Assembly: GCA_000091205.1 (NCBI GenBank)
Contig: AP006492.2
Length of the DNA: 64,000 nt
Direction: 5' to 3' (one strand)
Origin: Cyanidioschyzon merolae
Taxonomy: Eukaryota
Shown: in pieces, positions 1 through 64,000 of the stretch
Numbering within the stretch: position 1 is the stretch's first letter
Layout of the letters: every line of letters begins with the position of its first letter
The notes under the pieces: model-generated
The model's input: the letters and a program-made list of their open reading frames with translations, nothing else
Database searches by the model: none
What the model was told of the DNA's origin: nothing
Program-made: the position numbers and the translations under genes

Positions 1-2250
1 GGAGACTCCGGCTCGTTCCATCTTCAGAAATGGAGCCTCGTGCGGGACCGTGTCAAAGGCCTTTTGAAAGTCGGTGAAGCATACGTAAGCTGGTTGTTGG
101 CCGCTAATGGAGCAACGTTGCACCCTTCAATGAGGGTCAGGGCATGGCTCATGCACTCCTCGTGGCTCCGGAATCCAGCCTGTTCTGGGACGAGGAACTT
201 GCGTTCCTGGAGGCCTCTCTGAGTCCGGTTCGTGGGAATGGCGCAAAGTAGCTTCATGATTGACGGGATGAGGCGCATAGTCCGGTAGTTGTTCATGTCT
301 GTGTGGGAGTCCTTTTTGAGGACCGGTACGACCTCGGCAGTCCTCCATACATCCGGGATGTACGCCTCTTCGAACATGCGTTGGATGAGCTCCACAAGGC
401 GTTTGCCTAAGCTTGTGTCAGATTCATCTGGTATTGATGGTGTCCCTGTTGTCCCGTCTTTTGGGGTCACCAGTTTCATCCACTCCGCAGGGATACCGTC
501 GATGCCAGGTGTTTTGCGGTTGCTTGAGCATAGCACGGTCCGAACAGATTCAGGCCAGAAGATTGGGTCGTTCCATTCCGGTACCGGTTCGAGGCGCGGT
601 AGTTCTGCAGCATATTGGTGCCAATAGATTCTGTCTTGGCAGTGCCCAGTTGCGTCTTCATGCAGCTCTGTGCCGTGGTCCGTCCAGGCCTCATTCACTG
701 AGGCACGCTCCGTCCTCAGCGCTTCCTCATAAACGACTGGTGTGAGCCCCAGGCACTTTTTTGGTGGGTCCAGTCTCGATCGAATGTAGCGCCAGGTCTC
801 ATCTTCGTTGGTGCTCTCTAGCATAGATTTCGCCAGGGAGGCGATTTTGCGGGTTCGATCCTCTCGTTTGTCTTCTCTGGAAAGTTTCTTCTTTCTTTTG
901 ATAGCTTCTTCATGTTGTGCCTGTAGCGCCGTTAGGACTGCCTTCGCTTCCTTGTCTCCGGCGTTGGCGCGTATGGCGGTGTGGTTGACGATCTGATAGA
1001 GTCGGTGGTGCTCGTCAATCCGGGTATTGGTACGTCGTTTCAGGCACTGAGGTTTGCAACTGTTGCGTTCTGGTGCAAGCAGTCCCAGCTCTCCGGCAAT
1101 CTTCTGATTCCCATCTACAAACTCGCGTGCCAATTGGTCTAAAGATTTGTATGCACGGCTTTTCGGATCTTCAGCGCTGTGAGTAGGTGACTTGGTTTGG
1201 CGACGGCTTTCTTGAGTTCCTGCTGGGGTGCTCTTTCGGGGACGACATGTGATGGGCTCGCTGGAGCCCCCGCCTGTGGGCTCGTTCGGGAGTTCTTCTT
1301 TCTATTCTTCTGTTTTTTTCTTGCTGGTCTACTTCTTCTTCGGGCTCTTTCCTGAGCTACATTCTCTGGTTATTTTGCATCTAGGTGGATCATGAGGTTT
1401 CTGTGTCTCCTTCTCCGTGTCTGGTTGGGTCTCTTTTCCTATTGTACAGTCCTCGACTTGTATCAGTTCTTCATTACTCTACTAGTAATTCGATATCTCG
1501 TAGTTCAATACCGAGGCGATCCCGCTAATATTCCATGATGCGAAACCTATCGAGTCGTAGCGCATAAGGGAATAGGAGTAACGCTGCGGTACTCGAGAGA
1601 TACGTTGTCGATTGAGATGCACCCTCCACGGGGTGTGTGAGAGCACATGCCACCAGTGCCTCCTGCATTCCAGTCGTTCACTGAGTGTCTGCCGCAGCGC
1701 TAGCGTAGAATCAGATGTACGCTAGTCAAGGTCGATTCGAATGCGACCTTTATCTTGCCCGACGCTTTAACCTCCCCTCAACAATTGGGAACAGTCTGCA
1801 AACCACCCTTTCAGCGGCTACGTATCCGCTCCCCAAACACATAGGCGGGCAAGCCGCTTATTCCAGCTTCGACCGCAAACATACTGCCAGCCGTCTTCAA
1901 AAGTCTCCGCCGAGACTTTTTCCAAAGTTGAGGTAGGTACCCAAGGTAGGAGATAAAACTGAGCCCGAGTCCGAGGATCGATCCAAGATTTGCGCCCGAA
2001 CCTGCAGCGTTGATTCGGGAGGGGCGGATGACTGATCAGGATTTTCGTCAACATTTTCTGGTGCTACTGCCGCCGCCCCTCCGTTCGTTGCGCGGTCAAG
2101 GTCCCTGGCGTGGGCTTCCTTCGCCGTCGCCCAAGCACCCCGCGTTAACCCACTTTCAGAGCTTCTCCGGAAAAACTAGACCTCTAAGGCGGGCGTGGTG
2201 TGTGGGTCTTTAAGATAGTTGTTCTTTAATAAATAGTTTGTGACTGGTTT
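1..2250 (-). mobile_element. LINE-like non-LTR retrotransposon, copy 1 (3' part lies beyond window start); RT ORF plus ~1.1 kb 5' leader
   Basis: Sequence 1..2250 is near-identical to 41141..43393 (copy 2), including the RT ORF and the long leader ending in '...taaatagtttg(t/c)gact(g/a)gtttgttttgtt'. Homology to copy 2 stops at ~2250. Confidence 0.6.
24..1133 (-). pseudogene. LINE reverse transcriptase ORF (partial; 1-nt indel near 130 shifts frame relative to copy 2)
   Basis: Translation carries RT motifs (GIDGIPAEW, VVPVLKKD, YRTMRLIPS...). Compared with the copy-2 ORF (40919..42274) it diverges after '...SHALTL' because of an indel. Confidence 0.55.
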
Positions 2251-2717
2251 GTTTTGTTATCGGTGTTTTTGTACCCGGCGTTTTGCTCACCACGACCAGA
2301 TCGACGCCGAGATATCTCGGAGATCGGCCAGTCTACTGACACGATGCGAATGCCGCCGTTGAATGGAAACGCGATCCTGATCAGTAGCGTGTTGTTCTAC
2401 TGGAAAAATTGGATTTCCGTTAAGGTCTTAGCAGAGTACAGTTTTTTAGTTCATTTTTCTTTCAAACCTCAAACAAGTGTGTTCAAGTTTTTTTTCGCAG
2501 TATATAACAGAAGCGTTCACAGAGCGTTGTTTTTCAAAAAAAAAACTAAAAAAGGAAAGCTATGAGAAAGCAAGTCCACGATCCTGGAGGCCCAGGGTCG
2601 CCGGCTGCCAGAAAAAAACGAAAAACAGTGCCGAGTCCAGAAGAAAAGGGAGAGAAGAAGAACCGAAAGGGGGAGGCCCTACGTTGAAGGCTGCAACAAA
2701 GACGACTTTACGACGAG

Positions 2718-4976
2718 ATGGTGGTGAAAACCTTCCTTCTTAAACATATCAAGGATCCGTGCAAGGAAAAGTTGCGAGACGCTATCAAAAAACGTGTCGA
2801 CTCGTACTCCAAGAGTATTGTCAAGGCGTCGTCAGTACTGATGCATTTGGTGAGGGAGATGTATCGCGACGTGACGCACATGGAAACAGTCGAGATTCCT
2901 GACGATTTTTTCGACAAGACGTTTATTCGTCACCTGATGCTTGGCACAGCGGAAGCGCTGAAGGAAAATATGCTAGTGCACGCCCTCCACGAAAACTTGG
3001 TGGAATTCCGCTTCGAAGGTAATCGATACAGGGGTGCCTCGGATATTTAGGCATACGGAGCGAAAAAGTACATCACGAGTCTGAAGAACCATTTGACAGT
3101 GAACCTCGAACGTTTTATGATACGCGCGGTGGGTACACTCTACCCGGGCATCTTTCGCAACGGAAAATGGGCGATTATCAATGGCATCATGAAAGATCGA
3201 AAGTATGAAGTTGAGATCGAGTTTGTCGATAAGAAGGCGTCACGCAGGAGCGCAAATGAAGCTTCTGTAATCCGTGCGGCTATCCAAGAGTATCGTGCAG
3301 TCCTGGGGCTGGCGAATTTGGCAGAAAATTTATCAGAGTTGAAAAAAGATAAGGAAAGATACTACCGCCTCATCCTGTGATATTTCGTGTTTCTGGACCG
3401 AGAGCTCGAACGCGAAGCGGAGATGAAGCTGAGTGAAGAGACAAATCAAGAGTGGGAGAGACGGAAGGCTTTCCTAATGGGTAAGCGCTTCAACGGCGTT
3501 CCAATGTGCAATATCAAGTCACATTTCGTGACTATCGATTCAGGCGTCCTTTACGGCATCATGAGGGAGATCTGTCCGGAGTTCGATGTGAGCAGGGAGG
3601 ACTTCATCGGTGAAAACCGGGAGACGTACTGGAAGAGTATCTTCGATTTCAAACGTCTCAAAGTCAGCAAACAAAAGGTATTTACTGGGTTGATCGAAAC
3701 CGATGGAGTAGCCACGTGTGTACTCTATCGGCGGTTGAAGAAAGATCGTCCAGTTCCGCCCTCGGCCGCGCCCGTCACGAGGGATGCAGAAAACAAAGAG
3801 GAGGATTCTGTGATGCAGGAGGTGGAGGATACCGAGTTTGTCGTTGACGTGACGAAGGATGAAGAAAACAAAGAGGAGCATCCTGCTACGCAGGAGGTGG
3901 AGGATAACGACCTTGTCGTTGACGTGGCGAAGGATGAAGATGAGAAGAAGGCGGATCCTTCGGCGCAGGAGGTGGAGAATAACGACTTTATGGTTGACGC
4001 GGCGAAGCATGAAGAAAACAAGGAGGCGGGTCCTGCGACGCAGGAGGTGCAGGAGAACGACTTGGTCGTTGGCCTTGACCCTGGGAGCACGACCATCCTA
4101 GCCATTGCTGCACCCAAGCGTGCGGAAGACGGTACTGACGGCAAATTACGTCAGAAAGACATGCGTGTGTTCAAGCTCTCGAATGCGAGATATTACCGGG
4201 AATCGGGAACCATGAATGCGAGGAAGAAAATTGAGACTTGGAATTCAGGAATAAAAGAGCACCTGGAAGCTATGAGCGAGGTGACGAGCCGAGGAGCGGA
4301 CTTTCGAGCTTTTCGGAAATTCATGGAAGTTCGTGTTGCTCATTGGGAGGCGCTGTTGGAGGAGTATACAAAGCCCGTGTGAGCTCGTCTGTGTATGAAT
4401 CTGTATTGTGGAAAGCAGCGTGCATTCGCGAACTTTTTCCATGAGTTGAGCGCCTCGAAAGAGGACAAGACTCAAAGGCTCGTCGTAGCGCACAGAGCGG
4501 TGCACTGGATGACCCAAAAAGGGACTCCGCCAGCTCCAACGACGAGAACGTACAAGGAGTGTGCACGGCGTTTTGTTACAATACCTGCAGACGAGTTCCG
4601 AACATCTTATACACACCATGAGCTGGGTTGTAAACTTCAGAGGGTCGAGATGAAAATGTGCCAGCGGAGCCCTAAGGACATAGCAAAGTACGGACCGCTG
4701 ACGGAGGAGCTAATGGAAAGGAGGGCGAAAGTTCGTGGACTCTTTGCATTAGTAAGTGCAACCAGTGATGGCAAGAAACGTATGGAGTTTGTGAACCGCG
4801 ACTTTAATGCTGCCATCAATATAACGAGATATGCGGTGCTGGAGACGAGACCTCCAGAGCAGACAAGAGAGCTCTTTGTTGAACAGTCACTAAAAGTTGA
4901 ACTATATGAGAAGAAATGGGAAGCAGTAGTGGATGGCCGTTCGAAAAAGACGGGGAGGCGTCTGCATGTTAGTTAA
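2718..4976 (+). pseudogene. Fanzor (eukaryotic TnpB / OrfB_IS605-like RuvC nuclease) ORF with three in-frame stops (TAG 3051, TGA 3381, TGA 4380)
   Basis: ORFs 2718..3050, 3093..3380, 3387..4382 and 4395..4976 are all in the same frame. Motifs: RuvC-I-like '[18 protein letters not shown]', 'IPADEFRTSYTHHELGC' (YTSQ-like plus degenerate zinc finger), and RuvC-III 'KRMEFVNRDFNAAINI' near 4780..4825. Confidence 0.55.
3780..4075 (+). repeat. ~72-nt tandem repeat (about 4 units) encoding acidic '[21 protein letters not shown]' inside Fanzor A, just upstream of RuvC-I
   Basis: Direct reading of protein 3387..4382. Copy B has 1 unit and copies C/D have 2. Confidence 0.6.
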
Positions 4977-5093
4977 TGACGTCTGCACTAGGGCGGGTTT
5001 CGCCGCCTCTACACCGCCGGTGACACCGTTTTTCTTTTGAAAGACGTTTGTTTCCAGGGGTGAAAGCGACAGAATCGGGACGTGCGTGCTGCC
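4977..5093 (+). ncRNA. Conserved structured non-coding 3' end of the Fanzor element (candidate omegaRNA scaffold / right end)
   Basis: 'ggcgggtttcgccgcc' hairpin, 'caccgccggtg' near-palindrome and the T-tract 'ccgtttttcttttg' are identical in copy B (reverse complement at 14707..14926) and partly conserved in C (26372..26463). Confidence 0.25.
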
Positions 5094-5994
5094 ATCATTA
5101 TCATCGTTCAAAGATCCCTGACCGCTGGGCCCGAGACTCGGCAGAGACTGGCTTATTCACTGTCGGAGATAAGAGAGACGAAAAGGAAGCGAGAGGAGAA
5201 AGAGCCCGCCAGGCTGGTGCTTATCACACTAGGAAAAGCCGAACTTTTTTCTGTGGACCCCCGAGTCAGCGAGTTCCGTCCATGTTGTTGGGGTAGTGGG
5301 TGTAGACGGCAATGCGCCCGCGCACCGGCCGAGCCTGGGAAGCACACGCACTTTCCGGTTACGATCCAGACTGTTTATCATCAAACAAACATGCTGTTAG
5401 GAAAGCTCGTTTTCCCAGAGCCGACCCACTGGGTGCGGCACGCAATCTGCCCGATGCTGGGACGTCCTTAGGAGGCAACCAGCGATTCATGCGTGGACGC
5501 TCGCGGGAACGCCACGCTCGGGGCCGCGGCTCCCCGCGCTCTACAGAAACAGCCTCGAAACATGCCCAGGGCTCTCGCACATGAATACAGTGCGGAACAA
5601 AAGCTGGACGCTCGCCACGCCCGTCATCAACGGCGCTTGTCTCGATTTGAGCACCAAGCGTCAACGCAATGGGCTTTTGCTGGAGCCCGTCTCTGGATGG
5701 TAACGGTGCAGGTTTGCCAAACGCTCGACGACGTCGACGCGCTAATCTCGATAAAACTGGTCAAGGATGCTCTGCCGCTGTTTAAAAGCTCTTAAGCACG
5801 GCGACATGCTCGTCAAACGCTCTGATCGAACCGACTTGCCGCGAATGATCGTGGAAATCGACCGGCACCAGCCAGCGTGCCCGAACGGCGGTCGCTTGAC
5901 GCCGAAACAACGCAAGCATGCTTCGCGGGTACGGTGTGTGCAGAGCGCATGCTCCACGCTGATACGAGGTCCCATTCTGGATCATTCCATTTCC

Positions 5995-6017
5995 GTGTAT
6001 GTGTGTGTGTGTATGTG
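5995..6017. repeat. (GT)n microsatellite
   Basis: gtgtgtgtgtgtatgtg. Confidence 0.8.
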
Positions 6018-6041
6018 CCCAGCTCGAAGCGTCCGTCTGGA

Positions 6042-7511
6042 TTACACCCTCGCATGCGTATGCTGCGTATGCTCAGATGCGCTCGAATCAGAGAGCAGTC
6101 CTAGGCGCCGTCGTGTCGATAAGCGCGTTCGATAGCACTCAATATCCCTGCCTTGGTACGGTGGGCGATCGCCTGCCTCGAGCGAAACAAACGGTCGAGG
6201 CGCAGACCCCGTGTACACCTGCGCCGGACGAACCACGTGGGTATGCTCTCGAACATCGAGCTGGGCTTCGGCCAGCTGAGCCTCTCTGCTATGTGCGAGC
6301 CATCCCGCGATGCGCGGTATAGCGAACAAAAGCGGGTAAAAGTCGGTCGGGAAACCCAAAGCCCGATAAATAACACCACTGTAAAAATCTACGTTCGGAT
6401 AGAGTCGACGAGCTCGGAAGTATTCATCCTGAAGTGCACGTTGTTCGAGCTCTTTAGCCACAAGAAAGAGCGGCTCCTCGACTTTGACCAGCTCGAGAAT
6501 CTTCTCCACCTGCTCTTTAAGAATGCGAGCTCGTGGATCAAACGACTTGTACACTCGATGCCCGAATCCAAAAAGGCGCTCCTCCTTCGCCTTCACGCGC
6601 TCGAGAAACGGCTCGATGTTCTCAATCGTCTGAATGCGCTCGAGCTGTCGTACAACCGCTTCGGCGGCGCCGCCGTGGCTCGGCCCGAACAACGCGCTTG
6701 CGGCGCCACTGATGGCGGTGTACGGATCAACACGCGCACTCGTCAAATGACGCATACACGCTGTCGAGCAGTTCAGCTCGTGATCCGCATGAACGATCCA
6801 GAGAATGTCGAGAGCGCGCACGATCGCAGGGTGCGGCCTATAATCCCTCTCCGAGAGGCGATCGAGCATGTAGAGAAAATTCTCGGTGTAGCCGAGGTCC
6901 ATGCGAGGCTCGTTGAACGCACGACCTATCCGATGCCGGTATGCATTCGCAGCGATAGTACTCGCTTGCCCCAGAATGCGATATATGTGTTTATCGAGCT
7001 GCTGCAAATCACCCGCTGGAATTGTGGTCGCAAGAGCCGCCATCGACGAAATGAAAATGCCCATGGGGTGCGCATCGTAACGAAATGAGCGCATGTAATC
7101 ACAGATGTCCGTGTGCAGGAATGAGTGATCAGCGACAAGTTTGCTGAACTGGTCCAACTGTCCCTTCGACGGCAAGTCCCCAAAAATCAATAAAAATGCA
7201 ACTTCCAGGAAAGAGCTCTGCTCCGCGAGCTGCTCGATTGGAATTCCTCGGTACCGCATAATCCCCTGCTCGCCATCTATGTACGTTATGCTCGACCGCG
7301 CCATCACCGTGTTCAGATAGCCACTATCATAGCAGACAGTGTGCGTACCCGTCGCTTCCTGGACAGTCAACGCGACGTCCCTGGCTGCAATGGCAATCGT
7401 AGGCTCGGTGGCCGACTCCAGCACCTCGCACTCCCGAGCCTCGTCAGGGCTCTGAGTACCGTTTTTCACGCTCACCCTCACGGTGAGTGATGCGCTCCTT
7501 TCATCTCCCAT
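6042..7511 (-). CDS. citrate synthase
   Basis: 489-aa ORF with citrate synthase signatures ('GIPIEQL', 'HADHELNCSTACMRHLTSARVDPYTAISGAASALFGPSHGGAAEAVV', 'GFGHRVYKSFDPRA'). The ATG sits one codon inside the ORF-track GTG start. Confidence 0.85.
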   Translation of the reverse strand: MGDERSASLTVRVSVKNGTQSPDEARECEVLESATEPTIAIAARDVALTVQEATGTHTVCYDSGYLNTVMARSSITYIDGEQGIMRYRGIPIEQLAEQSSFLEVAFLLIFGDLPSKGQLDQFSKLVADHSFLHTDICDYMRSFRYDAHPMGIFISSMAALATTIPAGDLQQLDKHIYRILGQASTIAANAYRHRIGRAFNEPRMDLGYTENFLYMLDRLSERDYRPHPAIVRALDILWIVHADHELNCSTACMRHLTSARVDPYTAISGAASALFGPSHGGAAEAVVRQLERIQTIENIEPFLERVKAKEERLFGFGHRVYKSFDPRARILKEQVEKILELVKVEEPLFLVAKELEQRALQDEYFRARRLYPNVDFYSGVIYRALGFPTDFYPLLFAIPRIAGWLAHSREAQLAEAQLDVREHTHVVRPAQVYTGSAPRPFVSLEAGDRPPYQGRDIECYRTRLSTRRRLGLLSDSSASEHTQHTHARV

Positions 7512-8009
7512 CACAGACGACGAATCTCCGGTTATGTCTTCCTCTGGTAGCGTATCACGTCGCCTGTGTTCGTCAGTGTGCGCTACTCAGCACGAGATCG
7601 TTAAACGACGCGTCTGAAGCCGTCGGCTTACCTGACACCAGACGCAGCGTCCTTCTCGGGAATCGGCATTGCGCCTGGACGGCGGCGTGTGTCGCGACAC
7701 GGGGCGCTGCTCTGACAGCAGGTTGGCTCGGCGAGTGTCGCGGTGCAGAGGGGGAGACGTCGGGCACCAGCGTCTAGTGCAAGTTCACTGGTACAGAACG
7801 CAAAGGTAACGGTGCTTGCTGGAAGCGGTTTGTGCAAACCTCTGTTTGAAATAGGTAGAGCGGTACTCTGATCTGTGCGCTGATCTTGCGGTGCACTGAC
7901 GAGAGAAAGCTGTGCAAGCGACTCGAGCGTCAACGATTGAGTTTGTGCAGTGCCTGCTGTGTACCGCAGTGAGCTGTGATAAGCCAAGCGGACTGCAGAC
8001 TCGGAAGTT

Positions 8010-8516
8010 ATGCAGCCGGATAAAGAAGTTCGGGGCACCGAGGCCGTCGATGCGGCCAGCTCCTCGCCATCGCGTGATAATCGCTCCAAGGAGCAGATGA
8101 TCGAAGACGCCTTGAACTGCCCGTGTGTAGAGTCACTGAAGGAGGGATCGTGTGGTGGGGCTTTTATCGCTGCGTATCGGTGTTTTTTGGAAAGCGAAGC
8201 CGAGCCACGAGGTTCCGATTGTTATGAGGTGTTCCAGCGGATGCAGGACTGCATGCTCGCACACCCGGACGAGTATCACTTTGACGATCGCGAAGAGGAG
8301 GAGGCCGAGTTGGAGCGACGTTCGTCGTCCGTCGAAAACGGCAGGTCGGTTGTGGTGAATCCAGAGCCGCTGCCGGCACCAGCTAGTGCCCCACCTTCAA
8401 CTGGACGAGATCCCAGTGAATCATTGGAGGGTGCGCGCACTCGAGCTGTTGTTGCGGCAGCGAGCTCCACCGAGGACGGGCAAAGCAAACCCGAGCAGGG
8501 CGCTCGTTCGAGATGA
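8010..8516 (+). CDS. Mia40/CHCHD4-like mitochondrial IMS oxidoreductase (CHCH domain)
   Basis: 'CPC' redox motif followed by twin Cx9C: 'LNCPCVESLKEGSCGGAFIAAYRCF...GSDCYEVFQRMQDCMLAHPDEY'. Confidence 0.6.
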   Translation: MQPDKEVRGTEAVDAASSSPSRDNRSKEQMIEDALNCPCVESLKEGSCGGAFIAAYRCFLESEAEPRGSDCYEVFQRMQDCMLAHPDEYHFDDREEEEAELERRSSSVENGRSVVVNPEPLPAPASAPPSTGRDPSESLEGARTRAVVAAASSTEDGQSKPEQGARSR

Positions 8517-9599
8517 GCTTTCTTGAGTGCTTGCTGGCAAGCGCATCGAGTGCGTCGACAGCGGCGGTGCTCTGGTTCCAGAATCCACGTGCCGGTGCCT
8601 GGACGAGTGCAGGTCTGAACGGCACTTCTGCGCATCGAGCGCTTCGTTTGCGGGTCTGGAATGCGTCGAAGAGGAAGTTTTTATGATAACGGAGCGTTTA
8701 CTGGGGACAGCGCTCCGCTGCATAGAGTTTTTTGAGGACGCATTCGAGACGATCTTGTTGCTCGAATGGTGCTCCTGCGCGGAACTGCATGTGCGTTTCC
8801 TTGCGTGTCGTCGGGGTCGAATCTCGGGTGAGCACTATGGTGCCCCCTCCCGAGTCGTCGTCTGGAAGCTACGGCTGCCAAGCGCTCGGTTCTTTGAATC
8901 TTTGTCTGCTGTATTCGCGTGCTGCAACGAACGAGCAGCGAGAAGCTTGATTTTTCGTTCGAAGAGCGGTCTGCACTCGCCATGGTGCCCATGTATGCAA
9001 TCTCGCGCGAGGCTGCTGCACATGGCGCGCAGAGCGCTTCGTTGGCGTGGATACCGACTTGAGTTGTTGCACGCGACGAATGAGTCCGGCGCATGGGGGC
9101 ACCCAGCATGCAACTGGCGTCAGGCGGGCATCCCGCTGTGCCCCGATGTTCGTGCTAGGTACCAGAGCATTGGAGCGAAGGCTTTTCTCTGGTCAGCATG
9201 GTCTATGCGACGGAACGTCGACGGCTGTGTTCTGTACCTCATACGGTGGCGGAAGGTGTGCGCCCATACTCGGGGTTTTCTACATACGGGAGTATCGTTG
9301 GCTTCAACGGCACGATGACATATGCTTCGGGATATGGTCCTGGAAGAAGCTGGAAACGGGACTATATGCCCACAACAACTGCTATGAGTGCAAGTCAAGA
9401 TCTCAGGGCGTGCCCCCATTGGAGCAGCATCACTTGCCAGCTACGATTTGATCACGCCTGCGGGATGCAGCGAATGGCTGAAGCGCAGTTTCTCATGCTA
9501 GAGCATTCGCTTGTAAACAGATGTGTCGAATGCCTGCTTTTACGGGCTTCTGTCATGGAGAAAAGGTTCTCAAATCGTCATTCGGACGATGACGCAGCG

Positions 9600-10560
9600 T
9601 CAAGAAGCCCGCCCGTTAGCAGTTGCGCGCAGAGCCGAAGCGCATCCTAGACTCTTTAGCATCAAATTCTGGAAGACCAGCATTGTTCACCAGCACGCTC
9701 GGAAAGTTGTTCCCGATGTATAGATACGGTGCTCCATTCTTGATGGATTGCTGAACCGACCCAAACCAATGCCTTGCTCCGGACGGAAATCCGCTGGTCT
9801 CTCTCCTCGCCACTGAAATCTTTTTTTCAAGGAAAGTCTTCAGCGTTTCTGCACAATGCGCTGACCAGGGACGAAACGATCGCCTCGAGCATTCTCACAA
9901 TACAAAGCCGCTGGACGCTCAGGAAGCATGAAACATTTCGGGATGTTGTTCGAGGCGGTCAAGTCTCTGTGCAGTACGTGCTTGTACGCATAATCGAGGA
10001 TGCAATCACAGCATAGCGAGCCACTCGATTTCAATTGCCCTCGCCGGCTGACGTTTGTTCCGCTTACCGCACACCATCTCGTGTATTCGTCAAGGTTTTA
10101 CGCTCCTGTTCTCGGCCAGTGTCAGCGTGCACCCCTGCTCTTTACCCGTGCATGTCAACATGAACGCATCAATAGGAAGCATCGGGATTGAATCGTGCTT
10201 TCGTTGGATACTCTCGTCAATGGAGCGGGAATGCAATTATTTGGAAGCTGCAGCACGACCAGCGCCGCAGAATACCGCCAAGGGTGCCAAGCATTGGTCA
10301 TTTTCATCTCATAGCGATTGAACAAGTACGCGAAAGCACGCTTCTTTCATCCGCACAACCGAATGCGCTTTTATGCACTCGCACCAAAGATGTTCCGCAT
10401 GAGCCATTCGGACATGCGTGGCCTCTCTTAAGCTTACGTTCAAGACATTCGCGTGTTTCAGACACGTTGCTCAAAGCGTCGACATTTGGCCATAAATCCG
10501 CCATTCCACGTGCTCGTATGCGTGCTGGCATCCATCGTGCCTGACTCTCGATGGTGCCGT
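9600..10560. repeat. Diverged paralogous segment (partner at 32260..32900); gene fragment or repeat family of unknown function
   Basis: Nucleotide similarity, e.g. 'gaaagtcttcag..tttgc.cacaatgc' and 'cttggacgctc...agca..aaac'. Translated + frames align ('ETI.S..S.WTL..H.T...V.RG......VLVR', 'TAHH'). Confidence 0.4.
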
Positions 10561-12062
10561 ACCCTGGAAAGTCATGTCTTATTGCATCTTCTGTCCAGAT
10601 CATCAGTTTTCGCACGTAGGTTTCTGTCGATAAATCCCCGAGGAATGTGAGAAGCTGGCATCCCTGCGTCCAGAACACCTATAAATCGTTGCCTGGTTAG
10701 CTCTGCCCAGGCGAGCGAAGCTTGGCGTGCCTTTCTCGTGGAAGACGCTGCGTCAACTTTCATGATGTCCTGCACGCTGCTTTTTGGTAGATTTTGCCCG
10801 TCGCTTTGTCTAGGTAGCGATGCCCTGAAACCCGATGCAGACTGGTCATAGCGCTCTGGCAGGTTGTCATTCCTGGCCTTACACTTCATTGTTCAGCTGC
10901 ATCTTCTTCTGTTTGGATTGCTTGCTTTTACTCCTTCTCCTCTACTTGATGTGCTTCCATAGTTGTGATTGTTATACTTCGCACCCGTTTCCTCTCGGAA
11001 CTTAGACGTACAGGGTAGACGGTTGCACTGGAACCCGTCTTTTTCATCTATGAGCGGATCTAGCGTTCCTCAGGTTCCATGTCGTTAACTCCGCCATGGC
11101 GAGCACGCCCACGGACTCTCGCGCACCTGTACGCTCGCTCTGGTGCACGAGCACACAACCAATGGTTCAGCCCAGAGCGGACAACGGTAGATAACGACGT
11201 GTCGAAGCGCCTATTTGGCCCAGATGCGAACGGCCCGTGTACTGATCCGCCCGCGTAAAACTGGCGTTTGAGAACAGAGAAGACGTCTTTGACTCCACCG
11301 AACCAGGACAGCTGGACTGGAACAAAGAGCAGTTCGACGTACCGATAAGCTGCAAAGTCCCGGGCTGCTTTTGAGCAGCGCAAGGCGGCGGCGTCGAAGA
11401 GCAGGGCACAAGTACATGGTAAGGAGAATTCATGGGATGCCTCGACGAAGAATGAAGTGATGAATGATGACGTCCGTTTTGCGATTCGTAGGCGGTCACA
11501 CAATCGCATTCCCTCCAGGGATGATGTTGTTATCAAGAGGCTCGCTTGTGTCTTTTCTACGAACGGCGGTCTGCCGCTCTCTGAGTACTAACGTACGAAT
11601 CTGCCATTCCTCCCGAATGCCGTTTCATCGAGTGAGACGAATGCCCGTGCTTCCTTTCATTTGCATTCGCGTTTCACGACAAAGTCAATGGTGCGTTGTT
11701 CAGCGCGCGATGCTATTCGATAGAATCGCGCATTTTTCTTTATCCATCCGTTTCTCTTGATTGCCGATTATATATGAAAGTCACAGAAGCTTCGTCCCCA
11801 ATAGGTTCTTCAGTATGGTTTCTTATAAACCGCATTTAGTGGAATGGATGAACCTTTAGACAGAGTTTGACAAGTTCTTTCTAAGGCGGACGATGTTCAG
11901 GATAAGAACTACGCACAGAGTGGTGTATCCACTTGCCCACAGTGGCATAACGAACTTGCAAAAGTAAATCCGTTTCCTCCAAGCCAGCGCCGACTGCGCA
12001 GTATCCTTCCGCATCATTTCCGCGTCTACTAGATACATGCTATCTTTGGAACCGTTCAATGA

Positions 12063-12081
12063 AAACAAACAAACAAACAAA
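12063..12081. repeat. (AAAC)n microsatellite
   Basis: aaacaaacaaacaaacaaa. Confidence 0.8.
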
Positions 12082-12245
12082 GCGAAGAAGGATGCACAGA
12101 TACAGACGTCCCAGAATGCACTGACCTGGGTTTGATCTCCTTGCGCGCACCCTGGTCACGACGCCTGGCGGTATGCCGCTGGTGCTTCAGCTGCTTTCTG
12201 GTGTCGCAGCGGACCGACGGATGCGTCGGTGACACCACCCGAACG

Positions 12246-13088
12246 ATGAACGTATGGTTGCTTGGCAGAGGAGAGCTTCGACGCCGTCACGATGACGTGC
12301 TCCAGCTGGAAAGAGCTTTCCTGACGGACCGCACTGGCCTGCACTTTGTGAACGCGCGAAGCTCCGAGGACCTTCTTGCTCTTGCGGAATCCAGACGTGC
12401 GGAACAGCAGTGGCCAGTGCTTGACGCTGAATGGATATCACCGGTGGGCACCGATACCTGTGACGACCTGGTCTGGCAGAACCTTGAAAGCACGCTGGAT
12501 GGCCGACCGGATACGTTCTATTCGACGGCAGGCTTTGAGGCCGGCAACACGCTCAGTGGCACTGGTGAGCTTGCCCCAGGCGAGGCGTTCCTAGCGTATC
12601 GCTTTTGGCGCCCAGTTCGAGTGTACGCGGTTCAGCTGCGTGCATTCCAAGCGGACTTTCACCCTGGTCGGCCGGTCTATCCGTTTCAGGTGGCACGAGT
12701 GGGTGTAGGCTGTAGTCTACAGGCCGGTATGTCGCTGAGCTACGGTGCAGACGCGTCGGCGCCGGGCACCTCTTGCAACTATCGGTGTTTCTGCACCACT
12801 GAACAACAGACCTTGGTTTTCGACGACCCGATGGTGGGTGTCTACCTTGTCATTTGCCTGAAAGGTTTTCCACAACAACAGCTAACTGATCGTCTGCACT
12901 ACGCTGCTGTGTCGGGGATTCGAGTTTTCGGAGAACCTATCTCATCTCCAGCGCTGGAGAACGAGCTTTCGTGCCTTATATCCAGAGGATTCATACTAGA
13001 TGGTCGAGATGCAGCTAGGTGGCTGGATCTACGCAGCGCGCAAGAGCACGCGGCACCGATGCATATTCCAGAAGACGAAGTCATTTGA
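12246..13088 (+). CDS. hypothetical protein (no recognisable domain)
   Basis: Long ORF; first ATG at 12246 (ORF-track start 12132 is TTG). Confidence 0.3.
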   Translation: MNVWLLGRGELRRRHDDVLQLERAFLTDRTGLHFVNARSSEDLLALAESRRAEQQWPVLDAEWISPVGTDTCDDLVWQNLESTLDGRPDTFYSTAGFEAGNTLSGTGELAPGEAFLAYRFWRPVRVYAVQLRAFQADFHPGRPVYPFQVARVGVGCSLQAGMSLSYGADASAPGTSCNYRCFCTTEQQTLVFDDPMVGVYLVICLKGFPQQQLTDRLHYAAVSGIRVFGEPISSPALENELSCLISRGFILDGRDAARWLDLRSAQEHAAPMHIPEDEVI

Positions 13089-13984
13089 GCGAGATGCCGC
13101 TCACGTGCAGTACATTATTGTTCTGGGTGGCTGGCTCTGAGCATCTGTACGGTAGGCTTGCGGGATATTGTCGAAAGAAAGAGGGCGATCACTGTTTCGA
13201 TGCGTACGGTTTCGGCGCTGCGGCTTCGTTTGGGATCCACGCCAACGCACCCGCAGCCGATGCCCAGGTGACTCTTGCGAATGAGCGACCCGCGAGTTTC
13301 CGCAGAGTGATGATGCGTTCTGCGAACTGCGAACGATGTTGTGCAAGCGAGCCACTCTGGAGGTTTTATCTTGTATTGGTTGTTGTCGCGGTCTGGAGCA
13401 TGTGGCCAGTACCAGATCGTCACGCCTTGTCTGCATCGAGATGCGCATTCCAGGCATACGACGCGGTATGAAACCGCGCGGAGCCGTTGCAATGCATCGC
13501 AGATGGGATGTTTTGTATATTCTGGTAACGACGCTGAGGGATGCTGCTGTTGCTGCTGCGTTTGCATGTGAGGGCTACTAACGCCGTCGCCTCCGTGCCC
13601 TGGCAGGAGTCCCGGCAGCGCACCTTCATGTATTTGTGCCCAGATACTTAGGCAAGATGACCAGAGCAGATTGGATCAAAAGCTCACTCGGATAAAATGC
13701 CAAGTGCATTGCTCATGGGACAGCCCGCACTTGGCGTATGCCGGCGCATACGCTTCGCGCTCGTGCAGCACCGAGGTTGGCACATGCTCTCTTTCGAATA
13801 ATCCTTGCGATCGGTCGCGCTGTTGACGTTGCGAAGTTCTCTATGAACAGCATCCTTGGGGTTCACTCGAGCGTTCAAACAGCTTCCTTGGCCCGAAATG
13901 CTCGCCATCTGGACTCAAGCACCAGGATAAAGATGAAAGTTCCATTGCTCCGAAGTGCTCAGCGGCTCGAAACCAGAATCTGTA

Positions 13985-14614
13985 TCATCTAGCGGTTCCT
14001 CGGTACCGTTCCCGAAACATGCTTTTTACGCGCCATACACGCCAACCAAGGGTGCTGAACAGCACCATCATTTCGACCAAGGTCATGACTCGGAGCCGAC
14101 GCATGCTCTGTCGCAGTTTGCCCTTCGTTCGTAGGTCTTCGTGTAACGCGTGTTGCGCACGATACTTCAGGTCCTCCAGGGTTTGCGCCAGCGTTAAAAC
14201 AGAGCGCTCAAACCGTTTCAGCTGACCTTTTTTCAACAACGCCTCTAGCTCTGGGAAGTGCGGGGCGCTGATTCCGAACCGTACGCTCGCTGCGGGTGGC
14301 TCCGCAACCCAGCAGAAACAGTAGTCCCCATCGTCAGGCGCCTGGAAAACAAGCTCTGCAGCAGGCCCTTTGGCAGTTTCTAACCGTTTCCGTCCGTCAA
14401 GGGTACTGACCCATGCACGTACTCGCGTTCGTTCCCACTGAAGCGGATAGAACGCCGCCCTTACCCTTTGACCAGTATAGAGACTCTCAAGGACACACGT
14501 CTCGGTTGTGGAGCTGGAGCTCTTCGGATCGAATATAAGCGCGAGCCCCTCGAAAGCCAATAGAAATAGGATAAACAAACAACTTGATGCAATCTTCTTC
14601 GACCTCGCCGTCAT
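13985..14614 (-). CDS. p24/emp24 (TMED, GOLD-domain) cargo receptor
   Basis: N-terminal hydrophobic signal ('SSCLFILFLLAFEGLA'), GOLD-like domain, coiled-coil region, C-terminal 'LRVMTLVEMMVLFSTLGWRVWRVKSMFRER' matching the p24 'RV..WS...LV....Q...LK.FF' tail. Confidence 0.55.
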   Translation of the reverse strand: MTARSKKIASSCLFILFLLAFEGLALIFDPKSSSSTTETCVLESLYTGQRVRAAFYPLQWERTRVRAWVSTLDGRKRLETAKGPAAELVFQAPDDGDYCFCWVAEPPAASVRFGISAPHFPELEALLKKGQLKRFERSVLTLAQTLEDLKYRAQHALHEDLRTKGKLRQSMRRLRVMTLVEMMVLFSTLGWRVWRVKSMFRERYRGTAR

Positions 14615-14671
14615 ATTGTAGCTGCGGAGGCGCGCTTTTCTGTTTCGATCCGTGTTGGTAACGCGTGTGCG

Positions 14672-17205
14672 TATGCGTGTGTGTTTGCACGTGCACGCCC
14701 GACACCGCCAAACGTCTTTCAAAAGAAAAACGGTGTCACCGGCGGTGTAGAGGCGGCGAAACCCGCCTTAGACTAGACGTCATTAACTAACTTGCAGACG
14801 CCTCCCCGTCTTTTTCGACCGGCCACCCACTACTGCTTCCCATTTCTTCTCATATAGTTCCACTTTCAGTGACTGTCCAACAAAGAGCTCTCTTGTCTGC
14901 TCTGGAGGTCTTGTCTCCAGCACCGCTCATTTCCTTATATTGATGGCAGCATTAAAGTCGCGGTTCACAAACTCCATACGTTTCTTGCCATCACTGGTTG
15001 CACTTACTAATGCAAAGAGTCCACGAACTTTCGCCCTCCTTTCCATTAGCTCCTCCGTCAGCGGTCCGTACTTTGCTATGTCCTTAGGGCTCCGCTGGCA
15101 CATTTTCATCTCGACCCTCTGAAGTTTACAACCCAGCTCATGGTGTGTATAAGATGTTCGGAACTCGTCTGCAGGTATTGTAACAAAACGCCGTGCACAC
15201 TCCTTGTACGTTCTCGTCGTTGGAGCTGGCGGAGTCCCTTTTTGGGTCATCCAGTGCACCGCTCTGTGCGCTACGACGAGCCTTTGAGTCTTGTCCTCTT
15301 TCGAGGCGCTCAACTCATGGAAAAAGTTCGCGAATGCACGCTGCTTTCCACAATACAGATTCATACACAGACGAGCTCACATGGGCTTTGTATACTCCTC
15401 CCACAGCGCCTCCCAATGAGCAACACGAACTTCCATGAATTTCCGAAAAGCTGTAAAGTCCGCTCCTCGGCTCGTCACCTCGCTCATAGCTTCCAGGTGC
15501 TCTTTCATTCCTGAATTCCACGTCTCAGTTTTCTTCCTCGCATTCATGGTTCCCGATTCCCGGTAATATCTCGCATTCGAGAGCTTGAACACACGCATGT
15601 CTTTCTGACGTAATTTGCCGTCAGTACCGTCTTCCGCACGCTTGGGTGCAGCAAGGGCTAGGATGTTCGTGCTCCCAGGGTCAAGGCCAACGACCAAGTC
15701 GTTCTCCTGCACCTCCTGCGTCGCAGGAACTGTCTCCTTGTTTTCTCCATGCTTCGTCACGGGCGAAGCCGAAGGCATGATAGGATGATCCGCATTCAAG
15801 CGCCGACACTGTAAGCATATGGATACCCCATCGATATGGATGATCCCTGTGAATGCTTTTTTCGTGCTCGTATTGAGACGTTTGAAATAGAAGATAGTCT
15901 TCCAATGAGTCTCCCGGTTATCGCCGGTGAACTCTATCTGCCTTACATCGAATTCCAGACTGATCTCCATCATGATGCCGTAAAGGACTCTGGAGTCGAT
16001 CGTCACGAAGCATGACTTGACGTTGCACAACTGAAAGACGTTGAAGCACTTGCCCTGAAGCGCAGTCTTCCGTTTCACCGACTCTTCACGTTTTCCCCGC
16101 TCAGCTCCATCTACGCCTTGCGTTCGAATTCTCGGTTCAGGAGCACGATATAGCGCAGGATGAGGGGATAACATCTTTTTTCATATCTGATACCCTCTCT
16201 GCTCGATCGACCTGCCCCAAGACTGCACGATGCTCTTTAATAGCCGGACGGATTACAGAAGCTTCGTTTCTGCTTCGGCGTGACGTCTTCTCGTCGAAAA
16301 ATTCGATCTGCTGTTCGTGCTGGCGATAAGTCCTGATTTCATTGATGCTAGCCCACATCCCCTGGCGAGAGAGGTCGGGGTTCAGCGCAAACATAGTGCG
16401 TATCATGAAACGTTCGAAGTTCACGATCATATGGTTCTTCAGGTCCGTGAGGTACTTAATTGCCCCGCAGGTGTATATATTCGAGTCACGCTCGTGTCGA
16501 GTGCCGTCGAAGCGGAATTTGGAGCGATTTGCATGGAGGGCATGCGGTCGCTCAGTTTCCGTCGACGTTTCCTCTGTGCCAAGCCTCAGGTGACGAATAA
16601 AGGCCTGGTCGAAAAATTCTTCCGGAACCTGGACTGTTTTCATGTGCGTCACGTCCCGAAACATCTCCTTCACCAAATGCACTAGCCATGACGAAGCCTT
16701 TATAAAACTCATAGAGTACGACTCGACGCAGTTTCTAATGGCGTCTCGTAACTTTTCCTCGTACGGATCCTTGATATGTCGACGAAGACAGGCTTTCGCC
16801 ACCATCTCGTCGTACTGTCATCTTGCTCGCAGCCTTTGTCGTAGGGCCCCCTGCCTCAGCTTTTTCGTCTTTTCCAGTTCCTTTTTGCTCTGGCTGCCGG
16901 CGACTACAGCCCTCAAAGATCCTCCACTTTCATTTCCATAACTCTTCTTTTTTTATGTTTTTGAGCAAAAACACACTTTGAACGCTTCTGCTATAAACCG
17001 CGAATAGTCACTTGAATCCACTCCCATGAGGGTCAAAGCACAATTGAACTGAAAAACTCTACCTTGCTACGACTTGAAAGCAAATACAACTTGCACGTTA
17101 GAACTACAGATCAACGAATAGTCAGGATTGCGTTCCCTTTCAACGGCGATACGCGCGTCGTGTCTCATGGATGCCAGAGCTCTCGGGTGCGCGTATCGGC
17201 CACGC
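14672..17205 (-). mobile_element. Fanzor/TnpB-like element, copy B (inverted relative to A; boundaries +/- 40 bp)
   Basis: 3' segment 14707..14926 is the exact reverse complement of A 4977..5052. The 5' leader 16806..17205 is homologous to A 2285..2717 and to the C/D leaders. Confidence 0.5.
14927..16805 (-). pseudogene. Fanzor (TnpB-like) ORF, copy B (frameshift near 16150, in-frame TGA near 15366, extra stop after 'NAAINI')
   Basis: Proteins from 14927..15364, 15377..16174 and 16137..16805 match the A fragments. Same RuvC-I '[17 protein letters not shown]' and RuvC-III 'FVNRDFNAAINI'. Confidence 0.55.
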
Positions 17206-17910
17206 TATGTAGAACAAAGAACAGAGACTCACTACTAACTCGCAACGAGATAACAATTTCTTTTCCCCACTATGATAAATGTTAAAAGTGGGCAACGGTT
17301 TCCGCACTGTCGAACGTTTACCTTCTCGGCGGAAGGTCCCACGAGCCAGACGAGTCTGCCGGGCTAGTGCTTCGTGCACAAGCGAGCGACGAGTTCAGTG
17401 GCGAGACCTGAGCAGCTCGTCCGCAACGTAGTTTATTCTGGGACTAGGATCGGGTAGCCTGCGTCTGGGCGTCACTCTTGTTGCAGTGGCCTCCTAGTAT
17501 ATCAATTCGGATTGCCGCCTGTACTAGGTCCGTCTGCGCTGCTTGCAGGCTCCCAGAATGATTATGAATCCCAGATCCCCATCAGGTGAAGCTTTCCTCG
17601 ATCCGACGCCCTCTGTGGTTTGGCAACGCCGTTCTGCCTCCCTGCAGCATCTGCCCAGAGGTTTAGGCGCCATCGCCGATGCTCAAAGCAGGCAATCGGC
17701 ACACGATAGAACATACGAAACGACCAGTACATCCGAGAGAAAGTATAAGTAATGGAACTAGAAGACAGGGCACAGCATAATAAGTGTCTTCCCGTTTGCC
17801 TGTGACGATCCCGCAATCTGGGATCCATGGACCATAGAGACAATGTACAACCATGAAAAATACGGCCCAAGAGGCAGCCAGCGCATCCTTTTTGACCGTT
17901 ATGTACATAA

Positions 17911-19134
17911 ATGTGTATTAACGACCAACTGCCCGTCACGACACCGCCGTCACGAATTTTTCAAACGCCCACACCGGGTGCCAGCCCAACGTGCGCGCGC
18001 CGGCATACGTGTGCCGCGGCACTTTGCGGCTTTCGCGTGAATGTCAACAGCGTGAGCGTGCAGAGCCTCCGCATGCGGCCAACGGAGAAAACCTTCCACT
18101 TTCGGCGCAGATCAGAGTCTCCCGCTGGGGGTGCTGCGAAGCTGCCCGCACGCTCGGACTCTGAGCAACGATCTTGCGGTGTCCAGAACGAAAACAGAGC
18201 CGTTGTAGTGGCGGGCGAGGCAGCGGCGACAAGCGTTTGCGCGGAGCCCTGCGCTGGTGACAAATCGTCTGTCGGTATCCAAAAGCGGCACGGTGAACAA
18301 CAGTCAACGGGTGTGGTGCGTGGACTCGAGGCAGTAGTCTCTGCGAACGGGTTGCTCTGTGAGCGTATTCCGCGCGACATAGCCCAGGAGGTGCGGCTGC
18401 TCCGTCTGTGCGAGTGGTTCGCGCTTGCCTCTCTTGACGGTTTCCGCCAGCGCCTCGTCGCCTCCCAGGACCTTTACCAGAAAACTGCAGGTCTTGAATG
18501 CGTATCTGAGAACGAGCTGTGCTGTTGTATTGCGCTCTTTGAGGGTGCGGTATCCACGTTCTTGAAAGACATAGAGGAGCGTTTTGTCACACCAAATCGC
18601 TTACTCACCAGCGCGCCTCCAGATACTCCAGAATCTGAGGAGCGTCCACGTTTAGAGGAGCTGACCTTCGCCGATGTGAACAGGTTGTTGCAAAGACCAA
18701 TGCGACCGAACAAACACAACCAGCGAATGCGCAAATCCCTCAGCGCCCTTACTGCACTTGAAGCTCTGTATGACCGTGAAATTGCTGGCTGGGAGGACGT
18801 TCAGAATTTCCTGCACGATGAGAATCAAGAGGCTATGGAGTCGGATGAAGCATGCGCCCTTTCGCCCGTTGACTCGACGCAAACCGACCAGGCGCTGCAT
18901 GATATACGCGACCACCAAAAGCGTTTAGAGGAAAATATTCTACTCCATCTAGACCAGCTGGAGCGACATCTGCAGCGCCTGTTCCTCAGGTACCAAGCAG
19001 CTGATGAGTTCTGTCTCAGCACCGCGCGTCGTATTAACTCAGATGCATTCGCCGGCCTCGTCGACATCGGAGAGACCCGAAAACTGCTCGCGAATGCGCC
19101 ATCAGCCGTCTGGCTAGAGCAAGCGGAAGCCTGA
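17911..19134 (+). CDS. hypothetical protein (no recognisable domain; true start may be internal)
   Basis: 407-aa ORF starting at an ATG; coiled-coil-like C-terminal half. Confidence 0.3.
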   Translation: MCINDQLPVTTPPSRIFQTPTPGASPTCARRHTCAAALCGFRVNVNSVSVQSLRMRPTEKTFHFRRRSESPAGGAAKLPARSDSEQRSCGVQNENRAVVVAGEAAATSVCAEPCAGDKSSVGIQKRHGEQQSTGVVRGLEAVVSANGLLCERIPRDIAQEVRLLRLCEWFALASLDGFRQRLVASQDLYQKTAGLECVSENELCCCIALFEGAVSTFLKDIEERFVTPNRLLTSAPPDTPESEERPRLEELTFADVNRLLQRPMRPNKHNQRMRKSLSALTALEALYDREIAGWEDVQNFLHDENQEAMESDEACALSPVDSTQTDQALHDIRDHQKRLEENILLHLDQLERHLQRLFLRYQAADEFCLSTARRINSDAFAGLVDIGETRKLLANAPSAVWLEQAEA

Positions 19135-20335
19135 GCAAGGCATTTTACACGCGCCACATGATCAACACCAGTGTCGACATACGCTCCCGGTTTCACGCTC
19201 ACGGTCTGTGGTGTGTTACCCACAAAAGTGGGCGGTGTTTCACGGGAACGATGAGCAAGCTACCGCCACTGATGAGCCTCAATCTCCACGTGCGTGTCAC
19301 CAGGTTTAGTCGATGCCACTGCGCCGCGTCTACTGATATCACTGGCATTGCCCGCCGAGCGCCAAATGCTTGAAAGTAAAATGAGCTCAAGTGAGAATAC
19401 GATGCCCTGGACCAATGAATGAGCGGGATTCGAATTGTTTTTCGTTGCGTCATAGACGGAATGGCAGAATTTAGCGAGTCGTCGAACCCGCGGCTCGCCA
19501 GCAGCGTCCGTGTTCATCATGAATGTACGCAGTCACGAGCTCGTTGCTCGCAAGCGATGTTCGCGCCACATTGGAACTGGAGACTCACGGACAATATGCT
19601 TCGGTTCGAGCCCACACTTCTATGCACGGAGCATGCCGGCAGTGTTTGTAGCTTCGATCCTACCTCTGTAAAAGGCTATCACTATGGTTTCCACCACGTT
19701 CCCGCTTTCACCTGCCAGGGAACGGAAACGACGACGACGCACCGGGGAACGCTGTCGCCTCCGAGCGTTGCCGCCACGCTCCAGACAGCATTGCAGAGAG
19801 TGCTTACCCATCTCTCTCCTAGACAACGGTGTTGACTGATGAACCAGCCCCGAAACTCGTTTTTGTCCTGGATCCTGTGGACTCGGCTGCCGAATTGTGC
19901 TCGGATAGGTTAAACATCAAGTATCAGTGACGTCTGAAGCTCGACCTTGGCTCGAGCGTTTACCTTCTTTTGCACGGTACGTGCGGCACGTTGCTTCTCC
20001 CAAAGTGCATTCGTGCACGTGTCCTGCACAGCGTACTGGAGTCCGTTATTAGAAGAACGCTCTCAGGGAAACTCCTGCTCCATAGTCGCTTACAACCACC
20101 GGCTTACGCGAAGAAGACGCCATGAAGGCAACGTATTTCTGACAGCTATAGTCGTTCACGTACGTGGTACAGTCCAATATAGTCAAATAAAGTTCAATAC
20201 AGTATCGTACAGCCAAATTTAGTACAATAAAGAAAAAACATTCTAAACCCGTCTAATGCAGTACAGTCCAATGCCCTTTGGCGACGCGCGACTACAATCC
20301 ATGCAACCGCCATCGTATCGTATCGTATCTCAGTC

Positions 20336-21697
20336 ATGGAGCCGCAGACGGTTCAGGAGCTCGAGCTCTCCTACGGTGCTCGGGAGTTAATCCACAAGAC
20401 AGCGGAATTTGTCCGTAAGCACGCGGGTACGGATGTGGAGCAGCGGCTGCTGGCCCGCGAACCGAGCAAGTTTGCGTTTTTACAAGAGCAGCACCCCTGG
20501 CACAACGAATACCTCCGCGCCCTACTGGGCGAGGCTGCTGACGTTGTGACACCGCCCCAAGCAGACGCTTGTGCTGCGAAAGCGACTGGAAATGGCGATG
20601 TCATCACTACAGTCACATCGGACGCAATCTCGTTTGAGCAATACCTTCCGTACAAAGATTTTTTCCCGGCGTTGCGATCAGCAAACCTGGTGCTCGCTCT
20701 GGGCGGTACTCTTGAGGAGTGGCGAACGCGTCGACGCGAGCTGCTGTGTGCCCCTACAGCGTCAGAGCTGCAAGTGATGCGGCTGGTTGCGTCACACATG
20801 GCCCTGCGAGTGTTTTGCTCGGCCTTGCCGCCGCAACAGCGCGAGACCGAGGCTCCGGCGTCTGCGAGCCCTATCGCTGACGACTTGCGATGCTGCAGCG
20901 ATATCTGTTCGGGGGAGAAGCGTGGACTCAGCTCGGAACTACAGCGGGAGCTTCTCAGTTTGCTGGAGAAACAACCACGTTTGCTCGCGTTCCTACTGCC
21001 CCAACATGTTTATCATCCAATATTCCACCGGTTCCTCGAAGCGAGCGCAGATCTGCTGCACACGGCAGTCAATGGCGCTGCATTTGAATCGATGCTTGGA
21101 AAGCTTGAATCTTTCAAGGACGACGAATGGGCTGTGTTCGCTGCGGCACGACAATGGGTACCACGTGACCGGTATGCAGCGCCAGATTCTGGTGAGCAAC
21201 TCACGTTTCATGAGCGTGTATCACGGGCTTTCGCACTTGGAGCAGTGAGGCGGCCTAGAAAGCTAGGAACCCTAGCGATAAGTGAGCGTATTCCCGAGCT
21301 TCAGCGCTTGTCGCAAGGCGTACCGCCGGTTGCAGCCAGGACGTCATACCCGAAATCGATACCAGCGCCAGGGAAGCGAAAGCCCAATATGGCCTCTGGA
21401 CCTGCTGCTACTGGACAGCCGCCGTTCAAACGGAGCATGGTGACGCCACGAACATCGACAACGAGCCGCGTGGATGCTCGCGCATCCGCTACGTCGGTTC
21501 CCCAGCGACCACACCATAGAGCGGAGACACAGGCCATTTCTGATCCCCGTGCCGCACCGTTGAGGCCGGAGCACCCGCGGACTCAGCAAACTCGTGGGTG
21601 GCAAAACCAGTCGCCACGCGAAATGCAACGAGGTGGTAGTGCACAGCGGCGCCCGATGAACCCGTCGCCACCGTTTAACGGTCATCACACACGATAG
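20336..21697 (+). CDS. SURP (SWAP/Surp) domain protein, probable splicing factor
   Basis: N-terminal SURP-module signature 'ELIHKTAEFVRKHAGTDVEQRLLAREPSKFAFLQEQHPWHNEYLRALL'. Pro/Arg-rich low-complexity C-terminus. Confidence 0.5.
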   Translation: MEPQTVQELELSYGARELIHKTAEFVRKHAGTDVEQRLLAREPSKFAFLQEQHPWHNEYLRALLGEAADVVTPPQADACAAKATGNGDVITTVTSDAISFEQYLPYKDFFPALRSANLVLALGGTLEEWRTRRRELLCAPTASELQVMRLVASHMALRVFCSALPPQQRETEAPASASPIADDLRCCSDICSGEKRGLSSELQRELLSLLEKQPRLLAFLLPQHVYHPIFHRFLEASADLLHTAVNGAAFESMLGKLESFKDDEWAVFAAARQWVPRDRYAAPDSGEQLTFHERVSRAFALGAVRRPRKLGTLAISERIPELQRLSQGVPPVAARTSYPKSIPAPGKRKPNMASGPAATGQPPFKRSMVTPRTSTTSRVDARASATSVPQRPHHRAETQAISDPRAAPLRPEHPRTQQTRGWQNQSPREMQRGGSAQRRPMNPSPPFNGHHTR

Positions 21698-22678
21698 CTC
21701 GTGAAAAGCATAAGACAGTCAATCCGAATGGTATGCTTGTATCTGCAGTCATGAAGATAGGCCGCACGTTGTGTGGCCGCTCAAGGCGGGTACCCGCGCA
21801 CTTGGTATTTCGATGATTTTTCGGCATTGCTGGCTCGCCAAGATCACGAAATCCATACAAGCGAAAGGTTTCGCGGGTATCGCATCAACGCAAAGGCATC
21901 CAAGCTTTCGGCACAATCGGTTTACGGTGCTTTACGCTCCAAATGCGTTGCACTGCGGGTCGCATGCAAACACGACCAACGATGCACGATCGCAGACGTC
22001 TCAAATCCTTGCACAGGACGCTGTCGACAACCTGGGGCAGTGCTCCTAATTAGGCTTTCGAATTTCAGCTAGAAAAAGCTTCAGTCAACAAGTTTGGCAT
22101 CGTATGCCTTTGCCAGTCAGGCCAAAGATACGGGTCCATTGAACGGGCTCGGGTTCAGCATTTTACCCGATATATAGGGTGCATCTGCGCGTTTCCTCGG
22201 ATCCCAGCGCGACGACGAACCACAGCTGCTGATCCTCGTACGTGATGAGACGCAGACGCTGTCAATCGTTCCACAAAAAGCTCGCCACAACAACGCGCGC
22301 CTCCGCTGCATTTCAATGAGGTCCATGGTATACGCTGGGAAGAGCCTGTCCGCGAATGGACCCCGGCATCGTCGAGCAACGCTAGTCGATACCCGTCGAC
22401 GCGTCACCAGGTGCTTGTGTCATAGTGCGAGGTCCGTGGCGATGGCACATTCAGCGTCGCACGAGGCATTCTAGATAGAGTCGGCATGTAAGATCTTTGC
22501 TAAAGGGTACCAATCATCATTGCAGCTTGGAGGTAGTCTGGCCTGAAGCTAGTGTAGCATCGTCATCCATGGAGAGGCACGGCAGTCGCTCACCTGGTTG
22601 CTGACCGCCCTCGCGCTTCCAGGGGATGCTGTTTCAGTACATCCACCTGACTGCACGAAGAAATCGTCGCGTTGGGTG

Positions 22679-23473
22679 TTAGATCGGCGAGCCTGTGTCC
22701 GTCTCACATACGAACTTCATGGAGACGAGTTCCTCGATCCCGGCTTCGACGATGTCGCCGTGCAAGAGGGGCCCCACACCAGCTGGCGTGCCGGTTAGGA
22801 TGATGTCGCCCTCCTCGAGGGTCATCCACCGCGAGGCGTAGTGCACGAGACTAGCGATATCGTGGACCATGTCGACAGTGCAACCACGCTGGCGAAGCTG
22901 CCCGTTAACTTTCAGCCACAGCCACAGCCGTTGTGGATCATGCACCTCCTCACGTCGAATAAAGCGAGACATGGGCAGGAACGAGTCAGCGCTTTTCGCT
23001 AGTGTCCAGGGTAGTCCTTTGGCTTTCGCCTCGCGTTGCCAGCGTCGCGCTGTCACGTCTATGCAAACGAGGTACCCCGCAATGAACGAAAACGCTGCAT
23101 CTCTAGGCACACGTTTGCACCTACGCGCTATGACAAGTCCTAGCTCAACCTCGTGCTCTGGCTCAGAGCCAATTGGCAGGAGGATCGGTCTCCCTTCGCG
23201 CAAATAGCACGTCGTAGGTTTCATGAAGAAAAACGGTTCCTGGGAAACACTAGGCACTTCATGACCCATTTCTTTAGCGTGCTCCACATAGTTTCGACCC
23301 ACAGCAAGACATTTCTTGGAGATTTTCGATACCAGTGCGTCACCGAGTGCTCTCCTCGCTCGGGAGGCCATGAGCACCTGCCAAGCCTGGGCACTGTTCT
23401 CGCAGCGCTCAAGTGCGGCAGCGGCAACGGTATTGGCGCCAATGCAATGCAGCGCGCCTTGGCGGATATGCAT
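22679..23473 (-). CDS. fumarylacetoacetate-hydrolase family protein (FAHD1-like)
   Basis: 'KKCLAVGRNYVEHAKEMG', 'GSEPEHEVELGLVIARR', 'DIILTGTPAGVGPL'. Start placed at ATG 23473; an alternative ATG at 23371 would remove a possible presequence. Confidence 0.7.
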   Translation of the reverse strand: MHIRQGALHCIGANTVAAAALERCENSAQAWQVLMASRARRALGDALVSKISKKCLAVGRNYVEHAKEMGHEVPSVSQEPFFFMKPTTCYLREGRPILLPIGSEPEHEVELGLVIARRCKRVPRDAAFSFIAGYLVCIDVTARRWQREAKAKGLPWTLAKSADSFLPMSRFIRREEVHDPQRLWLWLKVNGQLRQRGCTVDMVHDIASLVHYASRWMTLEEGDIILTGTPAGVGPLLHGDIVEAGIEELVSMKFVCETDTGSPI

Positions 23474-23702
23474 TGAGTCATGAGCAGTCTCTTGTGGTAG
23501 AGGCACGTTGGTTGGGTATACACTGAAGTCTATACCGTCAGTCAGAAGGACAGCTGGTACGCGGTGCTGGCAAGCGAGTTGTGTGACGAGCATCGAGCAC
23601 AAAAGCACGCTGTCGGGGGGCTTGTTGGGAGTAGCGTGTCTTGACGTTCTGGACGCTTTCATCGACCTACGCTGACGGGCTGGTGACCCTCGGGTCTGGA
23701 AA

Positions 23703-25094
23703 ATGACCCGCCGTTTGCGGACAAGTCGTAATTCCAGGGAGCAAAAGCCTCAGGCGAGCAGATCGCAGGCCGCACGGCACGGCGAGTCGACGACAAGTGA
23801 CGCGTTGGCGTGCCTAGGTCCAGACGCGGACGATGCGTTCTTCGCTGCGCGCTCGCGGGGCGCTGGAACCCCAGCGAGTGCGCTGAACCCACCGAGCGAC
23901 TGCGGCGAGCCCGAGCACCACGCCGAGGACCTGGATGCTGAGAATAGAGCACCAAGCGGGGACAGATTGCCTCCGGAAGGAGGACCAGGAGCCATGCAGA
24001 GCACCGGCGAACATGGGGTTTGTGCTGCACATTCACCAGAAACGCCTGCGGTGACCGCACCGACGTCTGCTGGCTCTTGGGATGCACTGGACGAGGACCA
24101 GCAACGGCACCTTGTATCAACAGTAACGCGCTTCCTACTTGTCCGTGAACAATCGCGCATACCCGTGTTGAAGCGGGACATAACAAGCCTCGTGGCTGAA
24201 ACCCTTGGGGTGCCGGCTGGTCCTCGAGGTCGATTTCCAACCTGGCTCACGACACTGCGGAACGCTGCTCTGGAACGCGCCGCACAAATGCTTCTTTTTG
24301 ATTTGGGCTTTCGGGTTCTTCAGGTGGGTCGTCTTCCGCTTGGCGAGCATGCGAGGGGTCGCACGCGACAGGCTGCTCGTGGTTTAACGCTGACCGTAGC
24401 CCCCTATCACTTCTATCAGGAGAGATGTCTGGTCGAGGGAGCACCACCGTCGCTCGACGAAGCGCCGCCTGGAAACGATGGAATGCCCAGTGATCTACTC
24501 CTGCTCGTTTCGGACTTGCCCCCAAAGCTGCGCCCACAGCCGAGGAGCATTGCTTTTTCGGGATTGCTCATGGTGCTTGCATGTCTCTTTGGTCTTTCCG
24601 ACACCGGAATGATACAAGAGAAAGAGCTTTTCAATAGTTTTGCGCGAATCGGCTTAATGACCGTCCACAACAATTCCCAAGCTACCCGTGAGGCAGCGCT
24701 TCCAGCGCATACGCACAACGGAGACTATGTGCCTGAAACGAACCCATTGCGAGGTGTGCCGGCGAATGACGCCGACCCCGATGCCACTGGAGCTGTCTCC
24801 GGCGACAACGTCTGGTTCCATGGGTACCAGCGAAAAGCTGACATCCACAAACTCTTAACGCTCTATCTCCCAAAAATGCTCTATTTGCAACGCTTTCGAT
24901 TGAATATCGCGGATTCGGAATGGACATACGCTGCAGGTCCTCGCCTCAGAGCCGAGCTTCCACCGGAAAGTTTGTTCGAGCTCCTGTGCGAGTTCTTTGG
25001 CGAGGATGCGGACGAAGGCGCTGCAACGAATCTACGGCGCCGTCTCCTACCAGATCAGCCCGTGATGCTGAATGCATCACGTGCCGAATCGTAG
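23703..25094 (+). CDS. Nse3/MAGE-homology-domain protein (Smc5/6 complex non-SMC element 3-like)
   Basis: MAGE-homology pattern: 'HLVSTVTRFLLVREQSRIPVLKRDITSLV', '...LERAAQMLLFDLGFRVLQV', 'FSGLLMVLACLFGLSDTGMIQEKELFNSFARIG', 'TYAAGPRLRAELPPESLFELLCEFFG'. Confidence 0.5.
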   Translation: MTRRLRTSRNSREQKPQASRSQAARHGESTTSDALACLGPDADDAFFAARSRGAGTPASALNPPSDCGEPEHHAEDLDAENRAPSGDRLPPEGGPGAMQSTGEHGVCAAHSPETPAVTAPTSAGSWDALDEDQQRHLVSTVTRFLLVREQSRIPVLKRDITSLVAETLGVPAGPRGRFPTWLTTLRNAALERAAQMLLFDLGFRVLQVGRLPLGEHARGRTRQAARGLTLTVAPYHFYQERCLVEGAPPSLDEAPPGNDGMPSDLLLLVSDLPPKLRPQPRSIAFSGLLMVLACLFGLSDTGMIQEKELFNSFARIGLMTVHNNSQATREAALPAHTHNGDYVPETNPLRGVPANDADPDATGAVSGDNVWFHGYQRKADIHKLLTLYLPKMLYLQRFRLNIADSEWTYAAGPRLRAELPPESLFELLCEFFGEDADEGAATNLRRRLLPDQPVMLNASRAES

Positions 25095-25195
25095 AAGGTG
25101 AATGGATTCGGCAGCAGGTGCGCATCTGTGCCGAGTCTGCTTCGACGAATCGCTGCTTTTCTAGAGCTGTCAGTGCCCAGATGATCTGTTCGAGT

Positions 25196-26404
25196 CTAGG
25201 TCGCGTAGAGTACTTCAGCAGGCGAGTAATCGTCAAAAGCTCGCGGTGAGCGCCGATGCTCCAGTCGCAAGTGCTGGTGCACGTCCGGCCATACCTGCAC
25301 ACAATTTGGTCCATACGCTTCAGCAACAGCATGAACAGCTGTGTAGTACACCTGGTCAGTACGTACGAAGCACTTTTCACGGTTCAGGTGCGGTTTGCAA
25401 ACGCGATCAACGGGAGCGGCAGCACCTAGCCATGGCCTCCGGAGCGACGTCTGAGAGGCTTCGCTCCAGTTCAGAGCCGGTTCAATAACGTCGTAACGCC
25501 ACCAGCAAGGCACTCGAACACTGCACAGGTTAATCGGTAGTTGTCTTTCAATGTCATCCAGCACATGCAGTACCGGGCTTTCCGGATTAGAGCGCAGCGC
25601 ATTTTCGCTCGGAACGATGTACTCGTCCACATCTGCGAAAAGAATCCATTTGAATATGCCGCGATTCCGCCACAAACAATCGTTCATGGCTGCAATCTGA
25701 ACATGATTCCAGTGCACGCCCTTTGGTGGACGAAATGGCCACGCTATGATCGATACATTCGCAGGCACATCGGCGAGTCGCTCCGTCAATTCATCCCTAA
25801 GCTCCATTATTCTGGAACCACAGGCATCCGGCTCATTGAGATAGATGAAAAAATTCCGAATGCCGACCCTTGTATGGTGTATGATCCACGACAGGAGGAG
25901 GCTCTGCGAAACGGAGCGTTCTACGTTGTTCGGCCGACGGTTCTCCTGAGACTCAGGGCGCAACCGCAGCATCGTCCAGGCAGCGAGATGTAACTGCTCG
26001 TTTGGAGCAGTTCCTTCGAAAGCATCGGCGTCTGGTTTGCACTGCAGAATGAGCACTTCGTTTTGCGGGTCTAGGCGTGGCGGGAGAACGCCACCGGGCG
26101 CACACCACGTCGCTGCTGCTTGCTCTACAGTGCGCCGGTCCAGGGGCCCGCGAGCGCTCAAGACCAGCGTTTCAAGACCGTCACGTGACCGGAACCTGTC
26201 AAGGACGCGTAGCTTCGCGTAGGAGGTGATTCCTGTAGTCTCCTGGGTAAAACGGCATGCTTCTAGTATGGAAAGCGTGCGCTCGAGAGCATCGCCCGAC
26301 CTGGAGTGAAGTAATACCAGGAGCGTCAGCAGCAGGACGCAACCGGACAGCAGTCTTCTCGGGAAACCTGTTCCAGACGCACCTCCGACACCAACAACAA
26401 ACAT
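25196..26404 (-). CDS. GT92 (DUF23) family glycosyltransferase, type II membrane topology
   Basis: N-terminal hydrophobic anchor 'LLSGCVLLLTLLVLL'. GT92-like block 'WPFRPPKGVHWNHVQIAAMNDCLWRNRGIFKWILFADVDEYIVP'. First ATG at 26404 (ORF-track start 26482 is TTG). Confidence 0.5.
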   Translation of the reverse strand: MFVVGVGGASGTGFPRRLLSGCVLLLTLLVLLHSRSGDALERTLSILEACRFTQETTGITSYAKLRVLDRFRSRDGLETLVLSARGPLDRRTVEQAAATWCAPGGVLPPRLDPQNEVLILQCKPDADAFEGTAPNEQLHLAAWTMLRLRPESQENRRPNNVERSVSQSLLLSWIIHHTRVGIRNFFIYLNEPDACGSRIMELRDELTERLADVPANVSIIAWPFRPPKGVHWNHVQIAAMNDCLWRNRGIFKWILFADVDEYIVPSENALRSNPESPVLHVLDDIERQLPINLCSVRVPCWWRYDVIEPALNWSEASQTSLRRPWLGAAAPVDRVCKPHLNREKCFVRTDQVYYTAVHAVAEAYGPNCVQVWPDVHQHLRLEHRRSPRAFDDYSPAEVLYAT

Positions 26405-28995
26405 CTCCCAAAAGAAAAACGTTGTGACCGCCAGTGGTGTACAGTAGTGGCGAGTGCTCCGCCTTAGACTAGACGTCGCCAACTGACGAGCTGATGCCTT
26501 CCAGTCTTTTTCGACCGGCCACCTACAACGGCTTCCAATTTTTTCTCATATAATCCCACTTTGAGTGGTTGTCCCTTAAAATTCTCTCTTGACAGCTGTG
26601 GAGGTTTTTTCTCCATCACCGCGCATCTCCTGATATTGATGGCGGTGTTAAAATCTCGGTTCACAAACTCCATACGTTTCTCGCCATTGTTGGTACTCAC
26701 CAATGCAAGCAATCCTCGAACTTTCGCCATCCTTTCCATCTGCTCCTCCGTCAGCGGTCCGTATTTTCTTATCCTCAGGGCTCCTCATGCACATTCCTAC
26801 CTCCACTCTCTGAAGTAGACACCCCAGCTCATGGTGTGTATACGACGTTCGAAACTCACCTACAGGTATTGTTACAAAGCGCCTTGCGCACTCCTTATAC
26901 GCACTCGTCGTTGGAGCTGGCGTAGTTCCTTTTTGGGTCTTCCAGCGCCCTGCTCCGTATGCTACTACGAGCCTCTGACTTTTTTTATCCTCCTTCAAGG
27001 CGCTCATCTGATTGAAAACGTTCGCAAATGCCCGCTGCCTCTCTCCGTATAGACTCATACGCAGACGAGCCCACCGGGGCATGGTATACTCCTTCCACAG
27101 TGCGTCCCAATGGGCAACGCGAACTTCCATGAATTTCCGAAAAGCAGTAAAGTCCGCTCCTCAGCTCGTGATCTCCCTCATAGCTTCGAGGTGATCCTTC
27201 ATTCCTGCATTCCACCTCTCATTTGTCTTCCTTGCATTCATTATATCCGATTCTAGACAGTATCTCGCTCTCGAGAACCTCAAAAGACGCATGTCTTTCT
27301 GAGGTAAGTTGCCGTCAGTACCATCATCCGCACGCTTGGGAGCAGCGATGGTTATGATATTCGTATTCCCAGGGTCCGCGCCGACGACAAAGTCGTTATC
27401 TTGCACCTCCTGCGTCGCAAGATCCGCCTCCTTCTTTTCTGCATTCTTCGCCGCGCCAACGAAAGTCGTTATCCTGCACCTCCTGTGCCGCAGGATCCGC
27501 CTCCTTCTCACATTCATGGTTCGTCACGGGCGCAGCCGAGGGCGGGACTGGACGATCTCTCTTCAACCGCCGATAGTGTATACACAAGGCTACTCCATCG
27601 GTATCGATCATCCCAGTGAGTACCTTTTGTTTGCTCACCCTCAGACGTTTGAAATCGAAGATATTCTTCCAGAACGTCTCCCGGTTTTCACCGTAGAATT
27701 CCTCCCTGCTAACATCGAACTCCGGACTGATCTCCTTCATGATGCCATGAAGGACTGCGGAGTCGATACTCACAAAATGTGACTTGATGGTGCACATCGG
27801 AACGATGTAGAAGCGCTTACCCATCAGGAAAGCCTTCCGTCTGTCCCAGTCTTCAGTTTTCCCCACTCAGCTTCATTTCTGCCTTGCGTTCGAGTTCTCG
27901 GTCCAGAAACACGAAATAACATAGGATGAGGCGATAGTATCTTCCCTTATCTTTTTCAACGCTGATATCTTGTCTGTTGGATTCGGCAGCCCCATGACTG
28001 CACGGTGCTCTTGTATATCCGCACGGATGACGGAGACCTTATTCGTGCTCTGGTTTGACGCCTTCTTGTCGACAAATTCGACGTCATCTTCACGCTTGCG
28101 ATCGTTCGTGATGCCATTGATAATCGCTGATATTCCTTTGGGACAGATGCCCGGGTAGAGTGCAAACAAGGCGCGTATCATGTAACGTTCGAGGTTCACT
28201 GTCAAATTGTTCTTCAGGTTCGCGGTATACTTTATCGCCCCGTATATGTAAATACCCCGGTCACCGCTTTATCGATTACTCTCGAGGCGGAATTCCGCCA
28301 AGTTTTCGTGGAGGGCATGCACTGGCTCATTTTCCCCCGCGCTTACTCTGTACCAAGCATCAGCTGACGAATAAACGTCGCATCGAAAACGCCGTCCGGG
28401 AACCTCGACCGTTTCCATGTGCGTCACTTCGCGATACATCTCCCTCGCCAAATGCATCAGTCCTGACGAGGCCTTGACAATACTCTTGGAGTACGAGTCG
28501 ATACGTTTTTCGATAGCGTTTCGCTAGTGTTCCCTGTAAGGATCCTTGATATGTTTAAGAAGAAAGGTTTTCACCAGCATCTCGTTGTACGGTTGTAGTT
28601 CTTGCGGCCATCGACTTGGGATATCCCCTTTTTGCGTTTTCTTCTTATGCTGTTCTTCTGAACTCGGTACTGTTTTTTTCTTTTCTGGCAGCCAGCGACA
28701 CTGGGGCGTCAGGATCGCCGACTTGCTTTTTCATAACATCCTTTTTTTGTTTTTTTTTGAAAAGAACGCTCCATCAACGCCTCTGATATAGACCGCTAAA
28801 TATCACTTGGATAAACTAAATTGAGCGTTGAAACATAATTGACCTGAAAAGTGTACTCTGTTATGACTTTAACGAATATACAACTTGTAATTGAGAGCAA
28901 CACGCTCAAGATCGCGATCGCGTTTCCCTTCACCAACGACATGCGCGTGGTGTCTCATACCTGCCAGATATGGAGGTGCGCGTATCGACCGCTAT
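26372..28995 (-). mobile_element. Fanzor/TnpB-like element, copy C (near-identical to copy D)
   Basis: ORF fragments 26464..26739, 26648..27130, 27161..27517, 27396..27866, 27873..28205 and 28269..28457 match the Fanzor protein. 5' leader ends ~28995 where LINE sequence begins. Confidence 0.5.
26464..28583 (-). pseudogene. Fanzor (TnpB-like) ORF, copy C (multiple frameshifts and stops)
   Basis: '[18 protein letters not shown]' (RuvC-I), 'EFRTSYTHHELGC', 'RMEFVNRDFNTAINI' (RuvC-III). Has TGG (W) where A/B have the TGA stop. Confidence 0.55.
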
Positions 28996-30380
28996 AATCC
29001 CTTGGCACACGGACTCGAACTCCAAATACCCTCGACAGAAGGTATAGCAGCAGGCTGCCGGGTACGTATATGGGCCAAAGGGCCCGCCATGCGCACCTCT
29101 TTGAGTCGGATTTTCATGCAGACCCCTACGCACCTCAAGAACACTTGGACGAAATTGACGCAGATTGGGCTGAAGCGCCTATTAGACGAACATACGCTCC
29201 CCAATCGTTCCCCAGGAATGTACAAGGCTCCCGCCGCCTCAAGCGAACGGTCCAAACAACAATATGGGAACGTAGACACGGAACCAGTCGCGCCAGTAAC
29301 GCCGGCTTGATCCTATACCGGAGCTACAACCTAGCATACACATGCAAGTACTGGTGGGAGGCGCTGGAATTCCCGGGACTTGCTCGAGGTACCCAGTGGC
29401 TCGCCAAAATCCGCGTTGGTGGCTTCTGGCTAGCGGCACCGGCTCTAAGCCGTATAGGGACACTGGAATCGCACTGGGAGTCACACTGTCCCTGCTATCG
29501 AGACGATAACCCCGAGACGCTGACATATTTAGGCTTACAGTGCCCGCGCTGGAAGCAGGAGCGCAGCGAGCTCCTTGAAGGACAGCAGCAGCTGGGCATC
29601 ACCATGATATCCGAGGGCCGGACACTCACTTTGAGAGCAGCACTGGCAACTGATGGTCCGCTAACAGATCCTCAGCGCTCATTAGTGGCGAACAAACTCA
29701 CATGCTACCTTCCAAGCGGAAGGTCCAGCGGATCGGATGCGCACACGGGCCCAGTGCTCTCTGCGCCTACCTTCTGTATGGGTGTCAAACACAAACCCGC
29801 ATTGCCAACCGACGACAACGCATTCCATGCATGATCACGAAAGAGAGAGGCGGCTCCCACGATATATCCTAACAGTCAAGTTTCTCCAGCGTGTCGAGCA
29901 GCGAAGACAAGCCTGCATCCGCAGACTGTCCGAGCACACACTGACGACGAGACCCGATTCTACGTCGGGTGAAGCGCACCTTGAGCCGACGCCCTCTGGG
30001 GTATAGAAAAGCCGTTCTGTCTCCATGATGCATCTGTACCAAAGGTAAAGACGCTATTGCGGACAATTAGGACAGGTTCTGGGCACACGATAGGACGTAT
30101 GAGATGACCAGAATATCCGAGATGAAGGATAGGTAATTTGACGTGGAGGTACGGGGGTTGATGGATACCCCACCGCGCACTGTAAAAAAATAACGCAAAA
30201 AGTAAGAAAAGAAAAATGCGCACAATCGGAGAACGCTGGCCCAAGTAAACGCGTTGTCCGTGAAAAAGGACTCATCGATGCCGGCAGGCGTGCAGGCAAT
30301 CAGGCAGGCGGCAATCTCAGCCACAGAATGCGACGGCGCGAGCGCACGTCCTTCCCGGGGCAATAAGCGGCGCCTTTCGT
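28975..30380 (+). mobile_element. LINE-like retrotransposon, copy 3 (5'-truncated: end of RT ORF, C-terminal Cys/His ORF, ~300-nt 3' UTR)
   Basis: 28891..29834 ORFs match copy 2 39551..40400 in inverse orientation. 30067..30363 matches 39076..39318 (3' UTR). Confidence 0.6.
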
Positions 30381-30462
30381 CCTATACGAGCGTGCTGCTG
30401 TAATTTCTGCTTTGAACCATTTTACAAGCGAGCAAGTACGAGGACACTGTTTCACGGAAACA

Positions 30463-31896
30463 ATGATAGCGTTCGTTATTAATTCTGCAACGAAGGCCGC
30501 AGTTAGCCCATTAAAAGGACAAATTTGCCGTGGTCTTCCGAAAAACCCGAGCTTTGCGGCGTCTACCTGGCTAGGGCAGGCTGCGCTCTCGACGCGGCCG
30601 CGAAGTTCGCAAGGGCGTGGGCGCTCCGGTGTTCGCGAAAGCGCAGCTACGCGCGCACGCGCTCCTGTTTGTGTTCAAACAAGTGACGTTGCTATGCGGG
30701 TCCGTTCTATTCGTGATTTGCAGGACGCTGAAATCCGCGGAAAAAGAGTGTTTGTTCGTTCTGATTTGAACGTGCCCCTTGATGGAAAGCGAATCACAGA
30801 CGACACGCGGATTCGGGCGTCCGTCCCGACGATCAAGTACCTCGCAGACAAAGGAGCAAAGGTGATCGTCGTTTCGCACCTCGGGCGACCCAAGGGCGGC
30901 TTTGAGGACAAATATTCCTTGGCGCCAGTGGCGGAACGTCTCTCGGAACTCTTGGGAAAGAAGGTTCGCATGGCAAAGGATTGTATCGGGGACGCAGTGG
31001 CGACCGAAGTAGCGGCTATGTCCCCTGGAGATGTTGTTCTTCTGGAGAACGTCCGTTTTTACCCTGAGGAAGAAAAGAACGACCCCGATTTTGCGCGCAA
31101 GCTAGCGGCGAATGCGGACCTCTACGTGAATGATGCGTTCGGAACGGCGCACCGGGCGCACGCGTCCACAGAGGGCGTTACCGCTTTTCTCAAACCCGCA
31201 GTGGCGGGATTCCTCCTCGAAAAAGAGCTGGATTATTTGTCGAACGCAATTGAGAGCCCGAAGCGTCCATTTGCCGCTATCGTTGGAGGCTCCAAGGTCA
31301 GCACGAAAATCGCTGTTTTGGAGAAACTTCTTCAAAAATGCGATACAATCATCATCGGAGGAGGCATGGTATTTACGTTTCTCCGCGCGCGCGGTCTGAA
31401 GACTGGTAGCTCGCTTGTTGAGGAAGACAAAATTGAGTTGGCACGAGTCATCGAGGAAGAAGCGCGCAAGCGGGGAATCGAGCTCCTCCTACCCCTCGAT
31501 GTTGTCGTCGCCGATAAGTTCGCCAATGATGCGAATACAAAGGTCGTACCAGTGGAGGAGATTCCGGACGGATGGATGGGTCTTGATAACGGGCCAGAGA
31601 CGACAAGAATGATCCAGGAGAAGCTTCGCACGATGAAGACTGTTCTTTGGAACGGGCCCCTGGGCGTTTTCGAGATGCCGAACTTTGCCAAGGGCACCTT
31701 TGCCATTGCGGAGACTCTCGCGGAGATCACTCAGAACGGCTGCATCACGATTGTGGGAGGTGGCGATTCTGTTGCCGCTATGGAGCAATCAGGTAAGGCG
31801 GACAAGGTATCGCATATCTCAACCGGTGGTGGCGCTGCGTTGGAGTTAATCGAGGGGCGGGTATTGCCAGGTGTAGCGGCGCTCCAGAGGGCGTGA
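30463..31896 (+). CDS. PGK: phosphoglycerate kinase with ~77-aa N-terminal extension (alternative start at 30694 gives a canonical ~400-aa PGK)
   Basis: '[16 protein letters not shown]', '[11 protein letters not shown]', '[23 protein letters not shown]', '[16 protein letters not shown]', 'GGGMVFTFL', 'GGGDS', '[10 protein letters not shown]'. Confidence 0.85.
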
Positions 31897-32259
31897 TTGG
31901 TCTTTGTTTGGGACGATCTCGCTCGATGCGGGGAATCATGTCGAGTCACGAGAGTTTCCAGCAGAGCACGTCTGGTTGCACCGGAATCTCAGGATTGTCT
32001 CGAGCACAGCGACAGGATTTTCTGCATCATTTGGATGTTGGTTCGTTTGGCGCATAAACGACTTGATGAGCAAATGCACCGTCACACCAGTATCCAAGTT
32101 AGTGTCTGACCAATCAGCAGGGACAGGAGCAAACGGGCGCGTCGTTCGTCAACCGCGTGCATCACCGGCTCTCCTCAACCGAAAACATGCATAAGCCGCA
32201 AATGCACTATAGAATGTCTTACTGCACATTGGAATACCGTGGTTGTTCCCAAATTGCCC

Positions 32260-32900
32260 AGCGGAATCGTACACTTTGTCCATAAACGGTGCTCTGGCCT
32301 CGCTGGATTGCTGAAACGTACCATATCAGTGTCTTGCGCTTGGTTGTAATCCCGTACCCTCCTTCATAATCGCTGATTTCTTTCATCGAAAGTCTTCAGA
32401 ATTTGCCCACAATGCCCTCATGGAATACGAAACGATTTTCCCGAAACATCGCTCAATAGAAAGTTCTTGGACGCTCCACGAGCACAAAACGCTTCCGCAT
32501 GTTAATCGCGGCGTTGAACTCAAGGAACACGAAGTGCTCGTGCGCACCGTTGCGGGTGGAATCTCATCATGGTACACTCTACGTTTTCGATTGTCTCACC
32601 ATTTGACGATAGCTCAGCATACTGCACACCATCCGATACATCCGGTTCTGTGCCACGCTGTTTTCATCGAACACTTTCAGCGCACAAGTGTGCTATTGAT
32701 GTGTTTTTGCCATCCTGACATATCGATGGGATTCGTATCGAATCGATTCCAGCACTTTTTCTCGTTAGCGTCGAGGAGGCAGGGTTGCTGCATTTGGGCA
32801 CCGCAGCTCGTTCGGCGTCCTAGACTAGCACGAAACGACGCTACTTTCCAACCCAATGAACAAGTAAGAAAGTGCGCGTTACATTCTGCCACATAACCTG
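32260..32900. repeat. Diverged paralogous segment (partner of 9600..10560)
   Basis: See 9600..10560. Confidence 0.4.
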
Positions 32901-35078
32901 GTTCATCTCCGACTCCAGCGCTCACTCATTTCCTCCCGCAAAAAGCCTTCGCTTGAACCATTTGGATGCTCGTGTTCTTTCTGATTGAGGCGTACAAAGC
33001 ACAACGTCCTGCTCGATGTGGTACTCATTGCATCGAGCTGGGTCCCGAAGCTGCCACCTCACGTGTTCGTATGGCGCCTGGTATCCATCATATTCGACTG
33101 TCGAAGACGTCGAGCCGTGGGAAAGTAAGGATGTATTGAAAGCCTGTCTCGAGCATCATTTCCGTTGTCTCAAGAAAAACTGGATCGGAACTGTTCCGGA
33201 GAATTGTGGACAGCTGGCAGCCGTGTGTCCGAAACGCCTACGAGCATTTGCTTGTTGAGGGACGTTACAGCGAAATATGCTTGGGGGGCATCCCTCGAGT
33301 AAGAGGGAACGCGATCCCTGCCAGTGCCCCGCTTCTCATGTTTGAGAGGATTCCCGCGATTGATACGTTTTCAGACGGAGACCTTGCCAAGGATTTCAGA
33401 CCGATTTTTCCATTCCAACTCTTTGCGCTCTTTGTGTGTCCTCGCCTCTTTTTGAAACAATTATCCCCATCTTAGGCTGGTGGGTTCTTCCGCTCCTCCG
33501 TTACTTGGTGGAGTATCATGTATGTAGTCGCGATGCTCCATATTCGTTTTCGCGTGATTTAGAGGTACAGGCTCTACGATGCCATTAAAGCTGACGTTTT
33601 CTGCCTACGTTGCTATTAGTTCTTCGATAAAGTTTGGCTATCTGTTGCGCTGCGAGCTCGCTGATGGACAGAGAGGTGCCCTTCGGTTCGCTCCCGCGCA
33701 ACAGAAGAGGAGCAACGCAGCAGTTCACTACTTGTGACATCACAGAACGACTAGTCGAAGGACGAATGTGCGCGCTTCAGCGTCGCAGATGCGAACGATT
33801 CTTTTATGTATCTGTGTGCGTAAGCATTGCATCGGACAACAAGGAGGACGCCTCTGACTGGAATCAGCCCGGGGCAAATGGATGGCATGATGCGCAGCTC
33901 AACACACGTTTCAGCTGCATTCTTGTTGAAGGCTTTTGAGCAACAAAGTGCGAATTCGTCTGACAGCAGGACAGAAAATTTTGTGGAAAAGAAGCCGCGA
34001 AGACTGCTTCATTGAAGAATGAGATAACGAATGATTACGATCGGTCAGCGTTTTGCAGACGAACGCACTATAGGATTGCCGCTAGAGCTGGTGTTGTCTG
34101 AATGCTCGCCCACGTTTTCTTTACGAACAGCGGTCTGCTTATCTTTTTGGCATCAATGTACATTTCTACCATTTTTCTTGAATACAAACGTATCCTTTGC
34201 GATGCACACATGGCCCTGATGTGATGAAGATTCGCGTTTTGTTAAAAACGCGATAGTATGTTGTCCAACGCGCGACGGTCCCGCATAGAGGCTTTGGTTT
34301 TCCTTAGTTCTTCCGCGTCGCTTTACTGCCGGTCCCATCATCGATACGGAAACATCAAATTCCGGAGATTTTTGGTATATTTTTCATTGAATTCGCATGG
34401 AGCGGAACATATTGACGAAGAGGAAGTGGTGCAGATAGTGTTTTATGAATTATGTTTTGGTTGAATGCGGTTCGGGATATTGACCACGAGAAGGCCTGTC
34501 CATCCAGATGCTGACTACATAGTAACTGACTCGCTCTTGTAAGGTCGTTTGTTGGCGGGCTAGTTGTGACTACATTGGGTCTTTCTGCATCCTCTATCGC
34601 GTTTATGATACACATTCCTTCTGTTCAATTTCTGCGACAGAAACAAACGAAAACAAAAAAGCCTCACAGACTTGGATATTCCAGAAATCAGTGCTCCGAG
34701 CATCGGGCATCGACGAACAGAGGCATTGCGGCGTGCATCAGTCGTGGTTACTGCACACAAGCCCTCAGGTTCCAGTTGGATTATTTTGTCTGATGCGCAG
34801 AAGCAGCTGGTTTCAGCTGTATCCTGGAAACAAGTACTTCTGTCGTAGAAGACTTCCACAGAAAGAAGGAGCGAGAAGTGCTAGCCGCCTGGATCCGTCA
34901 GTGCTCCAAACAGTGTCGCCCATCACGTCGTGCGTTGTCCACAAAAACTCCGCCCATTCCTCGTTTACGAAGCCATTGGGCGCTTCCCGCAAAACGAAGG
35001 GATTTTTCTCAATGCCGCGACCAATGAAAAAGCGTTTTTCAATTGGGTAGCTTTTTACAAGAGTTACGGAGATCTCGT

Positions 35079-36527
35079 TCAACAATCCGACCTCGGATTC
35101 TGCGCTTCTCTGACAGGCAGTTGTAAACGAGCGCTACTCCACTCGTACCGCAAAACCTGGTCGTATGTTTGGTGAAGAGCGGCCTCGCGTATCCATCGGT
35201 AGGTTTCAGCACAACCTGTGCCGCAGGCCAGATCCAAAAGCTGTTTAACCTGCTCCACACTGTACGCCCGACAATCAAGCCCCTTAGTGCTGCCGTCATC
35301 CAGAGCCATATTTCGATAATCCACCCAAAGTAGCTGCACACCGTGCTCCAAACTGGAGCCAGCGTGCGGATCTCGAAAATCAACGATCCGCTGTGGAACG
35401 GGTTGGAATGACTCGCCAGCAAGCACTGCGACTGTGACCTCCGGTACGACAGCTCCAAAGGCTGCCTGCCAAATGCGGGCCTGCTGCAGCTCCCAGTTGG
35501 AGGGATCCGCCGCCGCGACAAAGCGTCGGGCTCCGGAGCCTAGCTCCTCGGTCGGGAGTGCAACTGCGCTGCACGCGACAATAAGATCACGAAGCGGTAC
35601 AGCGGCATGTAGCAGCGCTAGGCTCACAGCGTTCACGGCAACGGCAAATTCGCTGCCATCGCTCTGGAGTACTTGGACGAATATGTCGACCTGAGCATGC
35701 GATGGCATGTACCGAGAGGACCCTGCGCTATTGGCATCGCTTCCTACCAGTATAGCGGGTTCGAACACCTCGCGAATATGCTCTGCTGCTTCGCGGGACT
35801 TTTGGCGGAATTTGCTGCTCGCGACAATGCCTGGCAACCGGAAAGACCGCTCCGTCTGCGCTTCGTGTGGAGCCGCCTCTGTGCGACCTATTCGGAGAGC
35901 TCCATTCTTTTCATCGTGACTATCCATTGTACTGGTTCGCATGATGGCTGTGCCCGCATACCTGTTCTGTTGTCGACGCCTGTAGGCACGCAGGGTTCGC
36001 ACCGAGCTCGCTGCCCCAGCGAAGGACGCTGTGCTGTACTCGCAGTGCACCCGGCCGTGTGCTGTTGCTGGTGGTAGCAGCTTGAGAGCAGTTGCGGGCG
36101 ATTCGTTGCCTGGAGCGTTACTGATAGCTGAATCAGAGTGATCCGACTCCACCGTGTCAATGTTGAGAGCCGTCTCCATATCGGAGTCGATGCTGGAGTC
36201 GTCCGATTCGGCGAAAACTGCACCTGCAACCGCTTGGGCTGGCCTAGCGGCGTGTGTCTCCGGGACGACTGGCGCTTGATACTCGGAAACCGCAGTGCGA
36301 AGTGCGTCATTGATCAGTGCTCGGGTGCTTGGTATACTCAAAGCTCCTTTTTTTGTTTCATAGGGGCCGTAGACAGCTACAAGCACCCGGGTTTGTCCTT
36401 GTTCTACGAGAACACTCCCGTCGGCGCCCGGAACCACCCCAAGCTGTGCAGAAATGCTCCTTACTTCATCTGGTTTCCGTCCGTCAACACGCAGTCCATC
36501 AAGACTCAGTAGATCTTGGGGTTTCAT
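35079..36527 (-). CDS. exosome complex RNase-PH-like subunit (Rrp41/Rrp46/Mtr3 class) with ~200-aa low-complexity insertion
   Basis: 'LRVDGRKPDEVRSISAQLGVVPGADGSVLVEQGQTRVLVAVYGPYE' (RNase PH N-lobe), '...DIFVQVLQSDGSEFAVAVNAVSLALLHAAVPLRDLIVACSAV' (C-lobe). ATG start verified at 36525..36527. Confidence 0.55.
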   Translation of the reverse strand: MKPQDLLSLDGLRVDGRKPDEVRSISAQLGVVPGADGSVLVEQGQTRVLVAVYGPYETKKGALSIPSTRALINDALRTAVSEYQAPVVPETHAARPAQAVAGAVFAESDDSSIDSDMETALNIDTVESDHSDSAISNAPGNESPATALKLLPPATAHGRVHCEYSTASFAGAASSVRTLRAYRRRQQNRYAGTAIMRTSTMDSHDEKNGALRIGRTEAAPHEAQTERSFRLPGIVASSKFRQKSREAAEHIREVFEPAILVGSDANSAGSSRYMPSHAQVDIFVQVLQSDGSEFAVAVNAVSLALLHAAVPLRDLIVACSAVALPTEELGSGARRFVAAADPSNWELQQARIWQAAFGAVVPEVTVAVLAGESFQPVPQRIVDFRDPHAGSSLEHGVQLLWVDYRNMALDDGSTKGLDCRAYSVEQVKQLLDLACGTGCAETYRWIREAALHQTYDQVLRYEWSSARLQLPVREAQNPRSDC

Positions 36528-36551
36528 AGCGTCTTACGCAGAGCTCGAAAC

Positions 36552-39110
36552 GCTCCTCCGCGGCACCCCACGCAACGCGCCAACAACGCCGTTCTGAACT
36601 CGAACGACGTCGAACGTGTACTGTATTGGCGACCAGTGCTCTAGACAAGAAGTCTCCAACTGATGTGCAGAGACCTCTCAGTTTTCTTGGACCGGCCACC
36701 TACTACGGCTTCCAACCTTTTCTCATATAATTCCACTTTGAGCGGTTGTCCCTTAAAATTCTCTCTTGTCAGCTGTGGAGGTTTTTTCTCCATCACCGCG
36801 CATCTCCTGATATTGATGGCGGTGTTAAAATCTCGGTTCACAAACTCCATACGTTTCTCGCCATTGTTGGTACTCACCAATGCAAGCAATCCTCGAACTT
36901 TCGCCATCCTTTCCATCTGCTCCTCCGTCAGCGGTCCGTATTTTTTTATCCTCAGGGCTCCTCATGCACATTCCTACCTCCACTCTCTGAAGTAGACACC
37001 CCAGCTCATGGTGTGTATACGACGTTCGAAACTCACCTACAGGTATTGTTACAAAGCGCCTTGCGCACTCCTTATACGCACTCGTCGTTGGAGCTGGCGT
37101 AGTTCCTTTTTGGGTCTTCCAGCGCCCTGCTCCGTATGCTACTACGAGCCTCTGACTTTTTTTATCCTCCTTCAAGGCGCTCATCTGATTGAAAACGTTC
37201 GCAAATGCCCGCTGCCTCTCTCCGTATAGACTCATACGCAGACGAGCCCACCGGGGCATGGTATACTCCTTCCACAGTGCGTCCCAATGGGCAACGCGAA
37301 CTTCCATGAATTTCCGAAAAGCAGTAAAGTCCGCTCCTCAGCTCGTGATCTCCCTCATAGCTTCGAGGTGATCCTTCATTCCTGCATTCCACCTCTCATT
37401 TGTCTTCCTTGCATTCATTATATCCGATTCTAGACAGTATCTCGCTCTCGAGAACCTCAAAAGACGCATGTCTTTCTGAGGTAAGTTGCCGTCAGTACCA
37501 TCATCCGCACGCTTGGGAGCAGCGATGGTTATGATATTCGTATTCCCAGGGACCGCGCCGACGACAAAGTCGTTATCTTGCACTTTCGGGGTCACAGGAC
37601 CCGCCTCCTTCTTTTCTGCATTCTTCGCCGCGCCAACGAAAGTCGTTATCCTGCACCTCCTGTGCCGCAGGATCCGCCTCCTTCTCACATTCATGGTTCG
37701 TCACGGGCGCAGCCGAGGGCGGGACTGGACGATCTCTCTTCAACCGCCGATAGTGTATACACAAGGCTACTCCATCGGTATCGATCATCCCAGTGAGTAC
37801 CTTTTGTTTGCTCACCCTCAGACGTTTGAAATCGAAGATATTCTTCCAGAACGTCTCCCGGTTTTCACCGTAGAATTCCTCCCTGCTAACATCGAACTCC
37901 GGACTGATCTCCTTCATGATGCCATGAAGGACTGCGGAGTCGATACTCACAAAATGTGACTTGATGGTGCACATCGGAACGATGTAGAAGCGCTTACCCA
38001 TCAGGAAAGCCTTCCGTCTGTCCCAGTCTTCAGTTTTCCCCACTCAGCTTCATTTCTGCCTTGCGTTCGAGTTCTCGGTCCAGAAACACGAAATAACATA
38101 GGATGAGGCGATAGTATCTTCCCTTATCTTTTTCAACGCTGATATCTTGTCTGTTGGATTCGGCAGCCCCATGACTGCACGGTGCTCTTGTATATCCGCA
38201 CGGATGACGGAGACCTTATTCGTGCTCTGGTTTGACGCCTTCTTGTCGACAAATTCGACGTCATCTTCACGCTTGCGATCGTTCGTGATGCCATTGATAA
38301 TCGCTGATATTCCTTTGGGACAGATGCCCGGGTAGAGTGCAAACAAGGCGCGTATCATGTAACGTTCGAGGTTCACTGTCAAATTGTTCTTCAGGTTCGC
38401 GGTATACTTTATCGCCCCGTATATGTAAATACCCCGGTCACCGCTTTATCGATTACTCTCGAGGCGGAATTCCGCCAAGTTTTCGTGGAGGGCATGCACT
38501 GGCTCATTTTCCCCCGCGCTTACTCTGTACCAAGCATCAGCTGACGAATAAACGTCGCATCGAAAACGCCGTCCGGGAACCTCGACCGTTTCCATGTGCG
38601 TCACTTCGCGATACATCTCCCTCGCCAAATGCATCAGTCCTGACGAGGCCTTGACAATACTCTTGGAGTACGAGTCGATACGTTTTTCGATAGCGTTTCG
38701 CTAGTGTTCCCTGTAAGGATCCTTGATATGTTTAAGAAGAAAGGTTTTCACCAGCATCTCGTTGTACGGTTGTAGTTCTTGCGGCCATCGACTTGGAATA
38801 TCCCCTTTTTGCGTTTTCTTCTTATGCTGTTCTTCTGAACTCGGTACTGTTTTTTTTCTTTTCTGGCAGCCAGCGACACTGGGGCGTCAGGATCGCCGAC
38901 TTGCTTTTTCATAACTTCCTTTTTAAGTTTTTATAAATCAGCCCTCCGTGAACGCTTCTGTTATATACTGAGAAAAACAATCGAATATTTTCACTTGAGG
39001 GTTGAAACACAATCGAACTGAAAACTATACATGCCTATGAAGTTAACAAAAATACAACTTTGACATTAGAGCTACATGCTAGATATCAAGATCACGTTTC
39101 CCTTTAACGG
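36552..39110 (-). mobile_element. Fanzor/TnpB-like element, copy D (5' leader truncated at ~39110 by LINE copy 2)
   Basis: 36641..38700 is essentially identical to 26464..28520 (copy C). 3' end is more diverged than A/B/C. Confidence 0.5.
36641..38760 (-). pseudogene. Fanzor (TnpB-like) ORF, copy D (frameshifted)
   Basis: ORFs 36641..36916, 36825..37307, 37338..37694, 37573..38043 and 38050..38382 match copy C. Confidence 0.55.
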
Positions 39111-39550
39111 CGGCATGTTTTTCATTAACAACGCGTTTACTTGGGCCAGCGTTCTCCGATTGTGCGCATTTTTCTTTTCTTACTTTTTGCGTTATTTTTT
39201 TACAGTGCGCGGTGGGGTATCCATCAACCCCCGTACCTCCACGTCACATTACCTATACTTCATCTCGGATATTCTGGTCATCTCATACGTCCTATCGTGT
39301 GCCCAGAACCTGTCCTAATTGTCCGCAATAGCGTCTTTACCTTTGGTACAGATGCATCATGGAGACAGAACGGCTTTTCTATACCACAAAGGGCGTCGGC
39401 TCAAGGTGCGCTTCACCCGACGTAGAATCGGGTCTCGTTGTCAGTGTGTGCTCGGACAGTCTGCGGATGCAGGCTTGTCTTCGCTGCTCGACACGCTGGA
39501 GAAACTTGACTGTTAGGATATATCGTGGGAGCCGCCTCTCTCTTTCGAGA

Positions 39551-40321
39551 TCATGCATGGAATGCGTTGTCGTCGGTTGGCAATGCGGGTTTGTGTTTGA
39601 CACCCATACAGAAGGTAGGCGCAGAGAGCACTGGGCCCGTGTGCGCATCCGATCCGCTGGACCTTCCGCCTAGAAGGTAGCACGTGAGTTTGTTCGCCAC
39701 TAATGAGCGCTGAGGCTCCGTTAGCGGACCATCAGTTGCCAGTGCTGCTCTCAAAGTGAGTGTCCGGCCCTCGGCTATCACGGTGATGCTCAGCTGCTGC
39801 TGTCCTGCAAGGAGCTCGCTGCGCTCCTGCTTCGAGCGCGGGCACTGTAAGCCTAAATATGTCAGCGTCTCCGGGTTATCGTTTCCGCAGCAGGAACAGT
39901 GTGACTCCCAGTGCGATTCCAGTGTCCCTATACGGCTTAGAGCCCGTGCTGGTAGCCAGAAGCCACCAACGCGGATTTTCGCGAGCCACTGGGTACCTCG
40001 AGCAAGCCCCGGAAATTCCAGCACCTCCCACCAGTACTTGCATGTGTATGCTAGGTTGTAGTTCCGGTATAGAGTCAAGCCGGCGTTACTGGCGCGACTG
40101 GTTCCGTGTCTACGTTCCCATATTGTTGTTTGGACCGTTCGCTTGAGGCGGCGGGAGCCTTGTACATTCCTGGGGATCGATTGGGGAGCGTGTTGTCTCC
40201 TAAGAGGCGCTTCAGCCCAATCTGCGTCGATTTCATCCAAGTGTTCTTGCGGTGCGTTCGGGTCTGCATGAAAATCCGACTCAAAGAGGTGCGCGTGGCG
40301 GGCCCTTTGGCCCGTATACAT
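39551..40321 (-). CDS. LINE C-terminal ORF with Cys/His motif, overlapping the RT ORF end in another frame
   Basis: 'ESHWESHCSCCGNDNPETLTYLGLQCP'. The same overlap arrangement is present in copy 3 (29070..29834 vs 28891..29310). Confidence 0.5.
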   Translation of the reverse strand: MYTGQRARHAHLFESDFHADPNAPQEHLDEIDADWAEAPLRRQHAPQSIPRNVQGSRRLKRTVQTTIWERRHGTSRASNAGLTLYRNYNLAYTCKYWWEVLEFPGLARGTQWLAKIRVGGFWLPARALSRIGTLESHWESHCSCCGNDNPETLTYLGLQCPRSKQERSELLAGQQQLSITVIAEGRTLTLRAALATDGPLTEPQRSLVANKLTCYLLGGRSSGSDAHTGPVLSAPTFCMGVKHKPALPTDDNAFHA

Positions 40322-42274
40322 GCCCGGCAGCCTGCTGCTATCGCTTCTATTGAGAGTATTTGGAGTTCAAGTCCGAGTGCCAGCGCGGTGGTTGCCCTGC
40401 TCTGCATTGAGCATCCAACAACAACGAGTCTCATTGCCCCGTTGGCGGCTGTCTGCGGACGCGAGGCATTTGTGTGCTTCATGCCGCACCACTCAGCACC
40501 CCAGGTCGCAGGCTGGGTGATACACATCCTTAGTGCCCTCGTACGAATTGCTATGCGGATAGAGGGGTCGGATGGGAATGAGCGTGCGATCGCTGTACCT
40601 CTATGCATCTTGGCGATCATCTCGTCGACGTGTGCCTTTTCGTCGAGCGTCGGCGTGAGACCGACCCCCAGGTAGCGATATTTTTCCACGATCGGGATTT
40701 CCGGATTCTGCAACCGCCACGAGCGATTGCGAATGCTCTGCGAGTCTCCATGGATGACCATGACGCCGCACTTCGATGCTCCTATGCTCATCTCCCAGCG
40801 ATCGGCCCAGTCGCTGACTTGTTGCATGCTAGCCGCAAGCGTTTCAGGGGCGGGTGCCAACAGCACGACATCGTCCGCAACTAGACGGCCTGCGAGGCGG
40901 TTCCTATGTGAGGGCTCCTCATCGGGCATCTCCACAGTCTATCCACGGCACCTCAAGCCCGTATTGTCTGCAGTTGTTCAGCAGATCGTTGATGAAGATG
41001 TTGAAAAGGAGCGGGGATGCGCGCTCGCCCTGCCGCAGTCCACGGCGGATTCTTCTGGAAGGGGTTCTTGAGCTGTCGCCCAGTCGGATGCGCATCCATG
41101 AGTCTGCATAGAGCGCACGGAAGAACGCTAAGCACTTTCCGGAGACTCCGGCGCGTTCCATCTTCAGAAATGGAGCCTCGTGCGGGACCGTGTCAAAGGC
41201 CTTTTGAAAGTCAATGAAGCATACGTAAGTTGGTTGTTGGCCGCTAATGGAGCGACGTTGCACCACTTCAGTTAGGGTCAGGACATGGCTCATGCACTCC
41301 TCGTGGCTCCGGAATCCAGCCTGTTCTGGGGCGAAGAACTTGCGTTCCTGGAGGCCTCTCTGGATCCGGTTCGTGGGAATGGCGCAAAGTAGCTTCATGA
41401 TTGACGGGATGAGGCGCATAGAGCGGTAGTTGTTCATGTCTGTGTGGGAGTCCTTTTTGAGGATCGGTACGACCTCAGCAGTCCTCCATACATCCGGGAT
41501 GTACGCCTCTTCGAACATGCGTTGGATGAGCTCCACAAGGCGTTTGCCTAAGCTTGTGTCAGATTCATCTGGTATTGATGGTGTCCCTGTTGTCCCGTCT
41601 TTTGGGGTCACCAGTTTCATCCACTCCGCAGGGATACCGTCGATGCCAGGTGTTTTGCGGTTGCATGACCTTAAGAGGGTCCGGACAGATTCAGGCCAGA
41701 AGATTGGGTCGTTCCATTCCGGTACCGATTCGAGGCGCGGTAGTTCTGCGGCATACTGGTGCCAATAGATTGGGTCTTGGCAGTGCCCAGTTGCTTCTTC
41801 ATGCAGCTCTGTGCCGTGGTCCGTCCAGGCCTCATTCACTGAGGCACGCTCCGTCCTCAGCGCTTCCTCATAAACGATTGGTGTGAGCCCCAGGCACTTT
41901 TTTGGTGGGTCCAGTCTCGGTCGAATGTAGCGCCAGGTCTCATCTTCGTTGGTGCTCTCTAGCATAGATTTCGCCAGGGAGGCGATTTCGCGGTTTCGAT
42001 CCTCTCGTTTGTCTTCTCTGGAAAGTTTCTTCTTTCTTTTGATAGCTTCTTCATGTTGCGCCTGTAGCGCCGTTAGGACTGCCTTCGCTTCCTTGTCTCC
42101 GGCGTTGACGCGTATGGCGGTGTGGTTGACGATCTGATAGAGTCGGTGGCGCTCGTCAATCCGGGTATTGGTACGTCGTTTCAGGCACTGAGGTTTGCAA
42201 CTGTTGCGTTCTGGTGCAAGCAGTCCCAGCTCTCCGGCAATCTTCTGATTCCCATCTACAAACTCGCGTGCCAA
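40075..42274 (-). CDS. LINE ORF encoding reverse transcriptase (two overlapping ORF segments, frame change near 40919..40935); no AP-endonuclease domain recognisable
   Basis: 'FIDFQKAFDTVPHE', 'LRQGERASPLLFNIF', 'LVADDVVLLAP' (FADD-box equivalent); only ~120 aa N-terminal to the RT. Confidence 0.6.
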
Positions 42275-44086
42275 TTGGTCTAAAGATTTGTATGCACGGC
42301 TTTTCGGATCTTCAGCGCTGTGAGTAGGTGACTTGGTTTGGCGACGGCTTTCTTGAGTTCCTGCTGGGGTGCTCTTTCGGGGACGACTTGTGATGGGCTC
42401 GCTGGAGCCCCCGCCTGTGGGCTCGTTCGGGAGTTCTTCTTTCTATTCTTCTGTTTTTCTCTTGCTGGTTTGCTTCTTCATCGGGCTCTTTCCTGAGCTA
42501 CATTCTCTGGTTACTTTGCATCTAGGTGGATCATGAGGTTTCTGTGTCTCCTTCTCCGTGTCTGGTTGGGTCTCTTTTCCTTTTGTACAGTCCTCGACTT
42601 GTATCAGTTCTTCATTACTGTACTGGTAATTCGATATCTCGTAGTTCAATACCGAGGCGATCCCACAAATATTCCATGATGCGAAACCTATCGAGTCGTA
42701 GCGCATAAGGGAATAGGAGTAACGCTGCGGTACTCGAGAGATACGTTGTCGATTGAGATGCACCCTCCACGGAGTGTGTGAGAGCACATGCCACCAGCGC
42801 CTCCTACATTCCAGTCGTTCACTGAGTGTCTGCCGCAGCGCTAGCGTAGAATCAGATGTACGCTAGTCAAGGTCGATTCAAATGCGACCTTTATATTGCC
42901 CGACGCTTTAACCTCCCCTCAACAATTGGGAACAGTCTGCAAACCACCCTTTCAGCGGCTACGTATCCGCTCCCCAAACACATAGGCGGGCAAGCCGCTT
43001 ATTCCAGCTTCGACCGCAAACATACTGCCAGCCGTCTTCCAAAGTATCCGCCGAAATTGTTCCCAAAGTTGAGGTAGGTACCCAAGGTAGGAGATAAAAC
43101 TGAGCCCGAGTCCGAGGATCGATCCAAGATTTGCGCCCGAACCTGCAGCGTTGATTCGGGAGGGGCGGATGACTAATCAGGATTTTCGTCAACATTTTCT
43201 GGTGCTACTGCCGCCGCCCCTCCGTTCGTTGCGCGGTCAAGGTCCCTGGCGTGGGCTTCCTTCGCCGTCGCCCAAGCACCCCGCGTTAACCCACTTTCAG
43301 AGCTTCTCCGGAAAAACTAGACCTTTAAGGCGGGCGTGGTGTGTGGGTCTTTAAGATAGTTGTTCTTTAATAAATAGTTTGCGACTAGTTTGTTTTGTTG
43401 TTTTTTTTTTGTTTTTTTCCGCACGACGATTTCTCTTTTTTGGTTACGAAGAACGTTCCATACACCACCGCCGTGCGATCATGGCGGCGTTTCATTGGTT
43501 GCGGATTGAACCGCCTCCGCGTCGTTGCACCATTCGATTCGAAACGTAGGGCATACGCGACGCCTGTTCCCGTCGGATGGGGACGTGTCGCCGGGCCGGT
43601 GCGGGTACCGCCCCGGGGATGTCGGCACCCAGACCCCGCGAACGGGGACGCAGGAGCAGTTCCCTCGAGCGGCCCCGCGAAATCAACAGACGACCATCGA
43701 TGCGTAATACGTGGCGTAAATCAGGTATGCAACCGATCGAAAGGATACCAAGTTACGACGGCGACGGTTTATTCACTGACGCCTTCTCCAGACCTTGGCG
43801 TTTTCCTGCTTCAATCCAGTTTAGACAGGGCGTTAGAGTTTTCACGGAGGGAACCTCGTCTATTCGGACCAGTCTGCTCTCTTTTTGGAGGGACAGGTCA
43901 AGATCCAGCGTTTTCCTGGCGTGTTGTGTTTGGGAGTGCGGAGCGCTTTCTGCTTGTGCAGTGGACGAAAGCGGCTTTTGGTTGTCTCGTCACTTTGGAC
44001 GCTACTGGAGAATAGAAGTCACTCGCTGTCTTCTACAGCTAGGAAACGCACTTATGTGATTTTATATTTCACTTAATAGGCAAATA

Positions 44087-47000
44087 ATGCGACCGAATAT
44101 GCAACGATTATGGAATATTTTTGCTCTCGGGCTTGTGCTGTTCCTTCTTGCGAGACTTTCGCAGACGCTTTTAATAACAACCGTGAGGGACGGTGAAGCT
44201 GAGGCTATAAAACGTTCCGCTGCTCGCCATGAGCTATGGGATGATTGTTCTCCGTTCAGGCGCATAGAGGGTTCTTGGGCGCGGAGATGGCGAAGTGTCG
44301 TTTTCCATAGGGAAACTTGCGCTCGCTTCCGTGTGACGGACAGAGAACTGGTGAGCGTCGACGGGGAATCTGACAGCTGCGGCATTTCAGGAGTATGCGT
44401 TAGCCCATCCACCGAACTCGAACGATGGTCTCAACTACCGGGGAAGAGAGTAGCGGGACACGGGGAAGTGTTGCGTTTCTCGAACGTTCCAACGCACTGG
44501 AAAAGAATGGACTGTGTCCACGGCTCGCTGAAAGGCAACAGCATTCCCGTTAACGTAGAAAACGGGAAATATTGTATTTTACCCGATGGACAGGGGTTCA
44601 ACGTGTTATCGCCTGCCGCGGAAATCGAGCGGAGTGAAAGTCCTGCGGAAACAGCCGCGGACGAACTGGGATCTCATGAAGGTACTTATTCATGCCAGCC
44701 TGCCAGGCAGGTTGTGGAACCATGCTCTCCCGAAAGAAGGAGACTGGTAAAGGAAGCTTCGGGAGTAAGCAAGACTCTAGGCAGCTGCTTTTCGACCTGG
44801 CGGTCCTGGCGGTCCTGGTGGTCCTGGCAGTTCAGGTACCCCTGGTAGTTCGGATGGTGCCGGGGGTCCCGGAGGCGGTGGCCCCGGAGGCGGTGGCCCC
44901 GGAGGCGGTGGCCCTGGTGGCGGTGGCCCTGGTGGCGGTGGCCCTGGTGGCGGTGGCCCTGGTGGCGGTGGCCCTGGTGGCGGAGGTCCCGCTTCAGCTT
45001 CCGCTTCAGCTTCCGCTTCAGCTTCCGCTTCAGCAAGTGCATCGTACTCGCTGAGCTACTACGACTCGAGGAGCGCCTCAGCCTCAGCCTCAGCCTCAGC
45101 CTCAGCCTCAGCCTCCGCGTCGGCGTCGGCTAGCGCATCGTACTCGCTGAGCTACTATGACTCGAAGAGCGCTTCAGCCTCGGCGTCAGAGTCAGCCTCA
45201 GGCTCAGCCTCGGCAAGTGCCTCTTACTCGCTGAGCTACTATGACTCGAAGAGCGCATCAGTGTCGGCATCAGCCTCGGCGTCAGCCTCTGCGTCATCTT
45301 CGGCAAGTGCGTCGTACTCGCTGAGCTTTTATGATTCAAAGAGTGCTTCAGCCTCAGCATCATCTTCGGCAAGTGCGTCGTACTCGCTGAGCTACTATGA
45401 CTCGAAGAGCGCTTCAGCCTCGGCGTCAGCCTCAGCATCATCTTCAGCGAGTGCGTCGTACTCGCTGAGCTACTATGACTCAAAGAGCGCTTCGGCCTCA
45501 GCATCATATTCGGCAAGTGCCTCGTATTCGCTGAGCTACTATGACTCGAAGAGCGCTTCGGCCTCAGCATCATCTTCGGCGTCGTCATCAGCCTCGGCGT
45601 CCGCAAGTGCATCCTACTCGCTGAGCTACTATGACTCGAAGAGCGCATCAGTGTCGGCATCAGCCTCCGCGTCTGCTTCAGCATCATATTCGGCAAGTGC
45701 CTTGTACTCGCTGAGCTTTTATGATTCGAAGAGCGCTTCGGCGTCTGCGTCAGCTTCGGCGTCGTCATCAGCCTCGGCGTCCGCAAGTGCATCGTACTCG
45801 CTGAGCTACTATGACTCGAAGAGCGCATCAGTGTCGGCGTCAGCCTCCGCGTCTGCTTCAGCATCATATTCGGCAAGTGCCTCGTACTCGCTGAGCTTTT
45901 ATGATTCGAAGAGCGCTTCGGCGTCTGCGTCAGCTTCGGCAAGTGCGTCGTACTCGCTGAGCTACTATGACTCGAAGAGCGCTTCGGCCTCAGCATCATC
46001 TTCGGCAAGTGCGTCGTACTCGCTGAGCTACTATGACTCGAAGAGCGCTTCAGCCTCGGCGTCAGCCTCAGCATCATCTTCAGCGAGTGCGTCATACTCG
46101 CTGAGCTACTATGACTCAAAGAGCGCTTCAGCCTCGGCGTCAGCCTCAGCATCATCTTCGGCAAGTGCGTCGTACTCGCTGAGCTACTATGACTCGAAGA
46201 GCGCTTCAGTGTCGGCGTCTGCTTCGGCGTCGTCATCAGCCTCGGCGTCCGCAAGTGCATCCTACTCGCTGAGCTACTATGACTCGAAGAGCGCATCAGT
46301 GTCGGCGTCAGCCTCCGCGTCTGCTTCAGCATCATCTTCGGCAAGTGCCTCGTACTCGCTGAGCTTTTATGATTCGAAGAGCGCTTCAGTGTCGGCGTCT
46401 GCTTCGGCGTCGTCGTCAGCCTCGGCGTCAGCAAGTGCATCGTATTCGCTGAGCTACTATGACTCTAAGAGTGCTTCAGCCTCGGCGTCAGCCTCAGCAT
46501 CGTCTTCAGCAAGTGCGTCGTACTCGCTGAGCTACTATGACTCGAAGAGCGCTTCAGCCTCGGCGTCAGCCTCTGCATCATATTCGGCAAGTGCCTCTTA
46601 CTCGCTGAGCTACTATGACTCGAAGAGCGCTTCAGGCTCGGCGTCAGCCTCAGCATCATCTTCGGCGAGTGCGTCGTACTCGCTGAGCTACTATGACTCG
46701 AAGAGCGCTTCAGGCTCGGCGTCAGCCTCAGCATCATCTTCAGCGAGTGCGTCGTACTCGCTGAGCTACTATGACTCAAAGAGCGCTTCGGCGTCAGCAT
46801 CATCTTCGGCAAGTGCGTCGTATTCGCTGAGCTACTATGACTCGAAGAGCGCTTCGGCGTCTGCGTCAGCTTCGGCGTCGTCATCAGCCTCGGCGTCCGC
46901 AAGTGCATCGTACTCGCTGAGCTACTATGACTCAAAGAGCGCATCAGTGTCGGCGTCAGCCTCCGCGTCTGCTTCAGCATCATATTCGGCAAGTGCCTCG

Positions 47001-50000
47001 TACTCGCTGAGCTTTTATGATTCGAAGAGCGCTTCGGCGTCTGCGTCAGCTTCGGCGAGTGCGTCGTACTCGCTGAGCTACTATGACTCGAAGAGCTCTT
47101 CAGCCTCGGCGTCATCTTCGGCGAGTGCGTCGTACTCGCTGAGCTACTATGACTCGAAGAGCGCTTCAGCCTCGGCGTCAGCCTCAGCATCATCTTCAGC
47201 GAGTGCGTCATACTCGCTGAGCTACTATGACTCAAAGAGCGCTTCGGCCTCAGCATCATATTCGGCAAGTGCCTCGTATTCGCTGAGCTACTATGACTCG
47301 AAGAGCGCTTCGGCCTCGGCGTCAGCCTCTGCATCATCTTCAGCGAGTGCGTCGTACTCGCTGAGCTACTATGACTCAAAGAGCGCTTCGGCCTCAGCAT
47401 CATATTCGGCAAGTGCCTCGTATTCGCTGAGCTACTATGACTCGAAGAGCGCTTCAGTGTCGGCGTCTGCTTCGGCGTCGTCGTCAGCCTCGGCGTCAGC
47501 AAGTGCATCGTACTCGCTGAGCTACTATGACTCGAAGAGCGCATCAGTGTCGGCGTCAGCCTCCGCGTCTGCTTCAGCATCATCTTCGGCAAGTGCCTCG
47601 TACTCGCTGAGCTTTTATGATTCGAAGAGCGCTTCAGTGTCGGCGTCCGCTTCGGCGTCGTCGTCAGCCTCGGCGTCAGCTAGTGCATCGTATTCGCTGA
47701 GCTACTATGACTCGAAGAGCGCTTCAGCCTCGGCGTCAGCCTCCGCGTCTGTTTCAGCATCATCTTCAGCAAGTGCCTCTTACTCGCTGAGCTTTTATGA
47801 TTCGAAGAGCGCTTCAGTGTCGGCGTCATCTTCAGCAAGTGCCTCGTACTCGCTGAGCTACTATGACTCGAAGAGCGCTTCGGCGTCAGCATCATCTTCG
47901 GCAAGTGCGTCGTATTCGCTGAGCTACTATGACTCGGTGAGCGCTTCGGCCTCTGCATCATATTCGGCAAGTGCCTCTTACTCGCTGAGCTACTATGACT
48001 CGAAGAGCGCGTCAGCCTCGGCGTCAGCATCATCTTCAGCCTCAGCAAGTGCATCGTACTCGCTAAGCTACTATGATTCGAAGAGTGCTTCAGCCTCAGC
48101 ATCATCTTCGGCAAGTGCATCGTACTCGCTGAGCTACTATGTCTCGAAGAGCGCATCAGTGTCGGCGTCAGCCTCCGCGTCTGCTTCAGCCTCGGCGTCA
48201 GCAAGTGCGTCGTACTCGCTGAGCTTTTATGATTCGAAGAGCGCTTCAGTGTCGGCGTCAGCTTCGGCAAGTGCGTCGTATTCGCTGAGCTACTATGACT
48301 CGAAGAGCGCTTCGGCCTCAGCATCATCTTCGGCGTCGTCATCAGCCTCGGCGTCCGCAAGTGCATCGTACTCGCTGAGCTACTATGACTCGAAGAGCGC
48401 ATCAGTGTCGGCGTCAGCCTCCGCGTCTGCTTCAGCATCATATTCGGCAAGTGCCTTGTACTCGCTGAGCTTTTATGATTCGAAGAGCGCTTCGGCGTCT
48501 GCGTCAGCTTCGGCGTCGTCATCAGCCTCGGCGTCCGCAAGTGCATCGTACTCGCTGAGCTACTATGACTCGAAGAGCGCATCAGTGTCGGCGTCAGCCT
48601 CCGCGTCTGCTTCAGCATCATCTTCAGCAAGTGCCTCGTACTCGCTGAGCTTTTATGATTCGAAGAGCGCTTCGGCGTCTGCGTCAGCTTCGGCGTCGTC
48701 ATCATCCTCGGCGTCCGCAAGTGCATCGTACTCGCTGAGCTACTATGACTCGAAGAGCGCATCAGTGTCGGCATCAGCCTCCGCGTCTGCTTCAGCCTCG
48801 GCGTCAGCAAGTGCCTCTTACTCGCTGAGCTTTTATGATTCGAAGAGCGCTTCAGTGTCGGCGTCATCTTCAGCAAGTGCGTCGTACTCGCTGAGCTACT
48901 ATGACTCGAAGAGCGCTTCGGCTTCAGCATCATCTTCGGCAAGTGCGTCGTACTCGCTGAGCTACTATGACTCGAAGAGCGCGTCAGCCTCTGCGTCTGC
49001 CTCGGTGGCAGCATCATCTTCAGCCTCAGCAAGTGCCTCGTATTCGCTGAGCTACTATGACTCGAAGAGCGCTTCGGCCTCTGCGTCTGCCTCGGTGACA
49101 GCGTCTGCCTCAGGCTCAGCGTCGGCAAGTGCGTCGTATTCGCTGAGCTACTATGACTCGAAGAGCGCATCGGCGTCAGCATCATCTTCGGCAAGTGCGT
49201 CGTACTCGCTGAGCTACTATGACTCGCAGAGCGCGTCAGCCTCTGCGTCTGCCTCGGTGGCAGCATCATCTTCAGCCTCAGCAAGTGCCTCGTATTCGCT
49301 GAGCTACTATGACTCGAAGAGCGCTTCGGCCTCTGCGTCTGCCTCGGTGTCAGCGTCTGCCTCAGGCTCAGCGTCGGCAAGTGCGTCGTATTCGCTGAGC
49401 TACTATGACTCGAAGAGCGCATCGGCGTCAGCATCATCTTCGGCAAGTGCGTCGTACTCGCTGAGCTACTATGACTCGAAGAGCGCTTCGGCCTCAGCAT
49501 CATCTTCAGCAAGTGCGTCGTACTCGCTGAGCTACTATGACTCGAAGAGCGCTTCGGCTTCAGCTTCATCTTCAGCAAGTGCGTCGTACTCGCTGAGCTA
49601 CTATGACTCGAAGAGCGCGTCAGCCTCTGCGTCTGCCTCGGTGGCAGCATCATCTTCAGCCTCAGCAAGTGCCTCGTATTCGCTGAGCTACTATGACTCG
49701 AAGAGCGCTTCGGCCTCTGCGTCTGCCTCGGTGTCAGCGTCTGCCTCAGGCTCAGCGTCGGCAAGTGCGTCGTATTCGCTGAGCTACTATGACTCGAAGA
49801 GCGCATCGGCGTCAGCATCATCTTCGGCAAGTGCGTCGTATTCGCTGAGCTACTATGACTCGCAGAGCGCGTCAGCCTCTGCGTCTGCCTCGGTGGCAGC
49901 ATCATCTTCAGCCTCAGCAAGTGCCTCGTATTCGCTGAGCTACTATGACTCGAAGAGCGCTTCGGCCTCTGCGTCTGCCTCGGTGTCAGCGTCTGCCTCA

Positions 50001-50789
50001 GGCTCAGCGTCGGCAAGTGCGTCGTACTCGCTGAGCTACTATGACTCGAAGAGCGCTTCGGCCTCTTCGTCTGCCTCGGTCACATCTAGCCAATATGCAA
50101 GTGCGTCTGTGAGCGCGTCTGTTTCTTTCTCCAGTTCTTTGAGTGCATCTGCTTCTTCTAGTGTGTCTGTTTCGAGTACTACAACTGGCAATCCTGTACG
50201 TTTGATACTGAAAGAGGATTTTTTTACGGGTGTTGCCTCTGAGTCTGCGTTGGCTGACGCGCTTCGCCATGCCCTGGAGGTACTCTTCGGTATTACTCCA
50301 CTGAGTTTTATTGTGAATAGTATGCGTGAGATCACTAAGTCAAGTATTCTTGAGTCGAACTTCAGGTTGGACGCAGACGAGTTTGTGAGTTGCATTAGCA
50401 GTGCGCAATCTCTGATACTTTATAATACGACGAGCGTCTGGGATGCCGATGGTTCAACGGCTTCGCAGATCGCATCGGGACTTCGCGAAGCGTTGAAAAA
50501 TGGCACACTCAGCGCCGAACTATCCAAGTTTTACGGCTCTCCAGTCTGTGTAGCGCCGAATGGAACAGTAACTATAGCCGGATTGGTCACTTCGAGCTCG
50601 AGTCCGCTCCCTGTCTGGGTGATCGTTATCATAGTGGTGCTTGGAACTCTATTACTGTCTAGTTGCTGTGCGCTTCTTGTATTCGCGGTGCGTCGTCGGA
50701 AACGACGACATGCCGCGGAGAGCGAAGCGCAAGAGGATCAGACAGACGCTGAAACGGCCGACACCGGAATAGATGACTTCGGTTTGTAG
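44087..50789 (+). CDS. giant Ser/Ala-rich tandem-repeat surface protein (signal peptide, GGGGP stretch, ~65 x ~26-aa repeats, C-terminal domain, TM anchor, short cytoplasmic tail); needs a frame change near 44747..44780
   Basis: Signal peptide '[27 protein letters not shown]'. Frame changes to the repeat frame, which is open from 44781 to 50789. C-terminal TM '[28 protein letters not shown]' followed by 'RRRKRRH'. Confidence 0.55.
44747..44780 (+). other. putative 34-nt GT-AG mini-intron (gtaaag...ctctag) joining the signal-peptide exon to the repeat exon; the alternative is a frameshift
   Basis: Exon 1 frame ends with codon CTG at 44744..44746. Removing 34 nt (34 = 3n+1) joins it in-frame to GCA at 44781, the first codon after the frame-0 TAG at 44778..44780. 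Confidence 0.3.
44860..44990 (+). repeat. 15-nt tandem repeat (ggtggcccYggWggc) encoding GGGGP x ~8
   Basis: Direct reading. Confidence 0.7.
44991..50100 (+). repeat. tandem array of ~66-102-nt (modal ~78 nt) repeats encoding '(SA)n [13 protein letters not shown]' units, ~65 copies
   Basis: Direct reading. Also generates long antisense and out-of-frame pseudo-ORFs. Confidence 0.9.
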
Positions 50790-52560
50790 TATTTATTTAC
50801 CTATTCGTAAATTGTACATTGACTGACGTAATCTCAACGTACTCTGCCTGCGAGCCAGAGCTCAATATAACATAAGAATTATCTCCAGTTGAGAGCATTC
50901 CCTTCAGAATCCAAGATTCTTTGTGCGCGCGGGTTTGGACGACGTCGATTGCCACGGTCACAGAGTACTTGACCCGTGTCCGACAACAATGAGACTTTGA
51001 ATTGCTCGTTCTGTTGTCGCTTTTCGATCCGTTTTCCAATTTCTACCTATACGGTTTACGCAACGCATGCACCACCATATTTGATTCCAGATTCGTTGGT
51101 AGAAAGAGGTTCCTCCGGGGTCGGTTTGGTGCGTCACTTTCGAATCTTTCCCACCGAAATCCGTTGAGTCTGCAGAATCAAGATTATCGCGGATCTTCGG
51201 ACGTCGGTCTATAAAGCTAACCTCACAATTATCCAATTCCTCAACACAAGGGTACATAATTCTGGTCTCCTTACATGTTGTCTGCAAATCAGACGCATTC
51301 TTCAAGTTTTTGATTTTTATGCAGAAAGAACTCCTTATTGCAAAAATCCGTGCAGGTTGGTTGACAAAGAATAGGACTTCCATGTCGTATATTAGCGCAA
51401 TATTCACCAGCTCATTCCGAAAGCTTGTTTAACCTTTTATGATACAAAACAGATCTCGTTCGAAGAACGATACCTTTTCGCCGAGGGGCAACATGCGAAA
51501 CGGCATTCCACAGAAGCATCATTATTCTCGCGGGATTGGCTTCCAGAGGCTCTCGTCTTTTCATTCTGCTCGGCGAAGAATACTGGAATCGGACTCGAGT
51601 ACTCACAGCGACGGCCACGTGTGGGGCGTTTATTGCCGATTTGCACGAAAGGAATATGGGCAGATTGAAATTCCTGTACATTTTCTCAAACTTGAATTGC
51701 CTTCCGGTACTTGTTTGATCACAGAAAAGACCCCGATCGAAGGCTTCTATCCGAAGAAAATAAAAAAACAGAGGAAAGTCCTGCTAGATAACCAAAGCTC
51801 TTCTTCGTGTGTCAACCGCGATTGAGCACGTCATGCGGGGCCTTGAAGAACAGATTCATGGAAGTGAATGCACGTTTCTATCCCTGAAGTCGTCCTCGTT
51901 ACGAGCTAGTGCTCGATGGTGATAGCGCTGTCGCTGAAATTGCCGTGCGGGTTGGTGCTCGTTTCGTAGGCTTCGTATATTTGTGGATCGCCGAGTTCCG
52001 GCGAAACGTGAAGAATAAAGATGACCGAAGCATAAATCGTAAATATTATATATACTTCTTGTTCATCAAACAAGCCACAGCACGCTCATGTGCACCAGCT
52101 ACGCCTTGGGATGTATCCCGTCGGAGTACCAAAGATACTCTGCAGCATCTCGGAAAAAGGTGCACTCCGCTCCCACCAAGGGGCGCCATTCCCTGACAGA
52201 ACGCCTTCAAGCACAGTTTCATTGGGTGGGCGCCCTAGCTTGCGATACGTTGCGCTCAGCGCTACTCTGGGACAGAGATAACGGACAGGTACCCTGGATT
52301 TTACTTGCTCCGACTCCATATGCAGGAGCCTATGGAAATCGAAAGACTCGCGTACTCAAAAACGACAATGAAGGGGAAGAAAGCGAAGCGGTTGCAGAAC
52401 GAGCCTCAAAGCGTGGTATTGATAGAGGTGAAAAGCGGATCGAAGTTTAGCATGCTCGCTAGAACCAGATGAACTTGTTTTCTAGCATAGATGGGGCCAT
52501 GCTAGAATGATTAGAATTCGGACGTCAAGTCACCGTCCGTTTGAGTGAGCCGCTCGGCAG

Positions 52561-53694
52561 ATGTATGATACCCCCCGGGATCAACACATGCGAGCCACGG
52601 GCGCTCTGCACGTGACGCTGCGACGCTTGGGTTGCATGGCCCTCGGGCGTTCTCCTCTCGGCCTCCTGGGCTGGTGCGATGTGTGCGCGCTGGACGAGCC
52701 TGTCCATTCGAAACGCGCCTCGAGCTCACGAGTGTCGACCCAATGCCCAGCCTATCGCCACGCTCACCGCTTGAAGCGCGTTCTGACGCTTCCGGGCGCG
52801 TTCGTGCACCAGCTGCTGGAGACAGCGGCAGCCGCGGTGACGACACAAAACCCGGCTGCGGAGCCTGCGCTAACGCAGACACGCAGCACCCTCGAGCCGT
52901 TCTGGCACCTGCTGAAACGCAACCTGCGCGCCGCAGCATGGAATGACGAGCAGCTCCTGGCGTTTATCGACGACGTGCTGGTGATCTACACATGCCAAGC
53001 AGCGATGGCACGTCATTGGCGCACGCAGCTGGCAGAGGTCATCGGCATCGCAGCGGATCGCGTGTCCACTGATGCGGCGATTGCGTGCTGGTGCCGATGC
53101 GTGCGCGACGACGTGCCGCGTTGCCGGCTCTGTGGGCACGATCACTTGACACGATGCTGGCTGCCGGCGCTCGTTGCCTTGATTTGGGTGATTCCACCAC
53201 GAGGGCGCTCGCGTTGGCTTCAAAAGTGTCTATGTGCGCGTCTCCTGGAGAGCTGGGTATCGCGTCGTACTGAATTGCAGGTTGAGGCACAGGAGTCTGC
53301 AGTTGCCCGCATCGATGATGGTGCGTCCGAGGCGGATGCAGGGCACGCGTCGGTTATGCTGCTTGCACGCGTCGCTGGCGCGCTGTGCCTGCCACGCTAT
53401 GAGGCCGGCCGCACGTCGGGACGCGCTTCCGATGCGAGTGATCTAGAGTGGATGGTGGATGCGATGCACTTGCTCCTGCTGGATTGGAATGTCGTTCCCG
53501 ACATTGCCGCGGCGATACATTCGATGCGTCGGCATGTCTTGCAACAGCTTCGCACGGTGCTTGCTGCTTGGACGCAGGTTGCGCGTACGGTGCCGGAGCC
53601 GCGGGGTTACCGGCTGCGTACGCAGCTGCACCTGCTTCGTCGGCAGCTCTGCGATGAGCCCGTGGATGTGTTTGGGAGCGGTACGGTTCCGTGA
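52561..53694 (+). CDS. hypothetical protein (no recognisable domain; strand assignment uncertain)
   Basis: 377-aa ORF starting at an ATG in a GC-rich region. Confidence 0.25.
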   Translation: MYDTPRDQHMRATGALHVTLRRLGCMALGRSPLGLLGWCDVCALDEPVHSKRASSSRVSTQCPAYRHAHRLKRVLTLPGAFVHQLLETAAAAVTTQNPAAEPALTQTRSTLEPFWHLLKRNLRAAAWNDEQLLAFIDDVLVIYTCQAAMARHWRTQLAEVIGIAADRVSTDAAIACWCRCVRDDVPRCRLCGHDHLTRCWLPALVALIWVIPPRGRSRWLQKCLCARLLESWVSRRTELQVEAQESAVARIDDGASEADAGHASVMLLARVAGALCLPRYEAGRTSGRASDASDLEWMVDAMHLLLLDWNVVPDIAAAIHSMRRHVLQQLRTVLAAWTQVARTVPEPRGYRLRTQLHLLRRQLCDEPVDVFGSGTVP

Positions 53695-53708
53695 TAGTTC
53701 CCGATTCT

Positions 53709-54353
53709 CTAGCCGAGTACTGTGAACGCCACGAAAACGAACACGGTGACGACGGCGATGACGATGAGACTCAGCGAAATTCCCAGGATAGCACTGATAA
53801 AGAGCCAAAGGACGCGCAGGACGGCGAGAGCGACGAGCACCACGCCTGCCCAGAGGATCAGTTGCTCCCAGAACGTCCGCGACGGGTCGCTTGTGTAAAC
53901 GCCCTTGGCAGGCTGCGCAGGCGCGTCGCGCAGGACGCGTCGGAGTGCCGGCGATATAAAGGGCCGCTCATCTGACTCTGGGAGCAGCACACTGTCGAGG
54001 TAGTCATCGTCCAAGGGCGGTGGGTCCGCGGGGGCACCACGCGCCCGCGCGACGGCGCTCCTAAGCAGGTTGGGCACGTTGCCGGGGGAGAGACGCTCGA
54101 GGCTTCGCCTCAGTCGGCCGAGCAACCAGCGCTGTAGCGCATTCAGCCGCAGCGGCCGCTCATCAGGTCGTACACGCACTGTCTGGGTCGGCTGGTCGCC
54201 ACTGGACGGTGACGCTGGCGACGGCTCTGATACAGCACAGCGTGCCGGTGTGCGGCTAGTTCTTGACGCCGAATGCTTCACCCGCCGCACCCGTAACAAC
54301 GCGCTTCCAGACGCAAACTCGACGAAAGCATACCTCTGCAAACCGCGTGGCAT
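53709..54353 (-). CDS. hypothetical membrane protein (C-terminal hydrophobic segments)
   Basis: ATG verified. C-terminal 'LILWAGVVLVALAVLRVLWLFISAILGISLSLIVIAVVTVFVFVAFTVLG'. Confidence 0.3.
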   Translation of the reverse strand: MPRGLQRYAFVEFASGSALLRVRRVKHSASRTSRTPARCAVSEPSPASPSSGDQPTQTVRVRPDERPLRLNALQRWLLGRLRRSLERLSPGNVPNLLRSAVARARGAPADPPPLDDDYLDSVLLPESDERPFISPALRRVLRDAPAQPAKGVYTSDPSRTFWEQLILWAGVVLVALAVLRVLWLFISAILGISLSLIVIAVVTVFVFVAFTVLG

Positions 54354-54850
54354 GGGACATAGGCGTCTTGCAGGTTATTGGAGCACAGCCTCAGTACACG
54401 TTTATGCAACAGAAGCGCGTCGAGCGCAGAGCGTATCGGTGCAACCGACGCCGCCCAGAGCTCGCTGTACCTGCCGCGCGCGAACCTGTGCTGCGTCAAC
54501 TGCCCTGCTGCTGTCGTGTGTTGTAACATACGCTCTGCAACCGGCACAAGATCATGAGGTCGCAAGCCCACGACCCTCGGTCGATAGAGTTCACGCGCTT
54601 TCGTCGGTGCGCATCGCTTCAGATGCGTCCTGTGTTGCAGGCGACACGAAAGCGCCTCGTATTACAGACTTGTCGAGAAAGGCGCACCTGAGACACGCTT
54701 GTAACCGTCATACATGTACAAAAGGCGCATCCGCTGGCGATCCTACGCCACGCTGCTCTGCGGATCGCCGTCTGCGATGCATAGACCAGCGGCAGTGTCG
54801 CTCGAAATCTCGCCTGCCGCATGCTCAATGCGTACGCGATGAATCCCGTC

Positions 54851-55981
54851 CTAGTGCTTCTCCTCGGTAAGACTCGGATGCGGTACGAGGCCACTGAGAT
54901 AATTCGGCCAGCGCTTCAGGTTATTCGGATCGCAGTACCAGGTCTTGGTTCGGCGCAGGCCCTCTTCCCAGGACACCTGCGGCCTCCAGCCCAGCGCATG
55001 CAGCTTCGACGAGTCGATCCTGTAGCGCATATCGTTGAGGGTGCGATCTTTGACAAACTCGATGTGGCGGTTCGCCTCGGCAGACAGGCCGAAGAGATCG
55101 ATAATGTCGTGCACAACGTCAATGTTGCGTTTCTCGATCTCAGAGCCTACATTGTAGACCTCATCGGTCTCGCCACAATGCAGGATGGTGTCAAAGGCGC
55201 TCGCCGCGTCCTCGACGTACAAAAAGTTGCGTGCATGCTCACCAGAGCCGTGTACAAAGCAGGGCCGGCGTTGCGCCAGCAGACAGATACTCTTGGGAAT
55301 GAGCTTGTCGGGGAACTGGTGCGGCCCGTACACGTTGTTGCCGCGTGTGATGATCACCGGCAATCCGAACGACTTGACGTAGCCGCGGCAAATGAATTCG
55401 GCGGCGGCCTTGCTACATGCGTACGGGTTCGTGGGTGCCAGGATCGATGACTCTGTCTCCATGTTGCTCTCGCCGCCGTACACTTCATCGGTGCTGACGT
55501 GAATGAAGCGCCGCACTTTGCCGTACTGGCGTGCGCACTCCAGGAGGACGTGCGTTCCCAGCACGTTGTTCTCCGTAAACAGGATCGAGGACGTGAACGA
55601 GTTGTCGACGTGCGTGCACGCCGCAAAGTGGAGCACTGTATCGATGCACTCCTCCTGGAGCACGTAGAGCACCAGGTCATGCGAGCGGATATCGCCGCGA
55701 ATAAACTTGAAGTTTGGTCGGTTTGCCACCTGCGCGAGGTTGCTCAGCGACGAGCAGTAGTCGAGCTTGTCCAGTACCGTCACGCGGTAATGGGGATATC
55801 GACTCACGAGCCGTTCGACAACGTGCGAGGCAATAAAGCCGGCACCGCCAGTCACAAGGATATTCCGCGGCACGAAGCGCAGACGGTCGCCGTAGACGAC
55901 CCGCGCGTCCGAGTTCCCGTCGGGCTGTCCACCGGTTACCGACTTGGCACCGTTCGAAAGCGCCGTGCTCTGCGAGGACAT
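54851..55981 (-). CDS. UDP-glucose 4,6-dehydratase (RHM N-terminal-domain type)
   Basis: 'ILVTGGAGFIASHV', 'VLDKLDYCSSL', 'FKFIRGDI', 'HFAACTHVDNSF', 'RFIHVSTDEVYG', 'PTNPYACSKAAAE', 'ITRGNNVYGPHQFPDKLIPK' are collinear with plant RHM / fungal UG4,6-Dh. Confidence 0.8.
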   Translation of the reverse strand: MSSQSTALSNGAKSVTGGQPDGNSDARVVYGDRLRFVPRNILVTGGAGFIASHVVERLVSRYPHYRVTVLDKLDYCSSLSNLAQVANRPNFKFIRGDIRSHDLVLYVLQEECIDTVLHFAACTHVDNSFTSSILFTENNVLGTHVLLECARQYGKVRRFIHVSTDEVYGGESNMETESSILAPTNPYACSKAAAEFICRGYVKSFGLPVIITRGNNVYGPHQFPDKLIPKSICLLAQRRPCFVHGSGEHARNFLYVEDAASAFDTILHCGETDEVYNVGSEIEKRNIDVVHDIIDLFGLSAEANRHIEFVKDRTLNDMRYRIDSSKLHALGWRPQVSWEEGLRRTKTWYCDPNNLKRWPNYLSGLVPHPSLTEEKH

Positions 55982-57192
55982 TTATCTTGCCAACGTGCGC
56001 CTTTCGACTCGGACGCACACAACCACACGCACCGGCTACTTCCGAGCTCTGCCTGCACAGACGGTAAACGCCACGATCGTAGCGCGCGTTTCTGTTTCAA
56101 CAGGATCCATCTCTAGCGAGACACGTGTCCCAGGTATGCGACCGATGATGGCGGCAGCAGCGTCGCCACCGCGCACGCATCGCTGATGCGACGGGCGGCG
56201 ATTGCGCGCGCACTCTGTGGATCGCGCGCTTCCATCATGGTGTAGGGCAGAAGGATCAACACAGAGGCTGGCGGCATGAATCCAAGGAGATATGTGTGCA
56301 TCATTCGCGCTGTGGGCAGCAGCGCGATAGCGACCGACAGTGATGTTGCTGGCAGGTACGGAGTGTGGGCGCTTTCGGGGATCTGTTGAAACTCGCCTTG
56401 CCACTAGGACTTGTTTGTGTGTTCGTTCCTGTGTTCGCGCACGTGAATCCGCTCCACTATGCAATTCATGAGCGCTGTCTCGAGCGTGTCGGCCTTGACG
56501 GACTCTGCTTATGTGGCAGCATCGACAGCACGTTCCCGTCGCTCAGACATCCCAGCCAGAGCGTGGCGAGAACGCTGTGTTCCCATGCTGCAGCGTGCGC
56601 GCGTGCACATATTCGCGCAGTGCTCACCAGCATTCACACGTTTTTACGTATGGAAGCATGCACGAATGCAGTAATGCACGTATGCACGTATCGAGTCCCT
56701 AGGATCCCTGTAATCCTGACCGCTGCTAGCAGGCAGTCGTCCAGCCAATGCCTGCAGGCCCCTGGATGCTGCATTCGAAGGCACACATGAACGCCAGGAA
56801 CAAATGCCTGCGCCACTTTGATGTACTCTCTTCAGAAGCTTGCGTCATTTACACGGATCACTATTAGAAGGGCGCTGCAGTTGGATCATCCCGGTATCCG
56901 ATTTCGCCTGTAGCGGATGCCACAGCGGAGCTAGCCTATCGGAGCAAGTCTTTCCAGAACGCCTCGCAGTCAGCCTTGAGGTCCGCGTCGAAAGGTGCCT
57001 TACACGGCAGTAAGTGCCCTGGTGCCAATGACGCTTCCGTTCCTTTCGCCCAGTACAGGATCGTGCTAGCGCGCCTGCAGTCGCAGTCGCTTCCCTGCAC
57101 GCAAAGCGAGTCGTCCCTGGGAGCGCACGCCATCGACCCGTCACTCGGTGCGTAACCGTTTTGCCGCAAAGTACGCCACCTGCGGTGCTATA

Positions 57193-58107
57193 TTAGGGCG
57201 CCACCAGCGGCTTGACACCCTTCGCCTGCATGCGCCGAAAGACCTCCTCCATGGCGGCGTGGACCTCGCGGATCTGGGCACCGGGATTGTCCCGCAGCAG
57301 TTTGCGGACGTCGAGCTCGCAGTTGGAGCGGCCGGCCTTGAGGATTTTTGCCTGCTCCTCGAGCGTAAAGTTCTTCCATTGGAACTTTGGATCGATGTAT
57401 TTTCTGTAAAGCTCCAGGACCTCGTTATGCGAGATGCTACCCGGATTGGTAAAGTTGTACACGCCCGTAAGGCCGCGCTCGCTCATATCCAGTGCCACTG
57501 GCAGCAGCTCCGTCAAAACCGTCATGCTGTTGGGGATATTCACAACCTTTTCGTAGCGTGCGATTTTCGTGACAAAGCTGCGCGGCGACAGGTCGTCGCT
57601 CACGGGCATGCGCAGTCGCAGGATGAGCACATTGTCAAAAGCGCTGCGCAGCAGCTCCTCCACCATGGCCTTGGTGCGACTGTAGTAGCTACCGAAAAAG
57701 TTCGGCGGATCGTCCTCCGTGAAGGGCCTGCCGCCCTCAGCCGTAGGCCGGTGCTCGCCGTCGTCGTAGTGGTATAGACAGCCGGTAGCAAAGTTGGTGA
57801 GGTGGATCCCGCGCGACGCGCAGCAGTCCGCCAGGTTCAGCACGCCCAGTACGTTACTGCGGACGGTCTCGCGCCGGTGGTCCTCGCACCAGTCGACGTT
57901 CGGACGCCCAGTGACCCCAGCACAGTTCAGGACCCGCTGTGGGCGCAGCGCGTCCAGTTCGCGCTCACAGGCCTCGCGCTGCTCGAGACGGAAGCTCGCA
58001 AACGCGTACCGCTCACCGCGCTGCTCAAGTAGCTCTGCAACCATGTTGGCGATCCAACCGGTGCGTCCGACTATCAGAAAACGAACTTGAGCGATCTCGT
58101 CTGGCAT
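57193..58107 (-). CDS. UDP-4-keto-6-deoxy-glucose 3,5-epimerase/4-reductase (NRS/ER, UER1-like)
   Basis: 'RFLIVGRTGWIANMV', 'NCAGVTGRPNVDWCEDHRRETVRSNV', 'NFATGCLYHYDD', 'YSRTKAMVEELL', 'RLRMPVSDDLSPRSFVTKIARYEKVVNIPNSMTVL', 'FTLEEQAKIL'. Start moved to ATG 58107 from the ORF-track TTG at 58272. Confidence 0.8.
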   Translation of the reverse strand: MPDEIAQVRFLIVGRTGWIANMVAELLEQRGERYAFASFRLEQREACERELDALRPQRVLNCAGVTGRPNVDWCEDHRRETVRSNVLGVLNLADCCASRGIHLTNFATGCLYHYDDGEHRPTAEGGRPFTEDDPPNFFGSYYSRTKAMVEELLRSAFDNVLILRLRMPVSDDLSPRSFVTKIARYEKVVNIPNSMTVLTELLPVALDMSERGLTGVYNFTNPGSISHNEVLELYRKYIDPKFQWKNFTLEEQAKILKAGRSNCELDVRKLLRDNPGAQIREVHAAMEEVFRRMQAKGVKPLVAP

Positions 58108-58772
58108 ACTTGAAGCGACCTGTTGGCACTCGTGTCCACGCTGCGGGAAGTTCTGGATATCACTTGAGTGCACCCTCCTACTTGCAGGCGAAACAGTACT
58201 GCCCCAGGTTTCCCGCGCATGGCGTGTCTCGGGTATTTGATCGGGGCGCGCCCCAGGCGTTTCGTCGGGCAATCGTGCGGGGCGCTGGAGCCGCTACGCT
58301 GCTTGATGAGAGCGTCTCGACTCCTGCATGCTGAGATATTGTGTGCTCGAGGAGCCGTTGTCTTTCAGGATAGCGAGAAACGGGATACGCATTGCACGAG
58401 CGTTCTTTACTGTACGGTAGCAGTGCATGCTAGACGAGTCATCGGTATGCGGTACAGCGGTTCGCAAAGTATTCGACGTGAACTTGTCTATGATCGCACC
58501 AGAGCAGCGCTCGACGCATGATCCATTCGCTGGTACGCAACGCTGTGGCAACCAGGGGCGCGTTCTTGGCAAAGCACCATAGCGCCACGGAGTGGGTGTC
58601 AGGTGATGCCGACGCTATCACCATGCGAACGGCTCCGCGACGGGTAACCACAGGCGCTGTCATTCTCTTTGAATCGGCAAGTGCGATACGTCGCGTTGCA
58701 CATGGATTGCGCTCGCTGTTATGAGTACCGCCTAGGCGTCGGCGGTGACCTGGTGCCGCGCTGCGCCCTGAT

Positions 58773-60353
58773 TCAATCCGCCAGCATCCGTCTCGCCGAG
58801 ATCTCGATCTGCGACGCGTGCTGCGGAGGCTGCGTCGAATCGAGCGCTTCCCAGGTAAGCTCATCGATCGAGGAGTCATCGAGCGGCGTGGATTTCCCGC
58901 CTTCCAGATCCGACGATGTATTCGCCTGTTTGGCGAATGCCGCTGGCGCTTGTCCAGCACGCTGCATCGCCAGCGCCGAACGCTTCCACTCGTAGAAGCC
59001 GACCAGGCCCTGTCCGAGGCAGAACAGCATCGTGAAGCATATCGACACGGTAAGCACCGCGAGCGCGTGGAAGCTGTTATCGTCCCGTGTCTTTGCGATC
59101 CAGTCCGGGGAGAAGATGACGAACCAATAGTAGAAATCGGGGATAGAGCAGTACTGCGACGCGCCAATCTGCGGCGAGCAGATCGCCTGTGCAACCTGCA
59201 GCGCCAGCGCCAGGCACGCTACCAGCACGAGGCCTATCCAGCAGGAGCCCTGGAGGGCGAAACGCGCACGCGGCGGTAGCGCTGCATGGGATGCGCTGGC
59301 GGCACCTACACCGATGATCGCCAGCACCAGAGTCAGGCACGTCACCAGGATGCCGTTCCATGTCGGGCTGCGAGCGGCGACGACGAGCCCCACCACGGCA
59401 GCTACCGCCAGGAACGCAGTCGATACGAGGTACCCGGTGTGCATTTGGCAGAGTTTGCGCTCCAGGGTGCGTCGCTCAACGATGATCCAGAGCACGCCAG
59501 CCAAGGTCCAGTAACCGAAGTAGACGACAGTGGAGACGAAGGTCGGCGCATCCACGTATCCGAAGAGCTCGTGCAGCAGGTTGAAGAACTCGTTCCCGTC
59601 GTCCGCGCAGCAGGCCTCGGTGGACCAGAGCGCGGCATTCCACCACGGCCGCTGCGTGGATGGAATCGACTCGTCCTCGTTGCCGTTGCGCGTGAATGAC
59701 CCGAACAGGTTCGCTTTCTGGAGGTCCAGGAAGGCCGTCGACAGGAAGCCCGCAGCGAATGCGATCAGCAGCAGCGACGAGAGCGCGAAGAAGAGGCGCA
59801 GATCGAAGGCGAGCGCCCCGCGGTAGATTGCCCAGGCAACGACCAGCGCAACGGCCACGCCGACGGCTGCGGCGATGGGAATCGAGCTCCACGAGACACC
59901 GCCCGTGATTCCGAACAGGAATACGATGAGCTCGACGCCCTCACGCAGCACGGACGTGAAGACGAGCAGCGCAACGCCCCATCGGCCGCGCCTCGACAGA
60001 GCCCGCGCTATCCCGCCCTCGAGGTCGCGGCGCATGTGCGCGGCCGTGCTGAGCATCCAGAAGATCATCCACGTGATGAGCACTACCGCCACCAGTCGGA
60101 CAATGGCCTCGAAGAGCAGCTCAGTGAGACCCGTATACAGCTTCTGGCCGCGCGTCCAGAAAACGATGCCGAATGCGATTCCAATGACGATGAGCACACC
60201 GACGCCGGCTGCAACGCCCAGCCAGACGTCTCTGAGGTAGCGCTCATTCTTGGTACGCCGCAGGTATGCCAGACAGATCGAGACCACGATGCAGGCCTCG
60301 AGGATCTCGCGAAACGTAATGATAAAGCCTGCCAGTGAGAAGAGCTGTACCAT
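58773..60353 (-). CDS. FTR1-family high-affinity iron permease
   Basis: Two REXXE motifs ('FREILEACIVVS', 'LREGVELIVFLFG'), multiple TM helices and a long hydrophilic C-terminal tail. Start at ATG 60353. Confidence 0.7.
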   Translation of the reverse strand: MVQLFSLAGFIITFREILEACIVVSICLAYLRRTKNERYLRDVWLGVAAGVGVLIVIGIAFGIVFWTRGQKLYTGLTELLFEAIVRLVAVVLITWMIFWMLSTAAHMRRDLEGGIARALSRRGRWGVALLVFTSVLREGVELIVFLFGITGGVSWSSIPIAAAVGVAVALVVAWAIYRGALAFDLRLFFALSSLLLIAFAAGFLSTAFLDLQKANLFGSFTRNGNEDESIPSTQRPWWNAALWSTEACCADDGNEFFNLLHELFGYVDAPTFVSTVVYFGYWTLAGVLWIIVERRTLERKLCQMHTGYLVSTAFLAVAAVVGLVVAARSPTWNGILVTCLTLVLAIIGVGAASASHAALPPRARFALQGSCWIGLVLVACLALALQVAQAICSPQIGASQYCSIPDFYYWFVIFSPDWIAKTRDDNSFHALAVLTVSICFTMLFCLGQGLVGFYEWKRSALAMQRAGQAPAAFAKQANTSSDLEGGKSTPLDDSSIDELTWEALDSTQPPQHASQIEISARRMLAD

Positions 60354-60611
60354 GATAAAGCAAGGACTAGCGCGGTCGGGGATGGTATGCAAAAGCCCGT
60401 GAGAGTACTTTAAGAACACCGAGTGCGTTCTTTTGCAGAAAACGACCTAAACGTGAGTCTCTACGCCTACGTGCCTCTGCAACGGGGCAAGAATGAGCGG
60501 GAGAACAAGTTGGCGGATTCCCACGACGCTACGACTACCGCTACTGCTGCTGCTGCTCGTGCTGCTTCCTCCGATATTGATGGCGCACGCGCATGCTGCA
60601 CGCCAGCCGCC

Positions 60612-60662
60612 AATCGGCACGGGATCGGCACGGGATCGGCACGGGATCGGCACGGGATCGGT
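60612..60662. repeat. 11-nt tandem repeat (cggcacgggat) x ~4.5, ~260 bp upstream of the FTR1 start; adjacent (GCT)n tract at 60535..60567
   Basis: Direct reading. Confidence 0.8.
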
Positions 60663-61766
60663 ACGCGGCGTGAATGCCGGCCTGCTGGCAGCGAGTTTCA
60701 GATGAATAGCTGCGCACTCATTGATGGATGCGCTGCTTGATACGACAGAGACATGCCAGGCAGGTGGTTTCGTAGTACACCAGGTGCGTTCGATGGCGAC
60801 GGAACGCCAGCGTCATGCACGGTGCGATTCCTGTGGTGGACGATCCTGCCAAGCCGTGCAGGGCAATATTCCGACAAAGCGATTCCACAGGGGTCAATGT
60901 GCTCGCTGATGCTTTTATGCGACATCGCTGGTAACAGCACATTGATTTCGTGGTTGTTGGCTGTACTGCTCATACAATAGCGTATCGAACAGAGCGTAAC
61001 GGTGAACGAGACCGGTTCACGTGGTGCAATTGGATTTCCTTTCGGGGTGCTTTCGGGATGCGTGCATACGGAAGCAACGCACCGGACACGTGTACTATGT
61101 GCGTGCGCTGGCAATCACTCGCGCTTCTCTGTGATGCGCATGGATGCGAGAGGCACCGGACACGCACACGCTACGTCTACGAGAGCCTCGGGGGCAGCAT
61201 GTCGCTGTGATACACACCAGGGACTTGGACGGAGCGCTCTGGTATCGGGAATCTGCAGTCGCTTGACCGCTGCGCTATGCTCGCCGTCAGGTGTCATGCA
61301 CGGCTCGTCATACATCTTCGCCAAGTCATGCGCTGCAACGTGCGGGCATCAGTGCAACGGCACACAGGGGGCCCGAGACGCGCCCCATGAGTGACCTGCG
61401 CCCTTCGTGGGTTGCAGTCACCAGAGGCGGCGCCGCGCCGGCGCCTCCCAGCTCGATGCCCGGAGCGGCATTCAGAGCGCCTGACCTCGTTCGTGCGCGG
61501 CGTGTGTCGCCTCTCGTAGTACTTCTGAACGTTTCGTATCGGTGCAAGCTGCTGCACCGTCTAGCGTGTACTGCATTGTCGGTGGAGTAGCTTTTATTAT
61601 CAGTTTCGGTCTTGGTGCCACTGCCGCCGTTTTAGTGCGGCGTCCATGACCGGACAACCCGTGAGCAATACACTGGCTTTCGCGTTGCTGACTGTCGAGC
61701 CTTGCTGCTCGGAGCGAGTGTGACTTTGGTGTGCGGGACGGCCGTGTTTCGAGCTTGGAACACCAG

Positions 61767-62771
61767 ATGGACGAACTTCCAGAGCAGGTACTCGTGGAGT
61801 TCCGCGCAGGTCGCGCGTACCTGGACAGTGGTTTGGTGCACTCGGACGGCCGCAAGGGCTGCGTCCGTGTCGTGCGAGCCGCGGACGGCCTCGTGCACTT
61901 CCAGTGGCTCGACCGCGCAACCCGTGCAATCGAGGAGGACCTGATCGTGTTACCCCGGCGACGCGACAGGGGTATTCCTTCTAGAAGTCGACCCTGCAGG
62001 CCATGCAAGACTATGCACTGGCGGCGCGTGCACGCCTGCCGGACTGGTAGAATGTTCGTCTTGGGCTTTGCGTCGTCGGATCTACAGCTGTTCTTTTGGC
62101 TGCAAGAGCCTCGCTGCGACGCGGACGTGCGGCTGGCACAGCGGCTGCGCAACGCGCTCGAGTGCCGTCCCCTGGACGACCCCGCTGGCTTGGATCACGC
62201 AGATGAGGTGCGGCTCAGCGACGCAGAGTCCCGACCTGGGCCAGGCCTCAGCTCGCAGGTACCTGACGGCGCGACGCGTCCGTCGTCCGCCGCGCTTGGG
62301 CAGTCGCTCGTAGACGCGCTGCAGCGTCTGGGGGCCAGCGCTGCTTCCGATGCTGTGCATGCTGCGGATGACGCAAGTCGTCAGCCGCAGGCGCGCGCCG
62401 ATGATACGCCTGACCTCGGGGCGCTTCTGCGCTGGGGCCCCGCGCTGGAGCGGCTTCTCCGCGAGCCGGGCCTCGGACCTGCATCCGCTGCCCTGTGCCG
62501 CGAGTACCTGCCATCCAGCATCGACCTGGAGAGCGTGCTGCAATCTGCCGCGTTTCGGCAGCAGCTGGAGGCGCTTTCGACTGCGCTGAGACGCAGCCGC
62601 GGCGATGCTGGTCCCCTGTTCGCAGCGTTTGGCATCGAGCCACCACCAGCGGGCGACTGGCGGCACGATCTGGAGGCGCTGCTAGAGGCGCTGCGCCTTC
62701 GCGCTGAGGAGTCTGCGCGCAGTCGTTCTGAGGGCCCAGCGCCAGAATCACGGCATGGTTGTGGTAGATAA
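61767..62771 (+). CDS. Rpn13/ADRM1 proteasomal ubiquitin receptor (Pru domain)
   Basis: 'LVEFRAGRAYLDSGLVHSDGRKGCVRVVRAADGLVHFQWLDRATRAIEEDLIVLP...CRTGRMFVLGFASSDLQLFFWLQEPRCDADV' matches the Pru-domain pattern. Start at ATG 61767. Confidence 0.6.
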   Translation: MDELPEQVLVEFRAGRAYLDSGLVHSDGRKGCVRVVRAADGLVHFQWLDRATRAIEEDLIVLPRRRDRGIPSRSRPCRPCKTMHWRRVHACRTGRMFVLGFASSDLQLFFWLQEPRCDADVRLAQRLRNALECRPLDDPAGLDHADEVRLSDAESRPGPGLSSQVPDGATRPSSAALGQSLVDALQRLGASAASDAVHAADDASRQPQARADDTPDLGALLRWGPALERLLREPGLGPASAALCREYLPSSIDLESVLQSAAFRQQLEALSTALRRSRGDAGPLFAAFGIEPPPAGDWRHDLEALLEALRLRAEESARSRSEGPAPESRHGCGR

Positions 62772-63928
62772 ACTCGAGTGGGCGAGCTCGGGTTACCTGG
62801 AATAGAAACTCAAGTTTTATGCAGAGTAAACTGTATAGATACAAGCAGTTGCCTATAATAATGCGGATATCCCATAGACTCGCATCTGGAGCATCGTGCT
62901 ATCCTCTATAAAACTGCTGAAAGAGGATAGACTCTTCTGCGCTGACTCGTGGAGGCACGCATCAATCGACTGATCGTTGCGAGACTGTACAGCCTGCACT
63001 TGTGTGAGTGCTCACAGATCAGTATCGGCGAGCGTGCGGTTTGCGACTGTCCTTGTCGGGACAGGCGGCCGCTACGGGTTGTGTGCCTTGCGCGGACGCC
63101 CTCGGATGCGACGCTCTGTGCTGGCGGTGAGCGCAACAGTGTGCAGCACTTGCACTTGCGCAGGCGGGCTGCACAACGAGCAGCTGCCACTGAACAGCAC
63201 GAGTCGCGTATCGGCTAGCGAATGCGTCACGCTGGACCTGGCAGACTTGGGTGGCGCTGCAGCCTCGGATTCGTGATCAGGGTGTGGGCGCTTTATTCAC
63301 ATAGAATATGCTCCGTTTGGGCGGTGAATGCCGACGCTGCTCGTATCCGCTGGTAGAAGTGCATGCACGATGCGTGTGCAGTGTGCAGGGTATCTACCGC
63401 TGCATCTATGTGCGCAGCAGGATTCAGAAGGCAGAACGTTCCGCAGATTCTATGAGGCACCTTGTTGCTGGAATGACAGAATGGTGTACGCGACATTGCC
63501 CAATGATGCAGCATTCCATTGGATTTGGCGGCAGTTGGCTAGGCAGCCTCTAGCAGCGCCACACGTCACTGTATCCACACACACGCGCGATGCGTGCTCC
63601 CATGACGCTACTGCGGCATGTGAATTGCGTTTCGCGGAGATGCAAGGCAGCCCTTATAAAGGCTCGCTGCGATCGACGCACCTGTAACCGAAGCATCCAC
63701 GGCGACGGCGTTGATGTTGACTGCGGCAGCAACGATTGCGTTCCGCACATGCGAACAGATGCGAATCAGCGCTAGACACTGATCTGTGCTTTACACAGCC
63801 GTTGCCCATCCGCATACGAACACGCACGCGCCTATGCCTGCGCATGCATCTATCTATGGATACACCCCGTAGACTACGGGTACGGGCGCTGAACTTGGAA
63901 ACATCACCCAAGTGCATGGATCGCTGTA

Positions 63929-63967
63929 TGCATGCATGCATGCGTGCGTGCGTGCGTGCATGCATGC
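63929..63967. repeat. (CATG)n/(CGTG)n microsatellite
   Basis: catgcatgcatgcgtgcgtgcgtgcgtgcatgcatgc. Confidence 0.8.
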
Positions 63968-64000
63968 GCTGCGTGCAGCGCGTCGCCAACGCGTGCTGCG

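Follow-up and report, generated by a model that had tools for sequence, protein, structure and literature searches.

The four related repeats of the window (the whole 64,000-nucleotide stretch that was analysed, which exact protein matches assign to genes CMJ300C-CMJ311C on chromosome 10 of Cyanidioschyzon merolae 10D) are almost certainly decayed copies of CMe-1/CMe-1A, a transposable element family of this organism that carries a Fanzor1 gene and lacks both terminal inverted repeats (TIRs) and a transposase of its own. CMe-1A was described by Bao & Jurka 2013, Mobile DNA 4:12 (PMC3627910) as a C. merolae transposon with a Fanzor1 nuclease gene, a genomic copy number of ~150 and a consensus of 3,169 bp, the opening 635 bp of which are identical to TE-N2_CMe; the phylogeny published there puts CMe-1 within Fanzor1. 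Our reference sequences, the consensus of CMe-1A and the protein of CMe-1 (CMe-1p), are those published there. In blastn comparisons DNA identity between the consensus and the four copies was 83.7-87.4% over nearly the whole consensus (A 85-87%; B 83.7% over 3,158 bp; C and D 83-86% each), and A, B, C and D each share at least 80% nucleotide identity, the level taken to define membership, over most of the consensus. In tblastn CMe-1p matched the copies at 62-83% per segment, with its residues 1-729 covering copy A. CMe-1 and these copies are thus the same family, with no difference in kind. The earlier note had deduced a TnpB-descended protein of the Fanzor1 type, and this identification is correct, being borne out by the consensus match and by the profile and structural matches described below; the novelty that it implied does not stand, as the family has been in print since 2013 and no new family is involved.

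Self-BLAST and a four-way alignment of the copies showed that the proposed fourfold unit of ~2.5-2.8 kb is real, with a length of ~2.5-3.1 kb and positions close to those first assigned (Table 1). For copy B the unit itself stood but its limit did not: at position 17205 the common core stops, and the copy runs on to 17830 through the 635-bp TE-N2 leader. This leader is absent from A, C and D, which begin at consensus ~645-700 and differ in this respect from the published CMe-1A. As in the latter, the only gene is a single Fanzor1 ORF, while a second ORF and TIRs are likewise absent: no other sizeable ORF with family matches was found in the unit, so that the Fanzor1 ORF is its sole ORF, as anticipated in the claim that no other transposase is present, and no inverted pair with arms at both termini was found in A, B or C. 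Further departures from the published description are the existence of two alternative terminal hairpins, a 3' end that is probably two bases (TT) longer, and the state of the window copies, which are all dead and partly mosaic. Copies A, C and D have LINE sequence next to their 5' ends, copy C being abutted by a 5'-truncated inverted LINE and copy D by a LINE 3' tail. Two older Fanzor1-like relics lie elsewhere within the same window.

Table 1. Positions of the CMe-1 copies in the window and of features of copies A and B
Feature	Position	Strand	Remarks
Copy A	2296-5048	+	short form without TE-N2 leader; consensus ~645/687-3169 plus TT; pseudogene
Copy B	14711-17830	-	essentially full-length CMe-1A, consensus 24-3169; pseudogene
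TE-N2 leader of copy B	17206-17830	-	635-bp part of the published CMe-1A consensus
Copy C	26400-28994	-	short form, type-1 3' hairpin; pseudogene
Copy D	36584-39117	-	short form, type-2 3' hairpin; pseudogene
Fanzor1 reading frame of copy A	2562-4976	+	single frame with 4 premature stops; from tblastn with CMe-1p
75-bp tandem repeat, 4 units	3773-4071	+	found by TRF; acidic 25-aa repeat just N-terminal of the RuvC-I strand
RuvC-I motif GLDPGS	4071-4088	+	catalytic Asp in DPG; aligned with SpuFz1 IDPN
RuvC-II motif ADEFRTS	4587-4607	+	C-terminally shifted, Fanzor-type catalytic Glu; aligned with SpuFz1 LDEYKTS
RuvC-III motif NRDFNAAINI	4794-4823	+	catalytic Asp; aligned with SpuFz1 NRDM
3'-terminal hairpin CGTTTTTC-TTTT-GAAAGACG, then TT	5027-5048	+	right end of copy A

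An intact member of the family would encode a protein of ~735 aa that starts K/R-rich (AARKKRKT) and is helical in its N-terminal half. Its RuvC nuclease would be split, with catalytic residues at three places: Asp within DPG, Glu at its shifted position within DEFRTS, and Asp within NRDFNAAINI. The three motifs do occur in copy A in the order reported for them. For RuvC-I, copies A and B have GLDPGS, copy C has the GADPGN of the consensus, and D has a mutated GAVPGN; DEFRTS, in which [TS][TS] comes after the shifted RuvC-II Glu, is present in all copies and relatives; and for RuvC-III, A and B have the NRDFNAAIN of the consensus, whereas C and D have NRDFNTAIN. The full signature DPG...E-x-x-[TS][TS]...RDxxxxxN is found in the consensus, in repaired copy A and in diverged relatives. 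The segment that had been equated with the TnpB zinc finger lacks the four zinc-binding Cys; it is where the RuvC-II Glu and the TS motif lie. Using the Fanzor feature definitions (DPG, shifted Glu and zinc finger regular expression) of bioRxiv 10.1101/2023.08.09.552727, no canonical C4 zinc finger ([CH]xxC...C..., between RuvC-II and RuvC-III) was matched in the consensus, repaired A, P0001, P0145 or P0051-54; members of the CMe-1 clade have 0-3 Cys in this segment, and the expression fits only 18 representative relatives among the closest 149. The acidic tandem repeat varies in copy number between family members, copy A having units beyond those of the consensus in the form of a 225-bp in-frame insertion. 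Across the RuvC half of ~75 copies, codon positions 1 and 2 are conserved at 0.88-0.94, as against 0.78-0.82 at the third position, a pattern in the sequences that points to selection on the protein.

Homology of this protein to known nucleases is visible by profile-level and fold-level searches only. Single-sequence searches of Pfam, NCBIfam and PDB with repaired copy A yielded nothing significant, and this includes the search against Pfam OrfB_IS605 / OrfB_Zn_ribbon that the earlier note had recommended. Matches to PF07282 in the homologues were sub-threshold (12-14 bits, with a cut-off of 26.3), and PF26935.1, a precomputed tag on many of them, was unreported by Pfam at E<=1 for P0001 and P0002. 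These negative results, together with the missing zinc finger, are what could be said for an accidental resemblance of the motifs to TnpB in a repeat that encodes some unrelated repeated protein. Against this, a family profile built from five sequences established significant homology to an experimentally validated Fanzor1: it recovered 8GKH, the structure of Spizellomyces punctatus Fanzor1 (SpuFz1; Saito et al. 2023, PMC10432273), as the sole PDB match at E<=10, with E=1.1e-11 and all three catalytic motifs aligned. Similarly, a Foldseek search with an AF2 model returned 7 significant matches (E 2e-9 to 7e-7), all of them Fanzor cryo-EM structures, with the next match at E=0.1; the model, computed from a 17-sequence alignment, has pLDDT <50 throughout the RuvC half, and its TM-scores to the Fanzor structures are 0.26-0.42. 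The published phylogeny of CMe-1 (PMC3627910) speaks in the same direction, as do the 2,105 representative relatives recovered at E<=1e-10, with the D-E-D signature in 127 of the top 149. The search for relatives found 4,114 of them. A second homologue round with the profile recovered the same family again and nothing further, and no viral relatives were found. The profile match to SpuFz1 and the Foldseek result thus refute a chance origin of the motifs, the probability of which is practically negligible.

All four copies are pseudogenes, and nothing functional is present in the window. The frame of copy A starts farther upstream than had been supposed, at ATG 2562. Of the one long frame of ~750 codons expected in each copy, a single frame is seen in A, with premature stops at consensus codons 42, 163, 273 and 532, while B, C and D are frameshifted. 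Copy B has 5 frameshifts and 6 premature stops; C and D have ~7 and ~6 internal frameshifting indels, respectively, of which four are common to both, and have all 4 of their premature stops in common; and in D the RuvC-I Asp is replaced by Val. Copy A keeps the D, E and D residues of its RuvC domain and has AHRAVHW in place of AYGAGRW. Stop-codon reassignment was rejected as an account of the in-frame stops of A, some of which are TAG and others TGA; it is also contradicted by the long normal ORFs of neighbouring genes and by the sense codons that other copies have at these places. Among 71 related metagenome loci none has a complete ATG-to-stop ORF, L001 carrying one internal stop. According to Bao & Jurka 2013, however, the family does include some copies with an uninterrupted ORF and an intact D-E-D.

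The earlier note had read the family as recently active from its internal similarities, a reading under which functional or near-functional Fanzor genes might be present in the window. The reported identity of C and D above 95% was confirmed at 95.9% over 2.5 kb, and that of A and B holds for the 3' halves (97.3% by self-BLAST, 4003-5050 against 15756-14709) but not for the 5' halves, which are merely 72.6% identical. This similarity over 2.5 kb and 1 kb, and the single frame and three catalytic residues of copy A, would be in keeping with recent activity. However, each of the four carries several stops, several frameshifts or both, and the copies diverge by 13-16% from the consensus; the four frameshifts and four stops shared by C and D, and the TGA at codon 532 shared by A and B, imply that the source DNA was already dead. 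Because these inactivating lesions are shared, the near-identity of A/B and C/D is ascribed to gene conversion or duplication of already dead DNA. Moreover, orthologous copies with the same junctions are present in wild strains of 87-93% identity, and the insertions are therefore old. Recent activity, which we consider very improbable, is refuted for these four copies by the stops, the frameshifts and the shared lesions.

Most copies of the element have a terminal hairpin, for which 34 distinct stems were found. It is strand-specific, its folding energy being -9.9 kcal/mol on the sense strand against -5.5 kcal/mol on the antisense strand (39/41 termini). In silico, the ~62-nt 3' UTR folds into hairpins on the sense strand only, the last of which stops exactly at the boundary ...GGCG-TT, which is probably the end of the element; TT occupies flank positions +1/+2 in 34/40 and 37/40 cases, respectively. 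Beyond it the 3' flanks are G/T-rich and triplet-like. At the other end there are at least five alternative 5' leaders, and the 5' starts are bunched at consensus 645-689; solo 3' fragments also occur. Some copies have a 5' hairpin, GCGCTC-GGT-GAGCGC, where the core begins, but most do not, and a search for a pair of asymmetric terminal inverted repeats (ATIRs) found none. The sequence conservation of the 3' UTR is 0.82, no better than that of synonymous sites; third-codon conservation does not rise toward the 3' end of the ORF, so that there is no synonymous-site sign of an omega-RNA overlapping it, and Rfam and tRNA scans were empty.

By homology with SpuFz1, GtFz1 and PpFz, the protein would bind an omega-RNA transcribed from the right (3') end of the element, and the nuclease would cut DNA matching a guide read from the adjoining flank, beside a short TAM. 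The junction of scaffold and guide would fall at ...GGCG-TT, where the last hairpin ends, and guided cutting would help the element to persist. As the unit lacks a transposase, the element is taken to have been moved in trans. A single-strand, rolling-circle or HUH-type mechanism (Helitron2- or IS200/IS605-like), acting in a one-ended manner, is tentatively favoured, short of an even chance, because of the fixed hairpin-bearing 3' end, the alternative 5' leaders, the solo 3' fragments and the absence of TIRs. Several of the same features could be explained if CMe-1 had instead been spread by the reverse transcriptase of the neighbouring LINE, through retroposition of the Fanzor mRNA or of LINE read-through transcripts and with no DNA transposase. 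Such a process would account for the LINE sequence at the 5' ends of A, C and D, for the same junction of a LINE 3' tail with the CMe-1 core in D and four metagenome paralogues, for the fixed 3' end with variable 5' starts and solo 3' fragments, for the lack of TIRs, and for the G/T-rich triplet-like 3' flanks, which resemble some retroelement tails. However, the LINE 3' end (...GTCCGTGAAAAA) agrees with CMe-1 neither in sequence nor in a terminal hairpin or G/T-rich tail, poly-A is absent, and the 5' starts are tight, whereas a retroposed family would give a continuous truncation series. Furthermore, the LINE pieces lie in both orientations relative to CMe-1, so that clustering of transposable elements in a gene-dense genome fits better than co-mobilisation. 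Since the 3' ends of the two elements differ, LINE-mediated retroposition is regarded as improbable. A more specific version of the rolling-circle reading, which is unlikely in its entirety, would make CMe-1 the representative of a large subgroup of Fanzor1 in which the zinc finger is degenerate; the hairpin would serve both as transposition stop and as last stem of the guide scaffold, insertion would take place 5' of G/T-rich, A-poor sequence, and one-ended rolling-circle-like spread would take up alternative 5' leaders, including LINE tails. If it were true, the G/T-rich flank would be the natural guide, and the family would be a compact Fanzor that has no zinc finger and comes from a thermo-acidophilic host.

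C. merolae grows at ~42-45 C and pH 1.5-2.5, and an intact CMe-1 protein is for this reason a candidate heat-tolerant, zinc-finger-free Fanzor. The window has no working copy to offer, and the discovery value of the four repeats is small, given that the 2013 paper (PMC3627910) had already described the family with its placement in Fanzor1, the number of copies and the absence of TIRs, and that the biochemical role of Fanzor1 was demonstrated in 2023. What is contributed here is the probable end ...GGCG-TT, the sense-strand terminal hairpin, the G/T-rich 3' flanks, the variety of 5' leaders and the two relics; the end features, namely the hairpin, TT and flank, indicate where the guide RNA and TAM are to be sought.

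Among known systems, CRe-1/2/3 of Chlamydomonas are Helitron2-borne Fanzor1 elements (Bao & Jurka 2013, PMC3627910). Like CMe-1, they are non-autonomous, lack classical TIRs, have one Fanzor1 ORF and end in a 3'-terminal hairpin, with 5' heterogeneity or an over-abundance of 3' ends. CMe-1 differs in that its ORF is intronless, its ends have no established likeness to any known Helitron end, and a 5' hairpin or ATIR is inconsistent; we know of no RepHel source for it. With bacterial TnpB (IS200/IS605, IS607, e.g. ISDra2) it shares the split RuvC D-E-D and the C-terminal RD..NAA.NI, as well as carriage on a mobile element with a right end from which the guide RNA should come, a role that is predicted in CMe-1. 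In contrast to those systems, the CMe-1 unit has no TnpA (Y1 HUH or serine recombinase), and its protein is ~2x the size, with a long N-terminal half, falls below threshold for Pfam OrfB_IS605 / Cas12f1-like_TNB (formerly OrfB_Zn_ribbon), and has its RuvC-II Glu in the shifted position of Fanzors. SpuFz1, the best structural match in Foldseek, is only ~13-15% identical to CMe-1. Its NUC domain contains a CCCC zinc finger, where the CMe-1 clade has 0-3 Cys, while the acidic 25-aa tandem repeat before RuvC-I is a feature of CMe-1; the two proteins are nevertheless homologous over ~350 residues, a stretch that takes in the DPG-type RuvC-I strand, the RuvC-II Glu at its shifted position with TS after it, and the RD of RuvC-III.

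The four repeats A to D of the window are indeed copies of one unit, as borne out by self-BLAST and a four-way alignment, and they belong to a family that is already known. CMe-1A is the sole Fanzor1 family listed for C. merolae (Bao & Jurka 2013, PMC3627910), where some 150 copies each share ~80% identity with a consensus of 3,169 bp; it encodes a 734-aa single-exon protein (CMe-1p), lacks TIRs, has no determinable TSDs, and the 5' 635 bp of its consensus is another repeat, TE-N2_CMe. The consensus DNA and protein were taken from the supplements of that article and aligned to the window; the copies align to the published consensus (see table), and the finding is thus a rediscovery. Exact look-ups of nine ORFs identified CMJ300C, CMJ302C, CMJ309C, CMJ311C and neighbours on chromosome 10 of strain 10D, and by Pfam the genes between the repeats are ordinary housekeeping genes (citrate synthase, p24/GOLD, SURP, FAA hydrolase, GT92, PGK, RNase PH, dTDP-sugar enzymes, FTR1 and Rpn13).

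Features of the window and their counterparts in the CMe-1A consensus
Feature	Window	Consensus	DNA identity to consensus
Copy A	2338-5046 (+)	687-3169	85-87%
Copy B	14713-17830 (-)	24-3169	83.7%
Copy C	26409-28992 (-)	649-3162	83-86%
Copy D	36616-39112 (-)	703-3137	83-86%
Near-identical 3' halves, A vs B	4003-5050 vs 14709-15756		
75-bp tandem repeat	3773-4071		
T-run/A-run element	2529-2546	~875-900	
Terminal hairpins, C (type 1) vs D (type 2)	26400-26423 vs 36584-36612		
Fanzor1-like relics	9633-12123 (-), 32194-34693 (-)		
LINE pieces	1-2258, 29003-30267 (+), 39118-43399 (-)		
TE-N2/LINE 3' UTR similarity	29953-30151 (-), 39234-39443 (+), 17582-17754	86-293	
Tandem array	44990-50080		
ORF filled by the array	45261-50789 (+)		

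The earlier note's observation is largely correct, including its TnpB/Fanzor identification and the three motifs it named, all present in the order claimed. Repaired copy A as a single query matched nothing in Pfam, which that note had proposed as a check, nor in NCBIfam or PDB sequences, and the NRDxNAAxNI motif of the homologues matches PF07282 only below threshold. Database searches recovered many relatives from hot-spring metagenomes, four relatives of ~32% identity and P0001, a relative whose 752-aa frame is uninterrupted. At E<=10 a profile of the latter five had one match among PDB sequences, the Spizellomyces punctatus Fanzor1 SpuFz1 (8GKH; E=1.1e-11), pairing DPG with IDPN, vDEfRT with LDEYKTS and NRDlNAA with NRDM. 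AF2 modelled the N-terminal half of P0001 well but the RuvC half poorly (pLDDT <50), too poorly for catalytic geometry to be judged; nevertheless, the seven significant Foldseek matches of the model in PDB (E 2e-9 to 7e-7, the next at E=0.1) are all Fanzor structures (SpuFz, GtFz, PpFz). Many of the database relatives P0001-P0050 carry a precomputed Pfam tag, PF26935.1, which the Pfam-A search did not report.

The single long frame ascribed to each copy stands for copy A, albeit with in-frame stops, whereas in B, C and D it is spread over several frames. In copy A there are four premature stops and no frameshift, and a 75-bp repeat has expanded in frame by 225 bp; copy B combines five frameshifts with six premature stops; and copies C and D have about seven and about six internal frameshifting indels respectively, of which four are common to both, as are all four premature stops, with D having also lost the RuvC-I Asp. 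The 75-bp repeat codes for an acidic 25-aa unit that duplicates the residues leading into the RuvC-I strand (QEV.DNDxVV), and varies from about 1 to 4 units across window copies and metagenome loci.

An identity above 95% had been noted for both pairs and taken as a sign of recent activity. It holds for C/D (95.9%); for A/B it holds in the 3' halves (97.3%) but not in the 5' halves (72.6%). The 97.3% stretch ends at the element end, and within it lie two lesions common to A and B, a TGA at codon 532 and AYGAGRW>AHRAVHW. The two copies lie 10 kb apart in inverted orientation; this stretch is likely to be a gene-conversion tract between dead copies. C and D differ in their 3' termini (hairpin type 1 vs type 2), which is a further sign of mosaicism. 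Wild strains, 87-93% identical to 10D, carry orthologous copies with the same junctions. Given the shared lesions, the A/B mosaic and the differing C/D termini, the high similarity reflects copying or conversion of dead DNA; it does not show recent activity, and the window copies are relics. Across ~75 copies, third codon positions in the RuvC half are markedly less conserved (0.78-0.82) than first and second positions (0.88-0.94), which indicates purifying selection on the source genes, in agreement with the 2013 remark that some CMe-1A copies remain intact (PMC3627910). A complete ATG-to-stop ORF was found in none of 71 related loci; one metagenome locus, L001, has one stop.

The window also holds a second Fanzor1-like element in two ancient, heavily decayed copies, whose mutual identity is 57% over ~2.5 kb. 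Remnants of its protein, among them HRDLTASNNI and EFNAAINMRKRFVLVERP, give 24-45% matches to CMe-1p/P0145. Bao & Jurka name just one C. merolae Fanzor family. Three pieces of a LINE-like retroelement with RVT_1 (95-97% mutual identity) adjoin the 5' ends of A, C and D in differing orientations, and the metagenome paralogues L012, L015, L018 and L029 show the same junction of LINE tail and CMe-1. About 200 bp of the TE-N2 leader is ~75% identical, antisense, to the LINE 3' UTR; this similarity suggests that TE-N2_CMe is a LINE-derived, SINE-like element joined head-to-head to the Fanzor core. An ORF of 1,842 codons, without a Pfam match, is filled by a degenerate tandem array of ~5 kb with periods of 66/90/144/180/252 bp; the opposite strand also has long ORFs.

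Published Fanzor omega-RNAs arise from the transposon right end, overlapping the ORF in some cases and not in others. The ~62-nt 3' UTR with its hairpins is the sole predicted candidate source in CMe-1; Rfam searches returned no match, and towards the end of the ORF synonymous sites show no unusual conservation. Some ~750 bp upstream from full copies, loci L003 (923-1018) and L034 (1234-1329) carry solo 3' ends of ~96 nt, in which the final 34 nt of the ORF are followed by the 3' UTR with its hairpins. These solo ends resemble either the 'ghost loci' mentioned for Spizellomyces Fanzor, which hold a guide RNA only, or internal ends from end bypass. A T-run/A-run element, GTTTTTCAAAAAAAAAAC, directly precedes the Fanzor ATG; it is both similar and complementary to part of the sequence of the 3'-terminal hairpin.

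CMe-1 departs from the published signature of Fanzor1, DPG-x-E-x6-[CH]xxC-x-C-x-RDxxxxxN (bioRxiv 10.1101/2023.08.09.552727), solely in lacking the zinc-finger cysteines; DPG...E[FY]x[TS][TS]...RDxxxxxN is retained. An exhaustive profile search gave 4,114 representative relatives, and among the best 149 of these the triad signature is kept in 127 but the zinc-finger pattern in only 18, which points to CMe-1 as a member of a large zinc-finger-poor Fanzor1 subgroup, unlike SpuFz1 and ISDra2 TnpB with their CCCC fingers.

The copies end in either ...GGCGGCAGCGTTTTTCTTTTGAAAGGCG or ...GGCGTCGTTCGACTTTCGAACGGCG, both forming a hairpin that reaches to the final base and no further; 34 distinct stems occur, often lengthened by AACG...CGTT. 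Of 40 independent flanks, 34 have T as the first base after the end and 37 have T as the second, and the ~20 nt beyond are rich in G/T and poor in A (0.67 vs 0.50, p=6e-8, inflated because the copies are related). Owing to G.U wobbles the hairpin is far more stable in sense (-9.9 kcal/mol) than in antisense orientation (-5.5 kcal/mol; 39/41, with p-values likewise inflated by relatedness). On the 5' side, no fewer than five different leaders are joined to a core that begins at consensus ~645; solo 3' fragments occur, no TIRs were found in CMe-1, its 5' hairpin is inconsistent among copies, and the LINE 3' end is unlike its own. Taken together, these features favour movement in trans by a single-strand, one-ended mechanism over retroposition, and such Helitron2- or IS200/605-like mobilisation, which we infer for CMe-1, is that described for the Fanzor elements of Chlamydomonas.

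Follow-up and report, generated by a model that had tools for sequence, protein, structure and literature searches.

The right-end module of CMe-1A, a degenerate Fanzor1 element of Cyanidioschyzon merolae, is most likely a relic of an omegaRNA scaffold

Cyanidioschyzon merolae is a thermo-acidophilic red alga and a genetically tractable model. We analyzed a 64,000-nucleotide stretch of chromosome 10 of strain 10D (the window), in which six host ORFs correspond exactly to the proteins CMJ300C-CMJ311C. BLAST searches of the region against the window revealed four degenerate copies of the Fanzor1 element CMe-1A, here called A to D, the positions of which are given in Table 1 together with those of the other features. 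LINE-like non-LTR retrotransposon copies lie nearby, and one of them abuts copy A by its 5' end at 2258. Window positions 1-2258 are 97% identical to 41141-43399; this 2.26-kb duplicate of the upstream flank of A was considered as an empty site and rejected, as it is the 5' part of the LINE. A dTDP-glucose 4,6-dehydratase ORF (54851-55981, minus strand) is identical to the C. merolae proteins BAM80401, BAM80649 and BAM81944. Since a single ORF matches three separately numbered proteins, it fits a duplicated, probably subtelomeric region, as does the cluster of transposable elements in the window. No tRNAs were found in the window.

Table 1. Positions of the CMe-1A copies, their 3' modules and neighboring features (window coordinates unless a locus is named).
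Feature	Coordinates	Strand	Basis
Copy A	2338..~5062	+	BLAST against the window
Copy B	17164..~14702	-	BLAST against the window
Copy C	28954..~26388	-	BLAST against the window
Copy D	39116..~36564	-	BLAST against the window
Copy A, degenerate Fanzor1 ORF	2562..4976	+	translation; motif alignment to PpFz1 and SpuFz1
Copy A, SL-a, predicted 7-bp stem: AGGCGTC (4956-4962) with GACGTCT (4978-4984)	4956..4984	+	folds
Copy A, SL-b, predicted: GGCGG (4992-4996) with CCGCC (5003-5007), loop GTTTCG	4992..5007	+	folds
Copy A, SL-c, predicted long terminal stem-loop	5012..5062	+	folds, tail analysis, hairpin-variant simulation
Copy A flank, candidate 15-20-nt guide site if the module is an omegaRNA scaffold	5063..5080	+	inferred by analogy with SpuFz1
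Copy B, 3' module: SL-a 14803-14775, SL-b 14767-14752, SL-c 14748-14702	14702..14803	-	folds
Copy C, 3' module, with T-rich (v1) apical hairpin 26423-26400	26388..26498	-	folds
Copy D, 3' module, diverged	36564..36675	-	folds
ORF-less ~125-nt 3' module	L009:924-1043; L021:371-487; L055:2875-2972 (also L065)		
LINE-like non-LTR retrotransposon copies with reverse-transcriptase ORFs	24-2258; 39330-43399; 28990-30259	-; -; +	RVT_1, E=1e-18

Each of the four copies contains one long frame of ~750-800 codons, which encodes the Fanzor and is the sole ORF of the element. The frame of copy A has a KKRK motif at its N-terminus and three RuvC-like residues, D at 4077-4079 (GLDPG, within VVGLDPG), E at 4593-4595 (DEFRTS) and D at 4800-4802 (NRDFNAAINI); it is interrupted by in-frame stops at 2685, 3048, 3378 and 4380 and terminates with TAA at 4974-4976. 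The frames of B, C and D are broken by stops or frameshifts, and intact, expressible Fanzor ORFs number 0 of 4 in the window. Single-sequence PDB searches returned no match, unlike a profile of 25 family members (A6), which matched the structures of PpFz1 from Parasitella parasitica (9cf0, E=9.7e-17) and SpuFz1 from Spizellomyces punctatus (8gkh, E=7e-9). In this profile, the split RuvC D/E/D motifs are invariant or nearly so and align with their PpFz1 and SpuFz1 counterparts. Because of these matches to solved Fanzor1 proteins and the identity of the family with CMe-1A (below), the initial annotation was correct in assigning the ORF to the TnpB/Fanzor type, and sequence comparison identifies the window protein as a bona fide Fanzor1. 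Pfam searches with the window ORF pieces and with homologues gave no match; a C-terminal TNB/zinc-ribbon domain (PF07282) was detected in 4 of 25 relatives and in none of the CMe-1A proteins searched, and the CMe-1A sequence has no paired CxxC motifs.

Within the ORF of copy A, positions 3773-4071 consist of four tandem 75-nt repeats (81% match) that encode an acidic 25-aa unit. The repeats sit immediately before the RuvC-I strand, each unit ending in a sequence that nearly repeats the beginning of the RuvC-I motif, and the number of units ranges from 1 to at least 5 across family members.

The window family is CMe-1A, which Bao and Jurka (2013, PMC3627910) described as a Fanzor1 element of ~3 kb with ~150 copies of ~80% identity, without terminal inverted repeats and with target-site duplications undetermined or undetected. 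The organism, the scale of the copy number, the ~80% identity and the ~3-kb length agree between CMe-1A/TE-N2_CMe of that study and the window family, as does the lack of inverted repeats and target-site duplications; our own search for inverted repeats in the element found none. The published account of CMe-1A is older than the discovery of omegaRNAs and contains no description of the 3' module, of where it ends or of how it folds. For comparisons across the family, we collected 80 related loci from metagenome contigs and two more. These provided 60 distinct 3' ends, of which 47 remained at <95% identity, and the 39 with an intact end region were aligned with MAFFT (39 non-redundant copies). 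A single ORF among the 82 loci was close to intact (L002:6091-8259 / L004:3351-5519); it encodes 722-752 aa, has all three RuvC motifs and stops at …ENFIG, ~26 codons short of the usual C-terminus. Because this ORF ends early, the last ~80 nt of the "ORF" of the other copies, in the SL-a region, may matter more as RNA than as coding sequence for protein; alternatively, this copy may itself be defective.

The segment downstream of the ORF of A (4977-5093) had been described as conserved, structured and identical between A and B over ~80-115 nt. Our comparison showed that the segment is indeed shared by the two copies but is near-identical rather than identical, with 70 of 74 bases matching after the stop codon of A (4977..5050), and that the range proposed for B (14707..14926) takes in ~144 nt of ORF. 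Copies C and D share the segment in part, as reported, with ~70% identity and indels in C and ~56% identity in D. The idea of special conservation did not hold up: the match between A and B is the end of a 1,048-bp stretch over which the two copies are 97.3% identical (A 4003..5050 = B 15756..14709), so that it reflects recent descent, duplication or gene conversion and not constraint, and in a profile along the element the mean pairwise identity of the 3' region (0.70) was not above that of the ORF (~0.8). The 5' halves of A and B are 72.6% identical (2338-3846 vs 17164-15688), a mosaic pattern pointing to gene conversion or recombination between the two copies, which lie ~10 kb from each other and are oppositely oriented. 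Both copies also carry a TGG-to-TGA nonsense change at 4380 and an early TAA stop.

Our results show that this segment belongs to the non-coding module at the right end of CMe-1A, a Fanzor1 element that is present in many copies and lacks terminal inverted repeats. In sense orientation, the module occupies the 3' end of the Fanzor ORF and extends to the right end of the element (4950-5062). In copy A, 4950-5062 is predicted to fold into three stem-loops (-45.6 kcal/mol, z=-3.4); the z-scores of the whole-module folds were -3.1 for B, -2.1 for D and -1.3 for C, and the antisense strands were 11-15 kcal/mol weaker. The first of the stem-loops, SL-a, spans the stop codon in copy A and is an optional 5' part of the module; its helix (helix 2 of the alignment) was 82% paired and gave no significant covariation signal. 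Most family members have an ORF that is 15 nt longer than that of A and extends to the TAG at A 4989-4991. From this consensus stop to the right end there are 71 nt, or 74 nt with the TAG (4989-5062), and the stop-to-end distance ranges from 71 to 86 nt. The 74-nt segment of A contains SL-b and SL-c and folds at -34.3 kcal/mol (z=-4.2), and the z-scores of its equivalents were -4.5 (B), -2.5 (L041) and -4.7 (L064). The fold prediction that had been proposed as a check gave a shape of two or three stem-loops, and the module extends from about 4950 (or 4989) to 5062.

The individual hairpins named in the initial annotation fared differently. The first, 'ggcgggtttcgccgcc', is SL-b; it was borne out by its GGCGG/CCGCC pairing, the GGCG/CGCC core of which is found in 33-39 of the 39 non-redundant copies with a loop of variable length. 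The second, 'caccgccggtg' (5012-5022), is palindromic in these two copies only, A and B, with the others reading CACCGCTGGCG, CACTGCCGGCG and similar, and it is not a conserved hairpin but one strand of the long basal stem of SL-c. This stem is rich in G-U pairs and joins ~5012-5025 with 5049-5062, e.g., CACC at 5012-5015 with GGTG at 5059-5062; in copy B, ACACCGCC and GGCGGTGT form a perfect 8-bp basal stem below an apical hairpin at 14732-14713. The apical hairpin of A consists of CGTTTTTC (5027-5034), a TTTT loop and GAAAGACG (5039-5046). In copy C, the 3' arm of this hairpin has three substitutions, all of them compatible with G-U pairing, and the tail reads TTGGTGT at 26394-26388. The apical hairpin of copy D is of the majority type (v2), in which CGTCGTTC pairs with GAACGGCG (36609-36587), and the tail of this copy ends with GGGGTG at 36564.

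The T-rich tract 'ccgtttttcttttg' had been suggested to be a Pol III terminator or a part of the scaffold. It is present in copy A and lies in a stem-loop, forming the 5' arm and the loop of the apical hairpin, but it is not conserved, since 28 of the 39 copies have instead a CGTTCGA-CTT-TCGAACG apical hairpin without a T-run. Because most family members lack it, the T-tract is not a conserved terminator, and we rejected the Pol III assignment: the run is confined to one subfamily and buried in a stem, and a terminator upstream of any guide start would halt transcription before the guide.

We defined the right end of the element from the 39 non-redundant copies. Homology had been reported to decay only ~40 nt beyond the shared segment. 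Plain, strong homology among copies does stop, fading at 5050-5053, but a GT-rich, semi-conserved tail of 12-16 nt that belongs to the element continues beyond this point, so that the element ends at ~5062 rather than at 5052 or 5093. The apical hairpin closes ~16 nt ahead of the terminus, and these 16 nt are 70% G+T and 9% A, vs a balanced composition in later windows. Pairing of these nucleotides with the segment that immediately precedes the apical hairpin gave -10.1 kcal/mol, vs approximately -6.2 kcal/mol for the following three 16-nt windows, and pairing of the tail was better than that of the distal windows in 32-33 of the 39 copies (p about 1e-5). The tail TTTGTTTCCAGGrGTG is common to A, L039/L015 and L082, which are at different loci, and the tail TTTGTTGTTGGTGT is common to C and L041. 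Because copies at different loci share tails, the tail must travel with the element, and the right end of A, which was set by comparison with L039 and L082, lies at ~5062 (…GGGGTG); the sequence beyond is specific to each copy.

The complementarity between the tail and the 5' strand of the basal stem also raises the idea that the tail is not carried by the element but is target DNA, chosen by G-U-tolerant pairing with a variable internal segment (A 5012-5025), which would act as a bridge-RNA-like or IS608-like "internal guide" for the insertion site in addition to any Fanzor guide. We regard this as extremely improbable. The 5' segment of a copy was only weakly more complementary to its own tail than to those of other copies (permutation p=0.09), and the occurrence of the same tail with different internal segments in A, L039 and L082 leans against it.

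Fanzor1 proteins tested to date all use the 3'-end region of the element as guide RNA (PMC10432273, PMC11423790, PMC10312701). The omegaRNA scaffold of SpuFz1 is ~75 nt long and forms two stem-loops, followed by a variable extension of 14-15 nt (Saito et al. 2023, PMC10432273; structures 8GKH and 9CEU-9CEZ). The C. merolae module resembles it in its predicted fold and in the 71-74 nt that separate the consensus stop from flank-derived sequence, and both systems contain ORF-less copies of the RNA segment ("ghost" loci in S. punctatus, upstream modules here). The two have no sequence similarity. Spu-1 elements, unlike CMe-1A, have inverted repeats, and their TAM is CATA. Evidence for the SpuFz1 RNA comes from small-RNA-seq, RNP purification and cleavage assays (PMC10432273), whereas the C. 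merolae module is a prediction from sequence. Cryo-EM of three Fz1 complexes showed a 7-bp SL1 followed by one stem-loop (SpuFz1, PpFz1) or three (GtFz1) and then the guide (PMC11423790), and the PpFz1 omegaRNA has the same layout as predicted for the C. merolae module. In Chlamydomonas reinhardtii, the CreHNuc guide RNA was found by small-RNA-seq inside the 3' UTR of Helitron-type elements (Jiang et al. 2023, PMC10312701). These elements are likewise highly conserved at the 3' end, variable or truncated in their 5' parts and accompanied by extra ORF-less copies of the RNA; they are recognizable Helitrons, whereas the C. merolae element, seen only as DNA sequence, is unclassified. A literature search found no report of a C. 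merolae omegaRNA.

The same arrangement was found in a distant relative of CMe-1A with ~33% protein identity (L084-L089). Four independent insertions of this relative have a sharp right end exactly 74 nt past the stop codon, and these 74 nt are predicted to fold into a 6-bp hairpin and a long terminal stem, with the final nucleotides of the element as the 3' strand of the stem (z=-2.3); the architecture matches that predicted for the CMe-1A module, with no sequence similarity to it. In the wider group of contigs (L084-L093; JGI contigs Ga0620986_01890 etc.), the 624-aa Fanzor1 relative (P0209) is encoded directly 3' of a gene for a 296-aa DDE_3 (IS630/Tc1-like) transposase, and the identical protein occurs at several sites, with sharp element ends (GTTATTCTCAACCC… to …GGCGGAGTATA) and no evident inverted repeats. 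These contigs carry primase (AEP_C962R, D5_N) and Bro-N genes and are therefore probably from large DNA viruses.

The omegaRNA (reRNA) of the bacterial nuclease TnpB in ISDra2 and other IS200/IS605 elements has its scaffold at the 3' end of the nuclease gene, extending over the right end and the subterminal hairpin there, and the guide that comes after the scaffold derives from the flank. ISDra2 and other IS200/IS605 elements resemble CMe-1A in having neither inverted repeats nor target-site duplications. ISDra2 differs in that it is bacterial and is partnered with a TnpA Y1 transposase, of which the CMe-1A element has no counterpart. It differs from the C. merolae module also in its scaffold, which includes a pseudoknot and extends much further into the ORF.

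The left ends of CMe-1A copies were heterogeneous, with at least 5 different 5' contexts joined to a constant 3' end, and an attempt to derive a TAM from them gave no single motif, the ends being too heterogeneous. A left end at GGGCTCGATG… was rejected, since this sequence is always directly 3' of another copy of the 3' module. In L009, L021 and L055/L065, a second copy of the module lies ~970 nt upstream of the Fanzor start, with no Fanzor coding sequence before it, and its homology to the 3' module begins at AGGTGG/GGAAGCGTCTGCAC, just upstream of SL-a. This ORF-less module ends a stretch of shared non-Fanzor sequence of at least 1 kb and is followed 0-8 nt later by GGGCTCGATGTAYGGGTTAGGCTC…, which runs for ~970 nt to the Fanzor start codon; the arrangement could represent a longer, composite element that has a module at each end, two elements joined head-to-tail, or a "ghost" element of the S. 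punctatus kind. Pairs of Fanzor copies in the same orientation, ~3.7-3.9 kb apart and head-to-tail, were also observed in several metagenome contigs, with 3' ends at 2558 and 6423 in L057, 1072 and 5012 in L059, and 6456 and 10188 in L054; in L057 and L005, what follows the apical hairpin leads directly into GGGCTCG….

These variable left ends and the head-to-tail junctions, in which the 3' tail is directly followed by GGGCTCGATG…, speak for a role of the module in DNA, as a right-end cis-element whose subterminal hairpin would be the recognition or termination signal of a single-stranded-DNA transposase (rolling-circle/Helitron-like or IS200/IS605-like), with the RNA fold being incidental. 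The lack of terminal inverted repeats and of detectable target-site duplications is consistent with this, as is the precedent of the C. reinhardtii Fanzors that ride Helitrons with constant 3' and variable 5' ends (PMC10312701). Furthermore, the apical hairpin of most copies is palindromic, with Watson-Crick pairs throughout, and would also form in DNA, and selection for the hairpin as such is supported (see below). However, the element encodes a Fanzor alone, with no Rep/helicase or HUH ORF, its 3' termini read GGTG(T) rather than the CTRR of Helitrons, which have 5'-TC...CTRR-3' termini, and the basal stem, which needs G-U pairs, is far weaker when folded from the opposite strand. We consider a purely DNA-level role rather unlikely, and note that a DNA end and an omegaRNA scaffold are compatible, the right end of IS200/IS605 elements serving both roles.

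The proximity of LINE-like elements, which adjoin A, C and D and abut the Fanzor 5' region at several loci, together with the variable 5' ends of the Fanzor copies, could also suggest that the module is a SINE-like tail for the LINE reverse transcriptase, or else an mRNA 3'-end signal such as a terminator or a stabilizing stem-loop. With its 3' end (…TTGTCMATGAAAAAA), the LINE directly adjoins the 5' region of copy D, and likewise that of several metagenome Fanzor copies, both elements having the same orientation. Mobilization through a 3' tail shared with the LINE was rejected, because this LINE end has no similarity to the module and lacks both its hairpin and its GT-rich tail; the Fanzor copies have no A-rich tail, and the T-run is subfamily-specific and lies inside a stem. 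We therefore view a function as a 3'-end signal or LINE substrate as very unlikely.

Our tests for selection on the fold gave mixed results. Compensatory base changes in the hairpins, which would have been expected of a conserved RNA, showed no excess: in a column-wise analysis of helices P2-P5 in the MAFFT alignment of 39 copies, 80.6% of cells were paired, equal to the shuffled mean of 80.6%, double changes in pairs numbered 9 vs 7.1±1.9 in shuffles, and departures from Watson-Crick pairing were 53 G-U vs 54 A-C, as expected under neutrality, with the v1 hairpin alone leaning to G-U over A-C (9:1). RNAalifold found almost no consensus structure in this alignment (-0.67 kcal/mol), chance helices rich in G and U dominated a brute-force search for covarying ones, and Rfam searches at gathering and permissive thresholds yielded nothing relevant. 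Since nearly all copies are dead and decaying, covariation and conservation tests have little power in this family. The sole positive covariation signal came from the two apical hairpin subfamilies, which differ at 9 of 29 positions and both form 10-11-bp stems in a shifted register; simulations gave P values of 0.04 and 5e-5 with random substitutions and 0.006 and 0.004 with the same changes at permuted positions. In addition, in 37 of 39 copies the fold of the sense strand was more stable (-19.6 kcal/mol) than that of the antisense strand (-13.5 kcal/mol; p=9e-8), an asymmetry that is partly an effect of composition, since the tail is GT-rich. The register-shifted hairpins, the sense-strand bias and the existence of the module as a separable unit favor a selected structure in once-active lineages.

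The neutral result of the covariation tests, the identity of the region being not above that of the ORF, the A/B similarity explained by the 1-kb 97% tract and the overwhelming predominance of pseudogenes among the copies are what would be expected if the module had no specific function, past or present, but were the 3' UTR of a dead transposon family with fortuitous hairpins and similarity by descent. Opposed to this are the strongly negative z-scores (-4.2 to -4.7), the persistence of the apical hairpin through 9 substitutions and a register shift, the same architecture and 74-nt size in a relative without sequence similarity in this region, the duplication of the module as a unit without the ORF, and the use of exactly this 3'-end region by all Fanzor1s tested. 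The absence of any function thus appears quite unlikely to us.

Altogether, the position, strand, size and predicted shape of the module fit Fanzor1 omegaRNAs, as the initial annotation had proposed, although covariation and conservation lend the proposal no support. We conclude that the module is most likely a relic of the family's omegaRNA scaffold, with a probability of approximately 0.6. In active members, a sense transcript, either the 3' UTR of the Fanzor mRNA or a fragment processed from it, would fold into the small GC hairpin SL-b and then into the long terminal stem-loop SL-c, the 3' strand of which would be the last 12-16 nt of the element; the 7-bp SL-a, overlapping the last codons, may precede them. 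The folded module would be bound by the Fanzor, and transcription would continue for 15-20 nt into the flank, the sequence of which would act as guide. Since the four ORFs in the window are broken, the modules found here would be relics, or at best substrates for a Fanzor encoded elsewhere.

A gene followed by its guide is the expected arrangement, here extended to one more lineage, and the main gain is the corrected anatomy, with an element end at ~5062 and a T-run that is the arm of a hairpin. If the omegaRNA assignment were confirmed, CMe-1A would gain a defined omegaRNA and right end, which would allow the reconstruction of an active, possibly thermotolerant RNA-guided nuclease, and a search for its TAM and a test of movement by an element without inverted repeats or target-site duplications would become possible.

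Follow-up and report, generated by a model that had tools for sequence, protein, structure and literature searches.

The segment at positions 26372-26482 raises the question why copies of one repeated element should end just ahead of host genes with the same reading direction. The stretch analysed here (64,000 nt, referred to as the window) holds four copies of a ~2.6-kb unit, copy A on the plus strand and copies B, C and D on the minus strand. An earlier interpretation made from the letters alone (the sequence-only reading) had claimed that three of them end near the start of a co-oriented gene, and had offered as explanations a preference for 5' gene regions, a target-adjacent motif, or promoter donation by the element. 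The placement itself was borne out by copies B, C and D, although three of four copies near gene starts are weak evidence when taken alone. Fanzor nucleases, to which we trace the element, are programmable genome editors without a known natural role according to Saito et al. 2023, and the C. merolae family was previously described as unclassified and 'randomly distributed'. A 3' (guide-RNA) end that lies before a same-direction gene would offer a testable handle on site choice or retention.

Identity of the repeated element and architecture of its 3' end

The RuvC motifs VVGxDPGxTN, (D/G)EFRTSYTHH and NRDFN(A/T)AINI were present in all four window copies, and a profile of 27 family members matched the solved Fanzor1 structures 9cf0 (6.7e-22), 8gkh (7e-13) and 9cer (1.7e-8), the DPGR, EFRT and NRD blocks lining up with the Fanzor1 chains. 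The family thus unites the split RuvC architecture with sequence resemblance to Fanzor1 proteins that have been characterised. Fanzor1 is the eukaryotic relative of TnpB and Cas12, and the guide RNA of TnpB/Fanzor elements, the omegaRNA, is encoded at the element 3' end and transcribed outward into the flank. Both the Fanzor1 (TnpB-like) identity and the expected outward 3' transcription had been missed in the sequence-only reading. Forty close homologs were found, among them an intact protein of 752 aa (P0001 at locus L001). An intact nuclease ORF was absent from all four window copies, each of which carries in-frame stops or frameshifts; the AYGAG motif is mutated in copies A and B, and the ORF of copy C is disrupted by both kinds of lesion, yet keeps the RuvC motifs including NRDFNTAINI. 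Judging from these lesions, the window copies are decayed pseudogenes. The 3' half of copy B is 97% identical to copy A, and copy D, with its stop codon TAG at 36643-36641, misses ~60 nt of its 5' end.

The Fanzor gene is the sole ORF within the 2.6-kb unit, in which no transposase was found; inverted termini (TIRs) were not found on the element, and no target site duplications (TSDs) were detected (permutation p = 0.83). CMe-1A was published as an element of ~3 kb without TIRs and with undetermined TSDs, whose 5' 635 bp are identical to TE-N2_CMe (Bao & Jurka 2013, PMC3627910). The unit agrees with this description, and with that of the repeat in PMC1955436, in its length (~2.6-3.2 kb), its single, often decayed Fanzor1 ORF, the absence of TIRs and of clear TSDs, and the ~635-nt TE-N2_CMe part joined to its 5' end as in copy B; the host genome of CMe-1A is likewise free of introns and has ~55% GC. 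By its sequence features, the ~2.6-kb repeat belongs to the Fanzor1 elements of CMe-1A type and comes from a red alga resembling Cyanidioschyzon, and it fits the Repbase entry CMe-1A (Cyanidioschyzon merolae) as far as the published description of that family goes. CMe-1A in turn corresponds to the interspersed repeat with a WSV486-like ORF for which Nozaki et al. 2007 reported 253 transcribed copies (PMC1955436). In these papers, however, the distribution was called random or left undescribed, and the placement of the 3' end before co-oriented genes, the LINE-type 5' neighbours, the terminal hairpins and the tail described below appear in neither of them.

Copy boundaries were set by a four-copy alignment and nhmmer matches to both ends (Table 1). 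In copy C, the segment at 26372-26482 forms the 3' end and comprises the end of the ORF, a non-coding stretch, a hairpin, the conserved end and an inherited tail. In an alignment of 44 members, family conservation stops at '...G[GA]CGTT[TC]', beyond which a tail of 13-20 nt is inherited with the element; the resemblance of copy C to copy B runs on to ~26379. The ends previously placed at 14672, 26372 and 36552 lay 15-35 nt too far downstream. The family retains the terminal hairpin in two versions that differ in sequence (mean z = -2.2 over 36 copies), and in three proposed 3' helices 83% of cells pair, compared to 37-62% when the partners were slid; covariation in these helices did not exceed that of shuffles, and the 3' region had no Rfam match. 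The 3' ~130 nt of the element are conserved and structured and represent a candidate omegaRNA region. A nearly invariant AACTATATGAGA box is located ~150 nt ahead of the element end. The consensus is devoid of ATG across its last 127 nt, which is not significant at the consensus level (p ~0.15), GAT and TGA being as rare as ATG in the consensus terminus. The box, the ATG-free terminus and the conserved terminal structure would all suit a 3' end that reads outward. Two covarying forms of the 5' hairpin exist, GCGCTC-GGTG-AGCGC and GTGCGG-TCGATA-CGCAC.

Table 1. Element copies, partner repeats and neighbouring genes in the window, with a dissection of the copy C 3' end.
Feature	Position	Strand	Remarks
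LINE copy	1 to ~2250	-	head-to-head with copy A
Copy A	2300..5063	+	conserved end 5050; exception to the gene-start pattern
Citrate synthase	6045-7514	-	stop at 6042; convergent with copy A
p24/EMP24 gene	13988..14614	-	ATG 14614; Pfam EMP24_GP25L
Copy B	14696..17209	-	conserved end 14709, tail to ~14696
LINE-related short element, ~640 nt	17210..17852	+	fits TE-N2_CMe (PMC3627910); head-to-head with copy B
GT92 glycosyltransferase gene	25199..26404	-	Pfam Glyco_transf_92 5.8e-15
Copy C	26386..29000	-	5' hairpin end ~29000, conserved 3' end 26399, tail to ~26386
Inherited tail of copy C	26386..26398	-	13 nt, weakly conserved; GTTGTTGGTGTCG
Conserved 3' non-coding region of copy C	26399..26463	-	from family alignment; candidate 3' part of omegaRNA scaffold
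Terminal 10-bp hairpin of copy C	26423-26400	-	AACGTTTTTC-TTTT-GGGAGATGTT, then T26399
Last Fanzor codons of copy C	26464..26482	-	…VSWRRLV and TAA stop (26466-26464)
LINE fragment, 5'-truncated	29003-30267	+	1265 nt; head-to-head with copy C
PGK gene	30464..31893	+	Pfam PGK; divergent from GT92
RNase_PH (exosome subunit) gene	35082..36527	-	ATG 36527; Pfam RNase_PH 1.2e-21
Copy D	36572..39117	-	conserved end 36585, CGTTCGAGTTCAGAACGGCGTT hairpin version
Non-LTR (LINE-like) reverse-transcriptase element	39118..43390	-	RVT_1 domain; conceptual translation; repeats I1, D10, D14

Position and orientation relative to host genes

Distance and orientation to host genes were tabulated for 44 distinct insertion sites, the four in the window and 40 from metagenome contigs of related organisms, and revealed an enrichment at gene starts over both nulls applied. 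A co-oriented host ORF starts within 150 nt of the element end at 27 of the 44 sites and within 330 nt at 35 of them, whereas the same ORF calling at randomly chosen intergenic sites gave an expectation of 13.7% and 25.5%, respectively (p = 3e-13 and 9e-14), and a null based on gene models 7.8% and 15%. Orientation alone was biased as well, with 35 co-oriented cases vs 8 (p = 4e-5). The conserved end precedes the start codon by a median of ~60 nt and in several cases by 0-17 nt, a proximity possibly overestimated by some first-ATG calls such as that of the hydrolase at L019, whose real start is probably an internal Met. The 34 ORFs compared downstream of the elements were all different genes without mutual homology, and all ten that were checked among the closest ones proved to be bona fide genes. 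At the opposite edge of the transposon block the neighbouring gene is a median of ~400 nt away; only the Fanzor 3' end shows the tight spacing to a gene. Distance and orientation to host genes are thus non-random, as in position-specific integrators, and the preference for 5' gene regions proposed from the window is, for co-oriented genes, strongly supported by the 40 further sites. The rule is broken at 8 of the 44 sites, including copy A, which has no gene start nearby and faces the convergent citrate synthase gene at ~980 nt.

In the window, the distance from the conserved end to the ATG is 94 nt for copy B and p24 (81 nt from the tail end) and 57 nt for copy D and RNase_PH (44 nt from the tail end); the previous estimates of ~55 bp and ~25 bp had captured the closeness, but not these values.

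Element-derived leaders and proposed origins of the pattern

At copy C the GT92 ATG (26404-26402) lies inside an arm of the terminal hairpin, where this copy reads GATGTTT and the other copies GACGTTT, the altered sequence GA[C>T]GTTT containing the start codon. No other ATG precedes the membrane anchor; the next Met in frame is at about residue 165, and the GT92 ortholog P0042 aligns from residue 65 onward only. The overlap of the copy C end with this ATG had been recognised from the sequence, but instead of the ~10 codons then assigned to the element, codons 1-6 (up to 9) of GT92 are element sequence. Furthermore, the ATG is found exactly 13 nt past the conserved end, i.e. at the tail end, upstream of KTI12 (L047), COPI_assoc (L004) and TPT (L059) ORFs, in which the Pfam domain begins at residue 1-16. 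The true start codon abuts the element in at least these three cases, so the 5' leader there is element-derived. This implies, at the sequence level, some form of promoter or leader donation by the element. The promoter donation proposed in the sequence-only reading is to that extent supported by the ATG at +13 and by the GT92 ATG inside the element.

Orientation-specific integration at gene 5' ends together with read-out from the element is the most likely reading of these data, and we adopt it with moderate confidence. New copies would be integrated by machinery encoded outside the 2.6-kb unit, which would favour short 5' leader or promoter-proximal DNA and act in the gene's own orientation. 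The downstream gene would then receive its 5' leader, and probably its promoter, from the outward-reading 3' region, copy C contributing the start codon of GT92 and its first 6-9 codons, and copies reading antisense into a neighbour would be lost. An empty site is in line with this reading: in the related genome L083, RNase_PH, PGK and GT92 follow in the same order, and PGK and GT92 are separated by ~650 nt without an element. We propose that insertions beside housekeeping genes are tolerated because the element provides the leader and probably the promoter. The rule would imply that perhaps 100 or more housekeeping genes of a model alga are transcribed by read-out from a transposon, and the guide sequence of each copy would fall inside a host gene leader. 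A further question touched by the rule is how a genome that is dense in genes, poor in introns and very efficient at homologous recombination can tolerate that 5% of its DNA belongs to a single transposon family.

Post-insertion selection on random insertions could give the orientation bias without any targeting. Insertion would then be random within intergenic DNA, antisense copies would be purged, and the flank towards the co-oriented gene would be eroded up to the start codon, possibly by self-cleavage in which the element's own flank guides Fanzor. We regard this course of events as possible but doubtful. The bias of 35 vs 8 is what selection against antisense read-out predicts, and convergent intergenic regions are rarely occupied (4 of 38, vs 16 of 27 divergent ones). 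Copies that are ~80% identical to the consensus (PMC3627910) are old enough to have left time for erosion. Moreover, the PGK-GT92 spacer measures ~190 nt in the window after subtraction of the insert, compared to ~650 nt in the relative L083. However, selection alone leaves the clustering of 27 of the 35 co-oriented copies within 150 nt unexplained, since insertions 300-1000 nt upstream should be better tolerated, the native promoter being spared. Divergent regions are also about four-fold over-represented relative to uniform per-base insertion combined with an orientation filter, and as the window copies are pseudogenes, any erosion would need to have been early.

Partner repeats, junction sequences and comparison with known systems

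At nearly every Fanzor 5' end, the same nucleotide of the Fanzor unit adjoins a LINE, a TE-N2 element or some other repeat, and the partner is either co-oriented, ending at its exact 3' tail, or positioned head-to-head. The partner pieces are variably 5'-truncated (286 to >1800 nt) and the junction is constant. In the window, the 3' end of the LINE (…AATGAAAAA) adjoins the 5' end of copy D, and the junction of copy B with the ~640-nt repeat is common to 8 other loci. The 3' end of this TE-N2-like element (…CATGAAAAA) is itself situated 58 nt ahead of a co-oriented ORF (ATG 17911), and that of the LINE fragment next to copy C (30267) 196 nt ahead of the PGK ATG.

Such junctions could arise if the Fanzor unit were copied via RNA by the reverse transcriptase of its LINE-like partner, in the manner of a SINE, into breaks at promoter-proximal open chromatin. 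Copying would start at the 3' end of the Fanzor RNA; a jump to LINE RNA would yield tandem LINE-Fanzor copies, and priming of the second DNA end on LINE RNA head-to-head copies. The constant Fanzor 5' nucleotide next to variably truncated partners agrees with this scheme, as does the inherited 13-20 nt tail, which would be expected of an RNA intermediate ending just past the scaffold, and active-looking non-LTR elements exist in C. merolae. No similarity to an APE endonuclease was detectable in the window LINE, whose relatives have APE; this would fit endonuclease-independent insertion without TSDs, but may just reflect decay of the examined copies. Three features speak against the scheme, which we consider unlikely: the lack of TSDs, the dissimilarity between the Fanzor end (…CGTTT and tail) and the LINE tail (…ATGAAAAA), and the prevalence of full-length Fanzor units (79 3' ends vs 67 5' ends overall, 4 vs 4 in the window), unlike typical 5'-truncated retrocopies. 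Assignment of the unit to the LINE-dependent SINE-like retroposed elements was rejected for want of a shared 3' tail and of TSDs and for its mostly full length.

It is also conceivable, although improbable, that the Fanzor family uses gene 5' ends as a niche. RNA from the element end would carry the host leader as a guide, and the Fanzor-RNA complex, possibly joined by the adjacent LINE-type reverse transcriptase, for which no endonuclease domain was detected, would steer insertions to gene starts or re-cut element-free alleles. If true, each copy would serve an essential gene as a 'promoter cassette' driven by the element and impossible to lose, and the family would provide the first natural role and target rule for a eukaryotic RNA-guided nuclease.

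An IS200/IS605-like choice of a short target-adjacent motif common at gene starts, as suggested in the sequence-only reading, is very unlikely. The unit does resemble these elements in having a nuclease gene of the TnpB family towards its 3' side, a structured, putatively RNA-coding 3' end expected to read into the flank, and subterminal hairpins at both ends without TIRs or TSDs, and a G-N-T-G-N-T-G bias is seen over the 7 nt that follow CGTTT. However, this bias sits in the inherited tail, and so does the sequence GGTGTCGG..GTGC shared by copies B and C at +5..+19. Tail identity among copies is 0.38, vs 0.26 for the following 13 nt, and tail similarity tracks that of the element body (Mantel p = 0.0007), which identifies the previously noted 'cgg..cgtgc..gtgc' motif as the element's own tail. 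Past about +13, similarity between flanks drops to the random level throughout the family (identity 0.26; +14..+26 random), and the alignment of 3' junctions yielded no target motif, similarity ending with the tail. The 5' flanks, where a target-adjacent motif would be expected, shared no junction bases in 35 distinct copies and represent five unrelated repeat classes plus singletons, and no preferential pairing between a flank and its own element was seen (permutation p = 0.46). A G.TG-type motif is moreover ubiquitous and alone cannot single out gene starts. Motif-driven targeting is largely refuted. IS200/IS605 elements further differ by their Y1 TnpA gene, which was found neither in nor beside the copies here, and by their hosts, the present one being eukaryotic; to our knowledge, systematic placement before host genes is not one of their properties.

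Chance in a compact genome, in which short spacers (medians 410-760 nt of non-transposon DNA) place any insertion near a gene start and against which the three window copies alone would count for little, has a negligible probability and is refuted by two nulls from the same contigs (8-14% and 15-25% vs 61% and 80% observed).

With Helitron2 the unit has in common the Fanzor1 cargo, hairpins at both ends and the lack of classical TIRs, and Helitrons generally are often located near gene 5' ends. Helitron2 differs in its variable-length TSDs, and no RepHel partner was identified here. The asymmetric terminal inverted repeats of Helitron2 were absent: in local alignments of the 5' end with the reverse complement of the 3' subterminal segment the score was 5.1, vs 5.5 for shuffled sequences and 5.3 for other copies (permutation p = 0.80).

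Dictyostelium TRE5-A/TRE3, yeast Ty3 and S. pombe Tf1, which insert at tRNA genes, Pol III starts and Pol II promoters, respectively, are retrotransposons tethered to transcription factors and occupy Pol III genes or upstream promoter regions, whereas the unit described here carries a Fanzor gene and no integrase and is found at the leader and start-codon region of protein-coding genes. The resemblance to these elements is functional only, and consists in a narrow distance to genes within a gene-dense genome and, in the case of the TRE elements, also in a fixed orientation.

The Fanzor1 element and its 3' boundary

Copies A to D of the repeat each contain a single long ORF, which is interrupted by in-frame stops or frameshifts in all four and in which the RuvC blocks VVGxDPGxTN, (D/G)EFRTSYTHH and NRDFN(A/T)AINI of the TnpB/Fanzor family can still be read. 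Searching with the conceptual translation identified 40 close homologs in JGI metagenomes, among them an intact protein of 752 aa (P0001), and an exhaustive search returned 1232 relatives. A family profile built from 27 diverse members matched Fanzor1 proteins of solved structure, from Parasitella (9cf0, 6.7e-22), Spizellomyces (8gkh, 7e-13) and Guillardia (9cer, 1.7e-8), and lined up with them in the catalytic blocks. The solved structures were reached by this profile only, as phmmer of P0001 against the PDB gave no match; nor did a Pfam search of the conceptual Fanzor protein. The element family is already known. CMe-1A of Cyanidioschyzon merolae comprises ~150 copies of ~3 kb that are ~80% identical to the consensus, has no TIRs, was left unclassified with TSDs undetermined, and its 5' 635 bp constitute TE-N2_CMe (Bao & Jurka 2013, PMC3627910). 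A 3.2-kb transcribed repeat with 253 copies was described as 'distributed randomly' (Nozaki et al. 2007, PMC1955436).

Scanning of metagenome contigs yielded 80 loci at 40 distinct insertion sites. In an alignment of these with the four copies of the window, conservation passed through a series of hairpins and ended at …G[GA]CGTT[TC], hereafter the conserved end, from which downstream positions are counted as +n. The last hairpin occurs in two sequence versions, CGTCGTTCGA-CTT-TCGAACGGCG and AACGTTTTTC-TTTT-GAAAGACGTT, and folds in nearly all copies (mean z = -2.2). Identity among copies was 0.38 over the 13 nt after the conserved end versus 0.26 over the following 13 nt. Copies with more similar bodies also have more similar 13-nt tails (Mantel p = 0.0007), a relation that the following 13 nt do not show, implying that the tail is inherited with the element. 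The tails of copies B and C are alike (GGTGTCGG..GTGC) to about +19, and alignment of the 3' junctions traced the shared junction motif of the sequence-only reading to this inherited tail. The 3' ends assigned in that reading lay 15-35 nt too far downstream compared with the conserved ends (see table).

Coordinates of the element copies, features of copy C and internal repeats, and repeats adjoining the 5' end
Feature	Position or loci	Strand	Basis
Copy A	5' end ~2300, conserved 3' end 5050	+	~2.6-kb repeat
Copy B	5' end 17209, conserved 3' end 14709	-	~2.6-kb repeat
Copy C	5' end ~29000, conserved 3' end 26399	-	~2.6-kb repeat
Copy D	5' end 39117 (truncated), conserved 3' end 36585	-	~2.6-kb repeat
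Copy C, ORF end …VSWRRLV and TAA stop	26466-26464 (stop)	-	sequence
Copy C, conserved non-coding stretch	between ORF stop and terminal hairpin	-	sequence
Copy C, terminal hairpin AACGTTTTTC-TTTT-GGGAGATGTT	26423-26400	-	sequence
Copy C, last conserved base	26399	-	family alignment
Copy C, 13-nt tail GTTGTTGGTGTCG	to 26386	-	sequence
75-nt tandem repeat	A 3773-4072; C 27389-27528; D 37566-37705; L001 (contig locus) 7140-7440
5' class: exact 3' tail of LINE-like RT element (…ATGAAAAA), same orientation	window D and 7 other loci
5' class: LINE 5' end, head-to-head	window A and 5 loci
5' class: 5'-truncated LINE fragment, head-to-head	window C and L001
5' class: ~640-nt LINE-related element, head-to-head, matching TE-N2_CMe	window B and 8 loci
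5' class: fifth repeat, longer versions with degenerate Fanzor C-terminus	9 loci

RNAalifold found almost no consensus in the 240-nt 3' region because the two hairpin versions misalign; helices drawn by hand were paired in 83% of cells, without covariation. An Rfam search of the element 3' end gave no match, and a promoter and terminator scan, using bacterial models irrelevant to this host, detected nothing. ATG was rare in the last 127 nt (20 observed vs 68 expected), which would have suited a leader function, but we do not regard this depletion as significant because one consensus underlies all the copies and GAT and TGA are just as scarce. In 36 decayed copies the sequence AACTATATGAGA has hardly changed. 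It is located ~150 nt ahead of the element end (window ~26540-26551, - strand), and the first helix of the conserved 3' structure follows ~20-30 nt later. It codes for ELYEK yet is also TATA-like and, judged by sequence, could be a candidate guide-RNA promoter.

Copies A and B are mosaic, with 3' halves 97% identical (3998-5050 vs 14709-15761) and 5' halves merely 74-78% identical (2643-3846 vs 15688-16880), the 5' half of copy A being nearer to C and D (81-84%). The pattern of identities resembles the outcome of gene conversion among dispersed copies, the tract stopping exactly at the conserved 3' end. Directly before the first RuvC motif, the Fanzor ORF includes a 75-nt tandem repeat (25 aa, acidic), present four times in A and in the intact homolog, twice in C and D, and once in B.

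Position relative to host genes

Three of the four window copies had been noted to end within about 100 bp of a co-oriented host ATG, and this holds with the conserved ends: the ATG of the p24 gene (14614) lies 94 nt downstream of copy B, that of the RNase_PH gene (36527) 57 nt downstream of copy D, and that of the GT92 gene is overlapped by the end of copy C. Copy A differs: ~980 nt beyond its end comes the 3' end of a citrate synthase gene in convergent orientation. An exact lookup of the RNase_PH protein found no record.

For the 44 distinct sites, the distance was taken from the conserved end to the first co-oriented ATG-ORF of at least 120 aa; the host genes are without introns, and the window has a G+C content of ~55%. 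Such an ORF started within 150 nt in 27 of the sites (61%) and within 330 nt in 35 (80%), with a median distance to the ATG of ~60 nt. The identical procedure applied to 4000 random intergenic, transposon-free positions gave expectations of 13.7% (p = 3e-13) and 25.5% (p = 9e-14), respectively, and a gene-model null gave 7.8% and 15%. The suspected preference for the vicinity of gene 5' ends is strongly supported, and orientation alone was also biased (35 vs 8, p = 4e-5). At the opposite edge of the transposon block the spacing was not comparably tight: of the neighbouring genes, 16 were divergent and 8 tandem, and the median distance was ~400 nt. As no mutual homology was found among the 34 downstream proteins compared, the downstream genes are separate host genes, and no orthologous locus entered the count a second time.

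In some cases the element reaches the host start codon. An ATG was located exactly at +13 in five loci and at +1, +2, +9, +16 and +17 in others. All of the ten closest ORFs carry Pfam domains, and in the genes for KTI12 (locus L047), COPI_assoc (L004) and TPT (L059) the domain starts at residue 1-16, indicating that the ATG abutting the tail is the genuine start. The GT92 frame begins at A26404-T26403-G26402 within the 3' arm of the terminal hairpin of copy C, where this copy reads GATGTTT versus GACGTTT in the other copies. Since the next in-frame Met is found at about residue 165, well beyond the membrane anchor, this ATG is the only usable start of GT92. Locus L019 also ends in GATGTTT, but an internal Met is present in its hydrolase ORF, and it was rejected as a further example of start-codon donation.

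Searches with GT92 matched only an identical protein (L082) and a 60%-identical ortholog, which is too distant for an empty site to be defined at the nucleotide level. At the beginning of L082, a JGI contig, part of the gene body is present a second time and meets the element end at a string common to both, CTCGAGCAC (1-110); this probably arose through misassembly at the edge of the repeat. In the related-genome locus L083 (GCA_041825655.1, JBBELT010000625.1, 1905-12823), RNase_PH, PGK, GT92, FAA_hydrolase and Surp occur in the order of the window, encode proteins ~60% identical to those of the window, and are free of the transposons. The PGK-GT92 spacer is ~650 nt in L083, with no element, versus ~190 nt in the window with the insert removed, and the two GT92 proteins do not align at their N-termini. 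This locus is a useful outgroup for dating the insertions.

Repeats adjoining the 5' end

Nearly every copy begins at its 5' end with a hairpin, which exists in two covarying versions, and adjoins another repeat at the same nucleotide. The head-to-head partner of copy C has its 3' end at 30267, 196 nt before the co-oriented PGK ATG, and that of copy B at 17852, 58 nt before a co-oriented ORF ATG at 17911. In the literature searched, we found no report of this constant association of the 5' end with LINE-type repeats, of 3' ends directly before co-oriented genes, or of start-codon donation to GT92.

The non-LTR RT element of ~4.3 kb is present in the window as three copies or fragments (1-~2250, 39118-~43390 and 29003-30267) and carries an RT domain and a C-terminal zinc-knuckle region. 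In its conceptual 957-aa ORF, the RT domain was the only domain found, and similarity to APE or REL endonucleases was not detectable in these decayed copies. Its nearest database relatives (at most 33% identity) carry an APE domain; the window LINE aligns to one such homolog, P0192, from residue 340 onward only. LINE 3' ends also occur as short tandem partial duplications of 55-nt units (L003 ~1661; L017/L029/L067 ~5090-5206).

The class 2 upstream repeat (~400-520 nt; L025 4300-5640, L060 and seven other loci) has longer versions with a badly decayed Fanzor C-terminus ahead (…RFRQNAINVR*CMVVEARSAELTRSNF…), so some Fanzor copies lie in tandem behind an older, diverged copy. Composite nests of Fanzor and LINE element types are common; in L003, a second Fanzor element begins at the far end of the head-to-head LINE fragment.

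Integration, read-out and alternative explanations

In TnpB and Fanzor elements the guide RNA is specified by the 3' end, and its transcription has to proceed outward into the flanking DNA; sense transcripts that cross the 3' end would for this reason be expected from the present element. A co-oriented gene 0-100 nt downstream could be expressed from these outward transcripts, while an oppositely facing neighbour would receive antisense transcription. Such sense and antisense read-out may account for the orientation bias and for the tolerance of insertions near housekeeping genes. The position rule is of interest for the question of what Fanzor does in nature.

Clustering within ~100 nt of an ATG suggests either that copies integrate at gene 5' ends or that the flank was eroded once they had inserted. 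We favour targeted integration at gene 5' ends, to which we give about an even chance. Selection combined with erosion of the flank would produce the same proximity, but co-oriented insertions further upstream should be at least as tolerable and yet are rare; we therefore prefer targeting and regard this alternative as rather unlikely. If the Fanzor unit moved by an RNA route through its partner LINE, this would explain why LINE junctions recur, why the partners are truncated and why the tail is inherited. However, such a route is contradicted by the absence of TSDs, of a shared 3' tail and of 5' truncation, and appears quite improbable. A first look at four class-1 loci showed short shared strings in two (L015 GGTGCG, L037 TCGCT), and no TSDs were found around whole transposon blocks at 27 loci (p = 0.83). 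Fanzor units are mostly full length: solo 3' ends, which 5' truncation would leave behind, are not in excess (79 3' ends vs 67 5' ends). A motif-based target rule of the IS200/605 type, which the sequence-only reading had considered, is essentially excluded, as the 5' flanks share no common motif.

In a comparison for a long terminal stem or target pairing, the segment 5' of the terminal hairpin paired no better with its own flank than with flanks from other loci (p = 0.46). Asymmetric inverted repeats of the Helitron2 type scored at the level of shuffled sequence and were rejected.

Outside the element copies, the window includes a very long coding-type tandem array (44825-~49500) of 66/78/90-nt units in 51-69 copies, forming three overlapping repeat families and preceded by a (GGTGGCGGTGGCCCT)n run (44825-45004); it probably encodes a repetitive Gly/Pro-rich surface or wall protein. 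The G+C content is ~0.60 at 52000-64000 versus ~0.52 in the transposon-bearing part.

Follow-up and report, generated by a model that had tools for sequence, protein, structure and literature searches.

The window, a stretch of 64,000 nucleotides from Cyanidioschyzon merolae, carries at 39107-43399 on the minus strand a mutated, dead copy of a known non-LTR retrotransposon of this organism. The ends of this full-length LINE (copy A) were placed by self-BLAST against two other copies in the window (copies B and C) and by comparison of the junctions; copy A starts (5') at 43399 and finishes with '...GTTGTTAATGAAAAA'. Copy B (1-2258, minus strand) comprises the 5' 2.26 kb of the element, is cut by the window edge, shows 97% identity to 41141-43399 and has a 1-nt frameshift of its own, an indel at 41265. 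Copy C (29003-30277, plus strand) is 5'-truncated and runs from element position 3018 to the end. A metagenome contig (L001/L002) is 92% identical to copy A over 4271 nt. The LINE copies lack LTRs, are truncated at the 5' side to variable extents with ragged ends, and have an A-rich 3' end, all features of non-LTR elements. The 5' untranslated region of copy A (42871-43399, minus strand) spans ~530 nt, in which no conserved ORF1 of the LINE type was found among 21 copies; the frames of 45-94 aa in this region vary in frame and position. The 3' UTR (39108-39378, minus strand) ends in a short A run. In the other copies the 3' ends read '...ATG(G)AAAAA' with 4-9 A, and long poly(A) is absent from the 22 places where the junctions were compared.

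The class I elements of C. merolae have been described as 26 non-LTR copies, three of them with an 'intact RT ORF', and all 26 are closest to non-LTR retrotransposons (Nozaki et al., 2007, PMC1955436). In the parts of that paper available to us, we found no description of the domain structure, the absent endonuclease, the frame breaks or the target sites. From the finished genome, our comparison covers the three copies in the window, with the other 23 of the 26 outside it; further copies were taken from hot-spring metagenome loci (60 loci, prefix L) and database proteins (prefix P).

Three ORFs on the minus strand make up the central part of copy A. ORF1 (40919-42274; 451 aa from stop to stop) contains the pre-RT linker and RT motifs 0-4 and matches positions 2-143 of the Pfam profile RVT_1 (E = 1.2e-18). 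ORF2 (40075-40935; 286 aa), in the +1 frame, contains RT motifs 5-7 (with 'LVADDVVLL') and the thumb, and matches positions 153-204 (E = 1.2e-4), the two ORFs jointly covering positions 2-204 of a LINE-type RT. ORF3 (39551-40321; 256 aa) is in the same frame as ORF1 and, according to tblastn searches with relatives and the alignment, comprises a linker, a degenerate zinc knuckle and an 'LLGG' segment. The closest solved structure to the RT and pre-RT linker in the PDB is L1 ORF2p (E = 4.6e-18; R2, E = 7e-14). Together with the RVT_1 matches and the 'ADD' motif, this bears out the first-pass annotation of the locus as a LINE-type retrotransposon. That annotation had assumed a single RT ORF, which does not hold, because the RVT_1 match is split between ORF1 and ORF2, with the 'ADD' motif in the latter. 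Its count of ~120 aa ahead of the RT core applies from the first ATG only; from stop to stop the stretch measures ~205-270 aa. It correctly noted that the RT frame ends in '...EPVAPVTPA*' (the end of ORF2) and that a second ORF, ORF3, starts ~80 codons upstream in another frame; the exact distance to the ORF2 stop is 82 codons (247 nt). The same two-frame arrangement was also rightly reported for copy C (ORF 29070-29834, plus strand): 29003-30267 matches 39118-40382 at 95% identity with zero indels, and the arrangement in copy C is therefore the same as in copy A.

Sequence comparison indicates that the element is one ancestral ORF broken in at least three places, and not an RT ORF with a second, overlapping ORF. 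Frame break 1, which had been overlooked before, is a 1-nt T insertion at 40928 ('GGAGA[T]GCCCGATGA') between RT motifs 4 and 5. Frame break 2 is a 2-nt CC insertion in a C-run at 40185-40186 ('GCTCCCCAAT' vs 'GCTCCAAT'), and it is this insertion that causes the overlapping-frame arrangement; both insertions were located by alignment with L001. Frame break 3 lies in an indel hot spot at ~39600-39630 (shift near 39610), where net indels range from -4 to +3 among copies, and severs the C-terminal segment from ORF3. Three-frame translation and the indels relative to L001 further revealed two disruptions in the 5' part (42383-42445), namely the loss of 1 nt near 42383 and a TAG stop in frame at 42443-42445; this region reads continuously in P0007, P0009 and L026. 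Deleting the T and the CC and adding 1 nt at 42383 yields an ORF of 974 aa. In combination, the T (+1) and the CC (+2) bring the C-terminal part back into its original frame.

In all six more distant relatives (P0027, P0028, P0033, P0035, P0036 and P0162) the region from RT to CCHC is one continuous ORF. In tblastn alignments all six are colinear with the window in frames 1, 0 and 1, with switches at ~40935 and 40160-40200: they hold the ORF2 frame from ~40935 to 40171-40207 and re-enter the ORF3 frame at 40141-40189. ORF2 is truly coding only to ~40187, its final 37 codons being ORF3 sequence read out of frame, and ORF3 only from ~40184 downstream. Among close copies both states are found. 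At site 1 (40928) the T is present in 18 of 26 loci, absent from 7, and accompanied by a compensating deletion in one (L034). At site 2 (40185-40186), where copy C of the window also has the CC, 25 metagenome loci give coverage: 11 have the CC, 13 lack it and read from the RT into the Cys motif in a single frame, and one (L013) has the CC plus 1 nt and is back in frame. The overlapping frame that had been called 'conserved' is thus real in 11 of these loci, but fused in 13 and compensated in one. Database proteins at site 2 are fused in six cases (P0124-P0127, P0130, P0135) and separate in seven, and L062, a relative with 50% identity, is continuous there. One continuous ORF in most copies, named beforehand as the outcome that would speak against frameshifting, is largely what we observe, in 6/6 distant relatives and in about half of the close copies.

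No full-length intact ORF was found among the 14 longest loci examined, and no intact source copy was found. The C. merolae proteins P0002 (strain 10D; 100% identical to ORF1 residues 104-451) and P0004 are both annotated as 'alive' retroelements, but end at the T-induced stop; the 'retroelement, alive' label and the annotated 'intact' ORF thus refer to a frame that stops at a frameshift within the RT. A neighbor-joining tree of 15 copies is star-like with the indel states scattered over it, and is uninformative on the ancestral state; ancestry was settled by the outgroups (L062 and the six relatives) instead. Chimeric assembly is suspected for some metagenome contigs (L025/L026 and L009/L026 have only one flank in common), so that combinations of states are unreliable, while local states are unaffected. 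The compensated variants L034 and L013 hint at selection still acting on frameshifted lineages.

The first-pass annotation had interpreted the overlap as a programmed frameshift or a separate conserved ORF. Neither interpretation is supported, given the 2-nt indel in the C-run, the single ORF of the relatives and the lack of recoding signals; the alignments indicate that the overlapping Cys/His ORF continues the same protein downstream and was put out of frame by the 2-nt insertion. Programmed frameshifting lacks support because the expected signals were not found and the arrangement is not universal. The overlap contains no in-frame X_XXY_YYZ heptamer; the only two such heptamers are out of frame and precede the homology switch. 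Folding of the 90 nt that follow the frame breaks gave no stable stimulatory structure (z = +0.7), and Rfam gave zero matches at E <= 0.1. An open stretch of 45 codons in an alternative frame of DNA with 56% GC is not improbable by chance (roughly 0.1 by our estimate). The flagged overlap appears to be ordinary mutational decay and is not worth pursuing as a recoding signal.

Most copies have the T, and roughly half have the CC. Mutations that simply arrive dead should not become so widespread, and the spread of the frame changes therefore needs trans mobilisation, gene conversion or a bypass in translation. In a bypass, full-length or two-part RT would still be made. At the first break, this could involve reinitiation at the ATG created by the T or slippage by +1 at 'CGA UGA G'; in the ORF2/ORF3 overlap it could involve a -1 shift. 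The prevalence of both insertions would fit such a mechanism, as would the occurrence of T-state copies in at least six different 5' flanks. The 0-frame stop follows within three codons of the T insertion and the +1 frame is open for just 17 nt, which would define the shift site tightly; the insertion also makes 'GAG ATG CCC' in the ORF2 frame, with the ATG 8 nt ahead of the ORF1 stop, and the return of the C-terminal part to the original frame by T and CC points the same way. Nevertheless, we consider a bypass very unlikely. Insertion-free copies exist and all outgroups are insertion-free, the signals expected of frameshifting are missing, and the additional stops and shifts of the window copy are beyond cure by any bypass. 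Moreover, the compensating indels in L034 and L013 restore a single frame, which implies that the shift is a defect. It is still less probable, to the point of being hardly credible, that ORF3 is an independent small Cys-rich nucleic-acid-binding protein with its own start codon at 40321. An ATG-initiated ORF of 256 aa is present in copies A and C, and the equivalent Met is the start of seven metagenome proteins. But its first 45 codons overlap, in another frame, the RT-thumb homology of all relatives, none of which has a separate ORF; in half of the copies it is fused to the RT, the His ligand is lost, and its own C-terminal end is frameshifted.

The Cys/His motif reported for the second ORF is present at 39839-39901 (minus strand; 'HCSCCGNDNPETLTYLGLQCP') and aligns with those of the relatives. 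Its ancestral form is CPxC-x9-H-x4-C, from which the window copy deviates by a Pro to Ser change and by a Tyr in place of the His ligand. The His is kept in all relatives, whereas the Tyr is found in the window copy and most other copies; L013 reads 'HCPCCGNETPETLTHLGLQCP'. Matches of the relatives to zf-RVT (PF13966) stay below threshold (P0036, E = 7e-4, 20.6 bits against a cut-off of 27.5), and in the three ORFs, P0007/P0009 and the C-terminal proteins RVT_1 is the only domain above the Pfam threshold, with no zf-RVT. ORF3 is not the end of the protein. The true C-terminal segment lies beyond it in the third frame (39379-39648, minus strand; '...RRLPRYILTVKFLQRVEQRRQACIRRL...*') and was recognized by alignment with the C-termini of relatives: its conserved C-terminal helix aligns with those of P0028, P0033, P0035 and P0036, and with the read-through proteins P0135 and P0154.

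The absence of an endonuclease is real and family-wide in all copies examined. Pfam searches found no Exo_endo_phos or other nuclease domain in ORF1-ORF3, and the small upstream ORFs belong to the same search, which returned only RVT_1; an N-terminal APE match was not found in the window ORFs, P0007 or P0009 at E <= 10. Likewise, tblastn with the APE of L063 detected no APE body in the window or in any of the 60 loci. The earlier statement that no endonuclease is recognizable therefore stands, for APE and REL-type enzymes alike. The relatives P0162 and L063 have a full APE domain directly upstream of the RT. An APE further upstream, which had been named as a possible refutation, exists in vestigial form only: in the RT frame, ~40 residues resemble the first strand-to-'QE' part of the domain. 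This stub ('MRYDSIGFASWNICGIASVLNYEISNYQYSNEELIQVEDC', 42587-42706, minus strand), at the probable start of the ancestral ORF, follows the pattern VFASWNI...QVED and occurs in every copy found with the 5' region, with a low-complexity stretch rich in Lys, Glu, Thr and Gln in place of the rest of the APE. 'VFASWNI' in copy L026 is identical to residues 8-14 of P0162 (the window copy has 'GFASWNI'), and the N-to-E spacing is 26 residues, against 27 in P0162. Homology to P0162 picks up again at its residue 345 (E = 5e-16). The similarity of the stub to APE has weak statistical support (BLASTP E = 0.32; hhalign P = 0.005-0.007). It is suggestive of an APE N-terminal remnant, but not significant on its own.

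Two explanations would provide the element with a nuclease after all. The C-terminal region could hide a restriction-like (R2/CRE-type PD-(D/E)xK) or other target-nicking nuclease, a fold that had been left open for the tail. In R2-type elements a CCHC motif precedes the REL-endonuclease, and the element contains no other nuclease. Yet only ~105-165 aa follow the Cys motif, and this tail can be aligned with those of relatives bearing an N-terminal APE (P0162; L063/P0035); the closest solved RT is L1 ORF2p and not R2. No PD-(D/E)xK endonuclease C-terminal to the CCHC was found with Pfam, which has no match to the tail, or in an AlphaFold (AF2) model of the C-terminal 332 aa (P0135 with 20 sequences), which consists mostly of helices, plus one beta-hairpin, and has no Foldseek match in the PDB at E < 6. 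The mean pLDDT of the model is only 56, which makes it weak negative evidence against a nuclease fold. Overall, the chance of a hidden nuclease seems close to negligible. Alternatively, the APE-less copies could be ordinary non-autonomous derivatives, with an APE-bearing Cyanidioschyzon master element of the same family, past or present, supplying endonuclease and RT in trans. APE-bearing relatives exist in other metagenomes. In addition, at least four loci, with at least four different 3' flanks, contain a deletion derivative without RT, in which element positions 1-1830 are joined to 3999-4282; this shows that trans mobilisation clearly occurs. However, APE is present in 0/60 loci and in no listed close protein (>= ~80% identity), every copy found with the 5' part has the identical stub, and RT identity to the APE-bearing relatives is only ~35-50%. 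We regard a master element of this kind as unlikely.

Our preferred explanation is decay of a single-ORF element after loss of its APE, and we consider it very probable that 39107-43399 is a dead full-length copy of a C. merolae LINE family with this history. The ancestral protein would have comprised ~1,100-1,150 aa in one ORF, with, as in P0162, an N-terminus, APE endonuclease, helical linker, RT, thumb, CCHC zinc knuckle and C-terminal helix in that order. Before the family expanded, nearly the whole APE would have been deleted or replaced by the low-complexity stretch, leaving the first ~40 residues. Individual copies would have decayed afterwards, in copy A by the in-frame stop and 1-nt deletion in the 5' part, the T at 40928, the CC at 40185-40186, the shift near 39610 and the loss of the His ligand; each of the overlapping frames would be truly coding on one side of the CC indel only. 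Frameshifted and internally deleted copies could have spread through trans mobilisation, as seen for the RT-less derivative, and through gene conversion homogenising the copies. Gene conversion is indicated by L039, which combines the flank of copy C with the interior of copy A. Without a nuclease of its own, the family must presumably have relied for integration on a nuclease provided in trans or on nicks or breaks that already existed.

Outside the LINE, an unrelated repeat, R (36600-39106, minus strand; repeat families D4-D8 and I2-I21), was delimited by mapping LINE and R matches, and its 5' end is joined directly to the 3' end of copy A. All three copies in the window adjoin the same end of R. 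Repeat R is probably the Fanzor1 element CMe-1A; its ORFs gave zero sequence matches in Pfam or the PDB, so that this identity rests on the literature and a 'GLDPGSTT' RuvC-I-like motif. The 3' ends of R bear on whether it is a LINE-dependent retroelement: they lack an A tail and have a palindromic motif. LINE insertions at the R 5' boundary have either orientation and are not seen in every copy. No target-site duplication of >=5 nt was seen by eye at the junctions of copies A and C, which are A-rich, in copies that are ~10% diverged. The window contains no AATGGGGGG telomere repeats, and is therefore not subtelomeric.

We speculate that the endonuclease-less LINE multiplied, to no fewer than 15 loci, through integration in one orientation or the other at the 5' edge of R, an older repeat (probably CMe-1A/TE-N2_CMe), although we judge this unlikely. 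If true, the RT would be primed from nicks or breaks for which the Fanzor nuclease, a host enzyme or a structure-prone terminus would be responsible, and the family would be a natural example of target-primed reverse transcription that is endonuclease-independent and prefers a site. Many LINE insertions, including those in the window, lie at one terminus of the most abundant repeat of the genome. The transposon complement of C. merolae is among the smallest of any free-living eukaryote, and the alga has a finished genome of 16.5 Mb and efficient homologous recombination. In the copies examined, the single retrotransposon family of the genome seems to be devoid of an endonuclease, and yet it has produced many dispersed copies, including non-autonomous ones. 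If confirmed genome-wide, this would offer a compact, genetically tractable system for LINE integration without an own nuclease, with the nick possibly coming from another mobile element.

The domain order of the family matches that of L1/Tx1-like, APE-type single-ORF LINEs, with linker, RT, thumb, CxxC-x9-H-x4-C motif, 'LLGG' and C-terminal helix, and 5' truncation and a short A tail are also shared; the differences are that the APE is a ~40-aa stub and that ORF1 is absent. The nearest full-length relative is the metagenome protein P0162 (1190 aa). R2/CRE/NeSL LINEs likewise have no N-terminal APE and have a Cys/His motif C-terminal to the RT, but the C. merolae family has no recognizable REL-endonuclease, its RT is nearer to L1, and its relatives carry APE.

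Activity without an own nuclease, which we infer for the C. merolae LINE, has parallels elsewhere. EN(-) Penelope-like Athena and Coprina elements reportedly reside at telomeres, and L1 is said to insert endonuclease-independently (ENi) at breaks or telomeres. As in these cases, a nuclease-less reverse-transcribing family has multiplied; no target-site duplication was seen at copies A and C. In contrast to them, the window is not telomeric, and the insertions are concentrated at the 5' end of another repeat. In this last respect the family resembles Tx1L, which inserts into Tx1D in Xenopus. The specificity of Tx1-type elements is attributed to their own APE, whereas the C. merolae family has none; its insertions have either orientation and are missing from some copies. 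What the two systems share is repeated, independent insertion at one place of another repeat, here the 5' terminus of R.

The feature is a known non-LTR retrotransposon (LINE), present here as a decayed copy. The full-length element, copy A (39107-43399, minus strand; boundaries from self-BLAST), carries three minus-strand ORFs: ORF1 (42274->40919, 451 aa), which matches RVT_1 profile positions 2-143 (Pfam, E = 1.2e-18), ORF2 (40935->40075, 286 aa), which matches positions 153-204 (Pfam, E = 1.2e-4) and contains the string 'LVADDVVLL', and ORF3 (40321->39551, 256 aa), without a Pfam match. ORF1 and ORF3 share a frame, and ORF2 lies in the +1 frame. The first-pass annotation described one RT ORF overlapped by a Cys/His ORF in another frame. 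Both strings that it quoted, '...EPVAPVTPA*' and 'HCSCCGNDNPETLTYLGLQCP', are present as claimed, with an overlap of 247 nt; the RT itself is already split between ORF1 and ORF2, and only the second break had been recorded. At 40919-40931 the layout 'GAG ATG CCC GAT GA' could permit termination-reinitiation.

A C. merolae 10D protein labelled 'retroelement, alive' matches ORF1 residues 104-451 at 100% identity; Nozaki et al. (2007; PMC1955436) count 26 non-LTR-like elements in this genome and report an 'intact RT ORF' for three. The finished-genome copies examined are copy A and two others found by self-BLAST: copy B (1-2258, 97% identical), which is cut by the window edge, and copy C (29003-30267, strand opposite to copy A, 95% identical), which is 5'-truncated. 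With four copies of an unrelated repeat, R, the three LINE copies form a mobile-element cluster within 44 kb (1-44000); the transposon share reported for the C. merolae genome is only 0.7%. No telomere repeats are present in the window. Next to the element, a long imperfect tandem array of 66-90-nt units, all multiples of 6 (44991-50789), sits in an 1842-aa open frame (45261..50789, plus strand) that resembles a large, repeat-rich protein-coding gene.

Both frame breaks are small indels. Relative to a reference copy on a 5.4-kb hot-spring metagenome contig (L001, equal to L002; 92% identity over 4271 nt), copy A has one additional T at 40928 and two additional C in a C-run at 40185-40186, besides further indels. 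When these three bases are removed and one base is restored at 42383, an uninterrupted ORF of 974 aa results. More distant homologues have a single continuous ORF in six of six cases (P0027, P0028, P0033, P0035, P0036 and the full-length, 1190-aa P0162), with the part order RT, thumb, CxxC-x9-H-x4-C, 'LLGG' and C-terminal helix. In tblastn searches each of the six aligns colinearly with the window in frames 1, 0, 1, switching at ~40935 and 40160-40200, the locations of the two indels. Around the CC insertion only one frame on each side is homologous to anything, so the 82-codon 'overlap' is an accident of two frames that happen to be open.

A scan of metagenome contigs yielded 60 loci with copies 68-96% identical. 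At the first site, T is present in 18 loci, absent from 7 and compensated in one (L034) by a 1-nt deletion 7 nt downstream; at the second, CC is present in 11 loci and in copy C, absent from 13 and compensated in one (L013) by one more nucleotide. Contigs can be chimeric; the local states are reliable, their combinations less so. In the 13 CC-less loci the RT and the Cys/His part are read in one frame, and a 50%-identity relative (L062) has no break across the site. Relatives of ORF3 in the protein database begin as a separate ORF in seven cases and are fused to the RT C-terminus in six. Copies that read from the RT into the Cys/His part without a break, which the first-pass annotation had itself named as refuting its proposal if they were the majority, are thus found in 13 of 25 loci, besides the six homologues and L062. 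Within the overlap there is no in-frame X_XXY_YYZ heptamer, the 90-nt stretches that follow the two sites form no more stable folds than shuffled sequence (z = +0.7), and an Rfam search gave no match. Given these one-frame copies and the lack of frameshift signals, neither programmed frameshifting nor a separate ORF is supported as an interpretation, although the observation behind the proposal was real. Low-level translational bypass of the breaks strikes us as very improbable, even though the T insertion itself introduces an ORF2-frame ATG 8 nt ahead of the ORF1 stop ('CGA TGA').

The decay of copy A extends beyond the two indels. The true C-terminus is in a third frame, outside ORF3: 39648->39379 encodes '...ILTVKFLQRVEQRRQACIRRL...', which aligns to the C-terminal helix of distant relatives and of the read-through proteins P0135 and P0154. 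At the junction (~39600-39630), an indel hot spot, copies differ by net changes of -4 to +3. Further upstream, ORF1 is cut off by an in-frame TAG (42443-42445) and by indels from an N-terminal part that is continuous in P0007, P0009 and L026. The zinc-knuckle His ligand is replaced by Tyr in the window copy (39839-39901) and most other copies ('ETLTYLGLQCP'), and is kept in all outgroups of the C-terminal protein alignment (A1); the knuckle may already have been degenerate in the family master. Among the 14 longest loci examined, none has a full-length intact ORF. Elsewhere lie fragments 69-76% identical to the LINE 3' UTR (window 17582-17754, with a further R 5' end ~470 nt away; L008 7633-7812; L041 5721-5885; L060 11611-11799), perhaps left over from an older LINE family related to this one.

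The copy phylogeny is star-like, with indel states scattered across it. An RT-less derivative, in which element positions 1-1830 are joined to 3999-4282, has the same internal junction each time and is followed by at least four different flanking sequences at its 3' end (L025, L036, L027, L028, L053, L060, L061), which implies that the family was mobilised in trans. One locus (L039) has the 3' flank of copy C and an interior 99.6% identical to copy A, whereas copy C as it stands in the window reaches only 93% identity there (29003-30267 versus 39118-40382), evidence that in one of the strains gene conversion has acted between these two inverted copies. Trans mobilisation and gene conversion together can explain why the T and CC states are so frequent. 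The pairs L025/L026 and L009/L026 have one LINE flank in common and the other different, a sign of chimeric assembly or of recombination across copies of the LINE.

That the element lacks a recognisable endonuclease was correctly noted at first pass. Relatives possess an APE-like domain: a PF03372 gene lies directly upstream of the RT gene on the P0036 contig, a full Exo_endo_phos domain (E = 2.2e-13) precedes the RT on the P0035 contig (L063), and P0162 combines APE and RT in one ORF. With the L063 APE as tblastn query, no APE body was detected in the window or the 60 loci. Every copy found to retain this 5' part has the same N-terminal stub, '...(M/T)RYDS(I/L)(G/V)FASWNI.GIAS...EELIQVEDS', followed by ~100 aa of Lys/Glu/Thr/Gln-rich low complexity. 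The N-terminus of P0162 is 'MPDLAQSVFASWNIRSTKGKRHELMWFLKREQVDVLALQETF'. P0162 and L026 have the heptapeptide VFASWNI in common, where the window copy reads GFASWNI; Asn and Glu are spaced 26 residues apart in the stub and 27 in P0162. Clear homology (E = 5e-16) restarts in the post-APE linker of P0162, at residue 345. The resemblance of stub and APE (hhalign P = 0.005-0.007; BLASTP E = 0.32) is suggestive, not conclusive, of a vestigial APE N-terminus. Deletion of the APE domain would then be older than the family expansion. A restriction-like nuclease hidden in the C-terminal tail, as had been entertained, was not borne out: the tail is homologous to the tails of APE-bearing relatives, matches no Pfam family, and its low-confidence, mostly helical AlphaFold model (pLDDT 56) has no PDB fold match with E < 6. 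The closest solved RT is that of L1 ORF2p (E = 4.6e-18), with R2 behind.

LINE 3' ends carry 4-9 A only, no target-site duplications were seen for copies A and C, and the 5' 530 nt hold no conserved ORF1. In all three window copies, and in many from the metagenomes, the LINE adjoins the R 5' terminus (window junctions 2259-2362, 28931-29002 and 39100-39120), an association far beyond chance on a rough estimate that R termini make up ~0.3% of the genome (253 copies x 200 bp). The joins are tail-to-head in copy A, L052, L042/L044 and the L016 group (L016/L007/L021), and head-to-head in copies B and C, L002, L049, L050 and L060; the LINE 5' end varies, lying for example at element position 8 in L002 and at 3018 in copy C. 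In the same locus pairs R sides are 83-88% and LINE sides 87-91% identical, which suggests that the LINE inserted beside older R copies. The pattern as a whole suggests that a LINE lacking its own nuclease has inserted repeatedly at the R boundary.

The four R copies (2362-4974, plus; 14769-17108, 26437-28930 and 36600-39106, minus; ~2.5 kb) are 71-96% identical to each other and have no Pfam or PDB sequence match. The R ORF holds a 10-letter RuvC-I-like motif, the sole Fanzor1 feature confirmed here, and the 3' end lacks an A tail and bears the palindrome 'CGTTCGA..TCGAACG'. The literature describes an interspersed element of ~3 kb that contains a WSV486-like ORF and, with 253 copies, takes up about 5% of the C. 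merolae genome; Bao and Jurka describe the Fanzor1-encoding CMe-1A, apparently the same element, and the 5' 635 bp of CMe-1A occur also as TE-N2_CMe. R is probably this element under both descriptions. The family-wide APE loss and the clustering at the terminus of another repeat merit follow-up.

Follow-up and report, generated by a model that had tools for sequence, protein, structure and literature searches.

The window analyzed here, a 64,000-nucleotide stretch of chromosome 10 of Cyanidioschyzon merolae 10D, covers the genes CMJ300C to CMJ316C, as determined by exact protein look-ups. Within it, positions 44087-50789 had been proposed to form one reading frame for a giant secreted or membrane protein. 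We found instead two ORFs in different frames, 44087-44848 and 44781-50789, which can be joined into a single protein in two ways only, by removing 103 nt (44682-44784) or by putting back 80 nt that relatives possess. The first ORF, read in frame 1 from the ATG at 44087 to the TAG at 44846-44848 (ORF list and translation), is identical to the annotated 253-aa CMJ309C (BAM80399; + strand). It begins with a predicted signal peptide (aa 1-26; 44087..44164, +), recognized as a hydrophobic N-terminus at aa 8-33 by the Kyte-Doolittle scale and scored 'SP(Sec/SPI)' by SignalP-5 (Data Set S8, PMC13353863). This is followed by a variable N-terminal "head" of ~170 aa (aa 27-198; 44165..44680, +), an orphan domain with 6 Cys, and by a 33-residue linker in frame 1 (44681..44780, +), which is coding in relatives, i.e., in the continuous ORFs of the environmental contigs L009 and L008 and in the 10D paralogue protein P0086. 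The product ends with 21 out-of-frame residues and the TAG stop (44781..44848, +; frame-1 translation and ORF list). The head gave no Pfam match and no PDB sequence match, and an N-terminal head search returned only CMJ309C itself and its paralogue CMN009C.

The second ORF (44781..50789, +; by translation) is shifted by +1 relative to frame 1 and consists of 2,002 codons and a stop, encoding a spacer, a stalk, a C-terminal domain, a membrane helix and a tail. Its frame opens only past the TAG at 44778-44780, and the first in-frame ATG comes only at aa 2045 of the joined model; the ORF has remained unannotated because it lacks an ATG of its own. Data Set S8 (PMC13353863) lists no gene models between CMJ309C and CMJ311C, and no NCBI C. 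merolae protein matched a query with the C-terminal domain. This 6-kb ORF, the largest in the window, is thus missing from the 10D gene set, the 2026 re-analysis included, although C. merolae is a model organism and its genome counts as '100% complete'.

The ORF opens with a Gly/Pro spacer (44790..44993, +) in which (GGP)3, within a 27-residue stretch, precedes (GGGGP)8. Next comes the stalk of 1,696 aa (44991..50078, +; 5,088 nt), strictly alternating (X-Ser)n, in which TRF arrays and motif counting revealed 63 copies of the 10-residue motif YSLS[YF]Y[DV]S(K)S. The original prediction of ~65 repeats of 26 aa was therefore close as to the count, but the unit is not of fixed length: the motifs are spaced by 22-32 aa (22 aa in 21 cases, 26 in 10, 28 in one, 30 in 25 and 32 in five; mean 26.8). 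Ser makes up 48.6% of the stalk, Ala 26.4% and Tyr 11.0%, while Pro is absent and Thr occurs once in 1,696 residues. One dipeptide phase is occupied by Ser in 778 of 848 positions (92%) and by Tyr in 63, and each unit carries three Tyr and one Lys at fixed positions. When three to four repeat units were used as a query against proteins, none of 8,000 word candidates reached E<=0.001; in keeping with the original prediction, no homologue of the unit is detectable outside the family by sequence comparison.

Downstream of the stalk, a non-repetitive region of ~180 aa starts with a non-periodic Ser/Val/Thr-rich spacer ending in SSTTTG (50079..50189, +), followed by a conserved juxtamembrane C-domain of ~145 aa, predicted to be alpha/beta (50178..50612, +). 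The C-domain possesses two invariant Cys and N-glycosylation sequons N108 and N128, which are kept at 33% identity. It lacks a Pfam match, and a fold search with its AF2 model, of low confidence (pLDDT 58.6), returned no match; for a SEA juxtamembrane domain in particular, Pfam gave no hit at E<=1. A single 26-aa transmembrane helix (aa 2142-2167; 50613..50690, +; Kyte-Doolittle maximum 2.81) leads to the basic stop-transfer RRRKRRH, an acidic, presumably cytoplasmic tail (9 D/E, 0 K/R) and the stop codon (50691..50789, +). Only two hydrophobic segments, one N-terminal and one C-terminal, were detected by the Kyte-Doolittle scale, and matches in a PDB profile search fall solely on membrane-helix and juxtamembrane segments of type I receptors. 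The signal peptide and the single C-terminal helix with its basic stop-transfer correspond to a type I protein, although in 10D these two ends lie in different frames. All the features listed in the original prediction are present and in the proposed order, from signal peptide, head, GGGGP and repeats to C-domain, helix and basic stub.

The minor alleles among the 63 motif copies are distributed over codon positions 1, 2 and 3 as 4, 35 and 215, i.e., 85% of them are at third positions; therefore, the repeat frame has been coding, and under purifying selection, during its evolution. The C-domain, 94-96% identical in the relatives P0076/78/79, has a dN/dS of 0.43-0.72. In turn, the head, 91-94% identical in CMN009C and L006/L008/L009, shows a dN/dS of 0.76-1.13, and head and linker together remain near 1 and lack the third-position bias, with which relaxed constraint would be as compatible as diversifying selection. 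The head values, together with the short annotation of both 10D copies and the long antisense ORFs also present in the array (ORF list), could be taken to mean that all members are repeat DNA in decay or without function, their ORFs being open only through a Ser/Ala-rich repeat composition. Yet the third-position excess is found in the repeat frame only, the C-domain keeps a dN/dS below 1, transcription is tightly phase-specific, and intact ORFs with an ATG start preserve the architecture and C-domain from one lineage to the other, at 33% identity, which leaves this explanation with very little probability.

As for the relatives, an exhaustive HMMER search with the C-domain over 1.84 billion representatives matched, apart from close ones, P0087 alone (33% identity, E 2e-13). 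At each of the two P0087 loci, L010 and L011, a single ORF encodes a signal peptide, a head, (SA)n with YSYSSYESKS, the C-domain, the helix, RRRR and an acidic tail. The helix motif 'SCCxLLVFAV' is kept in P0087, and so is the basic-then-acidic character of its tail. We defined the family by an (SA)n stalk whose aromatic-Ser motif ends in SKS, followed by a C-domain with the Cys pair and NG[ST]/NxT sequons, the 'SCCxLLVFAV' helix, poly-Arg and an acidic tail; this set was found in the window, L004, L009, L010 and L011. The intact single ORFs of L009 (1,115 aa), L010 and L011 bear out the mucin- or adhesin-like type I architecture that had been proposed, and we regard the family and its architecture as very well supported. 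Modules outside this core vary, as L009 has ten GGGGP units, L010 has (GGGP)n, and L008 and L011 have none. In the second lineage, stalk, C-domain, helix and tail are retained on two heads (L010, L011) unrelated to each other and to that of CMJ309C, and none of the three head types gave any hit in Pfam or PDB searches. It can be noted that behind these unrelated heads the 3' stalk-anchor cassettes of L010 and L011 are near-identical (99.5% over 1,433 nt). A literature search on CMJ309C, CMN009C, the stalk motif and Cyanidioschyzon mucin-like proteins retrieved nothing relevant, and the family is not mentioned by Cho et al. (2023). Judged from sequence, CMJ309C is probably a member of a gene family that had not been described before and is limited to cyanidiophycean red algae.

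The two frames of 10D are separated by the junction of an 80-bp deletion (44780..44781), identified by alignment and BLAST relative to L006, L008 and L009, with a 2-bp GC microhomology and a +1 frame shift as its outcome. The 80 nt absent in 10D are present in three independent environmental Cyanidioschyzon assemblies, L006 from ENA plus L008 and L009 from two JGI samples, and the segment is also held by the 10D paralogue protein CMN009C. According to BLAST, L009 5880-6696 corresponds to 43966-44782 of the window, and L009 from 6775 onwards to 44781 onwards. With the 80 nt in place, L009 forms one ATG-started ORF with the same module order. The environmental contigs nearest in sequence, L005 and L007 (97% identical), stop ~130 nt short of the junction. 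We hold with considerable confidence that the frame break, seen in the reference assembly, is real in 10D.

Removal of a 103-nt intron (GTACTT...GGCAG; 44682..44784, +) or a +1 ribosomal frameshift within the 44781-44848 overlap (e.g., at TTTT 44790-44793) would also yield a full protein of 2,199 aa in 10D. With its GT...AG ends, the intron would put the two ORFs precisely in frame and leave a product free of stops, the number of known C. merolae introns is still growing (from 27 to 39), and either route would suit a downstream ORF devoid of any stop over 2,002 codons and a 10D transcript at 77-136 TPM. However, the 5' splice site GTACTT departs from the GUAAGU consensus (PMC8831791), and the candidate lacks ACTAAC, found in 27 of 27 known C. 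merolae introns (PMC2483917), and even CTRAY. Moreover, the segment lies inside the continuous ORFs of L009, L008 and CMN009C, no frameshift stimulator is evident, and the 80-bp deletion fully accounts for the frame problem. We rejected the intron on the basis of its splice signals and the coding status of the segment in relatives, and rescue by either splicing or frameshifting appears highly improbable.

An error in the 10D reference assembly, with the real gene holding the 80 nt and being intact, would be in line with the repeat-rich locus, the perfectly open downstream ORF and the statement of the finishing paper that >20 kb was misassembled or incorrect in the earlier assembly. Yet the missing segment is unique and non-repetitive, with clean flanks, and the assembly was BAC/Sanger-finished. 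In addition, the paralogue CMN009C likewise has a short annotated product (268 aa), and in our reading its last residues, LPPRQ, suggest SA-repeat DNA translated out of frame; this break is apparent from the protein alone because the DNA of CMN009C is not on record. With both 10D copies seemingly broken, real breaks are suggested rather than one local error, and we consider misassembly improbable. A separate observation is that both 10D copies appear broken exactly at the repeat junction.

If the deletion is real, the 10D transcript would most likely yield only the 253-aa secreted head with its 21-residue out-of-frame tail, and the 6-kb stalk-anchor ORF would be an untranslated yet intact relic. 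Against its being a relic, the transcript is fairly abundant despite the premature stop and a 6-kb 3' region, and this abundance, together with the 2,002 stop-free codons, would also fit ongoing use of the ORF by an unrecognized rescue. Since a random substitution in this ORF of 6,006 nt has a 6.9% chance of creating a stop, the deletion would be younger than ~0.72% divergence, provided that the ORF has been unselected since; dS to relatives, for comparison, is 0.02-0.06. A truly broken gene would make 10D a natural loss-of-function, and as nearly all C. merolae cell biology rests on this strain, this would have a bearing on the generalization of its surface, adhesion and mating behavior.

The transcript called for by the original prediction does exist and is restricted to the haploid phase. 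CMJ309C reaches 79.9, 77.3 and 135.6 TPM in haploid 10D and 13.0, 12.5 and 4.6 TPM in haploid MS1 Ha3, whereas all three values in diploid MS1 are 0 (log2 -8.2 and -11.5; Data Set S8, PMC13353863). The neighboring CMJ313C and CMJ314C (dTDP-glucose 4,6-dehydratase and reductase) are diploid-biased (log2 +4.0 to +5.5; PMC13353863), and CMJ303C (GT92) is expressed roughly equally in both phases (Data Set S8, PMC13353863). The proposed link to rhamnose synthesis and GT92 is therefore unsupported, given that the rhamnose genes are diploid-biased and CMJ309C is haploid-only. We also discarded the idea of a diploid cell-wall protein or lysyl-oxidase substrate that had decayed in a haploid laboratory clone, as the gene is haploid-specific and silent in walled diploids. 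10D is published to mate with MS1 Ha3; therefore, the intact protein is dispensable for mating and for cultured haploid growth.

Taken together, we think it likely that the locus represents a lineage-restricted, haploid-phase family of mucin-like type I membrane proteins, recently frame-broken in 10D. In the intact form, the signal peptide would direct ER entry, and the C-terminal helix with RRRKRR would serve as the anchor, leaving the short acidic tail in the cytoplasm and the putatively N-glycosylated ~145-aa domain at the membrane outside the cell. This domain would bear the long (X-Ser)n stalk punctuated by the 10-residue motif, with an optional Gly/Pro hinge beyond it and then the fast-evolving, exchangeable, Cys-containing head. 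The Ser face of the stalk may be O-glycosylated, a GT39 protein O-mannosyltransferase, CMJ319C, being expressed in both phases (Data Set S8, PMC13353863). Once glycosylated, the stalk would become a stiff, extended rod or brush, reaching up to ~0.4 micrometres, which might coat the naked haploid plasma membrane and offer the head for adhesion or recognition. We regard the chances of such a glycosylated surface-stalk function as evenly balanced. For the wall-less haploid cell, the mating-competent and only recently discovered stage, whose plasma membrane meets pH 1-2 directly, the family would be the first major surface component to be proposed.

The strict two-residue periodicity, reminiscent of silk (Gly-X)n, and the fixed Tyr and Lys positions could alternatively point to a silk- or extensin-like polymer, with (X-Ser)n beta-strands cross-linked via Tyr and Lys (e.g., by a Cyanidiophyceae lysyl oxidase) into a proteinaceous wall or matrix. 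Protein reportedly makes up 50-55% of cyanidiophycean walls, and there is a secreted lysyl oxidase. However, expression of lysyl oxidase, FAS1 and other wall genes is confined to diploids, while CMJ309C is active only in wall-less haploids, and its relatives conserve a membrane anchor and cytoplasmic tail; we find a structural polymer unlikely. Returning to the surface stalk, a doubtful extension is a 'variable head on constant stalk' system of the haploid, gamete-like phase, in which unrelated heads would be recombined onto a near-identical stalk-anchor cassette, on the pattern of L010 versus L011, and indels at the repeat junction, where both 10D copies seem to be interrupted, would switch between anchored and secreted head-only forms. 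If true, this red alga would possess, near a chromosome end, a system akin to contingency or antigenic variation, or one for the recognition of mates or of self.

Among known systems, sexual agglutinins (Chlamydomonas SAG1/SAD1, yeast Sag1/Aga1) combine haploid- or gamete-phase expression, a fast-evolving head and a long glycosylated shaft at the cell surface, and are hydroxyproline-rich or Ser/Thr-rich proteins without a membrane-helix anchor. In contrast, CMJ309C is not part of the candidate mating-type region (CMK076C-078C), and 10D mates despite its broken copy. Animal transmembrane mucins of the MUC1, MUC13 and MUC16 type share with the family the signal peptide, a very long Ser-rich tandem-repeat ectodomain whose copy number varies, a juxtamembrane domain that here is predicted to fold, a single helix, a short cytoplasmic tail and the presumed barrier or presentation role, here at a naked cell surface in acid. 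Yet the 10D stalk, with its near-lack of Pro and Thr, is no PTS domain, but a strict (X-Ser)n with Tyr, Lys and Asp, and sequence homology is absent. The fungal signaling mucins and wall-stress sensors Msb2, Hkr1, Wsc1 and Mid2 are type I proteins whose Ser/Thr-rich ectodomain is rendered rod-like by PMT-dependent O-mannosylation and is followed by a short conserved tail. Type I topology and the expressed PMT are common ground with C. merolae; however, there is no homology, the stalk of the CMJ309C family is far longer, and the family is haploid-restricted. The bacterial adhesins GspB, Fap1 and SraP are heavily O-glycosylated fibrils with hundreds to thousands of residues of (Ser-X)n, mostly Ser-Ala/Val/Glu, and a non-repeat binding region. 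The long region with Ser in one phase is found here as well, but in a eukaryotic nuclear gene whose product ends in a helix and an acidic tail instead of relying on LPXTG and accessory Sec, and with a Tyr-rich punctuation motif in its stalk; the resemblance, if any, is convergent.

The window was assigned to chromosome 10 of Cyanidioschyzon merolae 10D by exact-sequence matches of neighbouring ORFs, among them CMJ300C, CMJ301C, CMJ306C, CMJ311C and the dTDP-glucose 4,6-dehydratase. We found that the region 44087–50789, taken as one ORF in the original prediction, is resolved by the ORF list into two plus-strand ORFs that overlap and are read in different frames. ORF 1 (44087–44848, ATG start) corresponds to CMJ309C, a 253-aa product annotated as 'hypothetical protein' (BAM80399). 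The 6-kb ORF 2 is devoid of annotation; it opens in the +1 frame after the TAG at 44778–44780, extends over 2,002 codons to the TAG at 50787–50789 and contains no ATG until close to its 3' end. Searched against 5.8 billion proteins, its C-terminal 218 aa recovered one metagenomic cluster only and no NCBI C. merolae protein. The 2026 gene table (Data Set S8, PMC13353863) has no entry between CMJ309C and CMJ311C, and our literature search found no mention of CMJ309C, its 10D paralogue CMN009C or the stalk motif.

Excision of 44682–44784 (GT...AG, 103 nt) yields a stop-free joined protein of 2,199 aa. This model starts with a hydrophobic N-terminus and a six-Cys head of ~170 aa; (GGP)3 and then (GGGGP)8 lead into a Ser/Ala/Tyr array (the stalk) of 1,696 aa. 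Behind the array come about 180 non-repetitive residues (which include the C-domain), a single hydrophobic helix of 26 residues, and RRRKRRH with an acidic tail; the modules originally listed (signal peptide, N-terminal region, (GGGGP)n stretch, repeats, C-terminal domain, TM helix and basic stub) are all present in it. As an intron, the 103-nt segment was nevertheless rejected. Its 5' splice site reads GTACTT, the C. merolae consensus being GUAAGU (PMC8831791), and a scan of the segment for a branch site returned neither ACTAAC nor CTRAY, while ACTAAC(C) is carried by 27/27 known C. merolae introns (PMC2483917). Moreover, the segment is coding in relatives, since it lies inside the continuous ORFs of L008 and L009, contigs from two JGI samples.

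The junction alignment showed that 80 nt between CTCTAG and GCAGCTGC are missing from the window but present in L008, L009 and the ENA contig L006, i.e., in three different samples; the microhomology at the junction is GC only. The peptide encoded by this segment also occurs in the CMN009C protein (268 aa), whose head is 91% identical to that of CMJ309C; head relatives were also found on five metagenome contigs. Because the 80-nt segment is retained both in the three contigs and in CMN009C, it is considered ancestral and lost from 10D CMJ309C. With the 80 nt included, L009 forms one ATG-started ORF of 1,115 aa, in which the signal peptide, head and linker are followed by (GGGGP)10 and 20 motif copies, and these by the C-domain, membrane helix and tail. 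In L008, the head continues into the repeats with no break in the frame. From these alignments, we conclude that the 10D reference carries an apparent 80-bp deletion that shifts the frame where the head meets the stalk. CMN009C, also annotated as a short protein, may be broken at the same boundary, judging from the protein alone, as its last residues, LPPRQ, match SA-repeat DNA read one base out of frame. Of random substitutions in the downstream ORF, 6.9% would make a stop, and this ORF is still stop-free; provided that no selection has acted on it since the deletion, the event would be younger than about 0.72% divergence. This bound is about equal to the distance between 10D and MS1 Ha3 (0.71%) and far below the dS of 0.02–0.06 to the relatives used.

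As for the stalk, its Ser/Ala-rich content was correctly recognized beforehand, and the listed ~65 repeats of 26 aa come close: YSLS[YF]Y[DV]S occurs 63 times in the array, at spacings of 22, 26, 28, 30 or 32 aa (mean 26.8). Tandem Repeats Finder reported 66/78/90-nt units and higher-order 180/252-nt units, up to 97% identical. Throughout the array, one dipeptide phase is occupied by Ser at 778/848 positions, by 63 Tyr (one per motif) and by 7 other residues, and the other phase by Ala, Tyr, Leu, Asp, Lys and Val, among others. Since one phase is mostly Ser and every motif spacing is even, the whole stalk can be described as (X-Ser)n. The 63 motif copies differ from one another 4/35/215 times at codon positions 1/2/3, which argues that the array expanded and diverged under selection for this amino-acid sequence. 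Motif copy number is highly variable, at 63 in 10D, 20 in L009 (possibly a collapsed count, this being a short-read assembly) and 2–3 in the second lineage. A homology search with the repeat unit returned nothing.

The head and linker exhibit no third-position bias, with dN/dS of 0.76–1.13; values for the C-domain are 0.43–0.72. Compared with relatives, the DNA that encodes the head and C-domain shows only about 96% identity, whereas the non-coding 3' flank (50790–51500) is 98% identical in the relatives L009 and L004; divergence of the coding parts is thus no slower than that of the flank, with counts too small for significance. An exhaustive HMMER search with the C-domain against 1.84 billion representatives retrieved only close relatives and P0087, a protein of a second lineage (33% identity, E 2e-13). 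Two loci with the P0087 C-terminal cassette, L010 and L011 (P0088), each carry a single ORF of the same module plan: signal peptide, ~310–340-aa head, (SA)n with two to three copies of YSYSSYESKS-type motifs, C-domain, 'SCCxLLVFAV' membrane helix, poly-Arg and an acidic tail. L010 has a (GGGP)n spacer as well. The 3' 1,433 nt of these loci are 99.5% identical; BLASTP relates their heads neither to one another nor to the Cyanidioschyzon head (E>0.6). The C-domain alignment A3 shows no change at two Cys or at the sequons N108 and N128, which fits a putatively lumenal or extracellular, N-glycosylated domain. Neither the three head types nor the C-domain or repeat gave matches in Pfam and PDB. As the alignment is shallow, structure prediction for the C-domain and head is poor, and fold searches are therefore uninformative. 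Both folded domains are, as far as their sequences tell, orphans.

L011 has a trefoil-like gene nearby, as well as eukaryotic genes including RabGAP-TBC and V-ATPase E, which fits a cyanidiophycean origin. The former gene, with a weak Pfam Trefoil match (L011 1–620, minus strand), lies about 9.4 kb upstream of the homologue (10001–11866). Trefoil-like genes are a cyanidiophycean speciality likened to mucin-associated TFFs by Hirooka et al. (2026; PMC13353863). Since they are mostly diploid-expressed, a partnership with a haploid CMJ309C-type protein is doubtful.

Strain 10D is a wall-less haploid clone, natural populations being walled diploids (Hirooka et al., 2026; PMC13353863). In Data Set S8 of that study, CMJ309C is assigned a SignalP-5 signal peptide, in agreement with the original prediction. 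CMJ309C reaches 0, 0 and 0 TPM in diploid MS1, 13.0, 12.5 and 4.6 TPM in haploid MS1 Ha3, and 79.9, 77.3 and 135.6 TPM in haploid 10D, with log2(2n/n) of -8.2 and -11.5 (PMC13353863). The transcript that the prediction presupposed is hence found in haploid RNA-seq and, given 0 TPM in diploids and expression in both haploids, is strictly confined to the haploid phase. A candidate role in the diploid wall, as a protein that lysyl oxidase cross-links, is ruled out by this haploid-only expression. Likewise, the proposed link to rhamnose synthesis and a GT92 glycosyltransferase is unsupported: the dTDP-glucose 4,6-dehydratase gene CMJ313C (54851–55981, minus strand) and the adjacent reductase gene CMJ314C are diploid-biased (log2 +4.0 to +5.5), and GT92 CMJ303C is expressed nearly equally in haploids and diploids (PMC13353863). 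The GT39 protein O-mannosyltransferase CMJ319C, just outside the window, is expressed in haploids and diploids alike (PMC13353863). In culture, the intact protein is dispensable for growth and mating, since 10D is still capable of both.

Intact alleles would have type I topology, conferred by the signal peptide together with the C-terminal helix and its basic stop-transfer, with the conserved, putatively N-glycosylated C-domain next to the membrane. The stalk is probably extended and O-glycosylated along its Ser face, with a length of about 0.4 micrometres at about 0.25 nm for each of the 1,696 residues; on the naked haploid cell, it would display the fast-evolving head. We regard a protective or adhesive role in a glycocalyx as most likely, and a role in recognition between haploid cells as possible. 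The 10D deletion would leave a secreted 253-aa head with an aberrant 21-residue tail. Transmembrane mucins, fungal O-mannosylated sensors and mucins, and bacterial serine-rich-repeat adhesins follow a similar working plan but are not homologous; the phase specificity recalls sexual agglutinins, again without homology. The stalk lacks PTS composition, and no SEA domain is detectable in the protein. The family is undescribed and lineage-restricted, and it combines strict dipeptide periodicity with modular heads and haploid-only expression; the member studied here was overlooked by annotation and is frame-broken in the reference strain.

Directly upstream of CMJ309C lies the retroelement CMJ308C, a reverse-transcriptase ORF (40919–42274; Pfam RVT_1) annotated as 'retroelement, alive' and transcribed (PMC13353863). 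Around it are segmental duplicates, 95–97% identical (1–2258 and 41141–43399; 29003–30267 and 39118–40382, inverted). A dispersed ~2.5-kb element occurs in four copies, 72–97% identical (2338–5052 on the minus strand, 14693–17208, 26379–28995 and 36616–39117), and probably represents the interspersed element of ~3.2 kb and 253 copies (Nozaki et al., 2007). The same element fills the upstream region of the L008 and L009 homologues. Upstream sequence shared with the window spans only 120 nt in L009 versus about 680 nt in L008, so the 5' flank is mosaic. Just upstream of CMJ309C, a 160-aa ATG ORF (43577–44059, plus strand) has identical or near-identical calls in six metagenome assemblies (P0080–P0085), no Pfam match and no 10D gene model.

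In turn, the 52–56 kb part of the window looks like a portion of a multi-copy chromosome-end block, since copies of CMJ313C on other chromosomes (BAM80649, BAM81944) encode an identical protein and CMJ311C has a paralogue, CMQ009C (998 aa), near another chromosome end. About 100 residues ahead of the PGK domain (from residue 103) of the phosphoglycerate kinase ORF CMJ305C (30412–31896, plus strand) could be a targeting extension or an artefact of a mechanical TTG start. The FTR1-type iron permease CMJ315C (58773–60419, minus strand; Pfam) reaches 117–141 TPM in 10D versus 13–17 in MS1 diploids and MS1 Ha3 haploids (PMC13353863), an about 9-fold gap that reflects strain rather than phase.
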